Positions 1 to 64,000 of a DNA stretch of 64,000 nucleotides are shown in pieces. The notes under the pieces were generated by a model. It saw only the letters and a list, made by a program, of their open reading frames with translations, was not told where the DNA came from and made no database searches. Location: positions 62,001 to 126,000 of IMG/VR virus record IMGVR_UViG_3300044972_002389, one strand, 5' to 3'. A program made the translations under genes and the position numbers. Positions within the stretch are counted from its first letter, which is position 1, and the number at the start of each line of letters is the position of its first letter.

Positions 1-29
1 AAAAGCGACATGACTAGGTTTCAACTCAC

Positions 30-371
30 ATGGCTATAAACGAGATTCGCTGGCAAGACATCTTTGTGGAGAAGGTGCATGAGTTTGAAAAAGTGCTGCC
101 CATCTACAGGTGGTGCCTAGAAAGCTGGGGCAAAGAAGTGCCCGCCAATGCCTACACGTGGTTCAGGGTAGTGTTCTCAGCTGGTGAGCCCGGTGGTTGG
201 ACCAACAGTTGGCGAGACAGTGGCTTCAGCTTGATACACATGAACAGCAAGGTAATTGAAGACATCAAAGAGGACGCGGGAAGCTATCCGGACCTACTGA
301 AACGCTTCCCACTCTATGTTCTATTTTATAGCCAAGAGGCAGTAACTGAGTTTCGGTTGACCTGGCAATAA
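30..371 (+). CDS. Small hypothetical protein, probably of the 'F..E.D...F.L.W' C-terminal-motif family
   Basis: 113-aa ORF ending LFYSQEAVTEFRLTWQ, like the ends of ORFs at 59414-60359 and 63439-63639. Confidence 0.55.
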   Translation: MAINEIRWQDIFVEKVHEFEKVLPIYRWCLESWGKEVPANAYTWFRVVFSAGEPGGWTNSWRDSGFSLIHMNSKVIEDIKEDAGSYPDLLKRFPLYVLFYSQEAVTEFRLTWQ

Positions 372-374
372 GTT

Positions 375-1451
375 TTGACGCAACAGCAAACTATGTTAAA
401 AAAGTGTGTAACACAGGAGACTCTGGTGACTGACAAGCGAATTGGTTTTTGCTGTAAATTTGTATCTGAAACAGAGTTCAAAGACAAGAAGAGCGCAGCA
501 GAGTGGCACAGCCTCTACAACACAAAAGGCACAACTGTAACCTCACTGGAAAAGCTCACACGTACACAAGCCATTGACAAGCTGTGTGGCATTGTGCGCT
601 ACAACACTGAGGTACTTATGAGGCAGTTTCAGCTTGTAGGCAGTTGGCCACAAGAACTCCGAATGATGCGAATTGGCAGTGAGATTCTCCCTGCTCGCAC
701 ACACGCCAATTGGAGCTCTGCCTATCAAGAATCTGTGATGATTGAAGCACTGCGCGGATTTGGGGAGGTAGGCAAACTAGCACGTGACTTCGACATTCGA
801 CTCAGCACGCATCCTGGACAGTTCACTATGCTTGTGAGTCATGAGCCCGAGGTGGTGGAGCGTGCTATTGAAGACCTCGAGTACCACTCGGAGATTTTCC
901 GGCTCATGGGCTTTGATGGAAGTGATCAGCGACAGGAGATCAACATCCATGGTGGTGCCCGTCGAGACGATTTCCTTGATTACTTTCAACACAGCTTTGC
1001 TCGGCTGAGCAGTGACACAAAGCAATGGCTGAGTGTGGAGAATGATGAGTACAGTTACGGTCTCGATCATCTCTTGCCCTTGAAAGACAAGGTGAAGATC
1101 TGTCTCGACATCAACCACTACTGGATTCATCAAGGAACGTATCTCAGTCCAGATGACCCAAGGCTGACCCAGGTGATTGAAAGTTGGCGTGGTGCACGTC
1201 CAGAAATTCATGTGGCTTGGCCGCACGAAGATGTACTTCCCTCCCACAGCAACACAACCAGGCCAGACATTGCGTTGCTCGAGTCAAGTGGTATCAAACG
1301 AAGCAAGCTGCGTGCCCACAGCAAGCGACCTTGGAACAAGGCGTTGAACAGCTACTGTCTTGAGTTTTGGGATAGGATGGATCTCATGTGCGAAGCCAAG
1401 GAAAAGAATTTAGCTGCTAGAGAATTATATGACTATTCTCAAACACTATAA
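375..1451 (+). CDS. uvsE: UV-damage endonuclease (UvsE/UvdE family)
   Basis: Motifs RIGFCCK, MMRIGSEILP, RLSTHPGQFTML, INIHGG, LSVENDE, LDINHYW, HVAW, LRAHS and DLMCEAKEKNLA fit the UVDE TIM barrel; TTG start. Confidence 0.9.
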   Translation: MTQQQTMLKKCVTQETLVTDKRIGFCCKFVSETEFKDKKSAAEWHSLYNTKGTTVTSLEKLTRTQAIDKLCGIVRYNTEVLMRQFQLVGSWPQELRMMRIGSEILPARTHANWSSAYQESVMIEALRGFGEVGKLARDFDIRLSTHPGQFTMLVSHEPEVVERAIEDLEYHSEIFRLMGFDGSDQRQEINIHGGARRDDFLDYFQHSFARLSSDTKQWLSVENDEYSYGLDHLLPLKDKVKICLDINHYWIHQGTYLSPDDPRLTQVIESWRGARPEIHVAWPHEDVLPSHSNTTRPDIALLESSGIKRSKLRAHSKRPWNKALNSYCLEFWDRMDLMCEAKEKNLAARELYDYSQTL

Positions 1452-1454
1452 ATA
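1447..1454 (+). promoter_or_regulatory. T4-type late promoter TATAAATA
   Basis: Exact T4 late consensus upstream of aaggag SD and the ATG at 1495. Confidence 0.7.
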
Positions 1455-1494
1455 ACCACTTAAACCATCTTTTATACCAAGGAGCACATATGAG

Positions 1495-1875
1495 ATGAAA
1501 AACCTACCAAGCTGGGGCAAACATTTGGTCGTCGATGCAGCAGGGTGCAATGAAGCCATCAACGACAAAGAGACTGTAACCAAATGGGTTGACCAACTGG
1601 TTAACGATATTGATATGATTGCATTTGGTCGACCAGAGATTCATTGGTTCGCAGACCACGATGTTACTAAAGCTGGTATCAGTGCTGTGCAACTTATTAC
1701 TACATCGGCTATTGTATGTCATTTTGTACCTCACACTTGGACACTTCACCTAGACGTGTTTTCTTGTAAGGACTTTGATTCCAATATTGTGCTCAAGCTG
1801 TTGCAGGAATATTTTGGGGTGAAAGCTTGGAATATCAAGGAGTTTGAACGCGAAGCTCCTGACCTCAATAGCTGA
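1495..1875 (+). CDS. speD: Pyruvoyl-dependent S-adenosylmethionine decarboxylase-like proenzyme (SpeD/SpeH family)
   Basis: GKHLVVD..GC, GISAVQLITTS.I..H and LHLDVFSCKDF motifs; the autocleavage site reads TTSA instead of the usual ES(H/N). Confidence 0.8.
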   Translation: MKNLPSWGKHLVVDAAGCNEAINDKETVTKWVDQLVNDIDMIAFGRPEIHWFADHDVTKAGISAVQLITTSAIVCHFVPHTWTLHLDVFSCKDFDSNIVLKLLQEYFGVKAWNIKEFEREAPDLNS

Positions 1876-1897
1876 ATTATATTATAAGGAAAAAGTA

Positions 1898-2485
1898 ATG
1901 CTTATAGGTTATGCAAGGACTAGCACACATGAACAATCCGCAAGTCTAGAATCTCAAATTGCAGCATTGCAACAGGCTGGGTGTGAAAAAATCTTCGCAG
2001 AACAAACCAGTGCTGTTGGAAGTAGACCGCAGCTCACCGCAGCGATGTCATATATTCGTGAAAAAGATGTGTTTATGGTTACACGAGTAGACCGGTTGGC
2101 TCGAAGTACATCAGATCTTCTCAAAATTGTAGAAGATTTGGAAAAGCGAGAAATTGGCCTAATAGTGCAGAGCATGAACGGCATGGAATTAGACACACGA
2201 AATGCAATATCCAAGTTGATGCTGACTGTTTTAGGCGCAGTAGCAGAGTTTGAGCGTCAAATGATGCTTGAGCGGCAGCGAGAGGGCATCGCCAAGGCAA
2301 AGGCAGAGCGGCGCTACAAGGGCAGGGCGCCAACAGCACGCAGGCAGCTGGCTGAGATTCAGTCACTAAAATCCCAAGGGGTTGGTGCAAGTGAGATCGC
2401 AAGGCGGCTTAAGATCAATAGGTCAAGCGTTTATCGAGTGTTGGCACCAAACTCTGTTATCAGCCCACTGGTTCAAGGTAAGTAA
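1898..2485 (+). CDS. Serine recombinase (resolvase/invertase family) with C-terminal HTH
   Basis: N-terminal LIGYARTST (catalytic Ser), RPQL, VTRVDRLARS, AVAEFER..MLERQREGIAKAK..Y.GR and HTH SEIARRLKINRSSVYRVL; ATG 1898 follows aaggaa SD. Confidence 0.92.
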   Translation: MLIGYARTSTHEQSASLESQIAALQQAGCEKIFAEQTSAVGSRPQLTAAMSYIREKDVFMVTRVDRLARSTSDLLKIVEDLEKREIGLIVQSMNGMELDTRNAISKLMLTVLGAVAEFERQMMLERQREGIAKAKAERRYKGRAPTARRQLAEIQSLKSQGVGASEIARRLKINRSSVYRVLAPNSVISPLVQGK

Positions 2486-2504
2486 GTATAATGGCCACTG
2501 GTAC

Positions 2505-2768
2505 CTAATCTTCAACTATCAACAATTTCAAATCCCCTGAGCCCTTCAATAGTCTATGGAAGGTGTCTCGGGGGATTCTCACGACATCGCCGGGCTTGAG
2601 ATTGCAGGGCATGCAGTTGTCCATTTGAAGTTGCCAACCATTACCCTCAACCACTGTAATAAGTCTGTGACAGTGATCTCGATGCCACACTAGCTCATGA
2701 GAATCTACAGATTGAAAGAATGTTCTTTCCAAACCTTGAATTTGTTTCTTGTCACTGTAGGGATTCAT
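2505..2768 (-). CDS. Small cupin-fold protein
   Basis: WHRD...V.EG.GWQLQ and PGD...IP...FHRL.KG cupin-like motifs; ATG overlaps the upstream stop as TAATG at 2770-2766. Confidence 0.7.
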   Translation of the reverse strand: MNPYSDKKQIQGLERTFFQSVDSHELVWHRDHCHRLITVVEGNGWQLQMDNCMPCNLKPGDVVRIPRDTFHRLLKGSGDLKLLIVED

Positions 2769-3346
2769 TACCACCATTTGGCACTAATTGGACTCAATCC
2801 CAAGGATTTAGTATAGCGGGGAACTCTACACGCCCAGTATCCAGCCTTCATTTTGTCTGTTTTTTGTTCACAGTTGTGACGAGAAGCAAACGCTTTGCGT
2901 CGTTTGGGATCGCGGATTTTAACACTCAAACCTGACACATCACCAAAGGCAATTTTTTTGACCCTGCCTGTTTTGGGATTCTTGACGTAGACGTAATACT
3001 TTTTAGGACCGCCTCTCTTGGGCTTGTTAAGCTCAACAGCTTTTCCTTGATACTCAGCCTCATCAAGACTTTCTGGAGTTTCAAAAATACAATCCAACGG
3101 AACCATTCTGCCTTCATACACACCAAACGTGCCTAAATCACTCTCAATCATGTCCTGGTCAAGAGCGTGTTCCAAGAGTATATCTCCACAAGAAACACGA
3201 CGTCGCATCTCACAAAAAAACTCAAACCAAGCTGGGCTGTGAATACGGAATATGTTATCAACTAGCGGAACTTTGTTATCCTGGTGCCATTGAATGGCTT
3301 GATTTACACTTTCATTCAAAGGTTGCGTAAGGTCTTGAATTTTCAT
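2768..3346 (-). CDS. Two-module putative internal head protein (PLNES / SLDEA linkers; basic Cys-containing C-terminal module)
   Basis: Starts MKIQDL, has LNES and LDEA junctions like the proteins at 4833-12554, and follows a minus-strand TAAATA at 3377-3382. Confidence 0.7.
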   Translation of the reverse strand: MKIQDLTQPLNESVNQAIQWHQDNKVPLVDNIFRIHSPAWFEFFCEMRRRVSCGDILLEHALDQDMIESDLGTFGVYEGRMVPLDCIFETPESLDEAEYQGKAVELNKPKRGGPKKYYVYVKNPKTGRVKKIAFGDVSGLSVKIRDPKRRKAFASRHNCEQKTDKMKAGYWACRVPRYTKSLGLSPISAKWW

Positions 3347-3376
3347 TTGGTTTCCCAGATCTTGAAACGTTTGTGT

Positions 3377-3382
3377 TATTTA
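3377..3382 (-). promoter_or_regulatory. Late promoter core TAAATA (minus strand)
   Basis: tattta on the plus strand, upstream of the ATG at 3346. Confidence 0.55.
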
Positions 3383-4111
3383 GAAACCAAAATGCTCTTG
3401 TAAGATCTTGTCTATTTTGTGCAGTTGTTGAGTTACAGGCCCTAATAGGCAGTGAGTCCAGTGAGAAGGAACTATCGGAGGCAAGTAGCCGTCAATGTCC
3501 CGATTTAAATTTAACACGTTGATTACACTAGGACAATCCAACACTTTTGCGAAGTTATCAACAGGAACAACTGAGCCTGATGTTCCAATACACAGGAACA
3601 GGCTTTTGTCTGTAAGGCTGTCCAGTGTGTTGTAGAGATATTGGTATTTGGGTGCTGGTTCACCAAACAACACTACCGCAGGCTTGACATCAGTCAGGCT
3701 TTGGCAATTGGGACAACCTAGGGAGATGTTGTATCGAGTGTAGCCAATATTCCAAACATGGCCACAGTTTTCGCATTGCATTTCATCCAGCTGTCCGTGA
3801 ACATGCACAACAGGGATGCAACCAGCCTCCTCTAGCAAGAGGTCTGCATTTTGAGTTATCACTGTTGCACTGTATTTTCTCTGCCATTCTGCCACCTGTT
3901 TGTGGGCGGCGTTTGGCTGAAACTTCAGAAGCATTTCCCGTAAGTCGCTGTGAAATTCATTTACAATTTGAAAGTTTTGTCGCCAAGTGGCGTAATTACT
4001 GTAAACCAATGGATCATAACGGCTCCATAAACCTTCGCTATCTTCTCTAAATGTGGGGATGCCGCTTTCAGCACTCAAACCAGCGCCGCTAAAAATCAAT
4101 AATTGGGTCAT
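3380..4111 (-). CDS. Sir2/CobB-family NAD-dependent deacylase
   Basis: FSGAGLSAESGIPTFR, PNAAH, ITQNAD, HVHG, Zn ribbon CENC/CPNC, KPAVVLFGE, IGTSGSV; likely start MTQLLIF at 4111. Confidence 0.92.
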   Translation of the reverse strand: MTQLLIFSGAGLSAESGIPTFREDSEGLWSRYDPLVYSNYATWRQNFQIVNEFHSDLREMLLKFQPNAAHKQVAEWQRKYSATVITQNADLLLEEAGCIPVVHVHGQLDEMQCENCGHVWNIGYTRYNISLGCPNCQSLTDVKPAVVLFGEPAPKYQYLYNTLDSLTDKSLFLCIGTSGSVVPVDNFAKVLDCPSVINVLNLNRDIDGYLPPIVPSHWTHCLLGPVTQQLHKIDKILQEHFGF

Positions 4112-4197
4112 AATTTTGATTATGCAACAAATTTCTGGAGGGTTGCAATCCAATTCTCATGTTTACTGCCTTTGTATTGTGCTCACTGTCCAGACAA

Positions 4198-4203
4198 TAA
4201 ATA
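4198..4203 (+). promoter_or_regulatory. Late promoter core TAAATA
   Basis: Ends 4 nt before the ATG at 4208; heads the 4208-12554 plus-strand run. Confidence 0.6.
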
Positions 4204-4207
4204 TACT

Positions 4208-4846
4208 ATGCCATATTTGAATCATAATATCCCCGTTTTAACATGCCTAATACGTAACCAATACCTTTACAATCACACCAAAGGCCACGGCGAGTTCACT
4301 CCCTGTGATGTACACAGTGTCGCAAGTATGGAGAAACGCACGCCTTTATTTGAAGCATTTTTGGAAAATGGAGTGAACTGGACACGTCGACCCATAACTG
4401 CTTTTTGTTGGCGTAATGATGCACCAGTAAGACCACTTGCAGAACATGTTTATTGGGACTGTTTCAGTCATTATATTGATGTGCAGGTCCGGCAACGCAT
4501 GGCGGGGTTAAGGGCTACGTTGTTGGTTTACACTGGGGAACGTCGTCAAGGACAATACTGTATGACTTTAGACTGGGGTTGGGAAAACTCTGCTTTTACT
4601 GACACCAATTTCAGTGAAACGCCTGAACACAAATGCGCGCATTTGTTCAAAATGGATGAAGGAAACTATTATCTTTATCCCAACAATAGAATCATTTGGC
4701 ATGACAATGCTTGGGTGAAAAATCCTATAACCAGTAATCCTGGGTATCAAATAGACATGACAGTCTACAGTGTGGAGAACGCTGTGGACTTTTATACAGA
4801 TGACAGCTATATGACACATGTGGAGCCTGTAAATGAAGCTGGTTGA
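4208..4846 (+). CDS. Conserved phage hypothetical protein
   Basis: MPYLNHN...IRNQYLYNHTKGHGEF...PLFEAFLENGVNWTRRP resembles a family I recall from T4-like phages; function unknown. Confidence 0.75.
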   Translation: MPYLNHNIPVLTCLIRNQYLYNHTKGHGEFTPCDVHSVASMEKRTPLFEAFLENGVNWTRRPITAFCWRNDAPVRPLAEHVYWDCFSHYIDVQVRQRMAGLRATLLVYTGERRQGQYCMTLDWGWENSAFTDTNFSETPEHKCAHLFKMDEGNYYLYPNNRIIWHDNAWVKNPITSNPGYQIDMTVYSVENAVDFYTDDSYMTHVEPVNEAG

Positions 4847-7800
4847 TATTTTGGAAAACAAGGAGGACCAACAGAATCAAAAACCCAGTGTGTTCAGCCA
4901 GTGGGAAGACACTGACCCAAAGAATGACAAGCCGGAAGAGTCAAAAAATAATCCCAGTGAACTCTATCATAGCACTATACTAGACAATGCGCCTAATATC
5001 CTGCAATCAGGATATATAACAACCTCTATCTACAAAGATCCAGCCAAGGATATAGTGTTTGATTCTCGCTCTACAACACCCCATACATCACCAACTATAG
5101 CTGTTCTCACTTCTTGTGGGACACTGATGCAAACCTACAACGAACAAATTTCTCGCCAGCTAACGACGGCAAGCAGTCAACTGGGAACGCAAAGCAAAGC
5201 CTATCGAGCCTTGCGTGCCATCAGTCACGTTTTGGAATCACAGAAGCTTTTTGAAAACGATCCACAACTAGGTAACAACAGCATTTGGCTCTACACTGAA
5301 GGTTGCCAAAGTGCATTGCACATACTGCTCGACAACAAGACAGCAAAAATCACTTGGTTAGGTAGTTTGAATGGCACTGGTAGGCAACTTTTGGAGCAGG
5401 GGTTAGCACAAAGCCAGAAACAAGGTGCCTTACTCGCTGTTGTGAAACCCATCTGGAACAGCCACAAATTTTATGAGAAGATGGGATTTCAAGATCAAGG
5501 AACTGGTTATTGGAACTTACCTCTTGAGGAATCAGCTAATCAACTGGATCGCGCAGATCTAGAAGACTTATTGGGTGCAATCACATATGAGCAAGAAGAG
5601 ATTAACGACGCCAGCTATGATGCTGCGGGACCAAAGTATGAAAAACTTGACAAGGATTTCAAAGCCTTAGAGGCTGTTGCTTATGTGGTTAAAAATAACT
5701 TACGAGCACTTGACAATCCCAACTTGGGAAAAAATAGCATTTTCCTCTATAACTATACCCCAGATCTAGGCGTGTTCAGTGTAACTGCAATACATGTGGT
5801 GATTGAAAATCAAGTGGCGCATGTGAAATGGTTGGGCAGTTATGACAACAAACCTGGTGCTGGCAAAGCGTTGATGTTACAAGCCTTGACTATCGCAAAG
5901 AACAAAGGGGCCACCAAGAGCGTCGTAGAGGCCAAATGGGAAAGCGAAGGCTTTTATCACAAGCTGGGTTACGATGTGGAGAACAGAGGATCAAACAACC
6001 CATTTACAGGCACCAGTTTAGTCCAAATGGGAAAGAAGTTGGAAGAAGCTTGGACTGATGAAGACCAGCGTATGGTTCACAAAAATCCCACAATTCAAGA
6101 TTTGAAAAGGTTGGCACGCAACAACAAGTATCACAGTGCCAGATTTGTGATCTACAAAGATGGCAGTGTTGTGGCTGCGGATAGCGAACATTATACTCAC
6201 CACAGTGCTGCACCTGCCATGGGCGCTTGGGCTTTGAGAGGGTATGTGCAATACTTGGGTGGCAACGACTATGCCTATCGCAGCATGGAAGTCTACAGTC
6301 CCAAAAGTGTTGACCATCCTCTTTTCCGCAAGTGGGAATCTAGTGGTATAGAGAATGGCAATCCCTCTGTTGTTGAGGAAAAATGGACCAAAAAGTATAA
6401 GAAGAGTATCAACTGCTCTAATCCTCAAGGGTTCAGCCAACGTGCTCACTGTGCTGCTAGACGCAAACGACAAAAGGGCGGAAAGACAACTAGCAAGCCC
6501 TTGAATGAAAACAATAACGTAGAAATACACAACTATAAAAAGCTGGATCGCATCTTAGTTGCATTGTGTAACCTAGTTGACACCAGACGAAAGAAAAACC
6601 CTGACAAATACGGATGGGTAGCCGCAGGGTTGTTGGATCCCCGCAACCGTCTTGTAATAGGTTTCAGCACATTTGCCAATGACAAATGGTATCATGCTGA
6701 ACGATTGGCTATGAGGGCTTATCGTAAAAAATACGGAAGCATACCTGATGGCTGTATAATTGTAACCACATGCAGTCCATGCAGCGAGCAGATGCCAAGA
6801 TATGGTGAAAGTTGTACTGACCTAATCAACAAGAGTCCTGTCAAAAAAGTCTATTGCGGCTACTCTGATACAACTCAATCCCAAAGTCAACGCACTTTCA
6901 ATATTATGGTTACTGCTGATACAAACATACGAGAACGGTGCCAAAAATTTGCTGAAAACTTCATGGATTGGGAAGCGCAATATTTGGATGAAAGCTTGCG
7001 TGATTGGTTCAAACAAAAATGGGTGCGATTTGGGACAGATGGCAAGATCAGAGGCGACTGTGCTAGAGGCAGTGAAGGCGAAGGCAAGCCCAAATGCCTG
7101 CCACAGCGGAAGGCTTGGGCACTGGGCAAGAAAAAACGTGCAACTGCTGCTAGGCGCAAGCGTAGAGAAGATCCCAATCCTGAACGTGAAGGCAAGGCCC
7201 GGAACGTAGCCACAAAAGAAAGTGTTGGCTCTACAAAATTGGGAGATCTCTGCACTATCAAAACTAATTTTCCTGATGCTGACTTTTGGCTTGTGCGACG
7301 CAGTGATAGAACAAATGTGGGCACACCAGCCAAAGAATTCAGTCCCTATCATATTGGAATCAAAGTCACAGCTACTGAACAGCTGATGCCAGAATATCTC
7401 TACTATATGATGATGCATCTCCACAACCAAGGCTATTGGAACAGTCGAAGCATGGGCATGAGCAATCTTGTGCACATACGCACAGAAGATGTGAAAAACA
7501 TACAACTGGCTTTGACAGAGCATGAGCTGAAAGAAAACTCCAGTTGTCCACATTGCGGAGGCCAAATGGTTAACTACTCTATGCTCAGTGAAAAACAAGA
7601 TGCCTGCTACTACAAAGTCAAGAGTCGCTACAAAGTTTGGCCCAGTGCCTATGCCAGCGGTGCATTAGTGCAGTGCAGGAAAAAGGGTGCAAAAAACTGG
7701 GGCAAGAGCAAGACAAATGAAAGCATAAGCATTGATCAACAAGAGGAACATGGAGGTCTCGAAGCCTACATAACTGATACATCTACCCCACAATTGGTCA

Positions 7801-8561
7801 ATTATCTTGCAAGTGAAAATGCACCCGCCGACCTTGCAGAAAAATTGCAACGCAGATACAAAACAATAGCTGTGTTCAAAAACATATGGGTCGAGGAAGA
7901 TCATCAAGGGTCTGGAGTAGGTAGCTGGATTTTAGAGGCTGGTATTGGGGATGCAATAGACAACCAGGCTCATGCTGTCATTCTCACTGCTGTCTCAGAT
8001 GATCCCAAAAGACAATCACAACTTGAGAAATGGTATAAGTCTTATGACTTCAAAGAAATAGCTCGCAGTTCAACTGGGTATCCTGTGATGTTACTAGATT
8101 TAAACAAAGACCAGGTCTCAGAAGCTGCCCCGTGGCTCGGGCAGGGAGATGAGCCACTGCCCACTAAACTCTATCATGTCACAAGAACAAGAAACCGTTT
8201 GAGCATACGCCAGAGAGGACTTGTTCCCAAAACAAAGGAACATGATCATATATTGCGACAACCAGGTGTGTTTCTGTTTGAAACTTTTGAACAAGCTGAA
8301 GATTGGGCTTACTATTGGAGTCAAGATGAGGGCGAGAGTATGGATATATGGGAAATCAAGGTTCAAGATCCCAATGATCTAACTCCTGATCCAGCATTGG
8401 ATATTCAGCACGATTACGATGCATGGGTCATCTACAAGCCAATTCCTGCAGCCAATGTGAGGCTGAAATTTACGCAACGCTGGCCGGAACCTTGGGGAAA
8501 GCCTACTACAACGGTGAAAAAAATCCGCAACCTTGAAGAAGATCCTAATGAAACTGAATGA
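4833..8561 (+). CDS. 1242-aa modular protein: GNAT, GNAT, unknown, basic Cys module, Zn-deaminase, basic module, HsdS/TRD-like, Zn ribbon, basic module, GNAT, ART-like
   Basis: GNAT A/B motifs (GTGRQLL..FYEKMGF; GAGKALM..FYHKLGY; QGSGVGSWIL..WYKSYDF), HAE...SPC deaminase motif, LYHVT..GLVP ART-like motif; modules bounded by LEES, LEEA, VVEE, LNEN, LDES, TKES, LTEH, LSEK, TNES, VSEA. Confidence 0.85.
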   Translation: MKLVDILENKEDQQNQKPSVFSQWEDTDPKNDKPEESKNNPSELYHSTILDNAPNILQSGYITTSIYKDPAKDIVFDSRSTTPHTSPTIAVLTSCGTLMQTYNEQISRQLTTASSQLGTQSKAYRALRAISHVLESQKLFENDPQLGNNSIWLYTEGCQSALHILLDNKTAKITWLGSLNGTGRQLLEQGLAQSQKQGALLAVVKPIWNSHKFYEKMGFQDQGTGYWNLPLEESANQLDRADLEDLLGAITYEQEEINDASYDAAGPKYEKLDKDFKALEAVAYVVKNNLRALDNPNLGKNSIFLYNYTPDLGVFSVTAIHVVIENQVAHVKWLGSYDNKPGAGKALMLQALTIAKNKGATKSVVEAKWESEGFYHKLGYDVENRGSNNPFTGTSLVQMGKKLEEAWTDEDQRMVHKNPTIQDLKRLARNNKYHSARFVIYKDGSVVAADSEHYTHHSAAPAMGAWALRGYVQYLGGNDYAYRSMEVYSPKSVDHPLFRKWESSGIENGNPSVVEEKWTKKYKKSINCSNPQGFSQRAHCAARRKRQKGGKTTSKPLNENNNVEIHNYKKLDRILVALCNLVDTRRKKNPDKYGWVAAGLLDPRNRLVIGFSTFANDKWYHAERLAMRAYRKKYGSIPDGCIIVTTCSPCSEQMPRYGESCTDLINKSPVKKVYCGYSDTTQSQSQRTFNIMVTADTNIRERCQKFAENFMDWEAQYLDESLRDWFKQKWVRFGTDGKIRGDCARGSEGEGKPKCLPQRKAWALGKKKRATAARRKRREDPNPEREGKARNVATKESVGSTKLGDLCTIKTNFPDADFWLVRRSDRTNVGTPAKEFSPYHIGIKVTATEQLMPEYLYYMMMHLHNQGYWNSRSMGMSNLVHIRTEDVKNIQLALTEHELKENSSCPHCGGQMVNYSMLSEKQDACYYKVKSRYKVWPSAYASGALVQCRKKGAKNWGKSKTNESISIDQQEEHGGLEAYITDTSTPQLVNYLASENAPADLAEKLQRRYKTIAVFKNIWVEEDHQGSGVGSWILEAGIGDAIDNQAHAVILTAVSDDPKRQSQLEKWYKSYDFKEIARSSTGYPVMLLDLNKDQVSEAAPWLGQGDEPLPTKLYHVTRTRNRLSIRQRGLVPKTKEHDHILRQPGVFLFETFEQAEDWAYYWSQDEGESMDIWEIKVQDPNDLTPDPALDIQHDYDAWVIYKPIPAANVRLKFTQRWPEPWGKPTTTVKKIRNLEEDPNETE

Positions 8562-11442
8562 CCTATTGAACAAGCCTACCAGTAGCGTAGCTGAGCTGGC
8601 TAAAAAATACAAAGTGTCAACAGACTCTGTGGAGAAACAGCTGGCACAGGGCATCAAAGTGGAGATGGAACACACCCGGTTGCGGAGTGTGGCGCGAGAA
8701 ATAGCCTTGGATCACTTGGGTGAGGATCTTAACTATTACAAGAAATTGAGCAAACTTGAGAAAAAGCCTGCTCAAGAAGCTCTTCTGATAGAGCTGTTTG
8801 CCCTGCTAAATGAAGTAAAAATCGACAATGTGAGTGGCATTGGGGAAGTGCCTGACAATAAGAATGTGGATTATCTTGGCTTGAGAGTCGCGATGAAGCC
8901 CAGTGTATTTTTGAAATTGGCTAGCCCTTTGTCAAGAGAACATGCTGGGAGTGTGGATTATATCAAACAGCAACTAGATCAAGGGCAGGGAATGGCCAGT
9001 CCTTGGCTGGTCTTAGACATACCAATAGAATGGGAAAAAGGTCGTTATAATAAATCCGCAAGAGTAATTGGGCACGAAGGCCGCAACAGAATGTATGCGG
9101 TCCTAGAAACTGAAGGCGATGCACCTGTTGAAACTCATTTGTTTTTTGTCGGTGGATTGCGTGCTAGGCACATCAAACCTGAATGGATTGAAGCACTCAA
9201 CCTGCGTCTTGTACCACAGAGAGCAAACACTAGTGTATCTGGCCCGTTTTTTGAACTGCTGTTAAAGACTCAAAAAAGTCTCTCAGAAGAAAATGAAAAC
9301 AAAAGAGACACATACCGTGTAACCTGGAGAGGTAGATTGGGCGAATATGATCCCAATTATTTTGACATCAAAAGTGACCCACTTGAAGACGATGATGGCA
9401 AAGTCATCGCCGTAAAAGATCAGCTTGTTCCCAAATCTCATTTGCGTGCCAATTTAAACATAACTCCAAATCCCAACCTAGTGTATAGGGGCATGAGTAA
9501 TCATGAATTTCAAAATATCAAAAAAACAGGAGTGATACAAAGCAAAGGCGAGTATAACTTGGCTGGGCAACAGGGCTTAACCTATTTTTCAACTGAACCC
9601 AGGTCAGCTGAAACTTATGCTCATAGTTTTGCACCATGGAATCAAAAAGCCAACTGGGACAATCCAGCATGGGTAATTGCAGTGCCCAAACCTGATGAAT
9701 CAAAAATTGTGCATGTGCAAGGCACAGGATCACATGAAGTGGGAGTCAAAGGCTCTATACCAGCGAATCAAATAAGGGAGATATACCGAGGAAAGGTTGT
9801 AGAATACGATCCTGGTGTGCACAACCAAGTTGCACCATCAGCATGGCTGCATTGGGAGAAAATGCCTGTTGATACATTGTTAACAGAGCGCAAAGGTGCG
9901 CCTGGCACTCTCAAATCCAAAATCACCAGACTGTATGGCGGAGGTGTCACATGTGACAAAACACAAAAACTCAAAACACGCCAGGGTGCTACAACTCTAG
10001 ACAAACGCCAAGCCAACTGGTTTCAAAACAAACATTGCGGCGGAGCAACTAGAGTTGATGAAATCATAAGTGGTGAGCATATTCCAGGCGATTGGAAAAA
10101 ATATGGAAGCGGCGACGCAGAAATGTTTGAAACAGAGTTTGATCTTCAAGGATATAAGATCACAATAAGTGTGAGTCGGGATTGGGCCCAATCTGGTGCC
10201 TATGTGTTGATGAAGAAAAACATAGAGGCTGGAGCAAACCTGGTTGGCAGAGAAATAATATTCAGGGTAGATGGCGAAACTGATCCAACAGGCTTACTAG
10301 GCACAGGTGCAGCGAATGTAATTTCAATTGTTGTAGGAAAAATCATAGGACTACTACAAAATATAGAATGGGACTATTTGGTCTTCGCAGGTGCTGGGGA
10401 CAGTAGACAAAGAGTATATACTAAAATATTGAGTCAGATATCTCCAGGACTTGATTCAGAGCCAATGCAATTTGGAGATTGGTTCCTGCTGATCAAAAAC
10501 CATTTGTTGGCAGCAAAATCTCAAGAGCTGGATGAAGTTTTTAAAGGCAAGCCACTTCCTGGAGATTGGCAATCAATAAAGGGCGGTTCAACCCACTACA
10601 CTGAATTTGAATTTGCTGGCAGTGAAGTGCAAATAGCAGTCGTAAAAGACGCTTCTTATGAGCTTCAAACTATCTTGCAAAAGCAAGTGCCAGAAAACTG
10701 GGTTGGATATGAAGTGTCCTTCTCTGTAGATCACAGCATCTCTGTAACAGGTATGTTTGACCAAAAAAGTGCCCAATTATTTGATTTGATTATACGAAAA
10801 CTCAAATGGTTTTTCCAGACCCACAGCTGGGACTACATCAACTTCAGTGGGGATGAGCGCAGCCGCAACAAGCTCTATCTCCGGCTGGCAAAACAGTTGG
10901 CACCTGCTGATAGCACAGTGTTGCACACTAACAAAAGCTTTGCAATTGTCAAGCAGGACAAGCTTGCATCATTCACTAACTTGGACGAAAGTTTAAGTTA
11001 CAAAGGTTTGCGTCCTGGAGCAAATATTTGGTATGAGCCTGGCATGCAATATTCCCAATATAATTTATATCCAGGCAAAAGTATTGTGGGCCAGCGAGTA
11101 TACCATATGACCAATAAGCTTACAAGTATAATAAAGTCAGGCGGACTGAAACCAAAATATGATGAGACTGGTGCTAGAGAATTTGGCCGATATAGCACTG
11201 TGGAATATCCTTTCACTCCAGTTATTGCTATATTTTTTGATGTTGGTGAGCATGATTGGTTTGGCAAATACATCTTAAGTTGGGAAATAACACCTGAGGA
11301 TAAAACTGCACGAGCATATATGCCAGTAGATACCATGCAGCCTTCAGATAGAGATAATTTGCTGCCCAATTGTCAGGTAACACCTGTAAGTATTGATAGG
11401 ATTACTATCACAGATCTCAAAGGAAACCTTATAAAAGTATGA
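8548..11442 (+). CDS. ~964-aa modular protein: small helical domain, ParB-like, ART-like (YRG/YFST/E), basic Cys module, two copies of an unknown domain, ART-like (VYH/GLKP)
   Basis: Probable start MKLNDLLN at 8548 overlapping the previous stop; IGHEGRNR ParB-like motif; junctions LNE, LSEE, LTE, VDE, LDE, LDES. Confidence 0.85.
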   Translation: MKLNDLLNKPTSSVAELAKKYKVSTDSVEKQLAQGIKVEMEHTRLRSVAREIALDHLGEDLNYYKKLSKLEKKPAQEALLIELFALLNEVKIDNVSGIGEVPDNKNVDYLGLRVAMKPSVFLKLASPLSREHAGSVDYIKQQLDQGQGMASPWLVLDIPIEWEKGRYNKSARVIGHEGRNRMYAVLETEGDAPVETHLFFVGGLRARHIKPEWIEALNLRLVPQRANTSVSGPFFELLLKTQKSLSEENENKRDTYRVTWRGRLGEYDPNYFDIKSDPLEDDDGKVIAVKDQLVPKSHLRANLNITPNPNLVYRGMSNHEFQNIKKTGVIQSKGEYNLAGQQGLTYFSTEPRSAETYAHSFAPWNQKANWDNPAWVIAVPKPDESKIVHVQGTGSHEVGVKGSIPANQIREIYRGKVVEYDPGVHNQVAPSAWLHWEKMPVDTLLTERKGAPGTLKSKITRLYGGGVTCDKTQKLKTRQGATTLDKRQANWFQNKHCGGATRVDEIISGEHIPGDWKKYGSGDAEMFETEFDLQGYKITISVSRDWAQSGAYVLMKKNIEAGANLVGREIIFRVDGETDPTGLLGTGAANVISIVVGKIIGLLQNIEWDYLVFAGAGDSRQRVYTKILSQISPGLDSEPMQFGDWFLLIKNHLLAAKSQELDEVFKGKPLPGDWQSIKGGSTHYTEFEFAGSEVQIAVVKDASYELQTILQKQVPENWVGYEVSFSVDHSISVTGMFDQKSAQLFDLIIRKLKWFFQTHSWDYINFSGDERSRNKLYLRLAKQLAPADSTVLHTNKSFAIVKQDKLASFTNLDESLSYKGLRPGANIWYEPGMQYSQYNLYPGKSIVGQRVYHMTNKLTSIIKSGGLKPKYDETGAREFGRYSTVEYPFTPVIAIFFDVGEHDWFGKYILSWEITPEDKTARAYMPVDTMQPSDRDNLLPNCQVTPVSIDRITITDLKGNLIKV

Positions 11443-12554
11443 GAATTTACCATTTAGTGCCCTTAAAGAAGTTGCTAGAAGCTTATCAGCCATTGACAAC
11501 CAAATGGCAACAAGACAATGTGGGCTCAGTTTCAAGATATATTACAAGCTTTGAGTATGATGACCATTTAGTCGAACAAAGACTTACTCAAGATAAAAAT
11601 CAAAAAGACTTACAGGATGCATTGGCTGCCAGTGATTTAGAGCCCAATCCACAAGCCAAGGGCTATGTTTGGTTATGGACAGTGGATGGGGAAATAGAAC
11701 AAACTGGCACAATGGGCCTTAAGGCCATACCCTTGTGGAAAGAATTGGTGCGACGCCTCTTTGGTTGGCTTGGATCTCATGAATGGGACTACTTGACTTT
11801 TATTGGTGGACGCGGCAGCAGGAACAAGCTCTATAGCGCATTGGGTCAAATGTTGGCGCAGAGAGCTGGTGCCAAAGTATATTTTGATTTTGACACAAGT
11901 GACTTTGTTGTATATAAGCCCAGTGCAATAGTTCAACCAAAATTGCAAGAGGCTTTTGATTACCAACTTCCCCGGGATAAATGGAAGATAAAAACAGAAG
12001 GCGACAGCTATATTGATTTTTTGTTTGAAATTGATGGCAACGAATACGAGCTTCGAATGTCTCGATTGCAAGAGCCTCAGAAGAGGGGTATTTACGAGGT
12101 GGAATTTAGGCACACAGAGTATGGCATGGACATAAGTGGCACAGGTTCAGCCTTTAAAGTCTTCAGTGCTGTGTTTCAACTTCTCAAGTATGCTATTGAT
12201 CATCAAAAAACCTTACCTGTAAATGGACTTTGGTTCCAGGCTTGGGCCCCGAGCAGGAAAAAGCGTTATAAGAGTATGGCACCAAAATTAGCAAGACATC
12301 TGGGTTGGACTTGGGTAACCAAGCAAGAGAGTTTTCCCTACTCTCTCTCGCCAGGAACAGATGGCTACTTGATTCTCAAACCCAGTCTTGGCGAAACAGC
12401 TGGTGTGGGCAAGATAGTTAAAGGTGTGAACACTACCACCGATGTGGGACCTGATGCTGTTCAAAAACAAGCCCGGAAATTTCTCAACAAAGTCACAGCA
12501 GGAGGAGTTCCTCCTCAAACTCAAAGCAATGGCAAATTTCCCTCGGTTAAATAA
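11439..12554 (+). CDS. 371-aa modular protein with two more copies of the unknown 'TG...SR.KLY' domain and a short basic tail module
   Basis: WDYLTFIGGRGSRNKLY and GLWFQAWAPSRKKRY parallel the two domains at 10063-10980; junctions LLEA, LQEA, LGET. Confidence 0.8.
   Translation: MRIYHLVPLKKLLEAYQPLTTKWQQDNVGSVSRYITSFEYDDHLVEQRLTQDKNQKDLQDALAASDLEPNPQAKGYVWLWTVDGEIEQTGTMGLKAIPLWKELVRRLFGWLGSHEWDYLTFIGGRGSRNKLYSALGQMLAQRAGAKVYFDFDTSDFVVYKPSAIVQPKLQEAFDYQLPRDKWKIKTEGDSYIDFLFEIDGNEYELRMSRLQEPQKRGIYEVEFRHTEYGMDISGTGSAFKVFSAVFQLLKYAIDHQKTLPVNGLWFQAWAPSRKKRYKSMAPKLARHLGWTWVTKQESFPYSLSPGTDGYLILKPSLGETAGVGKIVKGVNTTTDVGPDAVQKQARKFLNKVTAGGVPPQTQSNGKFPSVK
12548..12553 (+). promoter_or_regulatory. Late promoter core TAAATA
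   Basis: Overlaps the previous stop; 7 nt before the ATG at 12561. Confidence 0.55.
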
Positions 12555-12560
12555 GCTGAA

Positions 12561-13556
12561 ATGGCAACTTTGTATAGTTTTGGTATGGATCCCACACGGT
12601 GGTACAGCAGGGCATTATATGCCTTCTCTACCAATGAATTAGGCTGGACTACAGGCAATAGTCCAGTCAATGGACTGGGCAGCATACAATCCATGGCGTA
12701 TGGAAACAATACGTGGGTTGGTGCTACAAATTTTGGAGACTTCACAGTAAGTGGTGATGGTGTAAATTGGTATTCCTACACTCCTGAAAACAAAAGTTGG
12801 CTTGTTAACAAAATCACATGGGGACAAGGATTGTTCACAGTTGTGGGACATGAAAAAAACTTCAGTAACCTTGCAGAAACTGGATTTGTCGCAGTGTCTG
12901 GAAATGGTGGTCCAGCAACTTGGGTCAGAAAATTTGTCAGTTATCAAGAACCCATGACTTTGTTTGATATCAAACACTTGGGCCTAGGAAAATGGATTGC
13001 TGTGGGCTGCACAAATCATCTGCGACAGCCTGTGGTAATCTATAGTGAAGACAACACTGACTCTTGGACAAGAATACTACTTCCAGATATTATCCCTGGC
13101 GGTATTTACAGTATTGAAGCCCACGTAGGAAGTAGTGTAAAAGTTTGGCTGGGCGGCAAAGGCTGGATAGCCTATACCAACGATTTTCAAACCACAAGCA
13201 CAGAATGGACATTGTTTGATAATTTAAAAGATCAAGGCAAATCCAAACCATTTACGCGGTTATTATACCGATCCACACTGGGCAAAGAAGCTATTGTTGC
13301 ACTGTCAGGATCTACAGTTTGGTTCAACGACACAGCTTTGAATTGGCGGAGCACTACACAAGAGGGCTATAGATTCCAGGACGTAGCTAATTTCCAAAAC
13401 CCCTTAACAAGCCAAGAGTCATTTAACTTTTCTGTTGGAGGCATGTTGAACCAGTACACTGGATTCAAAACTCCTTGGCAAGCCCAGAGCACACAAGAAT
13501 TCTCCCTCATTGGATATAACAATGGAGTCCAAGCCAGCAGCCTTATTGTTGTTTGA
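12561..13556 (+). CDS. Putative virion protein with beta-propeller/BNR-like repeats
   Basis: Repeated blade-like motifs (MAYGNNTWVG, VSGDGVNW, ITWGQGLFTVVG, YSEDNTDSWT); late promoter upstream. Confidence 0.6.
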   Translation: MATLYSFGMDPTRWYSRALYAFSTNELGWTTGNSPVNGLGSIQSMAYGNNTWVGATNFGDFTVSGDGVNWYSYTPENKSWLVNKITWGQGLFTVVGHEKNFSNLAETGFVAVSGNGGPATWVRKFVSYQEPMTLFDIKHLGLGKWIAVGCTNHLRQPVVIYSEDNTDSWTRILLPDIIPGGIYSIEAHVGSSVKVWLGGKGWIAYTNDFQTTSTEWTLFDNLKDQGKSKPFTRLLYRSTLGKEAIVALSGSTVWFNDTALNWRSTTQEGYRFQDVANFQNPLTSQESFNFSVGGMLNQYTGFKTPWQAQSTQEFSLIGYNNGVQASSLIVV

Positions 13557-13580
13557 CACATGTGCTGTCTGCCACACAAT
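13553..13580 (+). promoter_or_regulatory. Sigma70-like promoter TTGACA-N16-CACAAT
   Basis: Heads the replication gene block; same 16-bp spacing as other early promoters in the window. Confidence 0.5.
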
Positions 13581-13612
13581 CATGGCATACAACAAACGTG
13601 GAGCAAAAGTAG

Positions 13613-13888
13613 ATGGGTATCGGCACTCTAGGACCAAATGATCGCTCAAAGATTATGGCCCTTGTGAATTCAGGTATTGATGTGTTGCGCGAGATTGCTA
13701 CCCTCAAAGAGGGACTAAAAGACCAAGTGGGATCAGTAAGTGAGGAACTGGATATTGACAAAAAGATCCTAAACATGGCTATCCGAACCGCCTACAAGAT
13801 GAGCCAGCAGAATCAAGACACTTTGAACGATCTTCAAACACAGCTGGACAGTGTTGAAGAAGTGCTAAAAGCAGCAGGTGTTTCCTAA
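13613..13888 (+). CDS. Small helical dsDNA-binding protein (T4 DsbA-like)
   Basis: KIMALVNSG..VLREI..LKEGLKD.V..V.EEL.I.KKILN.AIR.A.K pattern; ggag SD; upstream of the polymerase. Confidence 0.55.
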   Translation: MGIGTLGPNDRSKIMALVNSGIDVLREIATLKEGLKDQVGSVSEELDIDKKILNMAIRTAYKMSQQNQDTLNDLQTQLDSVEEVLKAAGVS

Positions 13889-14168
13889 GGCTGCACTCAA
13901 AGCAAGGATACATTTTTATAGATCTTTGACTCAAAGATCTAAATGGATTGTAATGTTTTTTTTGGAGATTTTAGGTACAGCCAGCATACTGCTGGCTGTC
14001 GCCGTTTAAGCCTTTCAAATATTACCTTTGAGCACATTGTATTTGTTTTGGTTGTTTGGCAGTGTAGCCTTGACCATCAGCAGTATTTTGCGTAAGAATC
14101 TATTACTCGCTGTAATGATGTTGTTTTATACAGGGTTGAATTTATATGGATTATGGAGTTTTGGATGA
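13878..14168 (+). pseudogene. Small membrane-protein gene with an in-frame TAA
   Basis: GTG 13878 frame gives hydrophobic FFLEILGTASILLAVAV, TAA at 14007-14009, then AFQILPLSTLYLFWLFGS...LYGLWSFG to TGA 14166-14168, which overlaps the polymerase ATG as ATGA. Confidence 0.65.
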
Positions 14169-16921
14169 CGTATGTTGATGCTATTTTGGAGAAAGACAAA
14201 CACTGTATTCAAGTTGTGGAGCGTGTAAACCACAAACGAGTCTACAACACATATCCCAGCAAATACGTAATGTATTTTCCCAGTGAGCGTGGAAAATACA
14301 CTAGCATTTATGGTGAACGGCTGGATAAATTTGAAACCAATCGTTGGGAAGAGTTTCAAAGAGAGTGTCGCTTGGTTCCAAAAACACAACAATATGAAAG
14401 TGATAGCAATCCCATTTTCCGTTGTTTTTATGAACATTACAAAAATACAGCAAGTCCACAGTTGCATGTGGCGTTTTTTGACTTGGAAACTGATTTTGAT
14501 CCTGATCGGGGCTTCTCGTCAACTGACGAGGCGTTCAATCCCATTACAGCAGTATCTGTATATTTGAGTTGGCTGGGCAAAAACTTTACTCTTGTCCTCA
14601 AACCCAAAACACTCACAGTAGAGCAAGCATCAGCAGTTGTGGACAAATTTGAAGACACTGTGCTGTGTAGCAATGAAACTGAGCTATTGGATGTGTTTCT
14701 CACCCTCATTGAGGATGCAGATGTTCTCACAGGTTGGAATTCAGAGGGTTATGATATTCCCTATTTGCACAATCGTATCATTCAAATTTTGAGTAAGGAG
14801 CACACTAAAAGGCTGTGTCTCTGGAACAAATTTCCCAAGAAAAGGGAGTATGAAAGCTATGGCAAGCCCACTATTACTTTTGATCTAGTGGGCAGAGTCC
14901 ATCTTGACTATCTGCAACTGTACCGCAAGCATACCTATCACGAGATGCACAGTTATCGACTGGACTTTGTGGGCGAGTATGAAGTGGGCGACAAGAAGAT
15001 AGCTTACGAAGGCAGCTTGGACAAGCTCTATAACGAAGACTTTGAAAAGTTCATTGCCTATAACAGGCAAGACGTTATGCTGTTGGTGAAAATTGATCGC
15101 AAGCTGAAATTCATTGATCTAAGCAATGATCTAGCACACACAAACGGAGTGTTGATCCAAACAACAATGGGGTCAGTACAGCTTATTGACAATGCCATTA
15201 CTAACGAAGCACATGATCTTGGCTTATGTGTTCCTACTCGACGTAGAGACAATCCTGAAATCATGAAAGACGATCAGGGTGAAGACATTGAGCCCAATGG
15301 TATTGCTGGTGCATATGTGGCTGACCCAGTTGAAGGCATGCACAAATGGATTGGCGGTGTAGACATCAACAGTCTATATCCCAGTGCTATTCGAAGTTTG
15401 AACATGAGCAAGGAAACAGTAGTGGGGCAAATCCGCCCTGTGGGTAATGATCGTTTGATTCAACACAGGATGCAAAAGGAAAAACGCACTTTTGCTGACA
15501 GTTGGAACGAGATGTTTGGCATTATTGAGTATAACCAAGTGATGAATAGGGAAATGGTTATGCTGACTGTGGACTTTGAAGACGGCACCACTGTGGAACT
15601 CAGTGCTGACGAACTGTATCAATGGATTTTTGAAAATCCCAAAAAGCAAATGACGCTCAGTGCCAATGGCACTATTTTTGATCTCAACAAGGAAGGTGTG
15701 GTACCAGGCTTGCTGGCCCGCTGGTATGGTGAGAGAAAGGAGTTGCAGGCAGAAGCCAAAGCATGTTTCAAAAAAGCTGATGAAGAACCTAATCCCTCTA
15801 AGAAGAGTGAGTATCAAGAAAAAGCTGATTTTTATGACAGAAGGCAGTTGATTAAGAAAATTTTGCTAAATTCACTTTATGGAGCTATCGGAAATTCTAG
15901 CTCATCGTGGTTTGACAACCGTATTGCACAAAGTACTACTTTAACAGGTAGATGTATCGTCAAACACATGGGTAGTAAGATCAATGAGGTAATATCAGGG
16001 AAATATCACTACAAAGGTGATGCTGTCATATATGGCGACACCGACAGCATTTATTTTAGCGCATATCCAGTAATGAGCCAGCTTGAAGACTTCAAAAGCT
16101 TTGATTGGAGTCGTGAAGCAGTGGTGCAACTGTATGATCAAGTTGCAGACATCACTAACCAAAGCTTTCCTGGATTTATGAAACAGGCATTCAATGTACC
16201 TGAATCCAGGAGTGTGATCAAAGCTGGCCGTGAACTAGTAGCAAGCCATGGATTGTTCATTACCAAAAAACGGTATGCTGTGATGATCTACGACAAAGAA
16301 GGCAAGCGAAAGGATGTAGATGGCAAGCCAGGTGAGATCAAAGTTATGGGGCTTGATCTCAAGAGAAGTGATACACCAAAACCAGTCCAGGACTTCTTGA
16401 GTGAGATTTTAACTTTGGTTTTGACTGAGGTTGACAAAGACAGCATTTTCACGCGCATCAAGGAGTTCCGCACAGAGTTCAGCCAATGGCCCAGCTGGGC
16501 AAAAGGCAGCCCCAAAAGGGTGAATAACCTTACTCAATATGGCATGATTAAGAAAGCTCAGGAAAGCGTTGACCTCAACAAAGACACTGGGAAAAGAAAA
16601 ACTATTCCGGGCCATGTCCTTGCGAGCCTAAACTGGAACCTATTGTGTGAGATCTACAACGATTATGGATCAATGCGAATTCAAGACGGGCAAAAGGTGA
16701 TTGTCTGTAAGCTGAGATCAAACCCTTTGGGTATGACATCTGTTGCATACCCTGTAGATCAACTGTATCTTCCTGATTGGTTCAAGTCTATGCCTTTTGA
16801 CAACGCTCTTATGGAGGCCACAATTTTGGACAAGAAACTGGAAAACTTGTTGGGTGTATTGCACTGGAATCTTGAAGATGCCAAAAACAACGAAACTTTT
16901 GACAGCATGTTTAGTTTTTGA
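14165..16921 (+). CDS. Family B DNA polymerase (T4 gp43-like) with 3'-5' exonuclease
   Basis: ExoI FFDLET, ExoII GWNSEGYDIPY, ExoIII YNRQDV, DINSLYPS, KKILLNSLYG, YGDTDS, KKRYA; start MTYVDA at 14165; no intein seen. Confidence 0.97.
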   Translation: MTYVDAILEKDKHCIQVVERVNHKRVYNTYPSKYVMYFPSERGKYTSIYGERLDKFETNRWEEFQRECRLVPKTQQYESDSNPIFRCFYEHYKNTASPQLHVAFFDLETDFDPDRGFSSTDEAFNPITAVSVYLSWLGKNFTLVLKPKTLTVEQASAVVDKFEDTVLCSNETELLDVFLTLIEDADVLTGWNSEGYDIPYLHNRIIQILSKEHTKRLCLWNKFPKKREYESYGKPTITFDLVGRVHLDYLQLYRKHTYHEMHSYRLDFVGEYEVGDKKIAYEGSLDKLYNEDFEKFIAYNRQDVMLLVKIDRKLKFIDLSNDLAHTNGVLIQTTMGSVQLIDNAITNEAHDLGLCVPTRRRDNPEIMKDDQGEDIEPNGIAGAYVADPVEGMHKWIGGVDINSLYPSAIRSLNMSKETVVGQIRPVGNDRLIQHRMQKEKRTFADSWNEMFGIIEYNQVMNREMVMLTVDFEDGTTVELSADELYQWIFENPKKQMTLSANGTIFDLNKEGVVPGLLARWYGERKELQAEAKACFKKADEEPNPSKKSEYQEKADFYDRRQLIKKILLNSLYGAIGNSSSSWFDNRIAQSTTLTGRCIVKHMGSKINEVISGKYHYKGDAVIYGDTDSIYFSAYPVMSQLEDFKSFDWSREAVVQLYDQVADITNQSFPGFMKQAFNVPESRSVIKAGRELVASHGLFITKKRYAVMIYDKEGKRKDVDGKPGEIKVMGLDLKRSDTPKPVQDFLSEILTLVLTEVDKDSIFTRIKEFRTEFSQWPSWAKGSPKRVNNLTQYGMIKKAQESVDLNKDTGKRKTIPGHVLASLNWNLLCEIYNDYGSMRIQDGQKVIVCKLRSNPLGMTSVAYPVDQLYLPDWFKSMPFDNALMEATILDKKLENLLGVLHWNLEDAKNNETFDSMFSF

Positions 16922-16922
16922 A

Positions 16923-16972
16923 AGGTTGACAACGGAGCTATATGTCAAGTAGATTTGACAAAAGTCAACCTT
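16923..16972. repeat. Nested TTGAC/GTCAA inverted repeats after the polymerase gene
   Basis: AGGTTGAC (16923-30) matches GTCAACCT (16964-71), enclosing TTGAC-N13-GTCAA and TTGAC-AAAA-GTCAA. Confidence 0.6.
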
Positions 16973-16984
16973 AAGGAATAATTC

Positions 16985-17359
16985 ATGAATATTTTTTCTG
17001 CCTTATACGAACGCATACGACGGATGTTTGGGCCTGATCAAACACCAGTTTCAACTACTCTTGCACCCAGGACAGAACCAATCCAGCCAATAGTTGTGAC
17101 ACCCGCTGGAAATCCTGTGCCACCCAGCTCAGAGAAGGCAGCCCTTGTAATTGAAAAAGGTGCATACCAACCAATCACGTCTAGTCCAACAGATCCACCA
17201 GTGTTGCAGCAACCTGCCCCTGTAATTACTGCCAAACAAGAGCCATCACAGGAACCTCCCCCAGCTAAAACAGGGAAAAAGCCAAAAGCTACAACAGCCC
17301 TTAAGGAACCCAAGGCGCCTAGTCAACGCAAGGCACCAGCCAAAAAGAAAACTAATTAG
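16985..17359 (+). CDS. Pro/Lys-rich, probably disordered hypothetical protein
   Basis: aaggaa SD; P/T-rich middle and basic tail KAPSQRKAPAKKKTN. Confidence 0.65.
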   Translation: MNIFSALYERIRRMFGPDQTPVSTTLAPRTEPIQPIVVTPAGNPVPPSSEKAALVIEKGAYQPITSSPTDPPVLQQPAPVITAKQEPSQEPPPAKTGKKPKATTALKEPKAPSQRKAPAKKKTN

Positions 17360-17368
17360 CCAATTCTA

Positions 17369-18001
17369 GTGAGCCCTCTCTTTGGAACCTCTCTTGAAGA
17401 GAGGGCTCAACTCTTACGGTATAAGTCCTACCCTCCAACTTCACCGGCTTCTTGGAACTCACCAACAAGCACCCCCACTAGCACCTTAGTGTTCGTTACT
17501 GGCCATGTGTGTCTAGATTCAGTAGTGGACGACTTTCATGAAGTCGACAGCATAATTGAAGCTGAAGATTTGCTGTTTTCACAAGCAAACACTGTGGTGG
17601 AAAAATACGATGGATTGCCATTTGCACTCCGTAGACAGTCAACCTTATTAGGGCATCAAAATCGTCGAGGCTGTGGTAATCTCATTTTCACAACTCCGGA
17701 GATACGTGCCCAAATACCAGACAATCAACTGTATATTGATGACAGCAATTCCTGTAAACAAGTGGGCTGTTGGTACTCAGCAGGCGTGTTGCGCAAATTT
17801 GACAAACAAGGCAGTCAAATATTTGTTAGTGATCGGGTACCCGAGCACACTGCCTATGTGGCATACAAAGGTTCAAGTGATTTAGACAGCGTTGCACTCC
17901 TGTTCAAAAAAGAAGATCAAATGCGACTGTGGTGTCCCTTAAGAGTTGACATACCCGTGAGCATCGCTCACTATATTACAAAGGTTGTGTTTGACAACTG
18001 A
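17369..18001 (+). CDS. Truncated paralogue of the C-terminal part of a gp23-type major capsid protein
   Basis: RRGCGNLIFTTP, QVG, IFVS and AYVAYKGSSDLDSVALL echo the gp23-family segments I recall (RRGAGN..V.SP, VGTL, VYV, LIGYKGSSE.DA..FY); only 210 aa. Confidence 0.55.
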   Translation: MSPLFGTSLEERAQLLRYKSYPPTSPASWNSPTSTPTSTLVFVTGHVCLDSVVDDFHEVDSIIEAEDLLFSQANTVVEKYDGLPFALRRQSTLLGHQNRRGCGNLIFTTPEIRAQIPDNQLYIDDSNSCKQVGCWYSAGVLRKFDKQGSQIFVSDRVPEHTAYVAYKGSSDLDSVALLFKKEDQMRLWCPLRVDIPVSIAHYITKVVFDN

Positions 18002-18019
18002 CTCAATTGTGGAAAAATT

Positions 18020-18223
18020 ATGAAATCCCAAAAAACTCGAATATATGAGCCTACTGAACTCAAAACTTTATTTGAAGCATTGAACAGTGCACCACCTTGG
18101 CTAAGTCGAAGGTTCATACTCAAGAACATGATGGGTTGGACTGATGATGATTTGAAACAAAATGCCATCCTGGTTGACGAAGAGACAACACAACGCAAAA
18201 TGGGTAACAAAGGGAGTTATTGA
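18020..18223 (+). CDS. 67-aa protein resembling the C-terminal helix region of gp20-type portal proteins
   Basis: WLSRRFILKNMMGWTDDDLKQNAILVDEE resembles the portal C-terminal (Y/F)LS.RF.LK..LG.T.EE...N..L..EE. Confidence 0.5.
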   Translation: MKSQKTRIYEPTELKTLFEALNSAPPWLSRRFILKNMMGWTDDDLKQNAILVDEETTQRKMGNKGSY

Positions 18224-18978
18224 AAATGACAGCAACAGCTATTAAGGATGCAATTTCTGATCTTGCAAAGAACGTGATCAGTACTGGCTTTTACGAAAAA
18301 ATCAAGGTGTCTGGTGGCGCCAAAACCAGCACCATTGAGGCTATTGACAAAGACAAACAAGTGATTCTCAAGGCTGAAACTTTGCATCCTGTGGACGGCT
18401 GGGCTGGAGAATTTGGCCTTGCCAATCTAGGCTTGCTCAACAGCATTGTGAATGATTCCGAGTTTGCCCACAAAGACAGCAAGCTTGAACTAGTGCTTAC
18501 TGAGCGTGAAGGTGTAGACGTTCCCACTGAGATGCACTACACAAACAAGAGCAATAGTTTCATCAATTATCGCTTCCTAGCAAAAAACATGGTCCCAGAT
18601 CAACCCAAGTACATGGAACCACAGTGGGACGTGAAAATCAAACCCAGCAAAAGCAACATTCAACAGTTCAATTGGGCTGCTGGCAGTCTCAGCAGCTACG
18701 AGCAATACTTCATTCCCAAGACAGTTGATGGTAACCTCAAGTTTTTCATTGGAGATGAAGGTGCAGCTACTCAACGCGGCGGTGTAGTGTTTGCTACAGG
18801 GGTTACGGGCGAGTTTGAAAGCTCACACAAATGGCCTATTGCTCTTGTATCTGCACTTTTGAAGCTGGTTGATGGTGCTGATGCTGAAATGAGCTTCTCC
18901 GTCAAGGGTGCTATTCAGCTCAAGCTCAATACTGGCATTACCACATACAAGTATGTGCTGCCAGCAAAGCTGCGCTAA
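18220..18978 (+). CDS. DNA polymerase sliding clamp (gp45-like, jumbo-phage type)
   Basis: 252 aa; IEAIDKDKQVILKA, GEFGLANLG.LN and SVKGAIQLKLNTGITTYKYVLPA fit large-myovirus clamps; next to the polymerase. Confidence 0.7.
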   Translation: MKMTATAIKDAISDLAKNVISTGFYEKIKVSGGAKTSTIEAIDKDKQVILKAETLHPVDGWAGEFGLANLGLLNSIVNDSEFAHKDSKLELVLTEREGVDVPTEMHYTNKSNSFINYRFLAKNMVPDQPKYMEPQWDVKIKPSKSNIQQFNWAAGSLSSYEQYFIPKTVDGNLKFFIGDEGAATQRGGVVFATGVTGEFESSHKWPIALVSALLKLVDGADAEMSFSVKGAIQLKLNTGITTYKYVLPAKLR

Positions 18979-18988
18979 TAGGACACAG

Positions 18989-19014
18989 TGGGCACCCCAC
19001 AGTGCCCATTTTTT
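18989..19014 (+). terminator. Rho-independent terminator
   Basis: TGGGCAC-CCCACA-GTGCCCA followed by TTTTTT. Confidence 0.75.
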
Positions 19015-19025
19015 GGAGACTGCTT

Positions 19026-19556
19026 GTGCCAGTTGAACACGAACGCAAAATGCTCCTGCGACCTGAAAGCCCGCAGGAGCTACTACGACATTTGAAACGC
19101 CAACCCCTTGTGCAAACCTTTGAAATAACACAGGGTTATATCAACAAAAGTGCAAGAATTCGACATGTGGTACCACACAATGGTGATGCAGAAACGCATT
19201 GGTTCACTTTCAAAACCAAGGTTACTGGAAATACAGTGGAGATCGAAACAGAAATTTCAATCCACGACTATCACAAACTTTTCTTGATAGCTAAACCCGT
19301 AATCCACAAAACTCGCTGCAAGTTTCAAGAAGGGTTGAACTGTTGGGACGTGGATTTTTTCAAAAATCCCAAAAGCGGCGACATTTATTTGAGCATGGCA
19401 GAAGTGGAAATGCCAGAATTTGAGTTAGACCTTCCTGAGGTTCATCCTCTCTTACAGGAGAATTTTTGGCGCTGGATTGACGCAAACGACAAGAGGTTTC
19501 AGAACAAGAATCTTAGTAACTATAAAAAAGTTTTGATGAACCTGAAAGGTCTATAA
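19026..19556 (+). CDS. CYTH-domain protein (adenylate cyclase/triphosphatase-like)
   Basis: EHERK, ITQGY, ARIR, EIETEI, IHKTR, WDVDFF, MAEVE; GTG start after ggag SD. Confidence 0.85.
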   Translation: MPVEHERKMLLRPESPQELLRHLKRQPLVQTFEITQGYINKSARIRHVVPHNGDAETHWFTFKTKVTGNTVEIETEISIHDYHKLFLIAKPVIHKTRCKFQEGLNCWDVDFFKNPKSGDIYLSMAEVEMPEFELDLPEVHPLLQENFWRWIDANDKRFQNKNLSNYKKVLMNLKGL

Positions 19557-20344
19557 TGCCAAACAGCAAATATCGTAGCATCTTCATAAGCGATACGCAT
19601 CTTGGTAGTCGTGCATGCCAAGCTGAGCTACTTGTGGAGTTTTTGAAACACAACTCCTGCCAAAATCTATACCTCGTTGGTGACATATTTGATTTGTGGA
19701 AATTGAAAAGCAGCAAATTCTGGCCACAAACACATAGCAATGTGGTTCGAAGAATTCTCACTGCGGCCAAGAGAGGCACACAGGTGAGATATGTTTTAGG
19801 TAATCATGATGAGTACCTTCGAGCATGGATTCCAGACATACACACTTTTGGCAACATTGAGCTGGGCAATGCCTTTGAACATCACTCTGTTCATGGGCAG
19901 AGATTTTTGGTAACACACGGTGATTTGTTTGACGGTGTAATTCGATATCACAAATGGCTTAGCTTGATGGGCGACAAAGCACACAGTTTTTTACTGTGGT
20001 TGAACACACATTTGAATCATATGCGCCGGTTTTTTGGAAAAGATTATTGGAGTCTAAGTTCATACCTTAAAACAAACACGAAACAAGCTGTTGCATTTAT
20101 CACCAAATACGAGCAACATGTAGTACAATATGCTCGGGACGAAGCATTTCATGGAGTAATTTGTGGCCATATTCATTCTCCATCGTTGAAAACGTTTGAG
20201 GATGGGTTTGTGTATATGAATTGTGGTGATTTTTGTGAAACTGTGTCAGCTTTGGTTGAAAACTTTGATGGCTCAATAGAGCTACTGGTTTACGACACTG
20301 AAACAAAAAGTATGATGACGAAAAACACATGGAGCCTTGAATGA
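19556..20344 (+). CDS. LpxH-like metallophosphoesterase, resembling the PlcP phospholipase C clade
   Basis: YRSIFISDTHLG.R.CQAE, LYLVGDIFD.W, GNHDE, HGD.FD, ICGHIH, YMNCGDFCE; directly upstream of an Agt-like GT4. Confidence 0.85.
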   Translation: MPNSKYRSIFISDTHLGSRACQAELLVEFLKHNSCQNLYLVGDIFDLWKLKSSKFWPQTHSNVVRRILTAAKRGTQVRYVLGNHDEYLRAWIPDIHTFGNIELGNAFEHHSVHGQRFLVTHGDLFDGVIRYHKWLSLMGDKAHSFLLWLNTHLNHMRRFFGKDYWSLSSYLKTNTKQAVAFITKYEQHVVQYARDEAFHGVICGHIHSPSLKTFEDGFVYMNCGDFCETVSALVENFDGSIELLVYDTETKSMMTKNTWSLE

Positions 20345-21333
20345 GACTTGTGATTGTTGATGACAACTGCCAAGACCAAGTGAATGGTGTTGTAACTACA
20401 ATGAATGCAGTGAAAAAACAAATGTTTTCTCGAGGCATACAGAATCTCATTCACATCACTCCTGATCAAATGATGTCTATGCCTGCATTGGTATATCCAG
20501 GTGCTCGCATACCATTGAATTTTTGGAATTTGAAAAAAAGAATAGAGGCGTATGAACCCACACACTTGCACATTTGTACAGAAGGTGTGCTGGGCTTAAC
20601 TGCTAGGCAATTTTTTCAAAACAAAAATTGGCGCTACACAACTAGCTTTCACACAAGATGGGATCACTATCTCAAGGAAAAATTTGGTGTGCCGGCCCTC
20701 AAAACCATGAGGTATCTCAAATGGTTTCATCAAAATAGTGCAGCAACTTTGGTCAACACTCCTACTATGCAAAGAGAGATGGTGTCGCTTGGCCTGTCTC
20801 AAGCCATCACATGGTCACGGGGAGTCAACACCCAACTGTTTCAATTTAATGACCGCAAGTGTGACACCAAGCCCACATTGTTGAGTGTTGGTCGAATCAG
20901 TGCTGAGAAAAATTTAGAGGTGTTTTGTAGCCTATCAGCAGAAAAATACAATCTAGTGTGTGTTGGTGATGGCCCTGATCTCAAGCGGTTACAGAACAAA
21001 TACCCCTGGGTGACATTTACTGGGCAATTGAGCGGTAAGCAACTGGTACAGCAGTTCCAAAATGCTGACTGCTTTGTTTTCACCAGCAAAAGTGACACGT
21101 TTGGGTTGGTTATGATTGAAAGCATGAGTGTTGGTACTCCTGTTGCAGCATTTCCTGTGCAGGGTCCAATAGATGTTGTAGATGATGGGGTGACTGGTGT
21201 GCTAAATGAGGATATTCAGACAGCTATCTCGCAATGTTTGACATTGAGTCGAAAAACTGTTTTTGAAGGCAGCAAGCGATGGAGTTGGGAAAAAACAACT
21301 GATATCTTTGTTGATACGCTGGTACCCAAATGA
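20341..21333 (+). CDS. GT4 glycosyltransferase, resembling Agt glycolipid synthases
   Basis: QVNGVVTT, HICTEG.LG, TTSFHTR, SRGV, VGRISAEKNL, VGDGP, DTFGLVMIESM..GTPVAAFP. Confidence 0.88.
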   Translation: MRLVIVDDNCQDQVNGVVTTMNAVKKQMFSRGIQNLIHITPDQMMSMPALVYPGARIPLNFWNLKKRIEAYEPTHLHICTEGVLGLTARQFFQNKNWRYTTSFHTRWDHYLKEKFGVPALKTMRYLKWFHQNSAATLVNTPTMQREMVSLGLSQAITWSRGVNTQLFQFNDRKCDTKPTLLSVGRISAEKNLEVFCSLSAEKYNLVCVGDGPDLKRLQNKYPWVTFTGQLSGKQLVQQFQNADCFVFTSKSDTFGLVMIESMSVGTPVAAFPVQGPIDVVDDGVTGVLNEDIQTAISQCLTLSRKTVFEGSKRWSWEKTTDIFVDTLVPK

Positions 21334-21557
21334 AACATAAAAAAACCATTCCATCAAATTTTCCCACTCTCAAATGTGTTGCATGCGGCACAAGCTGTGA
21401 GCCTTACAGGAAATACGTTTGTGACAATGATGGGGCAGTAGTCCATACTCAAAGTGACATTTGGCCAGAATATTTCCGTGACATGGGGACCACCCGTATT
21501 GAGTTTTGTAGTGCACAATGTGGCCTCAAATATTGCACAGTAAATCAATTGGTGTAG
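21330..21557 (+). CDS. Small Cys-rich (zinc-binding-like) protein
   Basis: CVAC near the N-terminus and EFCSAQC near the C-terminus. Confidence 0.55.
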   Translation: MKHKKTIPSNFPTLKCVACGTSCEPYRKYVCDNDGAVVHTQSDIWPEYFRDMGTTRIEFCSAQCGLKYCTVNQLV

Positions 21558-21613
21558 CGGTTGATTTAGCTGACTACAGCATATAATCTGAACACATAAC
21601 AAAGAGAGAAATA

Positions 21614-21985
21614 ATGACAGAACCAACTACAAGAAAAATCTACGTGACTTTTCAACGTGAAGGGATTCACAAGTATCCAGCAGCTGGAACTGACCCCTCC
21701 CTTGCAGATGTAAATTTTCTTCAATATCCGCATAGGCACATGTTTCATTTCAAGGTTGGAATTGGCGTCAATCACCTAGACCGAGACATTGAATTTATCA
21801 TTTTCAAGCGTTGGCTGGAAAGTCTCTATGGTGATGGTGTGATCCAACTGGATTTCAAAAGCTGCGAGATGATCGCCGAAGACCTCTACGCCCAAATCTC
21901 TGCTCGCTATCCAGGTCGTGCAGTGAGCATTGACGTTAGTGAAGATGGTGAGAATGGGGCTGTGCTAGCCTGGGACGCTGCATAA
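21614..21985 (+). CDS. T-fold QueD paralogue with LxxxHRHxF signature (DpdL-like)
   Basis: FLQYPHRHMFHF, DRDIEFI, SCEMIA and VSEDGENGA; lacks the canonical QueD C-x3-HGH motif; two genes upstream of dpdA. Confidence 0.8.
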   Translation: MTEPTTRKIYVTFQREGIHKYPAAGTDPSLADVNFLQYPHRHMFHFKVGIGVNHLDRDIEFIIFKRWLESLYGDGVIQLDFKSCEMIAEDLYAQISARYPGRAVSIDVSEDGENGAVLAWDAA

Positions 21986-22000
21986 CCACCAAGGATTGCT

Positions 22001-22062
22001 ATACAAAGTATTTGAGCGCCAGGAGATCGAGATAGGATTGTGCTGGCTCAAATACTTTGTAT
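22001..22062. repeat. Perfect 17-bp inverted repeat with a 28-nt spacer
   Basis: ATACAAAGTATTTGAGC (22001-17) and GCTCAAATACTTTGTAT (22046-62). Confidence 0.9.
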
Positions 22063-22155
22063 TGGCGATAACCTTATAATTTTCAATGCTATAATTGTCA
22101 AAAACTCCTGTGGTTTATATACTATCTCTATTAGAGAATATTTGAAGGATCAAAA

Positions 22156-23244
22156 ATGCCCAATGTATTTGTATGGCCTATCGAGCCATTGGATAATCGC
22201 TACACCCAACAATGGTATCACGAGATTCCGTTGCGGCTCCAAGAAATAGTTGGAAATGCAGCAAAAGTAATCCAACTTGATGGGGTCCAAAACACTACAA
22301 GCACCACATCTGGTGCATTTTTGAATTTCAGCGACACCAACAGATGGAAAAGCACTCAACTGGTTGAGTTTCTCAACAAACATGATGCTGGAGAAACAAC
22401 TCCAAATGATGTGCATTTGTTCACTGACGCTTGGAATCCAGTGATTCTGCAAGTCAAGTATATGAATGATCTCATGGGATATAATTGGAACATACAAGGT
22501 TACTGGCATGCTGGAGCATACGATCCCACTGATATCCTTGGATATAAAATGAGCAAACCGTGGCCCTGGCTAGCTGAGCAGGCACTGTTTCATGCCTGCG
22601 ATGAGAATTGGTATGCAACAGATTTTCATAAAAAAATGTTTTTGAGCAATCTGGGCATCAGCAATGAATATCATCACAAAGCCAAAACTAGTGGGCAACC
22701 ACACTCTGCTATTGTCAAACAAATGCAAGATATTATGCAGGACAGCCGAGAGAGGAAACAGGGCGTTATTTGGCCACACCGTTACAATCCAGATAAGCAG
22801 CCTGAAATTGCTGAAGATCTCTCCAACAGCATGAAACAGCCTTGGTGTATTACACAAAAAATGAATCTCAACAAAAGCAGTTATTACGAAAAGCTGGCTG
22901 ACTGCCAAGTAATTTTTTCCTGTAGCTTGCATGAAAACTTGGGCATCAGTGTAATGGAAGCTGTGCTGGCAGATGTGATCCCAGTGCTGCCCAATCGGTG
23001 CAGCTACAGCGAAATGTATCATCCTGATTTTCTCTATCCCAGCAACTGGACTCAAGATTGGGAAAGTTATCAAACACACAAACAACAATTGACTGAATTT
23101 ATTCAGTACAGATTGAATCACCCCAAAAAGTTCAGTAGGCAGTTGGAAAAGCAAAAGAAAGTGCTCTTACAAAAATATCTTTCAGCTAGCGTAATGTTTG
23201 AAAACATCAGCAACACAGTTGCTAGATCAACCACAGTAAAGTAA
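22156..23244 (+). CDS. GT-B fold glycosyltransferase within the deazaguanine cluster
   Basis: LFTDAWNP, YWHAGAYDP, WPHRY.PDKQPE and SLHENLGISVMEA (E-x7-E) with PVLP...SY.EM. Confidence 0.8.
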   Translation: MPNVFVWPIEPLDNRYTQQWYHEIPLRLQEIVGNAAKVIQLDGVQNTTSTTSGAFLNFSDTNRWKSTQLVEFLNKHDAGETTPNDVHLFTDAWNPVILQVKYMNDLMGYNWNIQGYWHAGAYDPTDILGYKMSKPWPWLAEQALFHACDENWYATDFHKKMFLSNLGISNEYHHKAKTSGQPHSAIVKQMQDIMQDSRERKQGVIWPHRYNPDKQPEIAEDLSNSMKQPWCITQKMNLNKSSYYEKLADCQVIFSCSLHENLGISVMEAVLADVIPVLPNRCSYSEMYHPDFLYPSNWTQDWESYQTHKQQLTEFIQYRLNHPKKFSRQLEKQKKVLLQKYLSASVMFENISNTVARSTTVK

Positions 23245-23253
23245 GATATATCT

Positions 23254-24912
23254 ATGACAAAACTTTCCAGCCCCAACCCACATTTGAAAAAAATTGATCA
23301 AAACATGCAACCTGTGGTGGGTAGAGACATGTGGACCACCAACAAGGACTATGCTATTTTTCTTCCTTCAATCTCAGCGATCTATGTGCGACTAGTAAGT
23401 CAGCCCAACGCTCGCACAGTCAAGGGGCTGCCGGGTGGATTGCAGGATTTGGACTTTCTGCAAACCAATACCAACTTATTTTATTATCCCACTGCACTCT
23501 ACAGCAGCGGTCACAGTTATTGGGATCCTGCTCAAAGTGATATCCAAGAAGCTATGGTGCAAAAGCGAGACAAAAACGCCTCAGTAATTGTGGGCGACAG
23601 TGGTGGTTATCAGATTGCTACTGGCGTTCTCAAATGGCCTTGGCAGAAAAAAGAAAAGCAAACTGATCAAGACTGGATGAAGGACAAAGACGCCATTAGG
23701 ATGAAAATCCTACGCTGGCTTGAACACACTTGTGACTACAGTATGGTATTAGATGTCCCCACAGGCAGCTTGTTGAAGTTTGGTAACGATCCCATCACAG
23801 GTGAGAACCTACATCCTGGGGTTAAGAACTTTAGAGACTGTCTTGAAAGCAGTATGGAGAATCACAACTTTTTCATCAAAAATCGTCGGGAAGGTAGTAC
23901 ACAATTTTTGAATGTGTTGCAGGGGCGCAATCAAGAAGAAGGTGACATTTGGTGGGACGTTGTGAAAGATCTTCCTTTTGAAACCTGGGCATTCAGTAAT
24001 GTGCAAGCCAGCAACTTTGCTATAAATCTCCGTCGGATCATTATCATGCGAGATGGCAAGTATTTGGATAACAGAGATTGGATCCATTATCTAGGCAATG
24101 GCAAAATCAAGGCAGGCTGCGCTCTTACTACACTTCAACGAGTGTGGAGAAAGCACATCAACGAGCGTACAACTCTCAGTTACGATGCAGCAAGTCCTTT
24201 TGTGAACGTAGCAAAAGGCAACATCTACTACAGTTGGGAAGTAAGTCCGCAAAGCATTGCATATAAAAACAACTCGTTGCCAGACAAAAAAGAGCTTAAG
24301 GGCAGTCAAGAACTGTTTCAAGACTGGATCAATCGCCACAATCAAAAACATGCTGTTCGCGAAAGCAGCATTGGCAAGCGGATCACCATTGGTGATATCT
24401 GTGTCAAAGGTTATGAAGATCTCAATTTCAAAAAACAAGCTTTTTCACAAAAAGAGTTTGAAAGCTTGTTGTATCAACAAAGCTTGGAAGGCGTTCATGG
24501 CGAGAAGTTTCGCTACAGTGATGAATACAAACATTATCTTATGCATGAGCACACTGACCACGGCAGCGGCATGTTTGATTGGGGCAAGAAAGAGTTTAAG
24601 GACCATGAAAAGTATCAGGTCAAATGGCCCAGCAGCATGGATGGTCTCAGCTATGTGCTGGGCATGAGCCACAATGTTGAGCTTCATATTGAAGCTATTC
24701 AACATGCATGTGCAATGCAAGACCTGCCAATGGAGGAGAGGAAACATCACATCAGCGAAGACTTGATTGAATTTGCTGGGGGACTTTGTGAAGAGATCTT
24801 CACTAGTGAAAAACCCATGCAACTGATTGAAAAACATTCTGCTATGTTAGCCAAAATCACAGGAATGAACGCTGATAACAACATTGTCATGGATTTTGAT
24901 GAATTTGAATAG
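23254..24912 (+). CDS. dpdA: DpdA-like DNA base-exchange transglycosylase (TGT fold)
   Basis: TGT motifs IVGDSGGYQI, MVLDVP, NVLQG, IHYLG, SYDAASPF; next to folE and a T-fold gene. Confidence 0.8.
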   Translation: MTKLSSPNPHLKKIDQNMQPVVGRDMWTTNKDYAIFLPSISAIYVRLVSQPNARTVKGLPGGLQDLDFLQTNTNLFYYPTALYSSGHSYWDPAQSDIQEAMVQKRDKNASVIVGDSGGYQIATGVLKWPWQKKEKQTDQDWMKDKDAIRMKILRWLEHTCDYSMVLDVPTGSLLKFGNDPITGENLHPGVKNFRDCLESSMENHNFFIKNRREGSTQFLNVLQGRNQEEGDIWWDVVKDLPFETWAFSNVQASNFAINLRRIIIMRDGKYLDNRDWIHYLGNGKIKAGCALTTLQRVWRKHINERTTLSYDAASPFVNVAKGNIYYSWEVSPQSIAYKNNSLPDKKELKGSQELFQDWINRHNQKHAVRESSIGKRITIGDICVKGYEDLNFKKQAFSQKEFESLLYQQSLEGVHGEKFRYSDEYKHYLMHEHTDHGSGMFDWGKKEFKDHEKYQVKWPSSMDGLSYVLGMSHNVELHIEAIQHACAMQDLPMEERKHHISEDLIEFAGGLCEEIFTSEKPMQLIEKHSAMLAKITGMNADNNIVMDFDEFE

Positions 24913-24932
24913 CAATAACACAATTTTTGTGT

Positions 24933-24940
24933 TATAAATA
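24933..24940 (+). promoter_or_regulatory. T4-type late promoter TATAAATA upstream of folE
   Basis: Exact consensus, followed by a 75-nt structured leader. Confidence 0.7.
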
Positions 24941-25015
24941 GTCTGCTACATTACGGTAGCAAATTGGTGGAAACACCCGTTGTGCATAAACGACAGATGC
25001 TTTGAAAGGAAAGAT

Positions 25016-25696
25016 ATGAGCTATAATCGCACAAAATGTGATCCTGAACTGGGTCGCAAAGTACATGAATACCTAGTTTCCAAAGGGGTTGAAACCCCAA
25101 CAGTGGAAAATTCCCTAAGCCGCACAGACAAAATTGATATTATTGAACGCAAGTTCAAGGACATCATGGAAACAATGGGCTTGAATCTATCAGATGATAG
25201 TTTGGCTGAAACGCCGACACGAGTGGCTCGCATGTTTATCCAGGAACTTTTTTGGGGTCTTGATTGGGAAGCTTTCCCCAAGTGCACCACTGTTGCCAAC
25301 AAAATGGGCTATGATGAAATGGTGTGTGAACGAAATGTCACTGTCAAAAGTGCCTGCGAACATCACTTCATTGTGATTGATGGTGTAGCAACTGTGGCTT
25401 ATATTCCCAAAGAAAAGGTATTGGGCCTAAGCAAGATCAATCGAATTGTCGAATACTTTAGCCGCCGACCACAAATTCAAGAGCGTTTGACTGAGCAGAT
25501 CTTTCATGCAATGGAATATATCCTGGAAACCGATAGCATTGCTGTCGTCATTCACGGCAAGCACTATTGCGTAAGTCATCGTGGCGTTGAAGATGATTGC
25601 AGCAGCACAGTTACCAGCAAGCTGGGTGGTGCGTTCAAACAGGATCCCAGTGCTCGTGCTGAATTTATGAAGATGGTTGACTTGACCTCTCTCTAA
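25016..25696 (+). CDS. folE: GTP cyclohydrolase I
   Basis: LAETPTRVARMF, VKSACEHHF, GLSKINRIVEYFSRRPQIQERLT, HYCVSHRGV, RAEF; aaggaaag SD. Confidence 0.95.
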   Translation: MSYNRTKCDPELGRKVHEYLVSKGVETPTVENSLSRTDKIDIIERKFKDIMETMGLNLSDDSLAETPTRVARMFIQELFWGLDWEAFPKCTTVANKMGYDEMVCERNVTVKSACEHHFIVIDGVATVAYIPKEKVLGLSKINRIVEYFSRRPQIQERLTEQIFHAMEYILETDSIAVVIHGKHYCVSHRGVEDDCSSTVTSKLGGAFKQDPSARAEFMKMVDLTSL

Positions 25697-25735
25697 TACA
25701 ACAGTTATTGTAACAGAGAATTTTTAGGTCAAAAT

Positions 25736-26020
25736 ATGAAAATCATCAACAGTAGATATAGAGAGTGGAATGTGTTGCCCGAGAGTGTTCGGGCAATACT
25801 CATTCACAATCAATTACTCCTTAGCTTCGAAGAGCTTTACAAGCCATCCAACCAACGTTATGAACCCAGTTATGAACTGTTGTTCAATTGGTGTGTGGAA
25901 AATTGCACCAATATTTGGTCCACAGAAAAAATCAGCTATGAGAGTTTTCGGTTCAGTTTTTGGGCTGTGGAAGATCAAGCTCGTTTTATAGAGTTTTTGC
26001 AATCGCCCAGAGGTTCCTGA
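25736..26020 (+). CDS. Small hypothetical protein, probably of the 'F..E.D...F' family
   Basis: LFNWCVENC...FSFWAVEDQARFIEFL. Confidence 0.55.
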   Translation: MKIINSRYREWNVLPESVRAILIHNQLLLSFEELYKPSNQRYEPSYELLFNWCVENCTNIWSTEKISYESFRFSFWAVEDQARFIEFLQSPRGS

Positions 26021-26475
26021 TGGCCTCTAATATTTTTAAGGTAACCAGTGTCTGTCAAGGCAGTGTAACCGGTATCACAGTGAATAACCTTGGATCAGGT
26101 TACACGGTTGGTACGTTACTGACATTTGGTAGCAGTAATGCCAGGCCTACTCAAGCATTGCGAGTTGACAATGACTATGGCGAAACCATCTTAAGCATCA
26201 GCATACAAGGTGAGGTCACTTGGCATCAAAACCATCCCACTAAGGCAGCATCTAAGTTGGTAGACAGTTTGCAGAACTGCATTGACATAAAAGCCGCTGG
26301 GGAAGTAGCTATAGCAAGAAGTTATCTACAAGGGGTTAAAAAGTGTTTGAGGATAGCTAAACAAGTTTCCCATGAGGACCTGATTAGGCCATTGGAAACA
26401 GAAGTTGAGCATAGAGAAGGGAAACTCACTTGGCAGGCGTTAAACAACAGTTTGGAGAATCAAAATGACACATGA
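26020..26475 (+). CDS. Hypothetical protein
   Basis: ATG overlaps the previous stop as TGATG; the N-terminal VTGITVNNLGSGYT resembles a repeat motif of phage structural proteins. Confidence 0.6.
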   Translation: MASNIFKVTSVCQGSVTGITVNNLGSGYTVGTLLTFGSSNARPTQALRVDNDYGETILSISIQGEVTWHQNHPTKAASKLVDSLQNCIDIKAAGEVAIARSYLQGVKKCLRIAKQVSHEDLIRPLETEVEHREGKLTWQALNNSLENQNDT

Positions 26476-27046
26476 AACCAGTAAAGCTGTTATGAGAAGG
26501 CTCTCTGACAGCAGATTTATTACTCGATATTTCGTAGGCAATGGCATTGACATTGGTGCTGGGGATGACCCAGTCAGCAATTACAAAGATTTTTTTCCAG
26601 GAATGCAGCAGGTGAGAAATTGGGACCTACCTGATGGTGATGCGCAGTTGATGGCAGGTGTAGCTGACAACAGTTTTGATTGGTTACTCAGCAGCCATTG
26701 TCTTGAGCACATGAGAGACCCTACAGAAGCTATGAGAAACTGGAGCAGAATTTTGCAACCAGGTGGGCATATGGTCCTATTGGTTCCAGATGAAGACCTT
26801 TATGAACAAGGGGTTTTTCCCAGTCGTTTCAACTGGGATCACAAAACTACTTGGACAATTCAAAAAAATCTCAGCTGGAGTCCTGTTTCTGTAAGCTGCA
26901 CAAGTTTCCTAGCCAACTTTCCCGAACTCACTATCTTGAAGCTTGAGCTTTTGGATGCCAGTTATCGATACCATATTCAAAATCAAGATCAAACACTGAC
27001 ACCCATTGGTGAATCAGCTATCGAAATCATTCTTAGGAAAAAGTGA
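26465..27046 (+). CDS. Class I SAM-dependent methyltransferase
   Basis: GNGIDIGAGDDP (motif I), WDLPDGDAQ, SFDWLLSSHCLEHM, ILQPGGH. Confidence 0.88.
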   Translation: MTHETSKAVMRRLSDSRFITRYFVGNGIDIGAGDDPVSNYKDFFPGMQQVRNWDLPDGDAQLMAGVADNSFDWLLSSHCLEHMRDPTEAMRNWSRILQPGGHMVLLVPDEDLYEQGVFPSRFNWDHKTTWTIQKNLSWSPVSVSCTSFLANFPELTILKLELLDASYRYHIQNQDQTLTPIGESAIEIILRKK

Positions 27047-27091
27047 CAATCTTGCACGACTCTGGTATAGTTTTGAAATAGTTTTCTTGGG

Positions 27092-27889
27092 TTGATTGTG
27101 CTGAAAAACTTCATAACCTATGCCACTGCTGGTGATATAATATACAGTCTTTGTGCAGTAAAAATCCTTGGGGGTGGCAACATTTACCTCAAATTGGGAT
27201 ACCTTGATGAGTTTTGCCGAAATGTGTTGGGTTGGTACAATCAGCCCTTCACAGGCAGAATAAGTGAAAAAGATTTTCAAAACATTGAAAGCCTGTTGTT
27301 ACACCAAAGTTATTTGCATGAAGTGCAAATCTATACCAACCAGCACATTGATTATGATTTAGCAGCTGAAAATTGGAAATTCATATTACCTTCTGGTTGG
27401 CAAGGTAATCAAACTCAAGCCTATGCCTTGGGACTGGGATGGGATATGACTGACGTTCAATTGCAGCACCAGTTGTTGAGAGAGCCTTGGCTCACACAGG
27501 TTAGCCCAATCCTTATCCCCAATCGACCCATAGTAATCAATCGAACACCTAGACATAGAGACAACAGTGCTACACAAAAATGGATGGATTTTATCAAACA
27601 AGGTCTGTGCAAGCAGGCTGTGTTTGTGGGCACACCTAGAGAACATCAAGAGTGGCAAACAGAGTTCAAGGAGACTATTGACTATTTTCCTACCCTAGAT
27701 CTGTTGCATTTGGCACAGGTAATTCAAGGTTGTGAAATGTTCATTGGCAATCAAAGTGCGCCATTGGCTATAGCGATAGGTTTGGGCAAAAGCTATTGGT
27801 GCGAAGGCAATCGGGATACAAAAACACAAACTCCTCTAGGAGGCGGGGGCGATTGTTGGTTTGACCGCATAAATGGAAATTATTTTTGA
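27092..27889 (+). CDS. GT9 (heptosyltransferase)-like glycosyltransferase
   Basis: AGDIIYSL at the N-terminus and LLHLAQVIQGCEMFIGNQSAP.AIA.GLGK at the C-terminus. Confidence 0.7.
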   Translation: MIVLKNFITYATAGDIIYSLCAVKILGGGNIYLKLGYLDEFCRNVLGWYNQPFTGRISEKDFQNIESLLLHQSYLHEVQIYTNQHIDYDLAAENWKFILPSGWQGNQTQAYALGLGWDMTDVQLQHQLLREPWLTQVSPILIPNRPIVINRTPRHRDNSATQKWMDFIKQGLCKQAVFVGTPREHQEWQTEFKETIDYFPTLDLLHLAQVIQGCEMFIGNQSAPLAIAIGLGKSYWCEGNRDTKTQTPLGGGGDCWFDRINGNYF

Positions 27890-28593
27890 TCGGGCAACAC
27901 ATGTATGGACTGCTGGTTGTTTACAACAACAATTTCTCAGAACTTTCAAAAATAACCTTGGACAAAAACAAAAAGCTGTATGCTCAGAGACACAATTATC
28001 ATCTGTTTGAAAAAACCACTTGGACCAGTCACTTTGACAGAATCCATGCGGTGTTGGAACTTTTTGACACACACCCACATCTCAGTTGGCTTTGGTATAC
28101 TGATACTGATGTTTTGATCACCAACTTCAAAACAACCATACAAGAAAAAACTAGTGACACACATGATTTACTCATCTCAACTGATGTAAATGGCCTCAAT
28201 ACAGGCAGCATTTTATTTCGTAACTCAAGTCAGTGTCGGTCATTACTGCACGAGTTATTGAAAGTGGAAAAAGAAGCTTTGCAACATTGGGACTCAGAAC
28301 AGTGGGCATTGAATCAGTTATTTGGGTTCCCCGGCACACACCACCCAAGTTACCCGCAAGGCGAGTCTTTGAAAATTCCACATCCTTGGGACAAAACGAT
28401 TCAAGTTGTGCCTCAACGAATGTTAAACAGCTATGATTACAACCTATATCCTTATATACCAAAACCTGCCTTGGACAAACTGTTGACAGATGGCTCATGG
28501 CAGCCAGGCGATTGGGCTGTGCATTTTCCTGGTGTAAGTGAATCAGAAAAAATAAATTTGTGCAACAGTTGGCAAAACAAAATACTGTTGTAA
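27886..28593 (+). CDS. GT34/GMA12-like GT-A glycosyltransferase
   Basis: KKLYAQRHNY, WLWYTDTDVLITN (DxD), D.NGLNTGSIL, EQWAL, DWAVHFPG. Confidence 0.75.
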   Translation: MIGQHMYGLLVVYNNNFSELSKITLDKNKKLYAQRHNYHLFEKTTWTSHFDRIHAVLELFDTHPHLSWLWYTDTDVLITNFKTTIQEKTSDTHDLLISTDVNGLNTGSILFRNSSQCRSLLHELLKVEKEALQHWDSEQWALNQLFGFPGTHHPSYPQGESLKIPHPWDKTIQVVPQRMLNSYDYNLYPYIPKPALDKLLTDGSWQPGDWAVHFPGVSESEKINLCNSWQNKILL

Positions 28594-28611
28594 CTGCCAA
28601 AGGACAAAAAA

Positions 28612-29484
28612 TTGAAAGTATATGATTGTTTTACTTTTTTCAATGAGTTAGATCTACTTGAAATACGCCTTGAAGAGCTATGGGACGTTGTTGACTATTT
28701 TGTGTTAGCTGAATCAAATGTTACACATACTGGCATGTTCAAGCCCTTGTATTTTGATCTAAACAAACAACGCTTTGAAAAATATGCCCAGAAAATTCGT
28801 CACATTGTTGTTGATGACATGCCTGGCGGTGAAGACAACCTTTGGTTCAGAGAAAATCATCAACGCAGATGTCTTGCTCGAGGACTAGGAGACAAAAGCC
28901 CTGATGATTTGATCATTGTAACTGATGCCGATGAAATTCCTCGAGCATCAGTAGTTTCTAGCATAAAACATGATAGTCAGCACACTCGTTGGATTTTGTT
29001 TGCTCCACAGTATTTGTATAAATTAAATTACATGAGAATCAAAACCACAAATGGGGTAGATTGGCAAGCTGGTCCAAGTATTATTGTCTCAAAGTCTCAA
29101 GACTTTACTGACCCTCAAACAGAACGAACATTTACGTTTCCATGGGTTGGGTTGCCTGATGGCACAGCCTTTGTTGCGCATGGAGGTTGGCATTGGAGCT
29201 CATTGGGAAACAATCAGCATTGTATTCAAAAGATCAACAGTTTTGTTCATACAAATGAGAATATACCTGAAATAGTCGAAAACTTTGACATTGACAGATT
29301 TATAGCCACAAAAGGTAGCCATCACACCCCAGGACAGTTTTTTGAAACAGTGGAATTGAACAACTATTTTCCCAATTTTGTCTTATCCAATGCACAAAAA
29401 TTCTCGCAACATGTTGCACCTGGGTTAGGTGTCAAAACAAGTGATATCTATCCTTTTGATACCCAACACACTTACAGAACATAA
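28612..29484 (+). CDS. GT17 (beta-1,4-GlcNAc transferase)-like glycosyltransferase
   Basis: VYDCFTFFNELDLLEIRL, VDYFVLAESN.TH.G..KPLYF, ENHQR, VTDADEIP, GGWHWS. Confidence 0.88.
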   Translation: MKVYDCFTFFNELDLLEIRLEELWDVVDYFVLAESNVTHTGMFKPLYFDLNKQRFEKYAQKIRHIVVDDMPGGEDNLWFRENHQRRCLARGLGDKSPDDLIIVTDADEIPRASVVSSIKHDSQHTRWILFAPQYLYKLNYMRIKTTNGVDWQAGPSIIVSKSQDFTDPQTERTFTFPWVGLPDGTAFVAHGGWHWSSLGNNQHCIQKINSFVHTNENIPEIVENFDIDRFIATKGSHHTPGQFFETVELNNYFPNFVLSNAQKFSQHVAPGLGVKTSDIYPFDTQHTYRT

Positions 29485-29500
29485 CAAGGGAGAAATAAAA

Positions 29501-30085
29501 ATGGACATGAGCCTTGAACAAATGCTGGCCCAAACAGGTAAGCGCCAAGCCAGCTTTGAAATAATGATAAATCATCTAAAACAAACTGCCAATCCGTTGA
29601 TTGTTGAAACTGGATGCAGTCGCAGCCTACAACATGGATTCCACGGTGATGGTTTCAGTACAATAATTTTTGACAAGTATGTGGAAACTTTTTCTGGGCA
29701 ACTATTGACAGTTGATTTGGATGAGTCTCATGTGAATTTTTCTCGCTCACAAGTGTGCTCAAACACACAAATTTTTTGTCAAGACAGTGTTGTTTGGTTA
29801 CGAAATTTAAGTCAAAAGTTGCAGGCAGAAAACCGTCAGATAAACTTACTCTATCTCGACAGTTTTGATTTTTACCCAGACAATCCTCATCCCAGTAGTT
29901 TTCATCATATGAAAGAATTGACTGCAATTTGGAGTTGTTTGGGTCCAGGCACAATGATTGCTGTGGACGATAATTTTGGTGACTCTTCTTCTCGGATAGG
30001 CAAAGGCAAGTATGTGGAAGAATTCTTTCAAAACATTTGTGTGCCGCTTGTATATGACGGCTATCAACTAGTTTGGCAGCTTTAA
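29501..30085 (+). CDS. Class I SAM-dependent methyltransferase (Methyltransf_24-like)
   Basis: IVETG, TVDLD, CQDSV..L, LLYLDS, IAVDDN, GKG; aagggag SD. Confidence 0.75.
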   Translation: MDMSLEQMLAQTGKRQASFEIMINHLKQTANPLIVETGCSRSLQHGFHGDGFSTIIFDKYVETFSGQLLTVDLDESHVNFSRSQVCSNTQIFCQDSVVWLRNLSQKLQAENRQINLLYLDSFDFYPDNPHPSSFHHMKELTAIWSCLGPGTMIAVDDNFGDSSSRIGKGKYVEEFFQNICVPLVYDGYQLVWQL

Positions 30086-30147
30086 CACAAGCTCCTTGAC
30101 TTGTCTGCATGGTTACAACAAAATTATAACAAATAGGAGAATCTAGG

Positions 30148-31029
30148 ATGTTTGGACGCAATGAGCTGGTTGGTGAACGTTACTTCAAAAATGCAGAAGA
30201 TGAACTTTTTGTAACTAGTATTTTCACCACATTTCAGGGAGAAGGCCCATATCGAGGCGAGCCTGCTGTGTTTGTTAGGCTAGCCAAGTGCAATCTCCAA
30301 TGTTCATTTTGTGATACTTTCTTTGATGATGGTGATTGGATGACAATCCAAGAGATTGACTCCAAAATCGCAAAGAGCATCTCTGACAGCTTCAATGGTA
30401 ATACCCCTCTTTGGGCTGATGTTGTGTATGGGGGTCCAGGAAGTGATCCTGTAAAGAAACGCAACATGGTTCTCGTGCTTACTGGCGGTGAGCCCATGCT
30501 ACAAAAAAACATTGTTCCATTTTTAGAGCATATGAATACCCAGTTTGCCCGAACGCAAATTGAAAGCAACGGCACTATCGTCCAGAACATTCCTCAGGAA
30601 ACTACCTTAGTAGTAAGTCCCAAGTGCAGTGAAAAAAATGGCCGTCCGGTGAAATATCTTGAACCACGAGCAGAAATGCTAGGAAGAGCAGACTGTTTGA
30701 AATTTGTAATGAGTGCAGATTCTGATACTCCTTACAATAATGTCCCTGACTGGGCACACAACTGGCGGGACCAAACTGGTAAGAAGGTGTTTGTAAGTCC
30801 CATGAACATTTACAACCATGAACCGCAGAAAAGCAAGCAAATTCGAGCTGAGAAAAATCAAATTAGTCTTGAAGAACGCAGTATTGTGGATGAAGTTGTG
30901 AGTTTTTGGACGCCAGGGCTTATCAATATGCAAACTGCTCAAGCCAATCACGAACACGCTGCTCGTTATTGTGTCCAGAACGGATTCGTCTTTAATATGC
31001 AATTGCATTTATTTGGAAGTTACGCCTAA
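30148..31029 (+). CDS. queE: 7-carboxy-7-deazaguanine synthase (radical SAM)
   Basis: IFTTFQGEGPY.G.PAVFVRL, CNLQCSFCDT (CxxxCxxC), LTGGEPMLQ, IESNGT, VSPK, MQLH. Confidence 0.93.
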   Translation: MFGRNELVGERYFKNAEDELFVTSIFTTFQGEGPYRGEPAVFVRLAKCNLQCSFCDTFFDDGDWMTIQEIDSKIAKSISDSFNGNTPLWADVVYGGPGSDPVKKRNMVLVLTGGEPMLQKNIVPFLEHMNTQFARTQIESNGTIVQNIPQETTLVVSPKCSEKNGRPVKYLEPRAEMLGRADCLKFVMSADSDTPYNNVPDWAHNWRDQTGKKVFVSPMNIYNHEPQKSKQIRAEKNQISLEERSIVDEVVSFWTPGLINMQTAQANHEHAARYCVQNGFVFNMQLHLFGSYA

Positions 31030-31031
31030 GC

Positions 31032-31298
31032 ATGAGCATACCTGTCAGATTTGATTGGTATTCAGATAGTGGCGAGCTGTTGGTGGCCAACCGGGGATTC
31101 TTCACCATCTCGTATGGTCAGGATCCCCACAATCTCTCCACGCTAGCTAGTAGGGTGGCTGAGTGTCCTATTTCAGAGCACCAAAAATACATCCATCCCC
31201 AAGTGAGGTATGCAGTGCCACTTTCAGCACCCGACTACATGTTTGATCTACAAGATCTCAGTTATGTGCTACCAAACAACTTCAAGGAAAAAACATGA
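31032..31298 (+). CDS. Hypothetical protein
   Basis: 88-aa ORF filling the gap; ATGA overlap with the next gene. Confidence 0.55.
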   Translation: MSIPVRFDWYSDSGELLVANRGFFTISYGQDPHNLSTLASRVAECPISEHQKYIHPQVRYAVPLSAPDYMFDLQDLSYVLPNNFKEKT

Positions 31299-31915
31299 GC
31301 AAGAATCTAAAAATCCCCTTTGGCCTTTGGCCAGGAAGTTGGGGTCTACGAGGTCGCACAAGACAAATTGCAGAAGCCGAATACACTATGCAGGGTCTTG
31401 ACCTTGAGTTACGCTTGATTGAAATAAATGAGGAAGATCCTCTTCAGAAAGAGATCAAAACTCTCAAATCCAAAAAGAAATATGGGCAACTTACTGAGTA
31501 TGAGTTTGACCAGCAAATATGCATGCTGACTACTGAAGAAACCAGTGTTGATCGTGCAATAGCCCTGTTGGATGTTGAACTCAAACACAACAAAATTGAT
31601 CGCAATGAGCATGAGAAGCAAACAGCTGAGGCCAAAAAAGAGCCTTGGGTAGCTATGCCCAACATCAGTTGGGACCCCACTGATCCGTCACGAAGCTTTT
31701 TTGAATTGGATTACAACAGTTATTTTGTGGAATTTCTCCGCAACCACGGTTATGAAGGTGCCAGTGAGCAAGAAGTAGTGGAAAAGTGGTTAACAGATGT
31801 TTGTCGAGCCGTAGCCTCAGATTTGGGCGAACAAGATGATGCATTTGTTGCCACTGCTATACCAACTAACCGGAGAGCAAGGCGACCTAACAAACAGAAG
31901 ACTGAATACAGTTGA
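31295..31915 (+). CDS. Conserved jumbo-phage hypothetical protein
   Basis: IPFGLWPGSWGL.G, KKEPWV, FFELDYN..FVEFL...GY.G..E.E.V.KW. Confidence 0.7.
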   Translation: MSKNLKIPFGLWPGSWGLRGRTRQIAEAEYTMQGLDLELRLIEINEEDPLQKEIKTLKSKKKYGQLTEYEFDQQICMLTTEETSVDRAIALLDVELKHNKIDRNEHEKQTAEAKKEPWVAMPNISWDPTDPSRSFFELDYNSYFVEFLRNHGYEGASEQEVVEKWLTDVCRAVASDLGEQDDAFVATAIPTNRRARRPNKQKTEYS

Positions 31916-31939
31916 CACACTGCCTAGCCTTGCTAGAGT
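31912..31939 (+). promoter_or_regulatory. Sigma70-like promoter TTGACA-N16-TAGAGT
   Basis: Upstream of ggag SD and the TTG start at 31965. Confidence 0.6.
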
Positions 31940-31964
31940 TGTGTCATATAGTGGAGATAGAACT

Positions 31965-32945
31965 TTGAGCACTTATGTAATTGTAGATCTGCAAAATTTG
32001 GCGATGCGTGTTCGATATGGTGTAAGAGCTCCAGATTTCAATGCACAAGTGGGCTTGGCCATGCACATTATTTTCACCAGCATCAAAAAGGTGTGGAACG
32101 ATTTCAATGGGTCACATTTAGTGTGCTGCCTCGAAAGCAGGAGTTGGCGACGGGATTTTTACCAGCCTTACAAAGCTCATCGCCGAGTAGCTGCTGGACA
32201 GCGCACAGCGGATGAACAGGAAGAAGATCGAGTGTTTTATGAAGCTCTTGATGACTTCATTAAGTTCGTAAGCTCGCGTACCAATGCAACAGTGTTGAAG
32301 GCGCCACAAGCTGAAGCAGATGATCTCATTGCACGTTGGATCCAATTGCATCCGGGTGATGATCATGTGATTGTCAGCACTGACAGTGACTTTCAACAAC
32401 TGCTAGCCACGAATGTTAAAATTTACGATGGTATCAGTGCGTTGCTCTATACCATAAACGGAATTTACGACAAAGATGGCAATCTTGCGCACAACAAGAA
32501 GGGCGAGGCACTACCAGTGCCTCATCCTGAATGGATTTTGTTTGAAAAATGCATTAGGGGTGATGCCAGTGATAATGTCATGAGTGCATTCCCAGGTGTG
32601 CGGAAGAAAAAGATGTTGGAAGCATTTGAAAACAAAGTGTCCCAAGGCTATTCCTGGAACAATCTCATGCTCAGCACGTGGACAGACCACAACGGAGAAG
32701 AGATTCGAGTTCGTGACGCATATGAAAGAAACTGTACTCTTGTTGATCTCACCGCTCAGCCTCAAGAGTTTGTGGAAACTTGGGATACTTGCATCAAAAA
32801 TGCAGTAAACCAACCCCGTAAGGCACAAGTGGGCATTGCATTGCTGAAATTTGCAGCACAGTGGGGTTTGATGCGGATTGAAAAAACAGCCTCAGATTAC
32901 AGTGTGTGTTTCAGTAGTGAATATCAAGGACACTTGACCGAGTAA
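31965..32945 (+). CDS. rnh: T4 RNase H-like 5'-3' exonuclease (FEN fold)
   Basis: IVD..N, SWRRDFYQPYKAHR, EADDLIA, IVSTDSDF.QL, GDASDNV. Confidence 0.9.
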   Translation: MSTYVIVDLQNLAMRVRYGVRAPDFNAQVGLAMHIIFTSIKKVWNDFNGSHLVCCLESRSWRRDFYQPYKAHRRVAAGQRTADEQEEDRVFYEALDDFIKFVSSRTNATVLKAPQAEADDLIARWIQLHPGDDHVIVSTDSDFQQLLATNVKIYDGISALLYTINGIYDKDGNLAHNKKGEALPVPHPEWILFEKCIRGDASDNVMSAFPGVRKKKMLEAFENKVSQGYSWNNLMLSTWTDHNGEEIRVRDAYERNCTLVDLTAQPQEFVETWDTCIKNAVNQPRKAQVGIALLKFAAQWGLMRIEKTASDYSVCFSSEYQGHLTE

Positions 32946-32953
32946 ATAAGGCT

Positions 32954-33508
32954 ATGGATTTGGATTTTCAAAACATCTGGAACATCCTAGTCTCATGTCA
33001 ACCTCCTGAGATCACACACTTTCAACAAAAGAGCCATCCTGGCCGCGGATGGTGGTTAAAGACGTGTGTACCACTTATTGGTGAACCAGACCTATACAAA
33101 ATTTGGAGTCGCATCATCAAAAACAACAATCGTTTGGTTTGTATTACTAGTGAAAGTTTTGATTGGCAACAGGCCCCAATTCCAAATACTGCTAGCATTT
33201 GGTGCCGCGATGGTATAGATATAACCCTAAAAATAGCAGATGGTGTTTTTGACTACAACATATTGCCTTTTGAAAATTCATTTAACCAACATGGAAACTC
33301 CTTAAGAAAACAATTGCTTAAATTCAACGAATCTTATCCAGGGGCACTAGCACCTGATGAGTTGACAAAGCTGGTTGCTGTTGCAGACTTGATGTGTAAC
33401 TGGCAGACAGAAACACAAGCGAAGGCCCGTAGGGCAAAGTTCAAGGTAGTTGACAATGAAGAAAATCTCAGCCAAACCCATCAGTGCACAAAGTTGGATG
33501 TTGACTGA
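32954..33508 (+). CDS. Hypothetical protein
   Basis: 184-aa ORF starting 5 nt after TAAATA (32943-48). Confidence 0.6.
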   Translation: MDLDFQNIWNILVSCQPPEITHFQQKSHPGRGWWLKTCVPLIGEPDLYKIWSRIIKNNNRLVCITSESFDWQQAPIPNTASIWCRDGIDITLKIADGVFDYNILPFENSFNQHGNSLRKQLLKFNESYPGALAPDELTKLVAVADLMCNWQTETQAKARRAKFKVVDNEENLSQTHQCTKLDVD

Positions 33509-33932
33509 ATGGGGGAATAGAGTTGGAGTGCTCAGTGCCCAGGATGGATCTTACACGCTCCTAAGCAGCCAAACAACTGAAACATTCTCTAGTCAAGAGG
33601 CGTTGGAAAAGTCGCTGGGGTGGCACATCACTTTTGAGCAACTGGAAGCAAAGGAAGAACCTTTGGACAAAATTGGCGTTTGGCCAATCAAGCATACGAA
33701 TCCACAAAATGTCCAAGACTCTCCTTTTGTTACCTATTCAAAAACAGCACACAGCAAAAGTAGATTTGCAGCTGGATATTGGGGCATTCACTATAGTCAT
33801 GGCTGGAGTCCCAGTTTTTGTCCCAAGATGGAAACTGTAGAAAACGCCCCTACTGTGGGGCCATTTTCCAGCAAGTTGGAACTCAATACAGTGCTCAACA
33901 AAAAACAAAAAGAGGGACAAAAACAGCCATGA
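33456..33932 (+). CDS. Conserved phage hypothetical protein
   Basis: SKS.FAAGYWGI....GWSPSFCPK...GPF motif. Confidence 0.65.
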   Translation: MKKISAKPISAQSWMLTEWGNRVGVLSAQDGSYTLLSSQTTETFSSQEALEKSLGWHITFEQLEAKEEPLDKIGVWPIKHTNPQNVQDSPFVTYSKTAHSKSRFAAGYWGIHYSHGWSPSFCPKMETVENAPTVGPFSSKLELNTVLNKKQKEGQKQP

Positions 33933-34174
33933 GCAGCAACTTTTCCAGTGATCCCATCAATCAGTTTGTGAAACTGGTGAACACTGCTCGCGACTACAAC
34001 TCAAAAGAGATTCGCATGTCAAGAGAAGACGCGGAAAGTTTGGCCTTGAGCTTAACTGCATTGTTGGCTCGCGATGTAAATCTTGCACAAAAAGTGATGG
34101 AACTACAAGAAAAACTTGTGGGGCAACTGCAATCAACCCCACGCAATCTAGATCTCAATGGAGGCACGTTCTGA
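33929..34174 (+). CDS. Small helical hypothetical protein
   Basis: I.QF.K.V....N.KEIRM...DA and terminal L.LNGGTF; ATGA overlap. Confidence 0.6.
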   Translation: MSSNFSSDPINQFVKLVNTARDYNSKEIRMSREDAESLALSLTALLARDVNLAQKVMELQEKLVGQLQSTPRNLDLNGGTF

Positions 34175-34866
34175 TGTTGATGAAGCCTGTGGTTGATCCC
34201 TTATTCCAAACTTTGATTGCTCGAATGCCTCCTTTGAGTATTACTGAAGGGCCTTGGATTGCTGGCGGCGCGGCACGCAAACTTTGGGAAAACAATCCCT
34301 GGACTACTGGTGACTTAGATGTGTTTTTCACCAGCGGGGAACAGCTGGCCACTTGGAAAAAAATCTTTGAAACCTCTCTTATGGTGAATGTGCAGGAGGA
34401 GTTTGAAAAAGAAACTGAATGCATGGAACAAGAAGACAACACCTTCACAGTAGAGCTTTTCAACAACTTCAAATGCCTACAGACCAAACCCAAAAACAAG
34501 TTTTACGTTGCACACCAAAGTGATAATGCCATCACTTATCGGATGCCAGGTGATTCCCCGCTCACAGGAATAACAGTGCAAATGATCAAACGCCGCTTTG
34601 GAGAAAGTGTAGAGAAGGTTTGGGACAGCTTTGACTTCCACAATTGTGAGTTTGCCACAGATGGGAAAACACTGCTGGCTTCAGAATCTGCTGCTTGGGG
34701 CAGCCTTTCTGGAGAGCTGCTCTTGAAAGACTCTGACAACACCCGCAACTTGCCCTTGAGAACCTTGAAATATCATTTGCATGGTTTTGAAGCCAGCAAA
34801 GAATTGCTATTGACTGCGGTAGAGCAACTTACAAAGGGAGGAGTAACATGGGACAACGATTACTAG
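34174..34866 (+). CDS. Nucleotidyltransferase-fold protein (poly(A) polymerase/CCA head-like)
   Basis: GPWIAGGAAR, GDLDVFF, VQMI and FDF..CEFA motifs. Confidence 0.75.
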   Translation: MLMKPVVDPLFQTLIARMPPLSITEGPWIAGGAARKLWENNPWTTGDLDVFFTSGEQLATWKKIFETSLMVNVQEEFEKETECMEQEDNTFTVELFNNFKCLQTKPKNKFYVAHQSDNAITYRMPGDSPLTGITVQMIKRRFGESVEKVWDSFDFHNCEFATDGKTLLASESAAWGSLSGELLLKDSDNTRNLPLRTLKYHLHGFEASKELLLTAVEQLTKGGVTWDNDY

Positions 34867-35261
34867 ACTTCCAGCATTCAGATTTGGAATGCCTCCGAAT
34901 CGCCAGCGATTTGGGTGAAAGTGTCCTGGTAGACCGGTTGCCAACCTCAGAGGGCACCACTTGCGTAATTGCTGCTGGCAGCCTTTTGTTCACATCTCGC
35001 AGTTTCACCACATTTTGGATGTGGCTATGCATGGGTGGCAAATGGTATCAAGCAAACATCTGCAAAGATGGTGAACATGAGCTGATCCGTGATATGCGAC
35101 TGTTAAATCCCAATGTCTATGCTCATGTGTGCAAAGACACTCAGTTTGTGCCTGAGCGTTTTCTCAGCTTTCTCTTCAGTATTCTCAGCAAAAAACTCAA
35201 GAACATGACCCATGAGGAGCGTTTTGCCACTTTCAAGCGAGTGGTTTACGAGGTGGACTGA
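34848..35261 (+). CDS. Hypothetical protein
   Basis: 137-aa ORF overlapping the previous gene in the operon. Confidence 0.5.
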   Translation: MGQRLLDFQHSDLECLRIASDLGESVLVDRLPTSEGTTCVIAAGSLLFTSRSFTTFWMWLCMGGKWYQANICKDGEHELIRDMRLLNPNVYAHVCKDTQFVPERFLSFLFSILSKKLKNMTHEERFATFKRVVYEVD

Positions 35262-35314
35262 CTGAGAAAACTCACGACTCATAAATATTGCACACCAGAA
35301 ACAAGGCAATAGTC

Positions 35315-35617
35315 ATGAGTCGTCCCAAGCCCAAAGTGTTGTTGAGCTACACTGATCCCAAGACATTTCAGAGCGAACAGATTATTGCGGCCAAGGCAAT
35401 TTATGCTGTATTTTATGATGGAACCCCCATCAACCTCAAGAGTGTCAATACACTGCATGACGATTCAAATCCAAAATATCGTAGGGTCACTTTTCCAGAA
35501 AGTCCTGGGCATGCCTTCAATCTTGCTGATAAACTTAACAAAATGTTCAAAACAACTAAATTTGAAGTGTTTGAGTTTTCCCAAGGTGTTAAGATATCTA
35601 GACCTCCCAAGGTGTAA
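35315..35617 (+). CDS. Conserved phage hypothetical protein
   Basis: MSRPKPKVLL...AIYAVFY.G.PINLK...PKYRRVTF...GHAFNLA.KLN.MF; TAAATA at 35282-87. Confidence 0.7.
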   Translation: MSRPKPKVLLSYTDPKTFQSEQIIAAKAIYAVFYDGTPINLKSVNTLHDDSNPKYRRVTFPESPGHAFNLADKLNKMFKTTKFEVFEFSQGVKISRPPKV

Positions 35618-36013
35618 GTGACCCAATTACAGCGGGCAATCTGGGAAGATTTTTGCGAGCAGATCAACCCAGATGCAACTGAGCAAGCTTTTCCAGAAAA
35701 CCTTGTGGAAGGTGGTTTTGAAGGTTTTTGTAAAATTCTGTTTGTAAATTGGAGCAGCACACGCCCTAGTTTTCGGTTAACATCAACAGGGCTTCTGATC
35801 CTTTGTAGGATGTACCAATTTTGGGAATTTGATATCAGCAAACAGCCTTTCAACACATTTAATATTCCAAAGGTTCACATCCATCTGTATAGGAGTGTGA
35901 AAAGCCCTTATCACTATGATCAAAAACGGTTTGTAGTTTTTCATTCTGAGCGTGCTATGGAACTGGAGATGGCGGGTGGCAATATACTGACGTGGGCTGA
36001 AATGTTCGGATGA
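35618..36013 (+). CDS. Conserved phage hypothetical protein
   Basis: SFRLT..G and KSPY motifs; GTG start immediately after the previous stop. Confidence 0.6.
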   Translation: MTQLQRAIWEDFCEQINPDATEQAFPENLVEGGFEGFCKILFVNWSSTRPSFRLTSTGLLILCRMYQFWEFDISKQPFNTFNIPKVHIHLYRSVKSPYHYDQKRFVVFHSERAMELEMAGGNILTWAEMFG

Positions 36014-36021
36014 TTTTTGTG

Positions 36022-36049
36022 TTGACGTAAAAAATACCTGCCATATATT
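36022..36049 (+). promoter_or_regulatory. Sigma70-like promoter TTGACG-N16-TATATT
   Basis: Upstream of aagga SD and the moxR-like ATG. Confidence 0.7.
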
Positions 36050-36086
36050 CAGCTGGTAATACACAACAGCAAGGACACACGCAGAC

Positions 36087-37301
36087 ATGGCTAAGGCAGC
36101 TCAAGAGAAAATCCAGACAATCACTACTGTCAGTCCCAGCAAGCTGAAGGTGATGATCGATCACGTGACGCGTAGGAAGCGACCTCTCTTCATCGCCGGC
36201 CCTCCTGGCATTGGCAAGAGTGACATTGTTGCAGAGGTTGCTCGTGCTCAGAAGCGCCCACTGATTGACATTCGACTTCCCCTACTTGAGGCCACTGACA
36301 TTCGAGGCATTCCGCACCTCGCAGAAGTGACTATCCGCGATGCAGAAGGCAACGTGGTAAAGAATGAGCACAACGTTCCACTGACAGAGAAGATTTTCAA
36401 GTGGAGCAACCCTACCGATCTGCCCACTGATCCCAACAGCCGCGCAATGGTGTTTTTTGATGAGATGAGCGCAGCACCACCCTCTGTGCAGGCTGCCACA
36501 TATCAGCTGATCCTGAACCGGCGCATTGGCAGTTACCAGCTGCCTGATGATGCAGTGATGGTTGCTGCTGGTAACCGAGTGCGTGACAAGGGTGTGGCCT
36601 ACAACATGCCAACTCCGCTGGCAAATCGCTTCATCCATGCAACGCTGGCTGTGGACTTTGATGACTGGCAGGAATGGGCTATGATGAATCGCATCCACGA
36701 GCATGTGGTGGGTTACCTCAGCTATCAGCCCAATGATCTCTTTGACTTTGATCCCCGTCGCGAAAGCTATGCGTTTGCTACCCCACGTAGCTGGAGCTTT
36801 GTCAGCGAACTGCTGTATGAGCCCCAACTGGATGGCAGCTACCGCGAGACGGATCTGCCAGCAGATGTGCTTGGCGATCTCATCAAGGGCACTGTAGGTG
36901 AGGGTCCTGCCCTGAAGTTCCTCAGCTATCGTCGACAAGCAGCTAACCTACCCCGTGCACGCGACATCCTTGATGGCACAGTCACCAAGCTGAACGTGAA
37001 GCAGATGGACATTTGCTATGCACTGACCACTGCACTGGTGTATGAGCTCACAGATGATGTCAAGAAAGCTGAGAGTAATAAGCAGAATGGTGTGAAGAAT
37101 TCGCACGATGACATGTATAAGAGCGCCGATCGCTTCTTCCAGTTCATGATGGACAACTTTGAACCGGAGATGGTTGTAATGGGTGCTCGGTCGTTTATGG
37201 CAACTACACGTGACCACCCCATCAAGCCAAATCAACTGAGTTCATGGAAAGTTTTTGTGAAACAATATTCGTCACTTATTCCGAGCATGAACGCAAACTA
37301 A
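36087..37301 (+). CDS. MoxR-family AAA+ ATPase
   Basis: Walker A GPPGIGKS, Walker B VFFDE, sensor AAGNR, PLANRF and ATPRSW. Confidence 0.92.
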   Translation: MAKAAQEKIQTITTVSPSKLKVMIDHVTRRKRPLFIAGPPGIGKSDIVAEVARAQKRPLIDIRLPLLEATDIRGIPHLAEVTIRDAEGNVVKNEHNVPLTEKIFKWSNPTDLPTDPNSRAMVFFDEMSAAPPSVQAATYQLILNRRIGSYQLPDDAVMVAAGNRVRDKGVAYNMPTPLANRFIHATLAVDFDDWQEWAMMNRIHEHVVGYLSYQPNDLFDFDPRRESYAFATPRSWSFVSELLYEPQLDGSYRETDLPADVLGDLIKGTVGEGPALKFLSYRRQAANLPRARDILDGTVTKLNVKQMDICYALTTALVYELTDDVKKAESNKQNGVKNSHDDMYKSADRFFQFMMDNFEPEMVVMGARSFMATTRDHPIKPNQLSSWKVFVKQYSSLIPSMNAN

Positions 37302-37321
37302 ACTCAGCTACTAGAGTTACC

Positions 37322-37368
37322 AAGAACAAGGGTGCAGCGTTGTGGAGCACTGCACCTTTGTTCTTTTT
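37322..37368. terminator. Bidirectional hairpin terminator
   Basis: AAGAACAA-G-GGTGCAG pairs with CTGCACC-T-TTGTTCTT, then T-run; between convergent units. Confidence 0.75.
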
Positions 37369-37509
37369 AGCTACTGCGTTCCTTTCATATGCACTAGCAA
37401 GGTTGCGATCCTCAAAAGGATTTATGATACCTCAAGCCAAATCAACTTTCTACGTGTAAGGTTGTTTGTGAATCAGTCTTCCCCGCGTGCACGTCTATAG
37501 CACCATAGG

Positions 37510-37542
37510 TGAAAACGGAGGACAATATGCCCTCCGTTTTCA
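37510..37542 (-). terminator. Hairpin at the end of the minus-strand fibre/glycan operon
   Basis: TGAAAACGGAGG (37510-21) and CCTCCGTTTTCA (37531-42), 12-bp perfect stem just past the stop at 37562. Confidence 0.7.
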
Positions 37543-37561
37543 TGTTTTTGCATAACTTAAA

Positions 37562-37870
37562 TTATCCGTTCAAAATGGTCTTGATACGTGTAATGAGATC
37601 TTCGTTGCGCCAAGTGTCCCTTATAGCATCATACGCATCATTGTCCCACACTGTAATCCCTCGACGACTGCTTCCTCTTGTTTGCGTGCTGCCATCTGGT
37701 CTTGTGTCAGTAACAAATGGCCCAAGCTCAATCTCAGCCCGCACAGAACGGTTCACAATGCTTTCATAAATTTCAGCAATAACAAACTCATTTGTTACTA
37801 CTCTTTCACTTAAAACAATTTCAGTAGTTATTGTTTGTGGATCAATAATTGATCCCACTGTCTCACTCAT
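37562..37870 (-). CDS. Small late protein (possibly fibre-associated)
   Basis: aaggag SD and exact TATAAATA at 37895-37902 on the minus strand. Confidence 0.7.
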   Translation of the reverse strand: MSETVGSIIDPQTITTEIVLSERVVTNEFVIAEIYESIVNRSVRAEIELGPFVTDTRPDGSTQTRGSSRRGITVWDNDAYDAIRDTWRNEDLITRIKTILNG

Positions 37871-37894
37871 GTTTTTTTCTCCTTGGATATAACA

Positions 37895-37902
37895 TATTTA
37901 TA
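37895..37902 (-). promoter_or_regulatory. T4-type late promoter TATAAATA (minus strand)
   Basis: tatttata on the plus strand. Confidence 0.7.
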
Positions 37903-38773
37903 TAACTTTATTGAACTCTAGTGCAGTTAGCAAGGATTTTATTATGTCGTTGAAACGGCATTCGTTAAGTAACCCGTGTAATTGATATTTTTCAATAATA
38001 GATGTTGGTTGTCCTGAACTCATACACAAGTCGTGTAAATCTTCTCCCCATTTCTCAATAAAAGTTTGCATATACAACCGGTTACGCAGTTGAGTTTCAG
38101 CTAAGGTTTCCGCCCCGTTCCAACTACTGCAACCGTTGAAGTGTAGCAAATAACTGCTGCAATATTTGATTTCAAAGCCTTTTTGAAGTAGGCGCAATCT
38201 ATAGTCCACATCTTCACCTCCCATGTTGAACGCTTCATCAAAGCCTCCAACTTCTTGGTAAATTAGACGTGGAATTCTACATACATAGGTGGGCATGAGA
38301 AGGCGCTCAAAAGGTGCTGGTGACCGTGCAGCATGTGTGTGAGCAGCTACATTCAAATGTAGAAATCTACCACCAAATTGCTGTAGATTTAAGGTAGGGT
38401 CAAAGCCATAAAAATGAGTTTGATTACAACTGGGAATGCTCACTGTCCTGTCATTTATCACTAGACGGGTAGCCCACTTGGGGGTAAAAACAACATCATT
38501 GCTGAGGAAAACTAAATCTGCATATTGTTCATCAGCCCATCTCAGCAATTGATTGATATTTGTGCTAAAATTCTGAGGGTTTGAATTCACATATACTAGG
38601 TTGGGATCAAAACAGTCCAAATGCCAGTTTTTAGTCCATTCTCCGTCGTTGTCAATCAACACAAACCTATCTTCTGCAGATAATTTTGTGTGTTTGAAAA
38701 AACTTGTAAGGGCTACATGTGTATATTGGTTGCTGCTTGCAACAGTTATCATCCCATATAAGGTGCCTGCCAT
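37898..38773 (-). CDS. GT2-family glycosyltransferase
   Basis: VLIDND, NFSTNINQ, VFLSNDVVF, VGGFDEAF..GGEDVDY.LR, LHF. Confidence 0.85.
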   Translation of the reverse strand: MAGTLYGMITVASSNQYTHVALTSFFKHTKLSAEDRFVLIDNDGEWTKNWHLDCFDPNLVYVNSNPQNFSTNINQLLRWADEQYADLVFLSNDVVFTPKWATRLVINDRTVSIPSCNQTHFYGFDPTLNLQQFGGRFLHLNVAAHTHAARSPAPFERLLMPTYVCRIPRLIYQEVGGFDEAFNMGGEDVDYRLRLLQKGFEIKYCSSYLLHFNGCSSWNGAETLAETQLRNRLYMQTFIEKWGEDLHDLCMSSGQPTSIIEKYQLHGLLNECRFNDIIKSLLTALEFNKVI

Positions 38774-38779
38774 TTATAA

Positions 38780-39216
38780 TTGCTTTCTTGTAGGTGTATG
38801 AAACTTCCAGTGTTGCATACTTTTGTTAAAAGATCTGCTATATGCGTGAATCTAGAGGATATTTTGTAATTCTAAGCTGTTTCATTACCAAAAAATCATA
38901 AGGTAATTACAGATCCTACAACACAGTCGTCAAGTCTCTTGGAGAATTGGTAGTAGCGACCACTTTTTTTGGACTGTATGCTATCCAATATCAAACTCAT
39001 TGTGAGTATTTGCCGGCGTCGATCTCAAGTTATTTGTGCAACCACACCAACAGGGCTGTTGATGTCTCTTATAAGGATGTGCACAAAACTATGCAAAGGA
39101 TCACTTATAGTGGCAGAGAACTTTGGATTTTGTTTAATTATGCTGTTGAGCAGTGGGCTACCTGCTCCAGGTAACGCACTGCTCAAGTGAAACTCTTTTA
39201 AATTTACTGTTTGCAT
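38780..39216 (-). pseudogene. Decayed sulfotransferase gene
   Basis: FHLSSALPGAGSPLLNSIIKQNP resembles the sulfotransferase 5'-PSB loop (LPRSGSTLL...QNP); in-frame TGA at 39027-25, then DRRRQIL..ILDS remnants and further stops/frameshifts. Confidence 0.7.
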
Positions 39217-40901
39217 ACTAACATTCCCAGATCGGGAAGATACAGGTAGTGGATATCACAGTTGAAGATTGTTATCAAGGCGTCTACCAGTGTTTCCACC
39301 AATGGCTGCCCAGCTAGATTGAAACTAGTGTTAAACAGCAACGGTGTTTCGGTTTGTTGCCGAAAAGCATCTAGCAGCTGATACAAATGCAAGTTTTGCT
39401 CGCTGGTGACAGTTTGTACTCTGCAGGTGCCATCCACATGTGTAACTGCAGGAATCAACTCTCTTTGGCTTTCCTTCACATTTACAGCATACATCATGTA
39501 AGGGCTTTCATTGAGATTGCGCATGTCAAACCAGTCATTTGCATGTTCTGCCATCACACTCGCAGCAAAAGGGCGGAACCATTCACGATTTTTAACTTGG
39601 TTAACAATATCCTTGCCGTTGGTTACTCGAGGATCAAAAAGAATGCTTCTGTTGCCTAGTGCACGAGGCCCACCTTCACTAGCGCCTTGAAACAAAGCCA
39701 CAATATTGCCTTCTGCCAGCAGTAGTGCCACTTCAGCAGGTGATGTGTCTCTCATGCTGATACCTTCAACAGAAGCAATAGTGGTTTCAATCTGATTATA
39801 GTCTGGCAACACACTCAAGTAGAGATGAGAGAGTGGTTGAGGTGTAGTATCTTGGCTCAGAACATAATAAGCATGCCGAGCTAAACCAATGGCTGTTCCA
39901 CCATCATGTGCAATGGGATCAATGTAAAACTCAATATTAGGGAAACGTTCTAGATATTTGTAGTTGGCAACACAGTTGAGTGCATAACCACCACTGATTA
40001 CAATGCGATTTTCTCCAGTAATGTCAATAGCACGCTCAATCAACTTCACCATCTGCTCTTCAGTTTCTTTCTGCACATGGTAGGCTAGATTCTTGTCTTG
40101 ATCTCGCACTAATTCAAAGTTATTATGCCAGTCACTTGGTTGTGTGTATCTACGCAAGTAAGGAAATCTATTCTCGTCAATGTGTGCGCCGGTGGGATAT
40201 CGAGGAATCAACAAGTTCTTGTTGCCTTTATTGTTGATGAAAAAGGCAGGAATGTTGCTGTCTTCTTGGCCATAAGGAGCTAGTCCCATGGTCTTCCCAG
40301 CTTCAATAGCCCCAAATCCTAAATAATCACTTACACTCTCGTATGCCTTAACAATAGTAACATTATTATCAAATTCTTGGATACCGTTGTCGTAGTAGAG
40401 GCTGGTTTCCGCACCGTCACTGTATCTTTTGTAAACTGCGTTGAACTCATGTGGATAGCTGCAATGATAGATGCTTTCAGTTTCAAAACCCCCAGTAAGT
40501 GGTAGTCCTTCTCCCATGCTTTCTTGCACATAGCTTCCGGCCCCATCTACGACCAAGGCGCATGCTGTTTCAAAACCACTGCCATAGAAGGCATTAGCTG
40601 CATGACCCAAGTGATGTAGATGGCCCATTAGGGTAACTTGCACATTAGGACTGAATTTGCGAGCTAATGCAGCATAGGCATTCTCGTTAGTCCAAGGAAG
40701 AGTAACCCAATTAGTGGTGGTCCCACCAATGATCAAGTGGTCTACCAAATGATTAGTTAGTACCCATAGCATGGCTCTAAATGGATTACCGTCATACTTT
40801 AGGCGACTCCATCGTTCTTCCTCGCTATAAAACAGCAACTTACCGTCTTCAACAAGCGCCACACTGCTGTTGTGACCGGGATTGATGGCCATTATTTTCA
40901 T
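39204..40901 (-). CDS. O-carbamoyltransferase (NodU/CmcH/TobZ family)
   Basis: GHNSS, HHLGHA..AF, VVDGAG, AGKTMGLAPYG, SGGYALNC, HDGGTAIG, E.GPRALGNRSIL, KNREWFRPFA, HVDGTCR.QTV, NTSFNLAG.PL. Confidence 0.95.
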   Translation of the reverse strand: MKIMAINPGHNSSVALVEDGKLLFYSEEERWSRLKYDGNPFRAMLWVLTNHLVDHLIIGGTTTNWVTLPWTNENAYAALARKFSPNVQVTLMGHLHHLGHAANAFYGSGFETACALVVDGAGSYVQESMGEGLPLTGGFETESIYHCSYPHEFNAVYKRYSDGAETSLYYDNGIQEFDNNVTIVKAYESVSDYLGFGAIEAGKTMGLAPYGQEDSNIPAFFINNKGNKNLLIPRYPTGAHIDENRFPYLRRYTQPSDWHNNFELVRDQDKNLAYHVQKETEEQMVKLIERAIDITGENRIVISGGYALNCVANYKYLERFPNIEFYIDPIAHDGGTAIGLARHAYYVLSQDTTPQPLSHLYLSVLPDYNQIETTIASVEGISMRDTSPAEVALLLAEGNIVALFQGASEGGPRALGNRSILFDPRVTNGKDIVNQVKNREWFRPFAASVMAEHANDWFDMRNLNESPYMMYAVNVKESQRELIPAVTHVDGTCRVQTVTSEQNLHLYQLLDAFRQQTETPLLFNTSFNLAGQPLVETLVDALITIFNCDIHYLYLPDLGMLVCKQ

Positions 40902-41833
40902 CAGCGTGTTTTCCTTTCAATATCTGCAACAATCTTTTGATAGATGTCGTCTAGTTCTTTGGTTGAGAATTTCATTGTGCCTTCATTCAGCCTATTGCTG
41001 AGATTTACGTCCAGACCAGCAATACGAATAGGACTATATTTCCTAGCAGCAGGCTTTTCAATTATTTGAAAGTAATCTGGATAGCTGGTGTTCTTGGGAA
41101 ACGTACTCCCAATAATTACTGTGCCTGGTACTCCAGAGGCTCTAGCAATATGCTGGCCTACACTGTCACATCCTACAAAATAGTCAGAGTTGGCAACTAG
41201 AGCTGACCAAACTCTTAAATCAGCAGTGTATTTGGCACTCCAGTTGTCGTCTTTCAATTGAAAGTCAGGCTCGCCAAAAAAGATCATGTTGTATTTTTGA
41301 TTAAGACGCCGGCTCAGGCTCAAATAGTCGTTTGAGCTTAAGCTTCTGCTTTCTTCGTCAATCACTGTGGCACGATCCAGTTTGGCACCACGGCCAAAGG
41401 GTTGAAATACAATAGTTTTGTTCTTTTTGCTCACACTTTTGAGATCAGCTATGGTATTCTTGGCTACTAGAGTTTCTTGTTGATTGAATGCCAAGCGTGG
41501 TGGCAATAAATCACTGTGATCTGTAGTTTGGTTGATTTCCCTGTCAAAAGCTTCAGCCAAACTTATCTCTTGCCTAAAATATGCTGGGATACGATAAGGC
41601 TCCGGGGTTACTATTTGATCAGCATTCTTGACTACGTTGTCAAAAACACCTTTTGTATCAAGATTGTAGGTGCGATCTTGCAGCTCGGGAATACCCCAGT
41701 ATAAGAAATCCCATGCCCCAACCAACACAGCCCATTCGCTGTTGGGATGCAATCGACCGTATTTGATTAATGCAGGAATAGCGGTGATTACTCTACCAGC
41801 ACCACCGTCTATCCAAAATATCTTTTTTGTCAT
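40901..41833 (-). CDS. GT9-like glycosyltransferase
   Basis: IDGGAGRVI.AIPA at the N-terminus and LRVWSALV...DYFVGCDSVGQH.A; start MTKKIF after gagg SD. Confidence 0.7.
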   Translation of the reverse strand: MTKKIFWIDGGAGRVITAIPALIKYGRLHPNSEWAVLVGAWDFLYWGIPELQDRTYNLDTKGVFDNVVKNADQIVTPEPYRIPAYFRQEISLAEAFDREINQTTDHSDLLPPRLAFNQQETLVAKNTIADLKSVSKKNKTIVFQPFGRGAKLDRATVIDEESRSLSSNDYLSLSRRLNQKYNMIFFGEPDFQLKDDNWSAKYTADLRVWSALVANSDYFVGCDSVGQHIARASGVPGTVIIGSTFPKNTSYPDYFQIIEKPAARKYSPIRIAGLDVNLSNRLNEGTMKFSTKELDDIYQKIVADIERKTR

Positions 41834-41955
41834 TCTAGTTCCTCGAAGCTTCAAGATATTATAAGGCAAATTGACTATTTTTGCCAAAATTTAAGATTCA
41901 TCTGCCTATAATAGACTAAAAAGCTGTTGAGAACTTGACCAACACTTGTAGGTAG

Positions 41956-42654
41956 TCACAATTGCCGGCCTTTTGTCTGTCCCAGCCCTGTGTACCATTG
42001 TAGGAAGTCACCCTGATATTGCTTATAGCCGCCGTGCTTGCAAGTGATTGTGGTGTCAAGATATATGGGAAATCCGCCTTCCTGAAGTTTTTCAAACATA
42101 CGTATGTCCTCACTCATAAGACCGGTGTTGGTAACTATCACATCACAGATCATTCGGCGTTGCTTCATGTCTTTGGGATCAATATAGGCTTGACTGGTGT
42201 TCCACAAATGGTTTATAGCTTGTCGACTCATGCGTGCAAATCCTGTGCCCAAGCCATCAACTTCCATCAAACCAGTTTGCGGGTCAATAGGGCGTTTAGT
42301 CATTTGTCTTACAACATATTCTGGACGATCCCCTTTTTTGGGATATGTGCCACCCACAACATCTACAGGATGATCCAGTAGTTTAAAAAACTGTTGCGGG
42401 GTCCATTCAATATCTTGATCAATCCATACGAGATCATCAACACCGATCTCATATGCTAATTGCAAGGTGTCATTTCTAGCTCTTTGAATCAATGCATCGA
42501 AGCTGACCCATAAGGGTAAAAGTTCAATGTTTCTTTTTTCAGCAGCTTTAGTAGTATAAAATAAACTGCTAGTGTAGCTGACCTCTACCTTGCCATCATA
42601 GCTAGGGGTGCCTATCATTACTCTGCGACGAGTTGATTGATTAAAATTTGCCAT
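41956..42654 (-). CDS. GT-A fold glycosyltransferase-like protein
   Basis: IGTPSY, LIQRARN, VWIDQDI (DxD), VVGGTYP, LGTGF, SEDI, CKH.G. Confidence 0.78.
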   Translation of the reverse strand: MANFNQSTRRRVMIGTPSYDGKVEVSYTSSLFYTTKAAEKRNIELLPLWVSFDALIQRARNDTLQLAYEIGVDDLVWIDQDIEWTPQQFFKLLDHPVDVVGGTYPKKGDRPEYVVRQMTKRPIDPQTGLMEVDGLGTGFARMSRQAINHLWNTSQAYIDPKDMKQRRMICDVIVTNTGLMSEDIRMFEKLQEGGFPIYLDTTITCKHGGYKQYQGDFLQWYTGLGQTKGRQL

Positions 42655-43526
42655 TCGTGTATTCTAGTGTTCCAACTGTAGAGTTTGTCAAATAATAATG
42701 CTTGATTTTGCCATTGAGGGTTATTTGAATCATATTTGCTCAATTGGTTATCAAGAGATTTAGCAAAGGCTGCTGACAATACCCGTTTGTTGGTAGTATA
42801 GTCTACAAAACAAGCACTTTCGCCAAGGGTTTCTTCAAGAGCACCAAGTCGAGTGGTGACCACCTGGCACCCAGCACTAGCAGCCTCTATTGCTGAGATG
42901 CAGCTGGTTTCTGGGAAAGTGCTGGGATATACCCATAAGTGACTGCCTTGCAATCTCTTTCTCACAGCTTGATTGAGCCCGTAACCAACATACTGGATTT
43001 GAGTGTGCTGGCGACAGCGATCAAACAAAGACTGATAGCCTCTCATGGTGCTGTCACTGAAACCTTTGCCATAGATAATGGTGCTGCTGTAAACTGTGAG
43101 ACGCCAGTTTTGATATTGCAGTTGGTCTACAGCATCCAGCAACACATCAAGTCCTCTCCAAGGAGTGCTGGTGTAGATCATTTCAATTTGCTGAGAGGCG
43201 GGTTTGAGTTGCCAATTGAAAGAGTGTATGGCATTGCGGATCACAACTGTTTTGTTTGGATCTATGCCAAAATAGTTTATCCATTTTATACGTTGCCATT
43301 CACTTACAAATATCCAGCAAGCAACAGCCTGTTGAAACTGTGGATTAGCCGCACCTTGACTGGCCTCTTGGTCGGTGTCGAGATGCTGCCAAACAACGTT
43401 CTTTTTGTTGGGATCTATTTGATGTAAGCTGCAATTGCTTACTATGAGATTCAACGATGTTGGCCAACCTCCCAGTTGTTGAGAGAGATTGGCCATCATG
43501 AGTTCAGTGCCACCGCGTGGGATCAT
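42618..43526 (-). CDS. GT-B (GT4-like) glycosyltransferase
   Basis: PRGGTE, IFVSEWQ, IRNAI, IYTSTPWRGL, YPSTFPETSCISAIEA..AG. Confidence 0.85.
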   Translation of the reverse strand: MIPRGGTELMMANLSQQLGGWPTSLNLIVSNCSLHQIDPNKKNVVWQHLDTDQEASQGAANPQFQQAVACWIFVSEWQRIKWINYFGIDPNKTVVIRNAIHSFNWQLKPASQQIEMIYTSTPWRGLDVLLDAVDQLQYQNWRLTVYSSTIIYGKGFSDSTMRGYQSLFDRCRQHTQIQYVGYGLNQAVRKRLQGSHLWVYPSTFPETSCISAIEAASAGCQVVTTRLGALEETLGESACFVDYTTNKRVLSAAFAKSLDNQLSKYDSNNPQWQNQALLFDKLYSWNTRIHEWQILINQLVAE

Positions 43527-43537
43527 AAGCCTAAAGT

Positions 43538-46500
43538 CTACACACCTTTGGCAGTGAGTGCAAGTTCAAGAGCTGTCACACGCTGATTGAGCTGATCGTT
43601 GCTTTCAGCCAACTCTTGCACAGCTCGAATCAACACAGGGAACACGTTAGCTACTGTGGCTTCAAGCTTCTCTGGGTTGTCCTCAAGCACCAAATGCAGC
43701 CAGTCTTGTAGATTATATCGATTGCTGACTTCCAGTACTTCTTGAGCAATAAATCCAGCGCTCTTGACCCCTACTCGGCTGCCATCTCTAGTATTCCATG
43801 TGAATTTTACTGGACGTAGATCACGTATCAGCTGCAATCCCAAAGGAATATCTTCGATGTCAGTTTTGTCTCTAGCATCAGACAAAGCAGTAATAGTAGT
43901 TACCTGAGCTCGCAGTGTAGTAATGCTGGAATCACCAAAAGTTATTGTGTTGTTGCTGGTTGCTGTTGCTCCACTTGCACCGCATCCCAAAAACACGTTG
44001 TTACTGCCATTTGTGTTGCTCGTACCTGCTGATCGTCCTATTGCAGTGTTGTTTGTGCCATTGGTATTCTGCTGTAGGGCAGCGCCGCCAATTGCTATGT
44101 TTGAATTGGTGGTATTGTTCCTTAGAGCACATGCCCCCAATGCAATGTTGTCACTGCCACAAAAGTTAGTGCCAAGGGCATCAAAGCCCAGGCCTATATT
44201 ATTGATACCACTTGTATTAAATTGGAGTGCCCAACAACCAACTGCAATGTTATTGCTACCAGTTGTATTGCATCGTAGAGCACAAGCACCGATAGCTGTA
44301 TTATTACTACCATTTTGGTTGCAACAAAGCGCAGCTAGGCCAAATGCCATGTTAAATAGCCCAGTGCTGCTGGTATTGGATGTGCCTATTTTATAACTGC
44401 TAGTGCAGTCCAAACACGCATATCCACAACAGCCCACAGGGTTGCCGTTTATAGCAAATCCATTCCCATCTATAGCCAGTCGCAGACAACTGCCAGCAGC
44501 AATCAGCACACAAGATACACTGCCTGCTGCTGGTGTTACATTGCCAATTACCGTGTTGTTGAACCCAGTTGTGATCAGACTTCCAGCGTTTTGGCCAATT
44601 GCTATGTTACATGTTCCAGTGGTGTTGGCAGTCAGCGCACCAATACCCAGTGCTATGTTACCAGTCCCAGTAGTATTCTGCTGTAGGGCAGCGCCGCCAA
44701 TTGCTATGTTTGAATTGGTGGTATTGTTCCTTAGAGCACATGCCCCCAATGCAATGTTGTCACAGCCACCAGGGTTAATTCCAAGGGCATCAAAGCCCAT
44801 GCCTATGTTATTGTTACCACTTGTATTAAATTGGAGTGCTAAACAACCAACTGCAATGTTGTGACACCCGCTAGTATTGCATCGTAGAGCAGACGCACCG
44901 ATAGCTGTATTGCTACAACCATTACGGTTGCAACAAAGCGCAGCTAGGCCAAATGCCATGTTAAATAGCCCAGTGCTGCTGGTATTGGATGTGCCTATTT
45001 TATAACTGCTAGTGCAGTCCAAACACGCATATCCACAACAGCCCACAGGGTTGCCGTTTATAGCAAATCCATTCCCATCTATAGCCAGTCGCAGACAACT
45101 GCCAGCAGCAATCAGCACACAAGATACACTGCCTGCTGCTGGTGTTACATTGCCAATTACCGTGTTGTTGAACCCAGTTGTGATCAGACTTCCAGCGTTT
45201 TGGCCAATTGCTATGTTACATGTTCCAGTGGTGTTGGCAGTCAGCGCACCAATACCCAGTGCTATGTTACCAGTCCCAGTAGTATTCTGCGATAGGGCAA
45301 AGTAACCAATTGCTATGTTGCAACCGGTGGTGTTTGAGCAAAGGGCCAATGCCCCCAATGCTATGTTGTCACTTCCATTCAAGTTAGTGCCTAGGGCATT
45401 AACTCCCATGCCTATGTTATTGCAACCTAGTGTGTTGAATTGAAGTGCCAAACAACCAATTGCAATATTATGAGACCCGTTCTGGTTGCATCGTAGAGCA
45501 GACGCACCGATAGCTGTATTGCTACAACCAGTTAAATTACAACAAAGCGCCCCTTGGCCAAATGCCATGTTAAATGTCCCAGCACTGCTGGACATAAATG
45601 TGCCTATTTTATAACTGGAAGTGCAGTCCAAACATGCATATCCACAGCTACCAATAGATGCTCCATTAACATAAAGCCCAGTTCCGTCTACTCGCAGTCG
45701 TTCACATGCGCCAGCACCAATCAATACAGTGCAAACCAAACCCCCGGTGCCAGACAAATTGCCAATTACCGTGTTGTTGAACCCAGTGGTTATTAGGGAG
45801 CCAGCGTTTTGGCCAATTGCTATGTTACATGTTCCAGTGGTGTTGGCAGTCAGCGCACCAATACCCAGTGCTATGTTAAATGTGCCATTGGTATTCTGCT
45901 GTAGGGCAGCGCCGCCAATTGCTATGTTTGAATTGGTAAGATTGTTCCTTAGAGCACATGCCCCCAATGCAATGTTGTCACAGCCACCAGGGTTAATGCC
46001 AAGGGCATCAAAGCCCATGCCTATGTTATTGTTACCAGTTAGGTTTAATTGGAGTGCCAAACAACCAACTGCAATGTTATTGCTACCAGCAGTATTGCAT
46101 CGTAGAGCAGACGCACCGATAGCTGTATTGCTACTACCATTACGGTTGCAACAAAGCGCACCTAGGCCAAATGCCATGTTATATAACCCAGTGCTGCTGG
46201 ACATAAATGTGCCTATTTTATAACTGCTAGTGCAGTCCAAAGACGCATATCCACAGCTACCAATAGATGCCCCATTAACATAAAGCCCACTTGAGTCTAC
46301 TTTCAGTCGTTCACAACTGCCAGCACCAATCAATACAGTGTTATTCAAACCCGTAGTGCCAGACAAATTGCCAATTATTGTGTTGTTGCACCCAGTTGTG
46401 ATCAGACTTCCAGCGAGTTGGCCAATTGCTATGTTACATGTTCCAACGGTGTTTGCACCTAGCGCACCAATACCCAGTGCTATGTTAAATGTGCCACTGC

Positions 46501-49500
46501 AATTCTGCTGTAGGGCAGCGCCGCCAATTGCTATGTTTGAATTGGTCTGATTGTTCCTTAGAGCACATGCCCCCAATGCAATGTTGTCACTGCCACCAGA
46601 GGTAGTGCCAAGGGTGCCAAGGGCATCAAAGCCCATGCCTATGTTATTGTTACCACTTGTATTAAATTGGAGTGCCAGACAACCAACTGCAATGTTATTG
46701 CTACCAGTTGTATTGCATCGTAGAGCAGACGCACCGATAGCTGTATTATTACTACCATTTAGATTAAGACAAAGCGCAGCTAGGCCAAATGCCATGTTAT
46801 ATAACCCAGTGCTGCTGGACATAAATGTGCCTATTTTATAACTGCTATAGACGTCCAAACACGCATATCCACAGCTACCAATAGATGCCCCATTAACATA
46901 AAGCCCACTTGAGTCTACTTTCAGTCGTTCACAACTGCCAGCACCAATCAATACAGTGTTATTCAAACCCGTAGTGCCAGACAAATTGCCAATTATTGTG
47001 TTGTTGCACCCAGTTGTGATCAGACTTCCAGCGAGTTGGCCAATTGCTATGTTACATGTTCCAACGGTGTTTGCACCTAGCGCACCAATACCCAGTGCTA
47101 TGTTAAATGTGCCACTGCAATTCTGCTGTAGGGCAGCGCCGCCAATTGCTATGTTTGAATTGGTCTGATTGTTCCTTAGAGCACATGCCCCCAATGCAAT
47201 GTTGTCACTGCCACCAGAGGTAGTGCCAAGGGTGCCAAGGGCATCAAAGCCCATGCCTATGTTATTGTTACCAGTTAGGTTAAGTTGGAGTGCTAAACAA
47301 CCAACTGCAATATTGTGACACCCGCTAGTATTGCATCGTAGAGCAGACGCACCGATAGCTGTATTGCTACAACCATTTCGGTTACAACAAAGCGCACCTT
47401 GGCCAAATGCCATGTTAAATGTCCCAGTGCTGCTGGTATTGAATGTGCCTATTTTATAACTGCTAGTGCAGTCCAAACACGCATATCCGCAACAGCCCAC
47501 ACCGCTGCCGTTTATAGCAAATCCATTCACATCTATAGCCAGTCGCTGACAACTGCCAGCAGCAATCAGCACACAACATACACTGCCGGCTGCTGGTGAC
47601 AAATTGCCAATTATTGTGTTGTTGAACCCAGTTGTGATCAGACTTCCAGCGAGTTGGCCAATTGCTATGTTACATATTCCAGCGGTGTTTGCAGTCAGCG
47701 CACCAATACCCAGTGCTATGTTAAATGTGCCACTGGTATTCTGCTGTAGGGCAGCGCCGCCAATTGCTATGTTTGAATTGGTAATATTGTTCCTTAGAGC
47801 ACATGCCCCCAATGCAATGTTGTCACTGCCATTAAAATTAGTGCCAAGGGCATCAAAGCCCATGCCTATGTTATTGTTACCACTTGTATTAAATTGGAGT
47901 GCCAAACAACCAACTGCAATGTTATTGCTACCAGTTGTATTGCATCGTAGAGCACTCGCACCGATAGCTGTATTGCTACAACCATTTCGGTTACAACAAA
48001 GCGCACCTTGGCCAAAAGCAAAGTTGTTTGTTCCTGTACTGACTGTAAGGCCGTTACCAACCTTATAGCTGGCATAGATGTCCAAATTGGCAGTAGTAGC
48101 CGCAACACCTGTTAAAGCAGCGCCGCAACCAAAATAACATCTTGCACACACGTCCCCTGTGCCGTTGTTGACAACCAAACAGTTTGCGTCAACTCTTAGT
48201 CTTTCGTTTGTTCCAGCGCCTATCAACACTGTGTTCACACAATCAGCTGTGCCAGCCAAGTTACCAATTACTGTATTACTGCACCCAGTTGTTATTGAAA
48301 AACCTGCACAAACGCCTATACCAATGTTGCTGTTACCAGTTGTGTTGCAGTTCAGGGCCATGAATCCAAGTGCTGTATTGAAACAGCCTATAGTATTTGA
48401 CTTAAGACTATTCCCGCCAACCGCAGTATTGCACAAACCTATTGTGTTAGCTGTAAGGCTGCAAGTGCCTATACCAACATTTTCCACTCCTGTGGTATTG
48501 GCGTCTACAGCATAAGCCCCAATTCCAATGTTGTTAAAGCCTGAGGTATTAGCCCCCAATGCAAAGGCACCAAAACCTATGTTTTGGCATCCTATTGTAT
48601 TGTTTTGAAGTACTTGCTCACCAACCGCAGTGTTGTAGCCACCAGTTGTAGTCCTTCTCAAGGCAAAATGTCCCAGAGCCACATTGGCTGTTCCCTGTGT
48701 GCCACTTACGCAACAAAGAGCCCCGTTACCAACACCAATGTTACCACACGGCCCGCCTCCTAACATCATGGTGTCAATGCCTATTGCGATATTACTGCGC
48801 CCAGTTGTGCTTGCACACATGCTGCTGCTGCCAAATGCCAAGTTTTGACATCCAAAACCGTTGTTGACCAAAGCTAGACAACCAACTGCAATGTTATCTG
48901 CTCCAGTAGCAGTAGTATTGCCAGCATTATATCCCAACTGCACATTCGACCCAACAGGAGTGTTGGCATAAACTGTCCCCAAACTTGTGGGAGTAGCAGC
49001 AGACACACTTCCGCCGCTAATGCCAGTTAAACCAGCACCACAGCCAAAGAAGCAGCGAGCACACACATCACCAGTGCCATTGTTTACAACTAGACAATTG
49101 GCGTCAACACGGATACGTTCAGTAGCCCCTGCGCCAATCAATACAGTGGCGGTGAGGCCAGCACAACCTGATAAATTACCTATAATAGTATTGCTGGTTC
49201 CGGTTGTGATATTACCCCCACTGCTGTTGCCAATTGCTATATTACATGCACCAGTAGTTGTGTTGAGTAGCGAAAGAACACCAATGCCAATGTTGCAGTT
49301 GCCAGTATTAGCGGCCAAAGCACATCTGCCCATTGCAATGTTACGAACTCCTACTGTATTGCTGGCCAAAGCAAATGGCCCAACAGCAACGTTGCTACCA
49401 CCCGATGTGTTTGCAGCTAGTGAGCATGCGCCAAGAGCAATATTGCATGCTCCAATGGTGTTGGCACATGATGCGTAGTGGCCGATAGCTGTATTCAAGG

Positions 49501-50674
49501 TTCCTGTTGTGTTGGCAGAGAGGGCAAACGATCCAAATGCAGCATTGTCTGAACCAACTGAGCTGCTGCACATGCTGGAGAATCCCAAAGCAATATTGTT
49601 GCAGCCTGTGGTGTTGCAGCGCAAAGCATTTGAGCCCACAGCGATGTTCCATAAGCCGTTAGTGAGTCCTCCCAGGGCACTGCTGCCAACAGCTACGTTG
49701 TCTGATCCACTCACACTATTGAACAGGGCACAGTCACCAACAGCAATGTTCCGACTGCCACTGGTGTTGTTAAACAAACTGTTGTTGCCAACAGCAATGT
49801 TCAAGTTGCCTTGGGTATTGCAACGCAAGGCGCTTGTGCCCAGTGCAGTATTGTAGCTGCCTGTTGTGTTGCACAACAGGGTGGCTTCACCAAATGCGGC
49901 ATTGAAGCTGCCAGTGGTATTAGTGCACAGACTGTTCCGCCCAACAGCCACATTCATTTGGCCCACAGTGTTGGCATATAGTGCACACCGCCCTACAGCC
50001 ACGTTCCAATTGCCAGTTGTGTTTGAGAACAACGCGTCGCTGCCAAGGGCAGTATTTTCTTGCCCAATCGTATTGGATTTGAGCGCGTCTACCCCCACGG
50101 CAGTGTTTTGAACGCCAGTTGTGTTATTGCTGAGCGCCAAACAACCAATAGCAATATTTTCTGTGCCTGTGCTGGTTGTGCTGCCTGCACAGTATCCTAT
50201 TGCAGTGTTGGAGTTGTTGCTTGTGAGGCCATACACAGTTCCCAATTGAATTGGAGTTGCTGCTGAAACTGCCCCGCCAGAAATGCCAGTTAAACCAGCA
50301 CCACAACCAAAGAAGCAGCGGGCACACACATCACCAGTGCCATTGTTGACAACTAGACAATTGGCGTCAACACGCAATCTCTCAGTTGTGCCAGCACCAA
50401 TCAGCACAGTGTCAACGAGGCCTGGGGTACCAGCCAACTGCCCAATCACTGTGTTGGCACAGCCTGTTGTGATGCTACCACCAGCATAGACACCTAGACC
50501 CATGTTCAGAGAGCCGGTTGAGACAGCCAGAAGAGCCCCACCACCAAAAGCTGTATTGCTAACACCTGTGTTGAGATTACAAAGTGCATTGATACCCACG
50601 GCTGTGTTAAGTGCAGTCGTATTGCATCCTGTACTATTGGGAATCACTATATTCCCACAAATTTTTATCGCCAT
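43538..50674 (-). CDS. 2378-aa Cys-rich repeat fibre/adhesin with C-terminal intramolecular chaperone (peptidase S74)
   Basis: Many ~14-aa N-x-A-(I/V)-G-x-x-A-L-x-x-N-x-x-G repeats (YadA/Hep_Hag-like) separated by neck motifs; C-terminal SDARDK..I..I..GL..I..LRPV.F.W and GFIAQEV (Ser codon at 43882-80). Confidence 0.88.
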   Translation of the reverse strand: MAIKICGNIVIPNSTGCNTTALNTAVGINALCNLNTGVSNTAFGGGALLAVSTGSLNMGLGVYAGGSITTGCANTVIGQLAGTPGLVDTVLIGAGTTERLRVDANCLVVNNGTGDVCARCFFGCGAGLTGISGGAVSAATPIQLGTVYGLTSNNSNTAIGYCAGSTTSTGTENIAIGCLALSNNTTGVQNTAVGVDALKSNTIGQENTALGSDALFSNTTGNWNVAVGRCALYANTVGQMNVAVGRNSLCTNTTGSFNAAFGEATLLCNTTGSYNTALGTSALRCNTQGNLNIAVGNNSLFNNTSGSRNIAVGDCALFNSVSGSDNVAVGSSALGGLTNGLWNIAVGSNALRCNTTGCNNIALGFSSMCSSSVGSDNAAFGSFALSANTTGTLNTAIGHYASCANTIGACNIALGACSLAANTSGGSNVAVGPFALASNTVGVRNIAMGRCALAANTGNCNIGIGVLSLLNTTTGACNIAIGNSSGGNITTGTSNTIIGNLSGCAGLTATVLIGAGATERIRVDANCLVVNNGTGDVCARCFFGCGAGLTGISGGSVSAATPTSLGTVYANTPVGSNVQLGYNAGNTTATGADNIAVGCLALVNNGFGCQNLAFGSSSMCASTTGRSNIAIGIDTMMLGGGPCGNIGVGNGALCCVSGTQGTANVALGHFALRRTTTGGYNTAVGEQVLQNNTIGCQNIGFGAFALGANTSGFNNIGIGAYAVDANTTGVENVGIGTCSLTANTIGLCNTAVGGNSLKSNTIGCFNTALGFMALNCNTTGNSNIGIGVCAGFSITTGCSNTVIGNLAGTADCVNTVLIGAGTNERLRVDANCLVVNNGTGDVCARCYFGCGAALTGVAATTANLDIYASYKVGNGLTVSTGTNNFAFGQGALCCNRNGCSNTAIGASALRCNTTGSNNIAVGCLALQFNTSGNNNIGMGFDALGTNFNGSDNIALGACALRNNITNSNIAIGGAALQQNTSGTFNIALGIGALTANTAGICNIAIGQLAGSLITTGFNNTIIGNLSPAAGSVCCVLIAAGSCQRLAIDVNGFAINGSGVGCCGYACLDCTSSYKIGTFNTSSTGTFNMAFGQGALCCNRNGCSNTAIGASALRCNTSGCHNIAVGCLALQLNLTGNNNIGMGFDALGTLGTTSGGSDNIALGACALRNNQTNSNIAIGGAALQQNCSGTFNIALGIGALGANTVGTCNIAIGQLAGSLITTGCNNTIIGNLSGTTGLNNTVLIGAGSCERLKVDSSGLYVNGASIGSCGYACLDVYSSYKIGTFMSSSTGLYNMAFGLAALCLNLNGSNNTAIGASALRCNTTGSNNIAVGCLALQFNTSGNNNIGMGFDALGTLGTTSGGSDNIALGACALRNNQTNSNIAIGGAALQQNCSGTFNIALGIGALGANTVGTCNIAIGQLAGSLITTGCNNTIIGNLSGTTGLNNTVLIGAGSCERLKVDSSGLYVNGASIGSCGYASLDCTSSYKIGTFMSSSTGLYNMAFGLGALCCNRNGSSNTAIGASALRCNTAGSNNIAVGCLALQLNLTGNNNIGMGFDALGINPGGCDNIALGACALRNNLTNSNIAIGGAALQQNTNGTFNIALGIGALTANTTGTCNIAIGQNAGSLITTGFNNTVIGNLSGTGGLVCTVLIGAGACERLRVDGTGLYVNGASIGSCGYACLDCTSSYKIGTFMSSSAGTFNMAFGQGALCCNLTGCSNTAIGASALRCNQNGSHNIAIGCLALQFNTLGCNNIGMGVNALGTNLNGSDNIALGALALCSNTTGCNIAIGYFALSQNTTGTGNIALGIGALTANTTGTCNIAIGQNAGSLITTGFNNTVIGNVTPAAGSVSCVLIAAGSCLRLAIDGNGFAINGNPVGCCGYACLDCTSSYKIGTSNTSSTGLFNMAFGLAALCCNRNGCSNTAIGASALRCNTSGCHNIAVGCLALQFNTSGNNNIGMGFDALGINPGGCDNIALGACALRNNTTNSNIAIGGAALQQNTTGTGNIALGIGALTANTTGTCNIAIGQNAGSLITTGFNNTVIGNVTPAAGSVSCVLIAAGSCLRLAIDGNGFAINGNPVGCCGYACLDCTSSYKIGTSNTSSTGLFNMAFGLAALCCNQNGSNNTAIGACALRCNTTGSNNIAVGCWALQFNTSGINNIGLGFDALGTNFCGSDNIALGACALRNNTTNSNIAIGGAALQQNTNGTNNTAIGRSAGTSNTNGSNNVFLGCGASGATATSNNTITFGDSSITTLRAQVTTITALSDARDKTDIEDIPLGLQLIRDLRPVKFTWNTRDGSRVGVKSAGFIAQEVLEVSNRYNLQDWLHLVLEDNPEKLEATVANVFPVLIRAVQELAESNDQLNQRVTALELALTAKGV
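44317..45290. repeat. Direct repeat in the fibre gene, ~365 bp at offset 609
   Basis: 44317-44681 matches 44926-45290 as far as I could read; the antisense ORFs at 44403 and 45012 translate identically over that span. Confidence 0.85.
46244..47273. repeat. Direct repeat in the fibre gene, ~410 bp at offset 618
   Basis: 46244-46655 matches 46862-47273; the antisense ORFs 46338-46550 and 46956-47168 are identical. Confidence 0.85.
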
Positions 50675-50778
50675 AGTGGATTACACCTTGTTTTCGTTTT
50701 CAGAGTTCTTTCCTGCACTACAACAAAAATGGCTGAACCATCTTCGCTCTCCCCTGCTGGATCAAACTCGGCTACCCC

Positions 50779-50784
50779 TATTTA
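50779..50784 (-). promoter_or_regulatory. Late promoter core TAAATA for the fibre operon
   Basis: tattta on the plus strand, about 105 nt upstream of the fibre ATG. Confidence 0.55.
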
Positions 50785-50882
50785 CGGAATGGTCTTGGAG
50801 CTAGGTAGTTGATTACCGTTTTGCCTCTACCTTTTTAAGGTGTCCTGACACCGTCGGGAAAAATTTTTTCCCAAATTTCCAC

Positions 50883-50910
50883 GTGACTTAAGAGTTTTTG
50901 GTTGTATATT
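50883..50910 (+). promoter_or_regulatory. Sigma70-like promoter GTGACT-N16-TATATT
   Basis: Upstream of aaggagg SD and the VWA ATG; palindrome GGGAAAAA-T-TTTTTCCC at 50856-72 nearby. Confidence 0.6.
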
Positions 50911-50947
50911 ATGCTGAATATGCCACTACGCAAGGAGGCCACTTATT

Positions 50948-52210
50948 ATGTCTATCGCCAATGACGATTCAGCTATGACCAAGATCCGCAAGGCTCGATT
51001 GAAGTTGATGTTCACCCATCCTTTTTTCGGAACATTGGTCATGAACCTTCCGGTTAAGGACGCAACTGATGCTGGATGGTGCCCGACTGCTGCGGTTGAT
51101 GGTCGATATATCTACTACAACCGAAATTTCATCAACGACCTATCAGTTGATGAAGTGCTGTTTGTTTTTGCGCACGAGTGCTACCATTGTATCTTTGATC
51201 ACTTTGGTCGACGCAGCCATCGTGATCCGCAGTGGTTTAACATGGCCAATGATTACGTTATAAACGGCCTACTTGTGCAAGACAAGATTGGCAAAATGCC
51301 AGAAAAAAAGGTAGAAGTTAAAGACGCTGATGGCAAATCCACCCAGCGTGTTGGCCTCTACGACAGCAAGTATCTGGGCTGGACGTCAGAAAAAGTCTAT
51401 GACGACCTTGTAAAGCGCAAGGTGAAGAAACAGCTTACTCTCGACGTGCACATTGAGATGGGCAAAGATGCCCAAAACTCAGATGGGCAAAAAAGCAACC
51501 AAGGCATTCCTGTTGAGATTGATGAGGAAAGCCTCAAACAGCTTCGAGCTGAGCTCAAAGACAAGGTTCTGCAAGCTGCCAATGCCTCTGCTGGAAATCT
51601 TCCAGCCAGCATTGCACGTCTTGTGGACCATCTTGTGGAGCCCAAGATCAACTGGCGTGACTTCATTCGCGAGACTATTCAAAGCCAACTCACAAGCGAC
51701 TACACCTACCGGCGCCCCAATCGTCGCCATCATGGTGGTGATGTGGTGTTTGCCAGCCTGGAGCGTGAGGAAACTGTGGATGTGGAGGTCAGCATTGACC
51801 AAAGCGGCAGCATCTCTGCTGACATGGCACGCGACTTTCTAAGTGAAGTTTTGGGGATAACTTCACAATATGATAATTTCCGGCTTGCAGTCAGCACCTT
51901 TGATACCCGGCTCTATAATCGCCAGGAGTTTACTCCAGAAAACATTGAAGAGCTGCTGGAGTATGAGCCCATGGGTGGCGGCGGAACCGACATTTCTGTG
52001 GTTATTAGATCACTCAAGGAAATGAATGTTGAGCCCAAGGTATTGATCATCTTCACAGATCTTGAATCAAGTGAGTTTGGCGAGCCCAATTTCTGTCCCG
52101 TTGTTTGGCTTGTCAACAATCCTTGGAACAAGAATATCGTTCCGCCGTTTGGTACCTGGGTGCGGTTCACAAAAGAAGAAGGGGTGGCTGAAACAGGAGA
52201 TGCAGGCTAG
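50948..52210 (+). CDS. HExxH metallopeptidase-like + VWA protein (DUF2201-type MoxR partner)
   Basis: PTAAVDG..IYYN, FAHECYHC (HExxH), N.A.D..IN; MIDAS IDQSGS, GGGGTD, IIFTD. Confidence 0.9.
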   Translation: MSIANDDSAMTKIRKARLKLMFTHPFFGTLVMNLPVKDATDAGWCPTAAVDGRYIYYNRNFINDLSVDEVLFVFAHECYHCIFDHFGRRSHRDPQWFNMANDYVINGLLVQDKIGKMPEKKVEVKDADGKSTQRVGLYDSKYLGWTSEKVYDDLVKRKVKKQLTLDVHIEMGKDAQNSDGQKSNQGIPVEIDEESLKQLRAELKDKVLQAANASAGNLPASIARLVDHLVEPKINWRDFIRETIQSQLTSDYTYRRPNRRHHGGDVVFASLEREETVDVEVSIDQSGSISADMARDFLSEVLGITSQYDNFRLAVSTFDTRLYNRQEFTPENIEELLEYEPMGGGGTDISVVIRSLKEMNVEPKVLIIFTDLESSEFGEPNFCPVVWLVNNPWNKNIVPPFGTWVRFTKEEGVAETGDAG

Positions 52211-52221
52211 ATAATTGCCTC

Positions 52222-52251
52222 AATAGGCGGAAGTTATTTCCGCCTATTTTT
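52222..52251. terminator. Bidirectional terminator
   Basis: AATAGGCGGAA-GTTAT-TTCCGCCTATT plus T-run, overlapping the HNH stop. Confidence 0.8.
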
Positions 52252-53169
52252 AGCACTTGCAGACATTTTTCTTTTTGACTCGTCAGAATGTTTGAGACCT
52301 TGTCTGCTTTCACTGATTTTCTTTTTTGTCTCATCCGAAAGCTTGCGACCTTTGTTATTTTCGCTGATTTTCCTTTTTGTTTCTTCAGATTGAGTTTTAC
52401 CCTTTTTAATCTCGCTCATTTTCTGTTTTGACAAATCGCTGTGTTTCTTTCCTTTGAACGGGTTAACCATTCCGTTGGTGTAATTCTGCTTGTTTTTTTG
52501 ACGTGATTTTTCTTTTACTTCTTCGCTGCGCGGAATGCCACGGAGTTTACTGACCTTGCCCATATTGATTTGGGATAATAAGGCTCTAGTTTGCTCGGAT
52601 ACAATACGACCCTTCAATTTAGCTGCGCGTTTAGCCACTAATTCTAGTGGCTGTTTTTTACCTTTCAAAGCTTCTGATCTTTTTCTATTGGACTCCTCTG
52701 AGGGAGTTCTGCCTTTGCTACTTTCTCCTATCTTCTTGCAGGTTTCTGGTGAATGTTTTCTGCCTGTCCTGACTTGTGATACCATCTTTCTGCACTTCTC
52801 ATATAGAGATGCAGTAACAAAATGTGAATTTGTTCGATAACCTACCATATAATTCAGTGCATAAATCATTTTAGCTTTCGCTGAGTCAGTAGATACTATA
52901 TAAATCAATAGTTGATGACATAACAAATGTTCTCTTGCTGTGAGGCGAACTAAATTCGAAGGGTCATTTGAATTTCCTTCAATCCATCCTCTTGTACCCT
53001 TCCGATTACGATGTAAAAAGAAAGAGTCAGGGACTATGTGATGTTGTTCTGTATACCCAACAAGTTGACGAATTCTTGCTGATTCAATTATACTGTAATA
53101 CCATTGAGTGTATTTGTTGTCTAAATACGGATGGTTGATAGGCAAAGATACCCTAGGCAATAATTTCAT
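52234..53169 (-). mobile_element. Free-standing HNH homing endonuclease with ~9 NUMOD3-type repeats
   Basis: YTEQHHIVP...NLVRLTAREHLLCHQLL nuclease domain, then repeats such as KHSPETCKKIGES, TQSEETKRKISEN, KHSDESKRKMSAS; gaaggag SD; TAAATA at 53234-39. Confidence 0.88.
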
Positions 53170-53283
53170 GCTGAATGCTCCTTCATAGCGTTTAGAGCGG
53201 TCGGAGAGGTTAGAGGCTCGCGGACCGCAATTGTATTTAGTGTCAATTTTGACACGTACACACATAATTGTACAAACTCTGCT

Positions 53284-53553
53284 ATGAGCACCAACATATC
53301 AACCCAACTTGAAGAACTGGCTGTGGGCATTGTCACCAGAGTCAGTGAAATGCTGTATGTGGCCAGCAAAGATCTTGAGCCCAGCAAGCGGGAAAAGATC
53401 GTAGAGATGATTGAAAACCAACTGCCTACAGTGGTTGTCAACACTCTCTTCCGAACAGAGGCTCTTCACACACCAAAAGGCATTGATCATCTCAGAGAGA
53501 ATATCGAAGATTATTCAATGCAGTTCACACAAATGTTCATCAGGAACGATTGA
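53284..53553 (+). CDS. Small helical hypothetical protein
   Basis: 89-aa ORF with coding-like composition. Confidence 0.6.
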   Translation: MSTNISTQLEELAVGIVTRVSEMLYVASKDLEPSKREKIVEMIENQLPTVVVNTLFRTEALHTPKGIDHLRENIEDYSMQFTQMFIRND

Positions 53554-53615
53554 GCTTAAATAGGGGTGTGACCCAACCCCTCACTGTTTGTCTCAAATTT
53601 CCACGAGACTGTTCC

Positions 53616-53876
53616 ATGACACTGCTAAGAATAGCAGTACTGGAAACTCAAATCACAAACACATATGAAAATGTAGGTTTCCGCAAACAGGAAACAATTT
53701 ATGACATTGACGTCACCATAGAGTTTAACTCAGTTGGTGACCAAATACATTGGGAATTTACCAATTCCTCCTTGACACAAGTGGCTGGCATGTTATTTTG
53801 GCCCCATGAGCAAGAAAACAACAGCTTATTTTTCCATAGACATCGAAACCGATGGACCCTGTCCAGGACTCAATAG
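53616..53876 (+). CDS. Small hypothetical protein (3' end runs into the next promoter and gene)
   Basis: After TAAATA (53557-62) and a hairpinned leader; IEFNSVGDQIHWEFTN resembles the small-protein family end, then the frame overlaps the next gene by 71 nt. Confidence 0.4.
   Translation: MTLLRIAVLETQITNTYENVGFRKQETIYDIDVTIEFNSVGDQIHWEFTNSSLTQVAGMLFWPHEQENNSLFFHRHRNRWTLSRTQ
53772..53799 (+). promoter_or_regulatory. Sigma70-like promoter TTGACA-N16-TATTTT
   Basis: Ends 6 nt before the ATG at 53806. Confidence 0.55.
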
Positions 53877-54384
53877 TATGTTGAGCTTGGGTTGTGTGGC
53901 TTTTGATGAACAGGGCAACAATCTTGACACCTACTATGTGAACTTGAATCTGTTGCCTGAGGCCAAACCAGACCCCAAAACAATGGATTTCTGGGCACAA
54001 CATCAAAAATATTATGATGAGACGCGAGTGTGGTGTCAAAGCCCAGAGGAGGCTATGCCCCATTTCAGTCAGTGGGTGGCAAGTTTTCCTGGTAGTCCAG
54101 TGGCAGTGTGCATGCCCAGTGGATTTGACTTCACTTGGGTGTATTACTATCTCATGCGTTTCACAGGGAAAAGTGTGTTCAGTTTCAGTGTGTTAGACAT
54201 GAAGACCATGGCCATGTGCATGCTGCGGCTGCCTTACCGTGAGAGTGTGAAAAGGAATTGGCCACGACATTGGTTTAGCAAGTTGCCGCACACTCACAAC
54301 GCTCTTGCAGATTCGCTCGAGCAGGCTGAGACCTTCAAACTCATGCTGAAGGATTTGATGGGAAGTGATGATGAGAAAGCTTGA
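53806..54384 (+). CDS. DEDDh 3'-5' exonuclease (Rv2179c-like exoribonuclease)
   Basis: SIDIETDG, SMLSLG, FDF, LDMKT and HTHNALADS. Confidence 0.85.
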   Translation: MSKKTTAYFSIDIETDGPCPGLNSMLSLGCVAFDEQGNNLDTYYVNLNLLPEAKPDPKTMDFWAQHQKYYDETRVWCQSPEEAMPHFSQWVASFPGSPVAVCMPSGFDFTWVYYYLMRFTGKSVFSFSVLDMKTMAMCMLRLPYRESVKRNWPRHWFSKLPHTHNALADSLEQAETFKLMLKDLMGSDDEKA

Positions 54385-54667
54385 CCGATGGCAGTGCATT
54401 GATGCTGGTGGGCACTGGCGCTACCCATTAGCCGACAATTTCCTCAACCATCATTTGGAGAACATTTTCCACCAGTATGGTGGTCGCAAAGGGTGGCTAC
54501 AACACTATTTTCCTGAACTTTGGTGTTGGCTAGAGTTGAATGTGCCGCATTATGAGTGGGATATAGGCTACAAGATACCTTTTGAAACCCTTGATTTGTT
54601 GCTGGTCTATAATGTGAGACCTCTGTTTGAAGCTGCCTGGGAGGATCAGATCCTTGACACCGTTTGA
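54368..54667 (+). CDS. Paralogue 1 of a three-gene array
   Basis: FPELWCWLE motif shared with the next two ORFs. Confidence 0.65.
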   Translation: MMRKLDRWQCIDAGGHWRYPLADNFLNHHLENIFHQYGGRKGWLQHYFPELWCWLELNVPHYEWDIGYKIPFETLDLLLVYNVRPLFEAAWEDQILDTV

Positions 54668-54959
54668 CTACAACCCCCCTTATAGTCGAGGAGATGGTGT
54701 GTTTGTGTATCCATTGGCTAACAATCTCACCAAACATGAAAAAGTCCTGGCTACAAGGAACGCACACTCAAGACTTCTGTTGTTTCAAGAAAATTTCCCT
54801 GATCTCTATACCTGGTGTATCTTGAATTTAGATGGTGAAGAGTGGGACTTAGTGACTGCCTGGGACACAAGCACCAATTGGCAATTTGAGCTGCTGTTGG
54901 GAGAAAGGGCCTTTGAGAGATTTCAAGCTGCTTGGGGAGAAGATGATGAGGCAGCTTGA
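54627..54959 (+). CDS. Paralogue 2 of a three-gene array
   Basis: FPDLYTWCILN; start codon uncertain. Confidence 0.6.
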   Translation: MKLPGRIRSLTPFDYNPPYSRGDGVFVYPLANNLTKHEKVLATRNAHSRLLLFQENFPDLYTWCILNLDGEEWDLVTAWDTSTNWQFELLLGERAFERFQAAWGEDDEAA

Positions 54960-55257
54960 TCCCATTCGTGCCACTCGGCGTTTTGCCAATGGTTTTTTCT
55001 ATACTCTCTCTGATGATCTTGATGAGAATGAAACAACACAAGTTACTAAAGATGAAACTGAGAGAATGCGGTTTTTCCAGACACATTGGCCTGATCTCTA
55101 CACCTGGCTGATGTTGAACAGTAATGAGGAACACTTGAGTTTGTATTACAGAGGGATCTATCCCAATGTGAGTTTTATATTGGCAATCTATTTTGATGAT
55201 GCACTCTATTTCAACAGTGCATTCAGGAATCGAATAGAGTTTGTAGATATACTATAA
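54943..55257 (+). CDS. Paralogue 3 of a three-gene array
   Basis: WPDLYTWLMLN; ATG overlaps the previous stop. Confidence 0.65.
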   Translation: MMRQLDPIRATRRFANGFFYTLSDDLDENETTQVTKDETERMRFFQTHWPDLYTWLMLNSNEEHLSLYYRGIYPNVSFILAIYFDDALYFNSAFRNRIEFVDIL

Positions 55258-55259
55258 AC

Positions 55260-55790
55260 ACCTGATTATACAATTGGGTATTTCCTGGTTGGCTCAGAGA
55301 ACATACTCTCCCTGAGCAAGTCAGGGAGATAAAAGCTTTCCCGGCAGTACGCAGAGACTGGGTTTTGATGCTGTATGTCTACAGAAGTGGTTACTCGGTA
55401 CTTCTTGATCCTTGGGGATCCACATCCTATCTCGAACAAAAATTGTTCAGTAGCGGCAAAAAACTGGAGGAGACCCAATCAACCTCCAGTTTTCCTGATC
55501 GTTGTCAATGCACAGACAGAGCGATCCATTTGAACACAGTGCCTCACACTGCGAAGATGATTTGAGCCTATTCTGTGACTGGGCTTGTTATTCCGGGTTC
55601 GCGCTGGAGAGTTTCTTTGCATAACAGACAGCGGTGCTTCCCGGTCCGGTGGGCAGAGTTCCACCGACTTGTTTGCGTTCCTGACAGGTCACCTGTCCCT
55701 TCCGCCAGCGGATGCCATTTACCGCCATATCAATACTGCTGTTGCTCATATGTTAAGCTCCAAGGCGCATTCATGCTATCAAAATCACCA
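55260..55790. ncRNA. Candidate structured non-coding RNA(s) or replication/regulatory element
   Basis: No convincing ORF; at least eight hairpins and a central bidirectional terminator at 55460-55493. No family recognised. Confidence 0.4.
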
Positions 55791-55799
55791 ACTTTTCTG

Positions 55800-55827
55800 T
55801 TGACTTGGTAGGAGAGTGTTATATTGT
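55800..55827 (+). promoter_or_regulatory. Sigma70-like promoter TTGACT-N16-TATTGT
   Basis: Upstream of aagga SD and the TTG start at 55852. Confidence 0.5.
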
Positions 55828-55851
55828 TGAGTCAATGAGAAAGGACTCCAA

Positions 55852-56211
55852 TTGAATATAGTGGCCTTATTTTTGTCAGTGTTCTTTTGGTCACAAGTGG
55901 CTATAATGGCCATTTGTGTGGGCCTCATGCTTCCCCTGATAATTTGGTATGAGTGGCGCAAGGGCAACGATCTCACATATGAACAGTTTTTCAAACTGTT
56001 GATTTTGTTCTCTGCAATGGGCGCCACCGGACTTGGGTTGGTATTGTTGGCGCTTATCTTGTGGAAATTTCCACCAGACAGTGTGGAATTGTTGGGCCAA
56101 TATCAACCCAACAGCATTTACGAGCCAGTTGGCTCTCAAACCCTTATGCTGCCAGGCAGCCGGAGTGCCAAAACAATGCGAGCATTGCTTAGCTCAAGTG
56201 AGGATTCTTGA
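55852..56211 (+). CDS. Small two-TM membrane protein (paralogue A)
   Basis: Two hydrophobic segments; WR.G.D and GSRSAKT.RAL shared with the next ORF. Confidence 0.7.
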   Translation: MNIVALFLSVFFWSQVAIMAICVGLMLPLIIWYEWRKGNDLTYEQFFKLLILFSAMGATGLGLVLLALILWKFPPDSVELLGQYQPNSIYEPVGSQTLMLPGSRSAKTMRALLSSSEDS

Positions 56212-56504
56212 ACATGGACGCAGTTATTTTTTGGATAGTAATGTATTTTGGAACAGGTTTCTTAGTTGGAGTGATAGGTGGAGCTGTTTCAATTTGGGAA
56301 AAATGGCGGCAAGGCGATGATGTACTGCTATGCGATCTCTTTGATCTCGTTGGGGCAATGATGGTATGCTTGTTCGTATGGCCGGCCGTAATCTGGATGG
56401 TGATTGTAGACGTCACAAAAAGCAAGTTCAAAATCAACAAAAACAGCGTTGTGCTCAAAGGTAGCAGGAGTGCCAAAACCTATCGAGCATTGACTGAGGA
56501 ATAG
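56208..56504 (+). CDS. Small two-TM membrane protein (paralogue B)
   Basis: Same motifs; 4-nt (TTGA) overlap with paralogue A. Confidence 0.7.
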   Translation: MNMDAVIFWIVMYFGTGFLVGVIGGAVSIWEKWRQGDDVLLCDLFDLVGAMMVCLFVWPAVIWMVIVDVTKSKFKINKNSVVLKGSRSAKTYRALTEE

Positions 56505-56506
56505 CT

Positions 56507-56512
56507 TAAATA
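56507..56512 (+). promoter_or_regulatory. Late promoter core TAAATA
   Basis: 4 nt before the ATG at 56517; no SD. Confidence 0.6.
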
Positions 56513-56516
56513 TCTC

Positions 56517-57116
56517 ATGAAGATAAATGAGATCACACAACGCATAGTTTGGCACAGCAGCCATGTTCCTGATATTCAAGAGTTTAGGTTTTTAACACAT
56601 CTTGGAACCTGGGCTGCTGCTGTTGAACGTGCGTTGCAAAAAGATTTTTATACCGACATGCTCATGGCCGATCTGGGCCCAAAAACCTACATGTATCAAG
56701 TCAACATAGATGCCTGTGAGCGAGGCATTAGAATCAAGGACGATCCTGATTATGGTGATCCCTGGGATCACATTGCCTACAACTGGGATCGCATGCCAAC
56801 GGAAATACAAACCAACATATCAAAAGATGCTCCTTATCATGAGCTGGCAGAAAAGCTTCCTGATATGTTCAAAAGCCTAGGCATTGACTATCTTTGGTAC
56901 TACAACCGAATTGAAAGTCCACGCAGCAAAAGCTATATTGCACTCAACCCCAAATGTTTCAAAATAATAGACATTCATGCATACGCTCCGCGCGAGCTAC
57001 TTTTAGCTGATCCGAGAGTGATTGATTTACAGGTAAGGCGCGGAATGTGGGCCAAATCAACAGCTCAGAAAATCAAAAGCATCCTTCGAGCCCGAGACCC
57101 AAACATCAAATTTTAG
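56517..57116 (+). CDS. Late protein with MKINEI N-terminus and ART-like fold
   Basis: VWHSS...THLGT..AA.ER, YQV.I, Y.N..E...S.SYI.LNP resembles ART-like phage domains; N-terminus like the modular proteins. Confidence 0.6.
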   Translation: MKINEITQRIVWHSSHVPDIQEFRFLTHLGTWAAAVERALQKDFYTDMLMADLGPKTYMYQVNIDACERGIRIKDDPDYGDPWDHIAYNWDRMPTEIQTNISKDAPYHELAEKLPDMFKSLGIDYLWYYNRIESPRSKSYIALNPKCFKIIDIHAYAPRELLLADPRVIDLQVRRGMWAKSTAQKIKSILRARDPNIKF

Positions 57117-57117
57117 G

Positions 57118-57145
57118 TTGACTCTAGTGTAAACTTTGTTACTGT
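57118..57145 (+). promoter_or_regulatory. Sigma70-like promoter TTGACT-N16-TACTGT
   Basis: Followed by (AGTAAC)x3 and agga SD. Confidence 0.55.
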
Positions 57146-57176
57146 AGTAACAGTAACAGTAACAGGAACATTTCAC

Positions 57177-57362
57177 ATGTTTGACCATAAGCAACAAGTT
57201 TTAGCTGCACTCGAGGCAGCACGAGCGAGAATTGATTCAGAGGATTGGCATGGAGAATGTGTATGCCTTCACAGGACACTAGGACGATGCCCTTGCCATG
57301 AGGATCATCAAACTCTGTTGATTCAGTTGGAAGCTGCCATCAAAACCATGCAAACTGTTTGA
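57177..57362 (+). CDS. Small Cys/His-motif protein
   Basis: ECVCLH....RCPCH. Confidence 0.55.
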   Translation: MFDHKQQVLAALEAARARIDSEDWHGECVCLHRTLGRCPCHEDHQTLLIQLEAAIKTMQTV

Positions 57363-57374
57363 CAGGAGACTGGG

Positions 57375-58262
57375 ATGCTGCTGCACACATTAGTTGACCG
57401 AAAACTCATACACCCGCCCAAGTGGTTGCCCGACAACACTCAATTTCTGGGCTATGCTGGTAGTGCTGCCTATGGTGTCAGCAACGACACGAGTGACATG
57501 GACTGCTTTGGCTTCTGCATCCCGCCCCGTGAGATTGTGTTCCCCTTCACCGACGGCGGCAGGGTGTATGGCTTTGGCACACAGGAACAGCGGTTTCGAG
57601 TGTGGAGCGAGCATCACATTCAGCTGCCGGATCAACGGAAAGAGTTGGACTTTTCTATTTATAATATCGTTGATTTTATGCAACTGGCGATGGAAAATAA
57701 TCCAAATGTTTTGGACGTTCTCTTTCTTCCCCGCCGCTGCATTCTCCACAGCACCAAAATCGCAGAGCATGTGAGAGAGCATAGGAAAGAGTTCCTCCAC
57801 AAAGGAGCTATGGGAAAACTTCGGGGATACGCATTTTCACAAATTTCAAAAATTCGCAACAAAACCAACAGCAGCAATCCCAAAAGAGCTGCCACTATTG
57901 CTGAACACGGATGGGATCTGAAGTTTGGAGTGCATGTAGTGAGGCTCATGCTGCAATGCGAGCAGATCCTGGTAGAGCATGACCTTGACATTGAGCGCAA
58001 CAGCGAGGTGCTCAAGAGCATTCGGCGAGGTGAGTGGACACTAGAGCAGCTGGACAGTTGGTTTGATGTCAAGGAAAAATCTCTAGAGACACTACATGCC
58101 AACAGCACGTTGCGAGATAAGCCAGATGAGAAGAGGATCAAACATCTACTTCTTGACTGTTTGTCAATGCACTATGGCCCTCTCACCACCGGTGTCAAGC
58201 GAGAAACTGGTGTTGATCAACTGGTAAATGAGCTGCAAACTGTGCTGGATAGATATCGATAA
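57375..58262 (+). CDS. DNA polymerase beta-superfamily nucleotidyltransferase (RlaP/YcgL-like)
   Basis: GSAAYG...TSDMDCFG (G-S...DxD), NPNVLDVLF, GYAFSQ, K...H..RL, I.RGE; aggag SD. Confidence 0.85.
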   Translation: MLLHTLVDRKLIHPPKWLPDNTQFLGYAGSAAYGVSNDTSDMDCFGFCIPPREIVFPFTDGGRVYGFGTQEQRFRVWSEHHIQLPDQRKELDFSIYNIVDFMQLAMENNPNVLDVLFLPRRCILHSTKIAEHVREHRKEFLHKGAMGKLRGYAFSQISKIRNKTNSSNPKRAATIAEHGWDLKFGVHVVRLMLQCEQILVEHDLDIERNSEVLKSIRRGEWTLEQLDSWFDVKEKSLETLHANSTLRDKPDEKRIKHLLLDCLSMHYGPLTTGVKRETGVDQLVNELQTVLDRYR

Positions 58263-58270
58263 GGTCTAGG

Positions 58271-58298
58271 TTGACAAGATCGTCAACCGTGCTATATT
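58271..58298 (+). promoter_or_regulatory. Sigma70-like promoter TTGACA-N16-TATATT overlapped by palindrome GGTTGAC-N6-GTCAACC
   Basis: Palindrome at 58269-58288; aaggag SD downstream. Confidence 0.7.
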
Positions 58299-58322
58299 CC
58301 CTACACAAAAAAGGAGCCACAC

Positions 58323-58667
58323 ATGAGTTACCTCCGTAAGCGTATGATGGAGCAAACCGAACTTTTGCGCACTGTGGACTTCAGCACAGTAGCTAATTAC
58401 CAGGTGATGAAACGAGTGTATCACCAGCTGGTGAGCCAGCACCATTTCCCAGGCGATCTAGCCGCCGAAATCTCCGCTAGCATGCAGATCAATGTAAGTG
58501 ATGCTGCACTACTTGATGAGGAGTTCATCACAGCCATCATCACCAGCACATGTGTGGCAGCGAGCCGACTGTATCGCCAACTGGAGATTGATTTTGGAGT
58601 CAATCGTGCCAACGTGATGCTGACGAGCCTCACCGGTCAGTTCAGCATCACTTACGACGTGCCATGA
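58323..58667 (+). CDS. Hypothetical protein
   Basis: 114 aa; strong SD and promoter. Confidence 0.7.
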   Translation: MSYLRKRMMEQTELLRTVDFSTVANYQVMKRVYHQLVSQHHFPGDLAAEISASMQINVSDAALLDEEFITAIITSTCVAASRLYRQLEIDFGVNRANVMLTSLTGQFSITYDVP

Positions 58668-58873
58668 TCCTTGACGTTGCCATGCTGGTGATTGCAGCTG
58701 GCTTTTGGTACACAGGCTACCTTCTGTGGACCATGAGGCAGGGGTTCAAAGCGTCAGCAAGCTTGGCTCTGCTATGTGGGTTTTTCAGCTTCTTGGCCTT
58801 TTGGGCAGTGGTTGAGTGGTTGCCGTTGGCAGCGGGCCTGTTTTGTCTATTCACTCTAGTCATGTTGAGTTGA
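58664..58873 (+). CDS. Small hydrophobic membrane protein
   Basis: Mostly hydrophobic; ATGA overlap. Confidence 0.6.
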   Translation: MILDVAMLVIAAGFWYTGYLLWTMRQGFKASASLALLCGFFSFLAFWAVVEWLPLAAGLFCLFTLVMLS

Positions 58874-58876
58874 GCC

Positions 58877-59410
58877 ATGGATGACAAGTTTCGCAAGATA
58901 CTGGAACGAGCGCTGCATCCCAGCACCATGGAGGGCGAGTGGGACTCGGCTTTCCGTGCAGCACGTCGCATGGTTGGGGCCAGCAGCTTGGACAAGCTGT
59001 TGGGTGCTGCCTCGCAGCCACAGGTGCGGGAGGTGGTGCGTGAACGTGTGGTGTATCGGGAACCCAACTACAGCCACAGCATGGAAGTCAGTCTCAAGAT
59101 CTCTGCTCGTTGGCAGCACAGCTTCATGGAAACCATCTGGAAGGACGCCCAGAGTGGTGGCTTGAAGATTGAGATCTTGCACCTGCGATGCCGAGACAAA
59201 ACCTTGAACAGCGGCTTGGACATGCGCGTGAAGGTGCACGGTAGTGCAAGTGGTTTGGCATGGTGGAATGGTCGAGTGGACGATTATTTAGCGGAGATGA
59301 ACAGCAAGAACAAGAACAACACGAGGCCTACAGGTCCAGATGTAGCTGGTGAAACCATCCCCAAAAAGCCTGGATTTTGGCAGCGTTTGGCGAACGTCCT
59401 TCGGGGATAA
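58877..59410 (+). CDS. Hypothetical protein with DUF2786-like N-terminus
   Basis: KFRKILERA...T.EGE...AF.AA resembles the DUF2786 helix pair. Confidence 0.55.
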   Translation: MDDKFRKILERALHPSTMEGEWDSAFRAARRMVGASSLDKLLGAASQPQVREVVRERVVYREPNYSHSMEVSLKISARWQHSFMETIWKDAQSGGLKIEILHLRCRDKTLNSGLDMRVKVHGSASGLAWWNGRVDDYLAEMNSKNKNNTRPTGPDVAGETIPKKPGFWQRLANVLRG

Positions 59411-59413
59411 CCG

Positions 59414-59671
59414 GTGAGGAAGCTCACTCCAGATACTGCGGTGAACCGCCGGCAATTTCCCTACTTTGTGCGAGTCGTCAACGTGAGTAATTTTTCGCAC
59501 TACACGGAAATTTGCAGCTGGACTAAACAGCGTTGGGGCTCACCAAGTAGACTCCACAAAGACGCATTGTGGGCATGTCAGATTGAAACAAGCACTGCTG
59601 GAGAGCAGGAGATGTGGATTTGGTTCCGGCATGAAGATGACATGGTGCTGTTCTCTCTCACTTGGTGCTAG
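59414..59671 (+). CDS. Array paralogue 1 (ends WFRHEDDMVLFSLTWC)
   Basis: C-terminal motif shared with the next three ORFs. Confidence 0.7.
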   Translation: MRKLTPDTAVNRRQFPYFVRVVNVSNFSHYTEICSWTKQRWGSPSRLHKDALWACQIETSTAGEQEMWIWFRHEDDMVLFSLTWC

Positions 59672-59677
59672 GGCAAC

Positions 59678-59887
59678 ATGACAGACGTTGAAAGAGAACT
59701 AATCAACCTTGGGTTTGATATCCTCAAAGGCTGGCACAGTTGTCGACTGAGCAGTCCGTTGCCTGATCAAAAATCCGTTTACAACTGGCTCAACACTACA
59801 GATGGCGGACGCTATTGGGTTGGTGTCATCTCCATTTATTTTGAACGAGAAGAAGACATGATCCTGTTCCAGCTCACATGGTGTTGA
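59678..59887 (+). CDS. Array paralogue 2 (ends YFEREEDMILFQLTWC)
   Basis: Shared motif. Confidence 0.75.
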   Translation: MTDVERELINLGFDILKGWHSCRLSSPLPDQKSVYNWLNTTDGGRYWVGVISIYFEREEDMILFQLTWC

Positions 59888-59903
59888 TTGGTAGGAAGAA
59901 TAA

Positions 59904-60125
59904 ATGATCGATATTGATCAACAATACCCCAGCGACTACCACACTAACCACACTAAAATCCAGGAATGGCATAGCTGTTCTATTCGCCAATTTGTTGGGC
60001 CTGATCGACATACCATCCTCCAGTGGCTCAAAACAACAGATGGTGGCCGCTTTTGGGAGGGCGGAACTCGAGTATGGTTTGAGAGAGAAGAAGACATGAT
60101 CTTGTTCACGCTCACGTGGTCATAG
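59904..60125 (+). CDS. Array paralogue 3 (ends WFEREEDMILFTLTWS)
   Basis: Shared motif; WL.TTDGGR.W also shared with paralogue 2. Confidence 0.75.
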   Translation: MIDIDQQYPSDYHTNHTKIQEWHSCSIRQFVGPDRHTILQWLKTTDGGRFWEGGTRVWFEREEDMILFTLTWS

Positions 60126-60128
60126 CCC

Positions 60129-60359
60129 GTGCACGATATCGACAACGACTATCTCGCCAAAGGTCACAACCAGAGACGTGACTACAGCATGCTGGACCAA
60201 TGGCATCTCTGCCAAGTGAATTTCTCCGCCGTTAACGGAGACAAGATGTTTAGTTGGCTTGACGCAGCACCTGGGGAACGGTATTATTGGACACGAGCTG
60301 GTAACATTTGGTTTGAGAGGGAAGAAGACATGCTCTTGTTCAAGCTCACATGGTGTTGA
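60129..60359 (+). CDS. Array paralogue 4 (ends WFEREEDMLLFKLTWC)
   Basis: Shared motif. Confidence 0.75.
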   Translation: MHDIDNDYLAKGHNQRRDYSMLDQWHLCQVNFSAVNGDKMFSWLDAAPGERYYWTRAGNIWFEREEDMLLFKLTWC

Positions 60360-60481
60360 GGGATGCAAGCCGGCAAAGTGTCAGAGCATGGCACGCTTTT
60401 GCTCCCTGTTGCCATTCAAAGACGTGATAGTGATCAGCTGTTTCCATCGTGCATAAAGCCTTGTTTGCTGTCAAACAAGGG

Positions 60482-60509
60482 TTGACACCCTGCCTAAATC
60501 TGCTATACT
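60482..60509 (+). promoter_or_regulatory. Sigma70-like promoter TTGACA-N16-TATACT
   Basis: Preceded by hairpin CCTTGTTTG-CTGT-CAAACAAGG; gagg SD downstream. Confidence 0.7.
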
Positions 60510-60536
60510 CACCACACAAGGAAAGAGGACAAGTTG

Positions 60537-60917
60537 ATGAGCAACAAGCGAGCACTAGTTAAGCTGGGTCAGTTTATGATGCAGAGTGCTAGTAATTTTA
60601 AGTGCGATGTGACCTTCAACAAGTGGGCACGAGTAGGACAAGCACTTACTGAGCTGGACAGAATTTTTGCGCCGCAACTGCGCGAGTTTCCTGTAGAGGA
60701 CCAACTGGTGGTGAAGTCTGCTGCGGCTGTGATGATGGGCAAGCTTGAAATGCCTGATATGCTGGTGCCTCGCGAGAGTATTCCTCGACGCACGCGTCGT
60801 GCTCGCATGACCCGGGTTATGAGCAAGAAGGAGCCCAAGGCTGCCAAGCCAACACTGTCCCAAGACAGTGTGGCGCCTCGCAAGCGTGGTCGACCCCGTA
60901 AAGTGGTGGCTGCATGA
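60537..60917 (+). CDS. Basic protein with a C-terminal AT-hook-like motif
   Basis: Arg-rich PRRTRRARMTR and terminal RKRGRPRK. Confidence 0.7.
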   Translation: MSNKRALVKLGQFMMQSASNFKCDVTFNKWARVGQALTELDRIFAPQLREFPVEDQLVVKSAAAVMMGKLEMPDMLVPRESIPRRTRRARMTRVMSKKEPKAAKPTLSQDSVAPRKRGRPRKVVAA

Positions 60918-61123
60918 GCCACTCTCTGCAAGCGGGCTGCGATGAAAACACCCTCAACCATATCACAATGGTGCTGAGTGAGCTGAGCAAGCATTTTGAT
61001 GTGAGTTTCCGTCATGCAGCAATGCGAGCTGTGGGGTTGGAACTGATCTCTCAGGACCAATGGGTGGCACTCCAAGAACTAGCCAAGAGCGAAGCTGTTC
61101 ATCAAGCTTTGATGAAAGAATAG
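60914..61123 (+). CDS. Small hypothetical protein
   Basis: ATGA overlap. Confidence 0.55.
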   Translation: MSHSLQAGCDENTLNHITMVLSELSKHFDVSFRHAAMRAVGLELISQDQWVALQELAKSEAVHQALMKE

Positions 61124-61134
61124 GAAAACTGCAC

Positions 61135-61293
61135 ATGCGAGTTTTGTATCTAGACTGGGACCCTGCCACTCGGTGCTACTTTGCTGTTACCAGCCAGGGC
61201 AGCCGCATTACATTGAAAAGCTCAACTGAGCCTGACGCAGATGCTGAGGCTTCTCAACTGGAAGCTGATGAAATGGTTCACGATGAGTTCTGA
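61135..61293 (+). CDS. Small acidic hypothetical protein
   Basis: agga SD; acidic C-terminus. Confidence 0.5.
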   Translation: MRVLYLDWDPATRCYFAVTSQGSRITLKSSTEPDADAEASQLEADEMVHDEF

Positions 61294-61522
61294 ACGAAAA
61301 GTGCTGTATCAGCGGAATACTATGGGCTATTGGATCTTGCAGCATCCATCAGGTTTGTATCCTGCTGATACAGCACAGGGTTTTTGGAGTAATCACCAGG
61401 TGGAAGCCATGAGATTCCTCACAAAAGAGGAAGCCAACGCCTGTGCTGAGTATCTCTCCACGAGCGTTATAAGCGGTATCAAATGTGACAGTCTCTTGGT
61501 GGAGCCGCTGTTTCAGATGTGA
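61283..61522 (+). CDS. Small hypothetical protein
   Basis: W....A.RF...EEA pattern; overlaps the previous stop. Confidence 0.55.
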   Translation: MSSERKVLYQRNTMGYWILQHPSGLYPADTAQGFWSNHQVEAMRFLTKEEANACAEYLSTSVISGIKCDSLLVEPLFQM

Positions 61523-62241
61523 ACATCAGGGTTGTAGTTGGCATTGTGACAGAGATCATGCCACTGAGTTTGAGTGTCATCTCTATAAGCTTTGCCACCA
61601 CCCTTCTCTTCTACAGCTAACATTGGGTAGATAAGGGCCCTGCGGCCGCTTTTGGTGATAGTCCAGTCAGCATTGTTTGAAATGCTATAATGAGGATCAA
61701 TCAAAGTTTTCCATTGGTGAACTGGGTCCTCAAATGTGTCTACAGCCCATTGAGCATGACGTCGGCGTATCATATACATTTGAGTACCATAAACATTGAA
61801 TTCAAAGCTGTGATACGTGTAGGGCTGACTGATAATTGGCATAGTGGCCTCTACTCTAGAGATGGTTTCAGGCCTTAGGTATCCCAGCATCAATATATCC
61901 AAATCAAGCTTCTGGAAATTGGCTACCACACAAGGCAATTCTTCAGCAAAGTCTCGGCGGATCATAACATCATCCTCCACTACTATACAAATTTCGTCAC
62001 CTGAATAGATAAACTTTTTGAGAATCTTCATGTGACCAGCCATGCAACTCCAAGCCAGCTCGCTCCATTTGTTTTCTTTTTTGATCCTTTCTTTTTGCCA
62101 GTTATCTGGTGCCAGTGTGGGGTGCGATGCAGCAACACTCTCCACAAGAGAGATGTCTAGCCCCACTTGCTCAAACCGGTGTCGCATGCGTTCTGCTTTG
62201 CTGAGATTGCGAAAAGTTAGGCAATAGATCGTGGGAATCAT
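61513..62241 (-). CDS. GT25 (LPS biosynthesis-type) glycosyltransferase
   Basis: IYCL....ER..RM..RF, SC.AGH...LKKF, IVVEDDV, GTQMYMI, P.L.VE. Confidence 0.85.
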   Translation of the reverse strand: MIPTIYCLTFRNLSKAERMRHRFEQVGLDISLVESVAASHPTLAPDNWQKERIKKENKWSELAWSCMAGHMKILKKFIYSGDEICIVVEDDVMIRRDFAEELPCVVANFQKLDLDILMLGYLRPETISRVEATMPIISQPYTYHSFEFNVYGTQMYMIRRRHAQWAVDTFEDPVHQWKTLIDPHYSISNNADWTITKSGRRALIYPMLAVEEKGGGKAYRDDTQTQWHDLCHNANYNPDVHI

Positions 62242-62283
62242 AATCCATAGTAGTTGACGTTGTGGAAAATCACAAATAACTTG

Positions 62284-62311
62284 TTGACAAAGATGTCGTC
62301 TGTCCTACACT
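62284..62311 (+). promoter_or_regulatory. Sigma70-like promoter TTGACA-N16-TACACT
   Basis: Upstream of ggag SD and the ATG at 62335. Confidence 0.65.
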
Positions 62312-62334
62312 GGAAGGATATGGAGAATCTTACA

Positions 62335-62757
62335 ATGGGTAAATCAACAAGTTGTGGTGTGGTGATAACTGACGGGAACAAGTTGGTTGTTGGGCATGTA
62401 ACACGTGGTAAATGGTGGGACCTACCTAAAGGAGGCATGAACCCTGGAGAAAGCTTTCTTGAAGCTGCACTGAGGGAACTAAATGAAGAAACTGGTTTGG
62501 TAGTGGAAGACACCTCAGCCCTTACGCCTCTGGGCGTGTTCCTATATAAGCCAAAAAAGGATCTAGTGCTGTATCTTTGGAAGGTCGAACAAATGCCAGA
62601 CCCCACTTCCCTAGTCTGCAAGAGCACGTTTAAAGACTCCAAAGGTCGTGATGTCAAAGAATTGGATCAATTTAAAGTAGTCACCTGGCAAGAAGCTGCA
62701 AACTTAGTCAATCCAGATATGCAAAAAGTATTGAAAAAAGTAGAGAAGGAAATTTAA
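62335..62757 (+). CDS. NUDIX hydrolase
   Basis: Nudix box WDLPKGGMNPGESFLEAALRELNEETGL. Confidence 0.93.
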   Translation: MGKSTSCGVVITDGNKLVVGHVTRGKWWDLPKGGMNPGESFLEAALRELNEETGLVVEDTSALTPLGVFLYKPKKDLVLYLWKVEQMPDPTSLVCKSTFKDSKGRDVKELDQFKVVTWQEAANLVNPDMQKVLKKVEKEI

Positions 62758-63053
62758 TGACACGAGATCAATTTGTTGAAAAACTGTTGTCTGGTGAAGT
62801 CAACCTAGTGTTTGAGAAACGAGATGGCTCTCACCGAAAAATGAAGGCCACATTATCTGAACAACTTGTGCCGCAAGTATCCACGACGCAAGTATCAACC
62901 AATAGAAAGTCAAAGGGGCAAAACTTGAATCTAGTGGTCCTCTGGGATCTAGATAAGGGAAATTGGCGCAGTCTGAGGTTTGATAGTCTGCTGTCTGTTA
63001 ATGGAATAGACATGTCTCAACTCATCAAAAATACTGAACGCTCCACAAATTGA
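62757..63053 (+). CDS. WYL-like (SH3-fold) phage protein
   Basis: V.F.K.DG..R.M.ATL...V..WDL....WRS.RFD. Confidence 0.75.
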   Translation: MTRDQFVEKLLSGEVNLVFEKRDGSHRKMKATLSEQLVPQVSTTQVSTNRKSKGQNLNLVVLWDLDKGNWRSLRFDSLLSVNGIDMSQLIKNTERSTN

Positions 63054-63160
63054 GATTGAGGTATGTGTTTTGAGCATGCCTGTCTGGTAGCTATGCAACT
63101 TGTTGATCGCATAAATCTAGTGTAAATATTGCAGTGCAACATAGAGAAAGAGAGAAAGCA

Positions 63161-63340
63161 ATGTTTACTACACTTATCCGCGCTATTTTTGGCGACGTTT
63201 CAACCCACAACAGCAACATGAACCTGCGTTGGTCCAGCAACACTGAACTAGCCAATTATTTCCGCGCAGAGTACAAGGAAAATGCTCCAGAAGCATATGA
63301 CTACTTCATGTGCACAGGCAAGGGCAACTTTGCTGGCTGA
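63161..63340 (+). CDS. Small hypothetical protein
   Basis: Follows TAAATA at 63123-28 and precedes a terminator. Confidence 0.55.
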   Translation: MFTTLIRAIFGDVSTHNSNMNLRWSSNTELANYFRAEYKENAPEAYDYFMCTGKGNFAG

Positions 63341-63366
63341 GTGCTAGCCCACATCTAAGATAGTGC

Positions 63367-63394
63367 AAAAAGCCCGGTGTATTCCGGGCTTTTT
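63367..63394. terminator. Bidirectional terminator
   Basis: AAAAAGCCCGG-TGTATT-CCGGGCTTTTT. Confidence 0.85.
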
Positions 63395-63438
63395 CCTTGA
63401 CATCGTAAGCAGCTATTTGGTAGTGTGATTACACTGGC

Positions 63439-63639
63439 ATGACACTTTCTCATTGTTACAACACACGGCTAATCAGGATGAGTATTCAAGAAGCCAACAG
63501 TCGTATCTGTTGGTGTGCTGATAATTTTGGTGACCGGGATATCAAGTGGACTGTGCGATGCCACGACAGAAGTCGTTATGAATGGTGGTTTACAAATAAG
63601 GATGATTTAATTTGGTTTGGCCTTGTTTGGGAAAGTTGA
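63439..63639 (+). CDS. Small protein of the 'F..E.D...F.L.W' family
   Basis: WCADNFG...WWFTNKDDLIWFGLVW. Confidence 0.65.
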   Translation: MTLSHCYNTRLIRMSIQEANSRICWCADNFGDRDIKWTVRCHDRSRYEWWFTNKDDLIWFGLVWES

Positions 63640-63700
63640 CTGAACAACAGGGTGTGTTAAGTTTCAGATTGTTGAAACACTCGTGTATGGAGTAGGAAAA

Positions 63701-63979
63701 ATGAACACTCGCGTTTCTGAGTCTCAGCGTCGGGAAAATTCTCGAGCTATTGCTCGTAGGGATAAATGGCGTCAACAATATGTGGTTGTGGTGAAGGCTA
63801 TTCGTGAACTCAAAAGCCAAACTCGCGGCCGGCCATATGATCCGGTGATCAAAGTGCAACTGCGTACAATGAGGCAGCTGGCTTGCGACATGATGTTTGA
63901 ACGGACGCATTACATCCGTTTTGATCTGGTGAATACAGCATATCCTTATGCAGCTACAACACTGGAACAAGCTGCATGA
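63701..63979 (+). CDS. Basic hypothetical protein
   Basis: agga SD; TTGACT-N16-TAAGTT at 63636-63663. Confidence 0.6.
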   Translation: MNTRVSESQRRENSRAIARRDKWRQQYVVVVKAIRELKSQTRGRPYDPVIKVQLRTMRQLACDMMFERTHYIRFDLVNTAYPYAATTLEQAA

Positions 63980-64000
63980 ACAAAGAAACTGTGTTAATGC

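What the first reader, a model, noticed from the sequence alone, without database searches (positions are those of the whole stretch)
17369..18223. Tandem truncated capsid-like and portal-like paralogues among replication genes: possible immune decoys
Seen: a 210-aa ORF resembling the gp23 C-terminal part and a 67-aa ORF resembling the portal C-terminal helices, between polymerase and clamp, with TTGACA at 17991 and no TAAATA. Known: several defences sense structural proteins (Avs systems sense portal/terminase; CapRel and Lit sense capsid protein). Inference: fragments made before the real proteins could occupy such sensors without activating them, or regulate assembly.
Basis: inference. Interest (0 to 1): 0.7.

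Follow-up and report, generated by a model that had tools for sequence, protein, structure and literature searches.

The report
Stand-alone mini capsid and portal genes
A lake-water jumbo phage carries, among its DNA-replication genes, two conserved small genes that are stripped-down copies of its own capsid protein and of the tail end of its portal protein. The copies are real and old, what they do is untested, and an immune-decoy role is only my leading guess (about 0.3).

Summary

**ORF-A (17369-18001, 210 aa)** is a genuine HK97-fold relative of the T4-type major capsid protein (MCP).
- A profile of its family matches the phage's own MCP at 98.9 % probability.
- The AlphaFold model (pLDDT 92) matches T4 gp23 at Z 15.4.
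- It is not just a C-terminal fragment. It spans gp23 residues 108-520, so it lacks the propeptide and N-arm, and it is far too short to hold the insertion domain.

**ORF-B (18020-18223, 67 aa)** copies the last helices of the portal, with 37 % identity to the phage's own portal.

**Evidence that both are working genes**
- Both are under purifying selection.
- They sit in a conserved block of P-rich ORF, ORF-A, ORF-B, sliding clamp and a CYTH-like gene.
- That stretch has sigma-70-like promoters and no T4-type late promoter.

**Distribution.** ORF-A belongs to an undescribed family of about 50 clusters of short "mini-MCPs". In every context I examined they lie next to replication, tRNA-repair or ClpP genes, and never in a recognisable head-gene module. 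The nearest cultured relatives lack both genes.

**Function.** It is untested. My best guess (about 0.3) is that they are non-assembling mimics acting as counter-defence decoys. Regulation of head assembly and a clamp-linked role for ORF-B are live rivals.

The parts
14153..16921 (+). Family-B DNA polymerase (context, upstream flank)
   Evidence: Pfam DNA_pol_B E 2.1e-29 and phrog_262 E 1e-198.
16926..16982 (+). Two overlapping sigma-70-like promoter candidates (TTGACA-18-TAGATT and TTGACA-16-AATAAT). This is the likely start of the transcript carrying the P-rich ORF, ORF-A, ORF-B and the clamp.
   Evidence: They match 10/12 and 11/12 consensus positions. Genome-wide, such sites number 46 on the + strand and 10 on the - strand. 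Function is inferred, not shown.
16985..17359 (+). 124-aa proline-rich, lysine-tailed ORF (pI 10), always directly upstream of ORF-A
   Evidence: It is present as a 92-124 aa ORF in the contigs examined. Its stop lies 1-10 nt from the ORF-A start, with an ATGA overlap in L040, which suggests translational coupling. It has no family match.
17369..18001 (+). ORF-A, the mini capsid protein: an HK97-fold core homologous to T4 gp23 residues 108-520. It has no propeptide or N-arm and has internal deletions.
   Evidence: The relative L039 has ATG where the window has GTG.
17371..17408 (+). Conserved 15-bp RNA hairpin that begins inside the ORF-A start codon
   Evidence: dG is -28.5 kcal/mol. The arms are invariant in four lineages apart from one C>U change that keeps a G-U pair, although about 70 % of synonymous sites differ across the gene. 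No compensatory changes were seen, and the hairpin is absent from the L034/L040 lineage.
17991..18018 (+).
   Evidence: The -10 element ends 1 nt before the ORF-B ATG, so it could only yield an mRNA lacking that start. The hexamer overlaps the conserved F-D-N codons of ORF-A.
18020..18223 (+). ORF-B, the mini portal: a copy of the C-terminal (crown) helices of the T4-type portal
   Evidence: dN/dS is 0 to 0.13.
18226..18978 (+). Sliding clamp (PCNA/gp45-like). Its ATG lies 2 nt after the ORF-B stop, and its Shine-Dalgarno sequence lies inside the last ORF-B codons.
   Evidence: The Atlas model has TM 0.76 to archaeal PCNA, with gp45-like feature hits. For the junction sequence. The ORF-B/clamp adjacency is kept even where a Thg1-like gene separates ORF-A from ORF-B.

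Best explanation
**What is established (about 0.9).** ORF-A and ORF-B are long-established, selected, stand-alone paralogues of the phage's own major capsid protein and portal.
- ORF-A keeps the compact P- and A-domain core of the HK97 fold.
- It has lost the N-arm and propeptide. At 210 aa against gp23 residues 108-520 it also cannot hold the insertion domain, and the E-loop region looks much shortened.
- By general knowledge of HK97 capsids, these missing parts lock subunits into a lattice.
- ORF-B keeps only the last portal helices.

**Expression (inferred).** The genes appear to be transcribed with the replication genes from sigma-70-like promoters near 16926-16982. ORF-A looks translationally coupled to the upstream P-rich ORF, behind a conserved start-site hairpin. 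ORF-B looks coupled to the clamp gene.

**Mechanism I commit to (about 0.3, not shown).** They are soluble, non-polymerising mimics of the surfaces that other proteins recognise on MCP and portal. They would be made outside the late programme and would act as counter-defence decoys or competitive blockers of host sensors that detect these two folds.
For: **Homology and fold**

**Real genes**
- About 210-aa homologues run from 46 to 96 % identity, and 64-69 aa ORF-B homologues from 59 to 99 %.
- dN/dS is 0.24 and 0.09 for ORF-A, and 0 and 0.13 for ORF-B.

**Unlikely to be a shell protein**
- The model aligns from gp23 residue 108 onward, so there is no N-arm.
- The cultured relatives PA5oct, Phosso and Yen9-04 lack both genes.

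**Non-late, non-structural context in every lineage examined**
- Polymerase and clamp.
- Thg1-like gene. The cultured phage phiN3 has gp2 directly upstream of Thg1.
- ClpP, mini-MCP and T4 Rnl1-type RNA ligase.
- DnaB.
- tRNA-repair neighbours are what one expects near counter-defence against translation-targeting abortive infection.

**Evolution and wider pattern**
- ORF-A evolves 3-10 times faster than its neighbours. In the closest pair its dN/dS is 0.24, against 0.024 for the clamp, 0.034 for CYTH and 0.074 for the phosphoesterase.
- The genome holds further stand-alone pieces of virion proteins: an MCP E-loop/spine-helix piece and two tail-fibre pieces.

**Literature**
- Avs7, Avs8 and Avs10 envelop the monomeric HK97 core, chiefly the A-domain, and other Avs families sense portal (bioRxiv 10.64898/2026.01.04.697583). 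ORF-A therefore retains the region such sensors recognise.
Against: - No sensor, binding partner or expression timing was observed. No RNA run was listed.
- Binding of the MCP core is what activates Avs7, so a mimic might trigger the sensor and not block it.
- Selection on ORF-A is purifying, with no sign of positive selection.
- Three distant family members carry Tat-like signal peptides (P0011, P0014, P0017). That points outside the cytoplasm for those members.
- ORF-B is linked more tightly to the clamp than to ORF-A, which hints at a replisome-related role.
- ClpP coupling in another branch suggests yet another activity.
- The promoter assignment rests on consensus matches only.
Confidence: 0.3

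Rival explanations
1. **Regulators of the phage's own head assembly.** The mini-MCP would bind MCP, capsomers or scaffold, and the mini-portal would bind the portal crown or its partners. Together they would delay or limit prohead nucleation until replication is under way.
For: - They retain capsid and portal surfaces.
- They are made from a non-late gene cluster.
- One lineage also keeps a full-length 438-aa MCP paralogue at the same locus.
- The model's best match is gp23 in the unexpanded prohead state.
Against: - Cultured relatives with 65-75 % identical MCPs assemble heads without these genes.
- The family never sits in a recognisable head module in the contexts examined.
- ORF-A diverges much faster than the highly conserved MCP it would have to fit.
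Confidence: 0.2
2. **ORF-B is a sliding-clamp partner, functionally separate from ORF-A.** It would be a small helical protein recruited from the portal crown, coupling replication, late transcription or packaging to the clamp.
For: - The ORF-B stop and the clamp start are 0-2 nt apart in the lineages whose junction could be read.
- The pair stays together where a Thg1-like gene separates ORF-B from ORF-A.
- ORF-B is much better conserved than ORF-A.
Against: - I saw no recognisable clamp-binding tail of the kind the polymerase carries at its own C-terminus.
- Part of the conservation at the ORF-B 3' end may only reflect the clamp's ribosome-binding site.
Confidence: 0.15
3. **Weapon against competitors.** The mini-MCP would act as a dominant-negative subunit that poisons capsid assembly of co-infecting phages or capsid-hijacking satellites.
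For: - It keeps the A- and P-domain contact surfaces but lacks the interlocking N-arm.
- It is an accessory gene, patchily distributed and fast-evolving.
Against: - It would also threaten the phage's own closely similar MCP.
- No competitor or satellite context was seen.
Confidence: 0.1
4. **Minor virion component.** For example, a gp24-like vertex or portal-proximal capsid protein that happens to be encoded away from the head genes.
For: - The nearest ESM Atlas structure cluster is named 'putative capsid vertex protein' (TM 0.72).
- T4 gp24 matches at Z 12.
- No gp24-type second full-length Gp23-family gene was found in the 328.6-kb record.
Against: - It has no N-arm.
- It is absent from cultured relatives with the same capsid type.
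- There is no late promoter nearby.
- Its neighbours in all lineages examined are replication or tRNA-repair genes.
- It diverges quickly.
Confidence: 0.1
5. **Decaying gene fragments.** They would be left by recombination or homing-endonuclease activity and have no function.
For: - A homing-endonuclease-like gene follows the MCP gene here and in PA5oct.
- Several other virion-protein pieces exist in the genome.
Against: - Intact frames of constant length persist down to 34-46 % identity.
- dN/dS is well below 1.
- The family has about 50 clusters.
- The AlphaFold model is a confident, compact fold.
- In an unrooted tree all full-length MCPs fall on one side of a 100/100 branch, so the minis are not recent copies of the resident MCP.
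Confidence: 0.03

Closest known systems
T4 gp23 major capsid protein and its paralogue gp24 (Pfam PF07068, HK97 fold)
   Same: They share ancestry and fold: Z 15.4 to gp23 and Z 12.0 to gp24. Conserved motifs such as RRGxGN are shared, and the family profile hits true MCPs at E about 1e-20.
   Different: ORF-A is half the length. It has no propeptide or N-arm and carries internal deletions. It is encoded among replication genes without a late promoter and is absent from close cultured relatives. gp24 is a full-length vertex protein encoded next to gp23 (the gp24 details are from general knowledge).
Sinorhizobium phage phiN3 gp2 (AKF13269.1, 149 aa, 'hypothetical protein')
   Same: It is a short MCP-like protein that starts at the same conserved motif. 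It matches the mini-MCP profile at E 3e-4, and its BFVD model matches the ORF-A model. It lies directly upstream of a Thg1 gene, as the mini-MCP does in L040.
   Different: It is even shorter and very divergent, with a long branch in the tree. No mini-portal was found in phiN3. Its function is also unknown.
T4 gp20 portal (PF07230), C-terminal crown helices
   Same: ORF-B aligns with the phage's own portal residues 472-527. Through the alignment to 6uzc and 3ja7 these correspond to about gp20 residues 464-519 of 524.
   Different: ORF-B is 67 aa only. It has no clip, stem or wing, so it cannot form a portal ring. It is translationally coupled to the clamp gene.
Encapsulins (HK97 fold exapted for a non-virion role)
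   Same: They are a precedent for the capsid fold being reused outside a virion, and they match the model at Z about 9.5.
   Different: Encapsulins keep the elements needed to form closed shells and come with cargo genes. ORF-A lacks an N-terminal arm or helix, has no cargo partner, and is clearly nearer to gp23.
MCP- and portal-sensing defences (Avs7/8/10 and portal-sensing Avs, CapRel, Lit/Gol) and phage-encoded mimic or decoy inhibitors such as Ocr
   Same: ORF-A retains the A/P core that Avs7-type sensors envelop. As I recall (not tested here), it also starts within the region equivalent to the T4 Gol segment of gp23. An accessory, fast-evolving gene among non-late genes fits the usual profile of anti-defence genes.
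   Different: I know of no described protein decoy that is a paralogue of the phage's own capsid or portal protein (literature searches). No interaction was tested here.

Membership tests
Gp23-type major capsid protein (PF07068, HK97 fold) | Sequence match above Pfam's curated threshold | tested here: not met
   ORF-A scores 20.1 bits against a cut-off of 24.4. Of 51 family members, 32 match at E <= 0.01, with a best E of 2.8e-18. Profile-profile comparison with the phage's own MCP gives 98.9 % probability. Homology is therefore firm even though this sequence is below threshold.
Gp23-type major capsid protein (PF07068, HK97 fold) | HK97 fold with P and A domains | tested here: met
   The AlphaFold2 model has pLDDT 92 and pTM 0.87. 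The top Foldseek hits are HK97-fold capsid proteins. VIA-align gives Z 15.4 to gp23, with 185 of 210 residues aligned.
Gp23-type major capsid protein (PF07068, HK97 fold) | N-terminal propeptide and N-arm (and a full E-loop) that interlock subunits in the shell | tested here: not met
   Model residue 1 aligns with gp23 residue 108. The protein begins at the conserved QPM-type strand. The stretch between that strand and the spine helix is about 40 residues, against about 95 in the phage's own MCP.
Gp23-type major capsid protein (PF07068, HK97 fold) | Encoded in the head-morphogenesis module and expressed late | tested here: not met
   It lies between the DNA polymerase and the clamp. There is no TAAATA on the + strand from 12548 to 24935. 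The true MCP lies beside the scaffold and portal genes about 150-160 kb away in record G001. Expression itself was not measured.
Gp23-type major capsid protein (PF07068, HK97 fold) | Forms capsomers or a shell | tested here: inconclusive
   The four-copy complex prediction gave no verdict. This is evidence neither for nor against self-assembly.
T4-type portal (PF07230) | Sequence match above Pfam's curated threshold | tested here: not met
   ORF-B scores 15.2 bits against a cut-off of 22.9.
T4-type portal (PF07230) | Homology to the portal sequence | tested here: met
   BLASTP gives 37 % identity over 57 aa, E 2e-8. hhalign gives 95.8 % probability. The ORF-B profile hits the portal C-termini of three cultured phages.
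T4-type portal (PF07230) | Clip, stem and wing domains that build the dodecameric ring | tested here: not met
   ORF-B is 67 aa and covers only profile positions 386-433 of 433, which is the phage's own portal residues 472-527 of 585.
Phage anti-defence decoy or mimic | Binds and neutralises a host immune sensor | not testable with these tools
   The host is unknown and no sensor was identified. This needs co-expression and binding assays.
Phage anti-defence decoy or mimic | Early expression, before the trigger protein is made | tested here: inconclusive
   There are sigma-70-like promoter matches and no late-promoter motif. No RNA data could be listed.
Phage anti-defence decoy or mimic | Accessory, patchily distributed, faster-evolving than core neighbours | tested here: met
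   The genes are absent from PA5oct, Phosso and Yen9-04. ORF-A has dN/dS 0.24, against 0.02-0.07 for its neighbours in the closest pair.
T4 gp24-type vertex protein | Full-length MCP paralogue encoded next to the MCP gene | tested here: not met
   ORF-A is 210 aa, has no N-arm and lies at a distant locus.

The most novel reading that the evidence does not exclude
Jumbo and T4-superfamily phages maintain a dedicated family of mini-capsid proteins, and in this clade also a mini-portal. These would be self-derived protein decoys: lattice-incompetent copies of the folds that bacterial pattern-recognition receptors (the Avs families, CapRel, Lit) detect. Made outside the late programme, they would saturate or mis-assemble those sensors. 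This would be a new class of anti-defence protein, created by domesticating the phage's own structural genes.
Probability: 0.25. Interest if true: 0.85.

Novelty: new variant of a known kind. Interest (0 to 1): 0.62.

Why it matters
Capsid and portal proteins are the phage molecules most often sensed by bacterial immunity, and they are hard for a phage to change. This finding is a conserved, widespread family of N-arm-less capsid-fold proteins, about 50 sequence clusters, encoded among replication and tRNA-repair genes. Here it sits beside a portal-crown peptide fused into the clamp operon.

It shows that phages repeatedly keep stand-alone pieces of their own virion proteins as working genes. 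Whether these are decoys, assembly timers or clamp partners, they have no family model in Pfam or PHROGs.

The question is directly testable. The proteins are small and predicted to fold well. At least one distant member, gp2 of Sinorhizobium phage phiN3, belongs to a cultured phage.

Tried and rejected
- **Shallow alignment.** AlphaFold2 on the 9-sequence alignment gave an unusable model (pLDDT 35). Only the 51-member alignment worked.
- **Self-assembly.** Complex prediction of four ORF-A copies gave no verdict (score 0.00). It is evidence neither way.
- **Cultured phages.** tblastn of ORF-A and ORF-B against 50,697 cultured phage records found nothing.
- **More loci.** Locus searches with family alignments gave an error (A2), no hit in viral contigs (A4) and one 1.1-kb metagenome contig.
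- **Expression.** No RNA run was listed. Twenty lake-water DNA runs hold the region. I did not use read laying, because seven independent IMG/VR contigs already carry the locus at 99-100 % identity.
- **DUF6267.** This Atlas language-model lead for ORF-A is false. DUF6267 matches a different gene, in a 749-aa open frame, at G000 214.9-216.0 kb.
- **Second portal-like hit.** The Portal_T4 hit at window 24980-25696 is GTP cyclohydrolase I.
- **Stop-codon readthrough.** I considered readthrough fusing the P-rich ORF to ORF-A. The two are in frame in the window and in L038 but not in L026 or L040, so I rejected it as a conserved feature.
- **Alternative genetic code.** It is not needed. Table 11 gives ORFs up to 2378 aa.
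- **Prohead-protease site.** I considered the conserved I-x-E-A-E motif as a cleavage site. It is better explained as the conserved start of the spine helix, which the true MCP also has.
- **Known RNA families.** Rfam has no credible match in 16800-18400.
- **Literature.** Searches found no description of MCP- or portal-derived stand-alone proteins of this kind.
Full report
**Where the window lies.** The window is bases 61942-125941 of a 223-kb IMG/VR viral record that CheckV rates 54 % complete. Near-identical longer records of 328.6 and 309.8 kb exist. At least 20 lake-water metagenome runs hold the region. The phage's major capsid protein (MCP) is 75 % identical to that of Sinorhizobium phage Phosso, 68 % to Pseudomonas phage PA5oct and 65 % to Yersinia phage fHe-Yen9-03/04. 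It is therefore a T4-superfamily jumbo myovirus. Table 11 gives long open frames, up to 2378 aa, so no other genetic code is needed.

**The observation.** ORF-A (17369-18001, 210 aa) and ORF-B (18020-18223, 67 aa) exist as described.
- Alone they match Pfam Gp23 (E 4.7e-4, profile 213-316 of 376) and Portal_T4 (E 0.009, profile 386-433 of 433). Both scores are below the curated cut-offs. PHROGs agrees weakly.
- The phage's real MCP and portal are not in this record. I found them in the 328.6-kb twin: the MCP in a 435-aa open frame (318 bits) and the portal in a 595-aa frame (339 bits).
- ORF-B is 37 % identical over 57 aa to the phage's own portal residues 471-527 of 585 (E 2e-8).
- ORF-A gives only a short BLAST match to the phage's own MCP (29 % over 38 aa).

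**ORF-A belongs to a family and is a true capsid-protein homologue.**
- Close homologues run from 46 to 96 % identity. Most are 210-211 aa. The two shorter ones (170 and 194 aa) look like start-site calls, and the 194-aa one reads as 210 aa from a TTG start in L026.
- An exhaustive profile search found 52 clusters at 50 % identity. Nearly all are proteins of 195-290 aa, not full-length MCPs.
- Of 51 aligned members, 32 hit Pfam Gp23, with a best E of 2.8e-18.
- The family profile matches the phage's own MCP at hhalign probability 98.9 %, E 1.7e-17. ORF-A residues 80-209 align with MCP residues 252-406 of 413.
- The profile hits the true MCPs of Phosso, PA5oct and Yen9-04 at E 3e-21 to 1.5e-17, and nothing else in those genomes.
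- Intermediate members align collinearly with the MCP from its residue 134 onward (P0017), or at 40 % identity over 107 aa (P0036).

**Structure of ORF-A.**
- With the deep alignment, AlphaFold2 gives a confident model (pLDDT 92, pTM 0.87).
- The top Foldseek matches are HK97-fold capsid proteins.
- VIA-align ranks T4 gp23 in the unexpanded prohead first: Z 15.4, rmsd 3.8 Å, 185 of 210 residues aligned, model 1-210 against gp23 108-520. gp24 follows at Z 12, HK97 gp5 at about 10 and encapsulins at about 9.5.
- ORF-A is therefore not merely a C-terminal fragment. It is a complete but minimal P- and A-domain core that starts at the conserved QPM-type strand. It has no propeptide or N-arm, and at this length it cannot hold the insertion domain. 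By eye, the E-loop and spine-helix region is much shortened.

**ORF-B.**
- Eleven clusters of 64-69 aa share 59-99 % identity.
- The profile matches the phage's own portal residues 472-527 at 95.8 % probability.
- In PA5oct, Phosso and Yen9-04 it hits only the portal C-terminus, at E 3.4e-7, 2.1e-5 and 2.4e-3.
- Through the alignment of the phage's own portal to T4 gp20 (6uzc and 3ja7; own 264-518 against gp20 257-510), ORF-B corresponds to about gp20 residues 464-519.
- From my knowledge of the published T4 portal structure, these are the C-terminal crown helices.
- Language-model features also place ORF-B among short Portal_T4-bearing clusters.

**These are selected genes, not debris (pairwise Nei-Gojobori estimates).**
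- ORF-A: dN/dS 0.24 in the closest pair (dS 0.10), and 0.09 in the next pair, where dS is saturated.
- ORF-B: no non-synonymous change in the closest pair, and 0.13 in the next.
- ORF-A is the fastest-evolving gene of the block after the P-rich ORF. In the closest pair the clamp is at 0.024, the CYTH-like gene at 0.034 and the phosphoesterase at 0.074.
- Against L026, amino-acid identity is 49 % for ORF-A, 64 % for ORF-B and 83 % for the clamp.
- In an unrooted maximum-likelihood tree all six full-length MCPs, including the L040 paralogue, fall on one side of a 100/100 branch. No mini-MCP groups with a resident MCP, so the family is old and not a set of recent truncations. The root is unknown and several branches are long.

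**Context in the window.** The gene order is as follows.
- DNA polymerase, 14153-16921.
- A 124-aa proline-rich, lysine-tailed ORF.
- ORF-A, then ORF-B.
- A PCNA/gp45-like sliding clamp (Atlas TM 0.76 to archaeal PCNA).
- A CYTH-like protein, a metallophosphoesterase and a glycosyltransferase.
- Further downstream: GTP cyclohydrolase I, a radical-SAM protein, a methyltransferase and more glycosyltransferases. By eye I take these, together with a possible QueD-like ORF, for a DNA-modification set.

**Context in relatives.**
- The block of P-rich ORF, ORF-A, ORF-B, clamp and CYTH-like gene recurs in every relative.
- In the GROS21 lineage (L034, L040) a Thg1-like gene separates ORF-A from ORF-B, while ORF-B stays fused to the clamp start.
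- That lineage also has a full-length 438-aa MCP paralogue between the polymerase and the P-rich ORF. It is 36 % identical to this phage's true MCP and has a lysine-rich tail.
- More distant mini-MCPs lie between ClpP and a T4 Rnl1-type RNA ligase (L036, L047), or next to DnaB (L048).
- In L036 a 68-aa ORF holding the MCP N-arm up to the QPM motif precedes ClpP. It looks as if ClpP split an MCP paralogue at exactly the point where mini-MCPs begin.
- The cultured phage phiN3 has a 149-aa gp2 with the same start motif, directly upstream of its Thg1 gene.
- No family member I examined sits in a recognisable head module.

**Expression signals (inference only).**
- Sigma-70-like sites are strongly strand-biased genome-wide, 46 on + and 10 on -.
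- Five of them cluster at window 13553-17991. Two lie just upstream of the P-rich ORF, at 16926 and 16955.
- No TAAATA occurs on the + strand between 12548 and 24935.
- By contrast, a perfect TATAAATA precedes the gene at 24980, and CATAAATA precedes the true portal gene.
Its -10 element ends one base before the ORF-B ATG, and the hexamer is the conserved F-D-N codons of ORF-A, so it is unlikely to drive ORF-B.
- ORF-A starts with GTG (ATG in L039, TTG in L026), 1-10 nt after the upstream stop and with no evident Shine-Dalgarno sequence.
- A 15-bp hairpin (17371-17408, dG -28.5) begins within the start codon. Its arms are invariant across four lineages although about 70 % of synonymous sites differ in the gene.
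- I read this as translational coupling or gating. There is no covariation, so the support is nucleotide conservation alone.
- The clamp ATG (18226) follows the ORF-B stop by 2 nt, and its Shine-Dalgarno sequence lies inside ORF-B.

**What it most likely does.**
- Shown: paralogy, fold, selection, conserved non-structural context, absence from close cultured relatives, and loss of the N-arm.
- Inferred: the proteins cannot build a lattice or a ring, and they are made outside the late programme.
- The most economical reading is that they are soluble mimics of MCP and portal surfaces.
- I favour counter-defence (about 0.3) for three reasons. The genes have an accessory, fast-evolving profile. 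Neighbours in two branches are tRNA-repair genes (Thg1-like, Rnl1), which suit defence against translation-targeting abortive infection. And a 2026 preprint shows that Avs7, Avs8 and Avs10 envelop the monomeric HK97 core, chiefly the A-domain, while other Avs families sense portal (10.64898/2026.01.04.697583).
- Against this: binding of that core is what activates Avs7, no partner is known, selection is purifying, three distant members carry Tat-like leaders, and ORF-B is tied to the clamp more tightly than to ORF-A.
- The rivals are an assembly timer (0.2), a clamp-linked role for ORF-B (0.15), a competitor poison (0.1), a minor virion or vertex protein (0.1) and non-functional fragments (0.03).

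**Novelty.** The fold and the parent families are known. What is new is a sizeable family of N-arm-less mini capsid proteins outside head modules, and a portal-crown peptide in a clamp operon. Pfam and PHROGs have no family for them, and my literature searches found no description. I rate it a new variant of a known kind. The decoy interpretation is plausible but untested.

Noticed in passing
window 17371-17408 (+): A 15-bp hairpin begins inside the ORF-A start codon. Its arms are invariant in four lineages whose synonymous sites are otherwise saturated. It is probably a translational gate or coupling element, and it is absent from the L034/L040 lineage.
   Followed up: partly
G000:C1:143816-144151 (L001:1513-1848), outside the window: A third MCP-derived gene. 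The first 53 residues of this 111-aa ORF are 43 % identical to the phage's own MCP residues 169-221, the E-loop and spine helix (E 4e-9). They are fused to a C-terminal domain shared by several tandem small paralogous ORFs whose products end in ...LTWT, LTWG or VSWS.
   Followed up: partly
G000:C1:31943-32332 and 32392-32649 (L052), outside the window: Another tandem pair of stand-alone virion-protein pieces. One is a 129-aa tail-fibre C-terminal domain (phrog_18186, E 1e-28) that also resembles the C-termini of the 2378-aa and 603-aa proteins. The other is an 85-aa copy of residues 85-150 of a 2512-aa tail-fibre-like protein.
   Followed up: partly
L034:6187-7503 and L040:6871-8187: In a related lineage a full-length 438-aa MCP paralogue lies between the DNA polymerase and the mini-MCP locus. 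It is 36 % identical to this phage's true MCP, lacks the insertion region and has a lysine-rich C-terminal tail. A Gad2-family (PF26128) gene lies about 9 kb downstream.
   Followed up: partly
L036:7091-8696 and L047:733-2027: A ClpP protease gene is translationally coupled to a mini-MCP and followed by a T4 Rnl1-type RNA ligase. In L036 a 68-aa ORF encoding the MCP N-arm precedes ClpP, as if ClpP had been inserted into an MCP paralogue.
   Followed up: partly
Proteins P0011, P0014 and P0017 (L037 for P0011): Three distant mini-MCP family members carry twin-arginine (Tat)-like signal peptides ahead of the conserved SPL start motif. This suggests export of the folded capsid-like domain.
   Followed up: no
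window 16985-17359 (+): A 124-aa ORF with a conserved amphipathic N-terminus, a long proline-rich middle and a lysine-rich tail (pI 10) always lies directly upstream of the mini-MCP. It has no family match, and its function is unknown.
   Followed up: partly
window 19002-31029 (+): Downstream of the clamp lie a CYTH-like protein, a metallophosphoesterase, several glycosyltransferases, a methyltransferase, a possible QueD-like ORF (judged by eye only), GTP cyclohydrolase I and a radical-SAM protein. I take this for a 7-deazaguanine and sugar DNA-modification set.
   Followed up: partly
L012:2613-3467 (-), in twin record G001: A 284-aa gene on the opposite strand directly follows the true MCP gene. 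By eye it looks like a homing endonuclease. PA5oct has a Hef-like homing endonuclease at the same place. This is a possible route for duplicating MCP pieces.
   Followed up: no
window 4833-8561 (+): A 1242-aa multidomain protein combines GNAT acetyltransferase domains with a dCMP/cytidine deaminase domain. It is an unusual fusion, upstream of the polymerase cluster.
   Followed up: no

What the first reader, a model, noticed from the sequence alone, without database searches (positions are those of the whole stretch)
19556..21333. Phage-encoded plcP-agt-like pair: possible membrane lipid remodelling to free phosphate
Seen: LpxH-like phosphoesterase and GT4 overlapping by ATGA, within the replication block. 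Known: in phosphate-starved Alphaproteobacteria and marine heterotrophs, PlcP cleaves phospholipids to diacylglycerol and the neighbouring Agt-type GT4 makes glycolipids; both proteins show the motifs of these clades as I recall them. Inference: the phage mines host phospholipid phosphate for its large genome while keeping the membrane intact, or alters the membrane against superinfection. I do not know of this as a characterised phage auxiliary module.
Basis: partly seen in the sequence, partly recalled or inferred. Interest (0 to 1): 0.75.

Follow-up and report, generated by a model that had tools for sequence, protein, structure and literature searches.

The report
Phage copy of bacterial lipid-remodelling operon
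A giant lake-water phage carries intact, strongly conserved copies of the two bacterial genes (plcP and agt) that swap phosphorus-containing membrane lipids for sugar lipids. Hundreds of other viral contigs carry relatives, which points to a phosphorus-related viral gene that the papers I could search do not describe.

Summary
ORF 19556-20344 (262 aa, metallophosphoesterase) and ORF 20341-21333 (330 aa, GT4) overlap by ATGA.

The phosphoesterase is not LpxH:
- It scores 47 bits against a cut-off of 134.
- It has His where LpxH has its substrate-binding Arg.
- A careful tree separates it from LpxH at 100/100.

It belongs to the PlcP/LpxH2 paralogue clade. In 63 of the 80 closest bacterial loci, SAR11 among them, a full-length homologue of the phage GT4 lies within 2 kb downstream, in 62 of them on the same strand. 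This is the plcP-agt operon arrangement.

The GT4 keeps every residue shown by mutagenesis to matter in SAR11 GTcp (catalytic dyad, UDP-sugar motifs, diacylglycerol contacts).

Both genes are under strong purifying selection (dN/dS 0.03 and 0.08). They stay paired across diverged jumbo phages of about 400-490 kb. At least 573 IMG/VR stretches encode relatives of the phosphoesterase.

The phage recurs in 19 lake metagenomes. No paper in the searchable library describes phage plcP or agt.

The enzymology is inferred from homology. The benefit to the phage (phosphorus supply or membrane alteration) is untested. No Pho box lies near the pair.

A triphosphate-tunnel enzyme is translationally coupled upstream. 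A 7-deazaguanine DNA-modification cluster lies downstream.

The parts
19556..20344 (+). PlcP-type (LpxH2-type) Mn-metallophosphoesterase, 262 aa; predicted phospholipase C that makes diacylglycerol from phospholipids
   Evidence: Pfam Metallophos. NCBIfam LpxH scores 47 bits against a cut-off of 134. All seven metal ligands are conserved: D13, H15, D43, N83, H121, H205, H207. It has His84 where LpxH has Arg, and a 68-aa aromatic-rich insertion. A careful tree places it in the PlcP-type clade at 100/100. dN/dS is 0.03.
20341..21333 (+). Agt/GTcp-type GT4 glycosyltransferase, 330 aa; predicted diacylglycerol glycosyltransferase that makes glucosyl- or glucuronosyl-diacylglycerol
   Evidence: Pfam Glyco_transf_4 plus Glycos_transf_1. 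It is 32-40% identical over its full length to the glycosyltransferases beside bacterial plcP. H104, S159, R160, D252 and W316 align with GTcp H104, T162, R163, D256 and W320, and the motifs read GRISAEKN and FTSKSDTFG (PMC8231724). dN/dS is 0.08.
19026..19556 (+). CYTH / triphosphate-tunnel metalloenzyme-like protein (176 aa from GTG 19026; the mechanical ORF starts at 19002). It is translationally coupled to the phosphoesterase. Whether it belongs to the module is uncertain.
   Evidence: Weak Pfam CYTH hit (E 3e-4). ExExK and the other tunnel residues are conserved. The AlphaFold model (pLDDT 82) best matches the inorganic triphosphatase NE1496 (Foldseek E 1e-7). dN/dS is 0.05. It sits next to the pair only in this phage clade and is absent from L185, L186, L094 and the bacterial loci.
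21330..21557 (+). Small Cys-rich (zinc-ribbon-like) ORF, 75 aa, overlapping the GT4 stop by four bases. It is poorly conserved and probably not part of the module.
   Evidence: Coordinates. Sub-threshold zf-FCS hit. Only 52% amino-acid identity to the close relative in which its neighbours are 89-93% identical.

Best explanation
The two overlapping genes are a phage-borne copy of the bacterial PlcP-Agt membrane lipid-remodelling operon. The first product is a PlcP-type manganese metallophosphoesterase. By homology it cleaves the phospho-headgroup from host glycerophospholipids and leaves diacylglycerol in the membrane. The second is an Agt/GTcp-type GT4 enzyme. By homology it transfers glucose, galactose or glucuronic acid from a UDP-sugar onto that diacylglycerol, giving a phosphorus-free glycolipid. 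The bilayer therefore stays intact while its phosphorus is released as soluble phospho-headgroups. Host phosphatases would then have to free the phosphate. In bacteria the operon is switched on by PhoB under phosphate starvation. In the phage it sits without a Pho box in a long same-strand array behind the DNA polymerase gene, so it is probably expressed on every infection. The most likely benefit is extra phosphorus for replicating a genome of about 400 kb in phosphorus-poor lake water. Shown here: homology, paralogue assignment, conserved catalytic and lipid-binding residues, operon synteny, purifying selection, and distribution in viral contigs. Inferred: the substrates and products, the timing of expression, and the benefit.
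For: 1. Not LpxH. NCBIfam LpxH scores are 47 and 37 bits against cut-offs of 134 and 190. Beta- and gammaproteobacteria that carry a homologue of the phage gene also carry a separate true LpxH (213-293 bits), while the homologues themselves score 33-51 bits. Alphaproteobacteria have only the weak-scoring gene. The careful tree splits true LpxH from the PlcP type at 100/100. All 14 PlcP-type and phage sequences have His after GN, GHIH, and a 68-aa insertion that is 16-22% aromatic. The four true LpxH have Arg, GHTHRP, and 6-11% aromatic residues. This matches the LpxH versus LpxH2 distinction drawn in PMC5016852.
2. Operon homology. In 63 of the 80 closest bacterial loci (44-55% identity; Pelagibacteraceae, Caulobacter, sphingomonads, Burkholderiales), a homologue of the phage GT4 (32-40% identity, full length wherever the locus reaches far enough) lies within 2 kb downstream, in 62 of them on the same strand. 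This is the arrangement characterised in SAR11, Phaeobacter and P. aeruginosa (PMC4796936, PMC8528852).
3. GT4 residues. All residues that mutagenesis showed to matter in GTcp are retained, and so are both UDP-sugar motifs (PMC8231724).
4. Selection and inheritance. dN/dS is 0.03 and 0.08. The pair persists in related jumbo phages, including L186, where its neighbourhood is different. Phage sequences group together in both the phosphoesterase tree and the GT4 tree.
5. Ecology. The stretch is present in full in 19 lake-water metagenomes. The homologue in Pelagibacter phage Mosig sits beside a gene annotated as a phosphate ABC transporter. The genome also carries phoH.
6. Spread. At least 573 IMG/VR stretches encode relatives. 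Of the best 80, 37 have an Agt-like GT4 within 5 kb.
Against: There is no biochemical, lipidomic or infection evidence of any kind. No Pho box lies near the pair, and such matches are not enriched in the window. No pstS was found in the 223 kb available. The link to phosphorus stress is therefore circumstantial. PlcP releases phospho-headgroups, not free phosphate, and I identified no phage phosphatase to complete the step. The host is unknown, so its lipid composition is unknown. The pair lies directly upstream of a DNA-modification cluster that contains several other glycosyltransferases, and this synteny is conserved within the clade. No experimentally characterised PlcP sequence was itself in my trees; the link runs through uncultured SAR11 orthologues and operon synteny. 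The RNA evidence is five short contigs from a related strain, and DNA carry-over is not excluded.
Confidence: 0.65

Rival explanations
1. The chemistry is the same but the benefit is different. The phage converts phospholipids to glycolipids to change the properties of the host envelope rather than to obtain phosphorus. Possible aims are blocking superinfection by other phages, resisting membrane-active agents, or stabilising the membrane through the long latent period of a jumbo phage.
For: There is no Pho box, and the pair sits in an apparently constitutive array next to the replication genes. Lipid remodelling is reported to change phage attachment and resistance to cationic peptides in bacteria (titles and abstracts of PMC9938194 and PMC9804370; PMC8528852). 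No phage phosphatase was found that would finish phosphate release.
Against: Glycoglycerolipids made by Agt on the cytoplasmic side are not obvious phage receptors. The only isolate with context (Mosig) has its gene beside a gene annotated as a phosphate ABC transporter. The phage lives in lake water, where phosphorus is commonly limiting (environment; the limitation is general knowledge).
Confidence: 0.2
2. The pair has been recruited into the neighbouring DNA-modification pathway. The GT4 would glycosylate a modified base or a nucleotide-linked intermediate, and the phosphoesterase would process a nucleotide or sugar-phosphate intermediate.
For: Downstream lie a PTPS/QueD-like protein, a weak GT-B-like protein, a TGT/DpdA-like protein, GTP cyclohydrolase I, a methyltransferase, GT34-like and GT17-like proteins and a radical SAM protein. 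Upstream lie the polymerase and a CYTH-like protein. This order is conserved in the clade, including L185.
Against: Both proteins are full-length orthologues of the bacterial operon pair, which sits in bacterial loci with none of the phage neighbours. The residues that contact diacylglycerol in GTcp are retained in all phage copies examined, with Thr162 replaced conservatively by Ser in some. The lipid-type aromatic insertion keeps exactly the same length. The pair also occurs without these neighbours in L186, L094 and most of the IMG/VR loci. Only 4 of the 80 loci had homologues of the 123-aa and 552-aa proteins nearby, and three of those four are the same phage.
Confidence: 0.08
3. The phosphoesterase is a true LpxH that supports or alters host lipid A synthesis, and the GT4 modifies the lipopolysaccharide core.
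For: Public records name the homologues UDP-2,3-diacylglucosamine diphosphatase. The best NCBIfam and PDB matches are to LpxH.
Against: The scores are far below the curated cut-offs. The Arg that binds the lipid X phosphate is replaced by His (PMC5016852). The protein is separated from true LpxH at 100/100 in the tree. Its closest relatives are in alphaproteobacteria, which had no true LpxH in the two genomes I searched.
Confidence: 0.02

Closest known systems
Bacterial PlcP-Agt lipid-remodelling operon (S. meliloti SMc00171; Phaeobacter sp. MED193; SAR11 HTCC7211 PB7211_983 and PB7211_960/GTcp; P. aeruginosa PA3219-PA3218)
   Same: The gene order is the same: phosphoesterase first, then GT4, tightly coupled. 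The paralogue clade, metal ligands and aromatic-rich insertion are the same. The GT4 has the same catalytic dyad, UDP-sugar motifs and diacylglycerol-binding residues. Identity to uncultured SAR11 orthologues is 46-50% for the phosphoesterase and 35-39% for the GT4.
   Different: The pair is encoded by a lytic-looking jumbo phage, not a cell. No Pho box was detected, whereas the bacterial operons have one (PMC8528852). In this phage clade a CYTH/triphosphate-tunnel gene is translationally coupled upstream. Thr162 of GTcp is Ser here, as it is in many bacterial homologues. The UDP-sugar motifs differ slightly: GRISAEKN for GRVAxEKN, and FTSKSDTFG for FPSxTDTFG.
LpxH (UDP-2,3-diacylglucosamine diphosphatase; PDB 5b49, 5k8k)
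   Same: It has the same metallophosphoesterase core with a helical insertion of similar size, and it is the closest solved structure by sequence (E 8e-4).
   Different: His replaces the substrate-binding Arg80. The insertion has a different sequence and is much richer in aromatic residues. Scores fall below the family cut-offs. It forms a separate clade.
Known phage phosphorus-stress auxiliary genes (pstS, phoA, phoH in cyanophages and pelagiphages)
   Same: The presumed ecological logic is the same: a host-derived gene that eases phosphorus supply during infection in phosphorus-poor water. In Mosig the homologue sits beside a gene annotated as a phosphate ABC transporter.
   Different: It would act on an internal phosphorus store (membrane lipids), not on uptake. 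It comes as a two-enzyme cassette. No Pho-box regulation was detected here.
PlcP-like genes annotated as LpxH in isolated phages (Pelagibacter phage Mosig, Synechococcus phage S-SRM01)
   Same: They belong to the same protein family (48% and 37% identity). Mosig groups near the window's clade in the tree.
   Different: In these isolates the gene is alone, with no Agt-like GT4 next to it. No isolated phage in the collection carries the pair.

Membership tests
PlcP / LpxH2-type metallophosphoesterase | The seven metal-binding residues of the metallophosphoesterase fold | tested here: met
   D13, H15, D43, N83, H121, H205 and H207 are invariant in the alignments. They correspond to the seven ligands listed for PaLpxH in PMC5016852.
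PlcP / LpxH2-type metallophosphoesterase | Belongs to the paralogue clade that is distinct from true LpxH | tested here: met
   The careful IQ-TREE splits the two clades at 100/100. Genomes holding both paralogues show 213-293 bits for true LpxH against 33-51 bits for the other, and the window protein scores 47 bits.
PlcP / LpxH2-type metallophosphoesterase | Catalytic-type His after GN (not the Arg of LpxH), and an aromatic-rich helical insertion | tested here: met
   His84, and a 68-aa insertion with 18% Phe/Trp/Tyr. It has the same length in all 14 PlcP-type sequences examined (description of LpxH2 in PMC5016852).
PlcP / LpxH2-type metallophosphoesterase | Operon with a non-phosphorus-lipid synthesis gene (agt type) | tested here: met
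   ATGA overlap with an Agt-type GT4. The same arrangement occurs in 63 of 80 bacterial loci.
PlcP / LpxH2-type metallophosphoesterase | Pho-box / PhoB control, a feature of the bacterial system rather than of the enzyme | tested here: not met
   No match to CTGTCATNNNNCTGTCAT with up to 3 mismatches lies between 4817 and 43040. The window holds 8 matches against 9 expected by chance. The host's Pho box may differ from this consensus.
PlcP / LpxH2-type metallophosphoesterase | Mn-dependent phospholipase C activity that yields diacylglycerol | not testable with these tools
   Needs an enzyme assay or lipidomics.
Agt / GTcp clade of GT4 glycosyltransferases | GT-B, GT4 domain architecture | tested here: met
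   Glyco_transf_4 (E 2e-11) plus Glycos_transf_1 (E 5e-23).
Agt / GTcp clade of GT4 glycosyltransferases | Catalytic dyad His104-Asp256 | tested here: met
   H104 and D252 align with H104 and D256 of a 334-aa SAR11 orthologue that carries exactly the published residues (PMC8231724).
Agt / GTcp clade of GT4 glycosyltransferases | UDP-sugar motifs GRVAxEKN and FPSxTDTFG, and the Gly-rich motif | tested here: met
   GRISAEKN, FTSKSDTFG and QVNGV. The substitutions are conservative.
Agt / GTcp clade of GT4 glycosyltransferases | Diacylglycerol-binding residues Thr162, Arg163 and Trp320 | tested here: met
   S159, R160 and W316. Ser and Thr alternate at this position among the bacterial homologues too. 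R160 and W316 are invariant in 18 sequences.
Agt / GTcp clade of GT4 glycosyltransferases | More than 25% identity to clade members, whereas the clade is under 25% identical to other GT4 enzymes | tested here: met
   32-40% identity over the full length to GT4s next to plcP. E. coli WaaG and WaaB are so distant that their branches saturate.
Agt / GTcp clade of GT4 glycosyltransferases | Synthesis of glucosyl- or glucuronosyl-diacylglycerol from a UDP-sugar and diacylglycerol | not testable with these tools
   Needs heterologous expression with lipidomics, or an assay with purified enzyme.
LpxH (UDP-2,3-diacylglucosamine diphosphatase) | Score above the curated NCBIfam equivalog cut-off | tested here: not met
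   NF003743 gives 47.3 bits against 134. TIGR01854 gives 37.3 bits against 190.
LpxH (UDP-2,3-diacylglucosamine diphosphatase) | Arg80 (PaLpxH numbering), which binds the lipid X phosphate | tested here: not met
   His84 occupies that position. All four true LpxH examined have Arg (PMC5016852).
CYTH / triphosphate tunnel metalloenzymes (upstream ORF) | N-terminal ExExK and paired acidic and basic tunnel residues; eight-stranded tunnel fold | tested here: met
   E4, E6, K8, R44, R46, E72, E74, E126 and E128 are invariant in 4 phage sequences. The model has pLDDT 82, and its top PDB matches are the NE1496 triphosphatase and other members of this family. The substrate is unknown.

The most novel reading that the evidence does not exclude
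Phage-driven membrane lipid remodelling is a widespread and so far unrecognised viral strategy. A plcP gene, often with agt, is carried by hundreds of environmental phages; public records of isolates label it lpxH. In a clade of lake jumbo phages of about 400 kb it belongs to the conserved core next to the replication genes, coupled to a tripolyphosphatase-like enzyme. On every infection it strips phosphorus from host phospholipids, and perhaps from polyphosphate-derived triphosphate, to feed synthesis of a very large genome. If so, viral infection would also contribute to the glycolipid signal now read as a marker of bacterial phosphorus stress.
Probability: 0.4. Interest if true: 0.78.

Novelty: new member of a known kind. 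Interest (0 to 1): 0.62.

Why it matters
Phosphorus often limits phage production in lakes and oceans. The known viral answers act on uptake or regulation (pstS, phoA, phoH).

A phage-encoded PlcP-Agt cassette would be a different kind of answer. It would draw on the host's own membrane as a phosphorus store while keeping the membrane intact. By rough textbook figures (my own knowledge), an E. coli-sized cell holds on the order of 10^7 phospholipids. A 413-kb genome needs about 8 x 10^5 phosphorus atoms. Lipid phosphorus could therefore cover a meaningful share of a jumbo-phage burst.

There are two practical consequences:
- Genes labelled lpxH in viral gene catalogues are probably mis-assigned to lipopolysaccharide synthesis.
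- Field measurements of glycolipid-to-phospholipid ratios, used as indicators of bacterial phosphorus stress, could include a signal from infection.

The hypothesis can be tested directly by expressing two small genes.

Tried and rejected
- **Nucleotide search against isolated phages:** no match.
- **True LpxH:** rejected on scores, a diagnostic residue and the tree.
- **Pho box:** none near the pair, and matches are not enriched in the window.
- **Promoter and terminator scans:** not above chance, so no transcription unit can be defined.
- **Rooting the GT4 tree with E. coli WaaG and WaaB:** their branches saturate (length about 10) and one lands inside the ingroup, so the rooting is unusable.
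- **My ORF-picking script:** it produced three garbage rows (L044 and L080, L062). The two phosphoesterase rows were removed for the careful tree.
- **dN/dS against relatives at 47-75% identity:** synonymous sites are saturated, so I fetched a closer relative.
- **PDB sequence searches with the 552-aa, 123-aa and CYTH-like proteins:** nothing found. Atlas and fold searches gave leads instead.
- **Complex prediction for phosphoesterase plus GT4:** 'no answer', which is evidence neither way.
- **The 'Acinetobacter phage MD-2021a' GT4 hit:** it lies on a piece of bacterial chromosome, so it is not a phage homologue.
- **PlcP paper in J Biol Chem 2026:** it gave no residue-level criteria.
- **A biochemical PlcP paper:** none turned up in the searchable library.
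Full report
**Observation**

The window holds two same-strand ORFs exactly as described: 19556-20344 (262 aa) and 20341-21333 (330 aa). The sequence at 20341-20344 reads ATGA, so the first gene's stop overlaps the second gene's start.

Pfam finds the calcineurin-like metallophosphoesterase fold in the first, and the two GT4 halves (Glyco_transf_4, Glycos_transf_1) in the second.

- The upstream ORF (mechanical start 19002, more likely GTG at 19026) ends at 19556 in TAATG, one base into the phosphoesterase start.
- A 75-aa Cys-rich ORF starts four bases before the GT4 stop.

The pair lies 2.6 kb downstream of a family-B DNA polymerase (14153-16921). It sits in a run of same-strand genes from about 4 kb to 37 kb.

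**What the genome is**

The window is part of a 223-kb IMG/VR viral record that CheckV rates 54% complete. That implies a genome of about 400 kb. Syntenic relatives occur on contigs of 409 kb and 462 kb.

The stretch 19002-21557 is present essentially whole in 19 different lake-water metagenome runs. This is a recurrent freshwater jumbo phage. Its host is unknown, and the window contains no tRNA genes.

**Is the phosphoesterase LpxH or PlcP?**

Public records name its homologues UDP-2,3-diacylglucosamine diphosphatase. Four independent tests say that name is wrong.

- *Curated cut-offs.* The two NCBIfam LpxH equivalog models give 47 and 37 bits against cut-offs of 134 and 190.
- *Paralogue comparison.* I searched five bacterial genomes that carry a close homologue of the phage gene. 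The three beta- or gammaproteobacteria each have an additional true LpxH at 213-293 bits, while the homologue of the phage gene scores only 33-51 bits. The two alphaproteobacteria (Caulobacter segnis and a SAR11 genome) have only the weak-scoring gene.
- *Phylogeny.* A careful IQ-TREE of 72 sequences separates true LpxH (E. coli plus three others) from everything else at 100/100. The window's phage clade (12 sequences, 100/100) sits inside the other group. Its sisters are two further jumbo phages (100/97), followed by Mosig plus a Hyphomonas sequence.
- *Diagnostic residues.* The P. aeruginosa LpxH structure paper lists seven metal ligands, a helical insertion domain, and Arg80, which binds the lipid X phosphate where other metallophosphoesterases have a catalytic His. 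It also describes a paralogue, LpxH2, with an aromatic-rich insertion and presumably a different substrate (PMC5016852).

On the last test, the phage protein and all 13 other PlcP-type sequences I aligned have His at that position, GHIH, and an insertion of exactly 68 residues that is 16-22% aromatic. The four true LpxH have Arg, GHTHRP, and 6-11% aromatic residues. All seven metal ligands are present.

**Is the pair the plcP-agt operon?**

A scan of one genome per bacterial species returned 80 best loci with 44-55% identity to the phage phosphoesterase. All those with a named lineage are Alpha-, Beta- or Gammaproteobacteria except one 'Candidatus Kuenenia' assembly. They include many Pelagibacteraceae, Hyphomonas, Caulobacter and sphingomonads.

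In 63 of these loci a homologue of the phage GT4 lies within 2 kb downstream of the phosphoesterase gene, usually within about 100 bases. Identity is 32-40%, spanning query residues 1 to about 329 wherever the locus reaches far enough. In 62 of the 63 it is on the same strand. Several of the remaining 17 loci simply end too soon. None of the phage's other neighbours occurs in these bacterial loci.

This is the arrangement shown experimentally to carry out lipid remodelling:
- SAR11 HTCC7211 plcP complements a Phaeobacter plcP deletion, and its agt makes glucosyl- and glucuronosyl-diacylglycerol in E. coli (PMC4796936).
- P. aeruginosa PA3219-PA3218 is the same pair under a Pho box (PMC8528852).

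**The glycosyltransferase**

The GTcp study defines the Agt/GTcp clade by four features (PMC8231724):
- a His104-Asp256 dyad;
- the motifs GRVAxEKN and FPSxTDTFG, plus a Gly-rich motif;
- the diacylglycerol-contacting residues His104, Thr162, Arg163 and Trp320, all tested by mutagenesis;
- less than 25% identity to other GT4 enzymes.

I aligned the phage protein with a 334-aa SAR11 orthologue that has exactly those residues at exactly those numbers. The phage protein has H104, S159, R160, D252 and W316, with GRISAEKN, FTSKSDTFG and QVNGV. The Ser/Thr alternation at position 159 also occurs among the bacterial homologues. R160 and W316 are invariant in both 18-sequence alignments and D252 in one of them.

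A tree with E. coli WaaG and WaaB as outgroups could not be rooted, because those branches saturate. That fits the reported isolation of the clade. The tree does show the phage GT4s grouping together, in parallel with the phosphoesterase tree.

**Are the genes functional in the phage, and is the pair the unit?**

Against a relative with 89-93% protein identity (L189), dN/dS values are as follows:

| Gene | dN/dS |
|---|---|
| Phosphoesterase | 0.03 |
| GT4 | 0.08 |
| CYTH-like gene | 0.05 |
| Neighbouring 250-aa core gene | 0.035 |

The small Cys-rich ORF is poorly conserved (52% amino-acid identity).

The order CYTH-like, phosphoesterase, GT4 recurs in relatives down to 59%, 46% and 51% identity respectively. 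Two more distant jumbo phages keep the pair but not the CYTH-like gene:
- L185 (485 kb) is otherwise syntenic.
- L186 (493 kb) has the pair in a different neighbourhood.

A 102-kb contig with NAMPT, an NMNAT-NUDIX gene and many small ORFs also has the pair.

Of the first 600 pattern-matching stretches, 573 encode a relative of the phosphoesterase. Among the best 80, 37 have an Agt-like GT4 within 5 kb downstream, and 19 of those start within 400 bases of the phosphoesterase gene. The flanks I sampled carry ribonucleotide reductase and DNA ligase.

Among isolated phages only Mosig (48% identity), S-SRM01 (37%) and three unclassified records have the phosphoesterase, and none has the pair. In Mosig the gene sits divergently beside a gene annotated as a phosphate ABC transporter.

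**Mechanism proposed**

By homology, the phosphoesterase removes phospho-headgroups from host phospholipids, and the GT4 glycosylates the resulting diacylglycerol.

The bacterial operon is Pho-regulated. Here no Pho-box-like sequence lies within 14 kb upstream, and such matches are not enriched in the window. Promoter and terminator scans are uninformative. Expression together with the replication genes on every infection is therefore my inference from gene order alone.

A freshwater metatranscriptome holds five short contigs, 90-99% identical to the window. They lie across the CYTH/phosphoesterase junction, across the phosphoesterase/GT4 junction, within the GT4, and within the next glycosyltransferase-like gene. 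This is a hint that a relative is transcribed, but DNA carry-over is not excluded.

The favoured benefit is phosphorus supply, for three reasons: the genome is very large, the habitat is a lake, and the Mosig homologue has a phosphate-transporter neighbour. The genome also carries phoH, which is a weak indicator. No pstS was found in the 223 kb available.

**The upstream CYTH-like gene**

It has the N-terminal ExExK and the paired acidic and basic residues of triphosphate tunnel metalloenzymes. Its model (pLDDT 82) best matches the inorganic triphosphatase NE1496 of Nitrosomonas.

A phosphate-releasing role would fit the theme, but this family has many substrates. The adjacency is also specific to this phage clade. 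I list the gene as a possible third member only.

**Rival from context**

Directly downstream lies what looks like a 7-deazaguanine DNA-modification cluster carrying extra glycosyltransferases:

| Coordinates | Protein | Evidence |
|---|---|---|
| 21614-21985 | PTPS/QueD-like | |
| 22156-23244 | weak GT-B-like | |
| 23254-24912 | TGT/DpdA-like, with a DSGGYQ motif | |
| 24980-25696 | GTP cyclohydrolase I | |
| 26465-27046 | methyltransferase | |
| 27886-28593 | GT34-like | |
| 28612-29484 | GT17-like | |
| 30148-31029 | radical SAM | |

One could therefore argue that the pair has been recruited to DNA modification. I rate this low (0.08) for three reasons:
- The diacylglycerol-contacting residues and the lipid-type insertion are conserved.
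- The bacterial orthologues have none of these neighbours.
- The pair travels without them in other phages.

**Comparison with the literature, and novelty**

Full-text searches found no description of a phage plcP or agt. The searches combined plcP with phage, auxiliary metabolic genes, lipid remodelling, pelagimyophage, Mosig, S-SRM01 and LpxH. lpxH appears only as a row in a KEGG-based viral gene table (PMC9611531). The Mosig, S-SRM01 and pelagimyophage papers do not mention it. Subscription-only papers are not covered by the library.

The enzymes are of a known kind. A phage-borne version appears to be new and looks widespread, so I rate this a new member of a known kind.

**Limits**

- No experimentally characterised PlcP or Agt sequence could be fetched. 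The link to them runs through uncultured SAR11 orthologues, operon synteny and published residue numbering.
- IMG/VR contigs may include some non-viral fragments.
- Complex prediction for the two proteins gave no answer.
- Activity, substrates, timing of expression and benefit all remain to be shown.

Noticed in passing
window 21614-31029 (+): A probable 7-deazaguanine DNA-modification cluster, unusually rich in glycosyltransferases. It holds a PTPS/QueD-like protein (21614-21985), a GT-B-like protein (22156-23244), a TGT/DpdA-like protein with a DSGGYQ motif (23254-24912), GTP cyclohydrolase I (24980-25696), a methyltransferase (26465-27046), a GT34-like protein (27886-28593), a GT17-like protein (28612-29484) and a radical SAM protein (30148-31029). 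It may encode a glycosylated deazaguanine base, which would be interesting in its own right.
   Followed up: partly
window 4833-8561 (+) and 4800-4817 (-): A 1242-aa protein combines several GNAT acetyltransferase domains with a dCMP/cytidine deaminase domain. The best Pho-box-like match in the window (1 mismatch, GTGTCATATAGCTGTCAT on the minus strand) lies 16 bases upstream of its start.
   Followed up: no
window 375-1451 and 1844-2485 (+): A UvdE UV-damage endonuclease and a serine recombinase/resolvase with an HTH_7 domain. A resolvase in a jumbo phage may mark a mobile insertion or an inversion switch.
   Followed up: no
window 43538-50674 (-): A very long ORF of 2378 aa on the minus strand, in the part of the window where gene orientation reverses. 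Not examined.
   Followed up: no
L001 (Pelagibacter phage Mosig, MT647606.1 93031-94866): In this cultured pelagimyophage the PlcP-like gene, annotated as a putative UDP-2,3-diacylglucosamine hydrolase, is divergently adjacent to a gene annotated as a putative phosphate ABC transporter. No Agt-like gene is present. This would be a cultured system in which to test the idea.
   Followed up: partly
L188 (CAKLQH020000017.1, 'Acinetobacter phage MD-2021a'): This record in the phage collection carries nagZ, prc, bcrC, iscX and ndk around the GT4 hit. It looks like a piece of bacterial chromosome, not a phage.
   Followed up: yes
L008, L011 and L186 (related jumbo-phage contigs): The relatives carry a Thg1-like gene between the polymerase and the module (L008 and L011), an intein in the family-B polymerase gene (L011 and L186), and a Cas12f1-like TnpB gene nearby (L011).
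   Followed up: no
L092 (ENA GROS21 scaffold, 51 kb): This bacterial-looking contig (FecR, Gcw_chp, radical SAM, CHASE2-guanylate cyclase) has a plcP-agt pair that groups with the viral-contig sequences in both trees rather than with the named proteobacterial genomes. It may point to the donor or recipient lineage.
   Followed up: no

Follow-up and report, generated by a model that had tools for sequence, protein, structure and literature searches.

A predicted GT4-family glycosyltransferase linked to a 7-deazaguanine DNA-modification cluster in jumbo phages

A DpdL-type gene cluster containing a glycosyltransferase

We examined a 64,000-nucleotide stretch of IMG/VR virus record IMGVR_UViG_3300044972_002389 (positions 62,001 to 126,000; hereinafter designated the window), which belongs to a genome of at least 328 kb and is a distant relative of Pseudomonas jumbo phage PA5oct. 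The + strand of the window between 21614 and 31029 encodes a set of 7-deazaguanine DNA-modification genes together with a glycosyltransferase (GT), flanked and interrupted by lineage-specific genes:

19002..21557 (+), upstream lineage-specific genes: a CYTH-domain protein (19002-19556), a metallophosphoesterase (19556-20344), a second and clear GT4 glycosyltransferase (20341-21333) and a small zinc-finger ORF (21330-21557)
21614..21985 (+), DpdL-type T-fold protein (QueD-like, proposed 7-carboxy-7-deazaguanine decarboxylase), 123 aa
22156..23244 (+), predicted GT4-family glycosyltransferase (GT-B fold, retaining-type), 362 aa
23254..24912 (+), divergent, predicted TGT-fold transglycosylase (DpdA-like), 552 aa
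24980..25696 (+), FolE, GTP cyclohydrolase I; the ENA gene call starts at an ATG at 25016
25736..30085 (+), lineage-specific block: two small unknown ORFs (25736-26020 and 25960-26475), a SAM methyltransferase (26465-27046), an unknown 265-aa protein (27092-27889), a GT34-like GT-A (27886-28593), a GT17-like glycosyltransferase (28612-29484) and a weak Methyltransf_24 protein (29429-30085)
30148..31029 (+), QueE, radical-SAM 7-carboxy-7-deazaguanine synthase

The 123-aa protein contains LQYPHRHMF, which fits the LxxxHRHxF motif defined for DpdL (Hutinet/Cui et al. 2023; PMC10516641), and matches phrog_17812 (E=4e-35). It is 54% identical to ACP17 gp125 and 37% to phiST CGPG_00067, the two proteins named DpdL in that paper, as well as 55% to PA5oct gp166 and 66% to the Phosso protein. 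It scores E=1e-63 against a DpdL HMM, although that HMM included the window's own sequence. FolE is assigned by Pfam PF01227 (E=2e-60) and is 59% identical to ACP17 FolE. QueE is 43% identical to ACP17 QueE (E=2e-71), and its top five NCBIfam hits are all QueE models (E 2e-21 to 7e-14). The genes of the two lineage-specific blocks were assigned by Pfam. The block between folE and queE is present only in the window's close relatives (10-15 of 80 loci), and the upstream genes, whose membership of the module is uncertain, are found in 15 of 80 related loci.

Neither QueD nor QueC is found in the window. HMMs built from phage QueD and QueC give best E-values of 0.29 and 0.71 over all six frames, tblastn finds nothing, and Pfam scans of the roughly 50 larger ORFs show no PTPS, QueC or QueF. 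The original prediction, which reported the T-fold, GT-B, DpdA, folE and queE genes in this interval and no queD, queC or queF in the window, therefore holds as an observation. It had looked for a CxxxHGH signature in QueD, whereas phage QueD normally carries CxxxHGY; the HMM covers both types, so the absence stands. The absence of queD nevertheless carries little weight, as the window covers under 20% of the genome, QueD lies about 53 kb from the triplet in PA5oct and about 220 kb from DpdL-GT in Phosso, and most bacterial hosts have their own queD.

Predicted structures of the glycosyltransferase and the DpdA-like protein

The 362-aa protein gives only a weak Pfam Glycos_transf_1 hit (E=0.006), while 30 of 32 family members hit this Pfam model. 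Its AF2 model (pLDDT 88.5) matches GT4 GT-B enzymes, with BshA, MshA, glycogen synthase, WaaG and PglA as the top Foldseek PDB hits (E 6e-9 to 1e-6), and the top BFVD hit is ACP17 gp124 (TM 0.84-0.89). E260-x7-E268, R209 and K214, corresponding to the GT catalytic apparatus, are invariant across 32 homologues that are 51-88% identical to the window's protein. The nearest structural neighbours glycosylate small molecules or glycans rather than DNA, and T4 beta-GT is not among the top 50 hits. The GT family is acidic (median pI 5.8), which is not the profile we would expect of a DNA-binding enzyme (T4 beta-GT is basic), although the co-encoded DpdA is equally acidic.

The 552-aa protein has no Pfam, PHROG or NCBIfam hit. 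Its AF2 model (pLDDT 91) shows a TGT fold with a helical C-terminal extension of about 200 aa, and its top five Foldseek PDB hits are TGT 6z0d, QTRT1 6h62, DpdA 7ui4 and QTRT1/2 9hn7 (E 5e-6 to 9e-4). It carries GDSGGYQ, comparable to the TGT DSGGFQ motif; D115-S116-G-G118-x-Q120, D167, G224 and D311 are invariant. An hhalign comparison with the ACP17-type DpdA family gives E=1.4e-4 with these motifs in register, and the protein is 30% identical to PA5oct gp168. Fold alone cannot tell a DNA target from a tRNA target for this enzyme.

The glycosyltransferase is linked to DpdL, DpdA, FolE and QueE

To examine whether the GT is a passenger, we surveyed its family and genomic neighbourhood, conservation of the dpdL-GT-dpdA triplet having been proposed beforehand as a test. 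The family is almost confined to phages: we found at least 611 homologous protein clusters, none named beyond 'hypothetical protein' in the sources shown, 177 IMG/VR contigs, and a single hit in 185,579 cellular species genomes, which is a MAG contig with FolE-DpdA-DpdL-GT. The DpdA family is of nearly equal size (605 clusters). In 36 non-redundant loci (GTs under 90% identical, at least 6 kb on both sides), DpdA lies within 10 kb of the GT in 36/36, DpdL in 35/36, FolE in 35/36, QueE in 31/36, QueD in 13/36 and QueC in 0/36, with median gaps under 1 kb. Gene order varies between loci (DpdL-GT-DpdA, DpdA-DpdL-GT, DpdL-DpdA-GT, DpdA-GT), so this is more than inherited synteny, and the triplet passes the conservation test strongly.

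The same linkage occurs in cultured phages from different groups, namely ACP17 (gp123-124-125), PA5oct (gp168-167-166), X1 (GT-DpdA-DpdL-QueE), BCSR5 and Phosso. In Phosso, DpdL and GT stay adjacent although DpdA is about 170 kb away. In addition, 30 of 48 non-redundant loci carry sugar-nucleotide genes within 10 kb, often between DpdL/DpdA and the GT, including a nucleotidyltransferase+cupin protein, PMM, UDP-sugar dehydrogenase, epimerase/dehydratase and a DegT aminotransferase, and these are distributed by GT clade. Pfam scans, which covered only some of the gene families, found no thymidylate-synthase-like enzyme or clear 5-methylpyrimidine dioxygenase that would supply a hydroxylated pyrimidine as a rival acceptor; one family gave a sub-threshold 2OG-Fe(II) oxygenase hit.

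A model for glycosylated 7-deazaguanine in phage DNA

We interpret the region as a DpdL-type 7-deazaguanine DNA-modification module of a PA5oct-like jumbo phage with a dedicated GT4 glycosyltransferase as an integral component. Following the published scheme, FolE would convert GTP to H2NTP, a QueD encoded elsewhere in the genome or supplied by the host would make CPH4, QueE would make 7-carboxy-7-deazaguanine (CDG), DpdL would remove the carboxyl group to give 7-deazaguanine (DG), and the 552-aa TGT-fold enzyme would exchange guanine in phage DNA for this base. In the additional step that we propose, the GT4 enzyme transfers a sugar from a nucleotide-sugar to the deazaguanine, most likely on DNA after insertion, or alternatively on the free base before insertion by the unusually large DpdA. 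The result would be a glycosylated 7-deazaguanine that shields DNA from host nucleases, and the extra glycosyltransferases and methyltransferases between folE and queE may elaborate or methylate the sugar in this lineage. Our analysis establishes the gene identities, predicted folds, catalytic motifs and the tight, order-independent and almost phage-exclusive linkage of the GT to dpdL, dpdA, folE and queE, whereas the pathway, the acceptor atom, the sugar and its presence in virion DNA are inferred, in the absence of chemical data for any GT-bearing phage. A literature search found no paper describing a glycosylated deazaguanine; the DNA of these phages may hold a sugar-decorated purine not previously described.

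We hold this reading with moderate confidence, as several observations weigh against it. Unsubstituted 7-deazaguanine has no hydroxyl handle, so the sugar would need a C- or N-glycosidic link or an unknown substituent, and retaining GT4 enzymes are not known to do this. Phage phiST, the only DpdL phage whose DNA has been measured, reaches full dDG replacement without a GT. The DpdL of the GT-less phage RHph_I1_18 is 62% identical to the window's DpdL, closer than that of PA5oct, implying that DpdL chemistry probably does not differ between GT+ and GT– phages. On the other hand, PA5oct DNA, from a phage with the homologous triplet, has a modified, restriction-resistant G of unknown chemistry, for which we found no chemical analysis of the base (PMC12191111), and co-expression of ACP17 DpdL and DpdA without the GT gave no dDG, leading the authors to suggest that other enzymes may be needed.

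The interpretation in the original prediction is thus partly supported: its gene identifications, its DpdL motif and its central inference that the GT is coupled to the dpdL/dpdA module hold, whereas its option that the T-fold protein stands in for QueD is not supported.

Alternative readings

A less likely possibility is that the GT takes part in making the base but leaves no sugar in DNA, for example through transient glycosylation or activation of CDG/DG, or of a pterin intermediate, that assists DpdL or DpdA, the final base being plain dDG or dCDG. GT and DpdL are the most persistently adjacent pair, with ORFs that often overlap and an adjacency retained in Phosso; the closest structural neighbours, BshA and MshA, act on small molecules; the GT is acidic; and ACP17 DpdL and DpdA alone gave no dDG. 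However, phiST makes dDG with no GT homologue in the fetched locus or by tblastn, and phiST DpdL and DpdA also failed in E. coli, so the ACP17 failure is not specific to GT+ phages. Dedicated and diversified sugar-nucleotide pathways would also be costly for a transient group, and such diversity is what we would expect of arms-race surface chemistry.

It is similarly unlikely that the GT works on virion proteins, host envelope glycans or another DNA base and sits beside the dpd genes only through shared ancestry. The window does carry other glycan-related genes (the GT4 at 20341, the GT34 and GT17 proteins, a GT at 42618-43526 next to a tail fibre, and a carbamoyltransferase), and most loci come from one broad group of related jumbo phages in which DNA polymerase, a gene family designated f4 and the cluster are syntenic. 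Nevertheless, the linkage survives extensive reshuffling of gene order and holds in cultured phages of very different genome size and type, including ACP17 (156 kb, with T4-like gene annotations), X1 (200 kb), PA5oct (287 kb) and Phosso (469 kb). In the 36 well-flanked loci the family was never found away from a DpdA, and no hydroxylated pyrimidine acceptor is in view among the families scanned nearby.

The reading in the original prediction that the T-fold protein acts as the QueD of this phage, so that CDG or a CDG derivative is inserted and the GT sugars the carboxyl-derived substituent, is doubtful. It draws on the lack of QueD in the window and on the fact that DpdL decarboxylase activity has never been demonstrated. 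However, the protein has Leu in place of the Cys that QueD activity is stated to need (PMC10516641), and relatives encode a QueD as well as a DpdL, namely ACP17, PA5oct (two QueD-type paralogues), Phosso and, within 10 kb, 13 of the 36 metagenomic loci.

Least likely is that the TGT-like enzyme and the GT modify tRNA, giving a glycosylated deazaguanosine analogous to eukaryotic mannosyl- or galactosyl-queuosine: although tRNA TGT and QTRT1 score equally with DpdA among the top structural hits and a GT4-family enzyme (QTMAN/GTDC1) mannosylates queuosine in tRNA, PA5oct shows a restriction-resistant G in its DNA, no DUF3524 domain is present, no tRNA genes are in the window, and the cluster sits among DNA replication genes (DNA polymerase and a 5'-3' exonuclease).

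Comparison with related systems

In phage DNA glycosylation of pyrimidines (T4 alpha/beta-glucosyl-5hmC, 5hmC glycans made by metavirome GTs, and arabinosyl-5-hydroxycytosine of RB69/DLP3), a phage-encoded glycosyltransferase likewise clusters with base-modification genes, some systems have further GTs that build longer glycans, and phage-encoded sugar-nucleotide synthesis is seen. Those systems act on a hydroxyl of a modified pyrimidine made by a ThyA homologue or by MT plus a TET-like oxygenase, neither of which was found here among the gene families scanned; the partner here is a purine (deazaguanine) pathway, and the GT is GT4-like rather than like T4 beta-GT. In animal tRNA queuosine glycosylation (QTMAN/GTDC1, a GT4 enzyme, and QTGAL), a GT4-type enzyme adds a hexose to a 7-deazaguanine derivative already in a nucleic acid, but the acceptor is the cyclopentenediol hydroxyl of queuosine, to which this cluster has no route (no QueC, QueF, QueA or QueG).

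The dDG system of Cellulophaga phage phiST (FolE, QueD, QueE, DpdL and DpdA3; Cui/Hutinet et al., NAR 2023) shares FolE, QueE, a DpdL with the LxxxHRHxF motif, a TGT-superfamily transglycosylase and the absence of QueC, and presumably the purpose of replacing G in DNA to evade restriction. It differs in the lack of a detected GT homologue, in having QueD in the cluster, and in its transglycosylase, the 259-aa DpdA3, which shows no detectable profile similarity to the 552-aa protein. The clusters of Acidovorax phage ACP17 (gp119-gp126) and PA5oct (gp162-gp168) both have homologues of DpdL and of the GT (31-35% identity), the latter lying between DpdA and DpdL in both. PA5oct has a homologue of the 552-aa DpdA and ACP17 a related DpdA type. 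Gene order differs from that of the window, PA5oct keeps FolE and QueD about 53 kb away, and neither phage has the GT34, GT17 and methyltransferase block. The GT was not discussed in the 2023 deazaguanine paper, whose main text has no occurrence of 'glycosyl', and it is annotated as hypothetical in the ACP17 and PA5oct RefSeq records.

The phage region and its genes

The window has about 42–48% G+C and encodes a family-B DNA polymerase (14153–16921) and a 5'-3' exonuclease (31836–32945), which are 42–47% and 44% identical, respectively, to those of Pseudomonas jumbo phage PA5oct. Megablast of the region against 50,697 phage records found no match, and only protein-level relatives exist. Contigs carrying a 100%-identical glycosyltransferase (GT) protein occur in IMG/VR, up to 328,603 bp long, and an ENA metagenome scaffold encodes the identical DpdA-like protein, so the window represents under a fifth of an uncultured jumbo-phage genome. 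No tRNA genes occur in the window. In a promoter and terminator scan of 18–33 kb, promoter-like sites were not above shuffled expectation and terminator-like sites were only slightly above it.

The original prediction described a T-fold gene, a GT-B glycosyltransferase, a 552-aa TGT-fold DpdA, folE and queE, and this observation is confirmed, as all five genes are present on the + strand:

21614–21985 (+), DpdL-type T-fold protein (QueD-like, proposed CDG decarboxylase), 123 aa
22156–23244 (+), divergent GT4-type glycosyltransferase with a predicted GT-B fold, 362 aa
23254–24912 (+), DpdA-like protein with a predicted TGT fold, 552 aa
24980–25696 (+), FolE
30148–31029 (+), QueE

The T-fold protein contains LQYPHRHMF at residues 37–45, consistent with the LxxxHRHxF signature that replaces the QueD CxxxHG[HY] motif in the 2023 NAR paper defining DpdL (PMC10516641). 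It is 54% identical (E=5e-36) to ACP17 gp125 and 37% identical (E=8e-11) to phiST CGPG_00067, the two DpdL proteins used in that paper. FolE is supported by a Pfam hit at E=2e-60, while QueE is 43% identical to ACP17 QueE and has QueE models as its top NCBIfam hits.

DpdA-like, FolE and QueE genes are adjacent, and no QueD, QueC or QueF is detectable in the window by HMM, tblastn or Pfam. The original prediction had looked for a CxxxHGH motif, which alone would not have found a phage QueD, because the phage QueDs of phiST, BcepGomr, ACP17 and RHph_I1_18 carry CxxxHGY; the HMM search covers both types. Two IMG/VR scans for QueD, one with a QueD alignment and one with the QueD of a contig from the same sample, did not include the contigs of this phage among the best 80 of more than 395–600 hits, and DNA alignment of candidate QueD genes gave no usable link. 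QueC, which together with QueF, Gat-QueC or ArcS marks preQ0/archaeosine-type phage deazaguanine systems, is missing not only from the window but also from the 10 kb around the GT in 36 of 36 related loci, although the QueC HMM was built from one sequence and its sensitivity is limited.

Predicted structures of the glycosyltransferase and the DpdA-like protein

PDB sequence and profile searches with the GT and the 552-aa protein gave nothing, and structure prediction was needed to identify them. The GT hits Pfam Glycos_transf_1 below the gathering threshold (16.6 bits against a cut-off of 26.4), whereas 30 of 32 homologues hit the model at E<=1, with a best E of 3e-6, indicating a divergent member of the family. 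An AlphaFold2 model built on 32 homologues (pLDDT 88.5) adopts a two-Rossmann-domain GT-B fold with 140 PDB hits at E<=0.001, the best of which are the GT4 enzymes BshA, MshA, glycogen synthase, WaaG and PglA (E 6e-9 to 1e-6). E260-x7-E268, R209 and K214 are invariant in the family; in GT4 enzymes, the E-x7-E motif and the Arg/Lys pair that binds the donor diphosphate are the catalytic and donor-binding motifs. T4 beta-GT is not among the top 50 structural hits, and no ThyA-like gene was found in the window or in the related-locus families scanned, so the protein does not resemble the T4-type DNA glucosyltransferases in these respects. Nor does it resemble the tRNA-queuosine mannosyltransferase QTMAN/GTDC1, in which an N-terminal DUF3524 domain is fused to a GT4 C-domain, since no DUF3524 hit was obtained in any of 32 family members at E<=1. 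The pI of the GT was uninformative as an indicator of DNA binding, as both the GT and the DpdA-like protein are acidic.

The model of the 552-aa protein (pLDDT 91) has bacterial TGT, QTRT1 and the DNA preQ0 insertase DpdA (7ui4) as its five best Foldseek PDB hits (prob 1.00, E 5e-6 to 9e-4), albeit with modest TM-scores of 0.41–0.45 on the target. G114-D-S-G-G-Y-Q120, D167 and D311 (in SYDAASP) are invariant across 34 homologues and align with DSGGLQ, FD and SYDS of ACP17-type DpdA (hhalign E=1.4e-4); D115 and D311 would correspond to TGT D102 and D280, the catalytic Asp of the DSGGxQ motif and the nucleophile, respectively. By contrast, the protein has no hit in Pfam (including PF01702 TGT), PHROGs, NCBIfam or PDB sequences. 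Membership of DpdA3 is ruled out by the absence of similarity to phiST DpdA3, no similarity to BcepGomr DpdA was detected either, and the only sequence-profile link is the weak one to ACP17-type DpdA. The protein is therefore best treated as a separate, unnamed DpdA-like subfamily. That it acts on DNA rather than tRNA is inferred, with indirect support only: PA5oct, which has a 30%-identical homologue, has restriction-resistant G in its DNA. This DpdA type can occur without DpdL or the GT, as Vibrio phage 2.275.O._10N.286.54.E11 encodes a partial homologue (330312–331688; 32% identity over 65% of the query) but does not appear in the DpdL or GT tblastn hit lists.

Linkage of the glycosyltransferase to the deazaguanine module

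To determine whether the GT is part of the pathway, as the original prediction had proposed to test by conservation, we examined the distribution and neighbourhood of its family, and the outcome is strongly positive. The GT family has at least 611 protein clusters, none named beyond 'hypothetical protein' in the sources consulted, and the 552-aa family has 605. IMG/VR holds 177 contigs with a GT homologue, whereas a scan of one genome for each of 185,579 bacterial and archaeal species found a single hit, a MAG contig reading FolE-DpdA-DpdL-GT with a QueD about 5 kb away. The family is thus essentially confined to phages.

We then searched the 80 fetched loci with HMMs for each pathway protein. 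After collapsing GTs that are 90% or more identical and requiring at least 6 kb on both sides, 36 loci remain, all of which have a DpdA (the 552-aa type or the ACP17 type); DpdL is present in 35, FolE in 35, QueE in 31, QueD in 13 and QueC in none. Median GT-to-partner gaps are 220–860 bp. Gene order is not fixed, in that DpdL-GT-DpdA, DpdA-DpdL-GT, DpdL-DpdA-GT and DpdA-GT all occur with varied insertions, a pattern that inherited synteny alone would not give.

The same linkage is seen in the cultured phages ACP17 (gp123 DpdA, gp124 GT, gp125 DpdL, gp126 QueE), PA5oct (gp168, gp167, gp166), Xanthomonas phage X1 (GT-DpdA-DpdL-QueE), BCSR5 and Sinorhizobium phage Phosso, in the last of which DpdL and GT remain adjacent although DpdA is about 170 kb away. 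In the X1 cluster, a PAPS-reductase-family (PP-loop) protein (70090–70623) sits between FolE and the GT; it does not match a QueC HMM and may carry out a different amidation or activation step. PA5oct (169206–171971) encodes three T-fold paralogues, namely gp230 (CxxxHGH QueD type, next to FolE gp231), gp226 (CxxxHGY, the usual phage QueD type) and gp166 (DpdL), and a related locus, L070, shows the same pair of QueD types. Not every DpdL phage has the GT, as no GT homologue was found by tblastn in the phiST group, RHph_I1_18 or several others. The GT therefore looks like an add-on to the DpdL pathway in one large set of phages.

Sugar-nucleotide and accessory genes near the glycosyltransferase

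We clustered all ORFs within 10 kb of the GT and scanned the commoner families with Pfam. Sugar-nucleotide genes appear repeatedly: a cytidylyltransferase-like domain fused to a mannose-6-P-isomerase-type cupin (18 of 48 non-redundant loci, typically between DpdA and GT), phosphomannomutase, UDP-glucose/GDP-mannose dehydrogenase, NAD-dependent epimerase/dehydratase and a DegT-type aminotransferase. Thirty of 48 loci have at least one such gene or an extra GT, and their distribution by clade on a GT tree fits diversification of the donor sugar. Other recurrent neighbours fit a deazaguanine economy, including a type-I phosphoribosyltransferase (25 of 48 non-redundant loci), a YhhQ/Vut_1 transporter family protein and SAM synthetase (in related loci, for example L023:11409–11909, L053:15120–15731 and L034:14670–15770); the phosphoribosyltransferase could plausibly salvage the guanine released by DpdA.

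No thymidylate-synthase homologue or clear 5-methylpyrimidine (TET-type) dioxygenase was found in the window or among the neighbourhood families scanned, which are only some of the gene families, and one of these gave a sub-threshold 2OG-Fe(II) oxygenase hit. The acceptors used by all known DNA glycosylation systems are therefore not evident, and on the basis of the families scanned we rejected pyrimidine glycosylation as the role of the GT.

In the lineage of this phage, the interval between folE and queE holds two methyltransferases, a GT34-like and a GT17-like glycosyltransferase, and unknown ORFs. For two of the latter, 25960–26475 and 27092–27889, NCBIfam gave no hit and PDB sequence searches gave only chance-level ones (E >= 0.3). 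Immediately upstream of dpdL (19002–21333, +) lie a CYTH-domain protein, a metallophosphoesterase and a clear GT4 glycosyltransferase, which are conserved only in close relatives, 15 of 80 loci. The folE–queE interval genes are likewise restricted to close relatives, and both sets are only possible members of the pathway.

A proposed pathway to a glycosylated 7-deazaguanine

The steps up to DNA insertion follow the published scheme. FolE would act first, followed by a QueD encoded elsewhere in the genome or supplied by the host; QueE would then make CDG, DpdL would make 7-deazaguanine, an activity unproven even for the founding members, and the TGT-fold enzyme would exchange G in DNA. The added step would be sugar transfer by the GT4 enzyme. 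We consider transfer to the base in DNA most likely, by analogy with other phage DNA glycosyltransferases, although transfer to the free base followed by insertion by the unusually large DpdA is a real alternative. The difficulty is chemical: 7-deazaguanine has no hydroxyl, so a C- or N-glycoside, or an unrecognized substituent, would be needed, and DpdL of the GT-less RHph_I1_18 is 62% identical to the DpdL studied here, arguing that DpdL does the same reaction with or without the GT. The presence of the genes and the conserved, phage-specific association of the GT with a DpdL-type deazaguanine module rest on the searches and models described here, whereas decarboxylation, base exchange in DNA and sugar transfer are inferred by homology or analogy and the product remains a prediction. 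The interpretation first offered is supported in part, its core, the coupling of the GT to the module, being strengthened.

Published experiments bear on this scheme in part. Among DpdL phages, only phiST DNA has been analysed in the literature we found, and it shows complete dDG replacement in a phage with no GT. Co-expression of DpdL and DpdA of ACP17 or phiST in E. coli gave no dDG. PA5oct DNA resists five restriction enzymes with G in their sites and is restricted by sensors of modified G, and we found no mass spectrometry reported for it. Searches of about 8.4 million papers and preprints found no report of a glycosylated deazaguanine in DNA, and none of a GT in dpd clusters.

Among the alternatives, a transient, biosynthetic role for the GT with plain dDG as the end product is favoured by the tight GT-DpdL pairing and by the small-molecule GT4 structural neighbours, but phiST, which manages without a GT, and the diversified sugar pathways count against it. 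An unrelated target, such as virion or envelope glycans, is disfavoured by the order-independent linkage across cultured phages of very different genome size. The option raised in the original prediction, that the T-fold protein acts as QueD, is countered by the Cys-to-Leu change and by relatives that have both genes. The PA5oct DNA data count against tRNA as the target.

On a more speculative reading, which we hold only tentatively, these phages, including cultured PA5oct, ACP17 and Phosso, would carry the first glycosylated purine known in any DNA, with the sugar attached to 7-deazaguanine through what would necessarily be new chemistry: a C-glycoside at C7 or C8, or an N-glycoside. The sugar would differ between phage clades (mannose or heptose type, amino or uronic sugars), and in the lineage of this phage it would be extended and methylated by three further glycosyltransferases and two methyltransferases.

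In the literature we surveyed, natural DNA glycosylation is reported only on modified pyrimidines. Described examples are 5hmC, 5hmU (base J) and 5hoC, and deazaguanine DNA modifications are known only with small 7-substituents. A sugar-bearing deazaguanine would join these two lines of phage counter-defence, would require a glycosyltransferase with unprecedented acceptor chemistry, and would name the unidentified modified G of the therapeutic-candidate phage PA5oct. The hypothesis is directly testable, because cultured phages carry the same genes and 7-deaza-dGTP is commercially available. As the family is large, with hundreds of environmental jumbo-phage contigs, the base could be common in nature, and it also bears on sequencing and restriction behaviour, on type IV, END and glycosylase defences, and on enzymatic DNA-labelling tools.

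Other genes in the window

Outside the deazaguanine module, the window encodes the following genes:

375–1451, UvdE UV-endonuclease
1495–1875, S-adenosylmethionine decarboxylase
1844–2485, serine recombinase/resolvase with HTH
3380–4153 (–), SIR2-family protein
4833–8561 (+), 1242-aa multidomain protein
39204–40901 (–), NodU/CmcH-type carbamoyltransferase
42618–43526 (–), group-1 glycosyltransferase
50948–52210, DUF2201 metallopeptidase/VWA-like protein
52234–53265 (–), NUMOD3 homing-endonuclease-like gene
57375–58262, RlaP-family nucleotidyltransferase

The first four form a run of accessory genes (375–4153). The 1242-aa protein combines several GNAT acetyltransferase domains with a cytidine/dCMP deaminase zinc-binding domain, an unusual fusion. 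The carbamoyltransferase and the group-1 glycosyltransferase lie next to a 2378-aa tail-fibre-like protein with an S74 chaperone domain (39204–50674, –, for the whole set) and may constitute a second glycan-modifying set, possibly for virion proteins.
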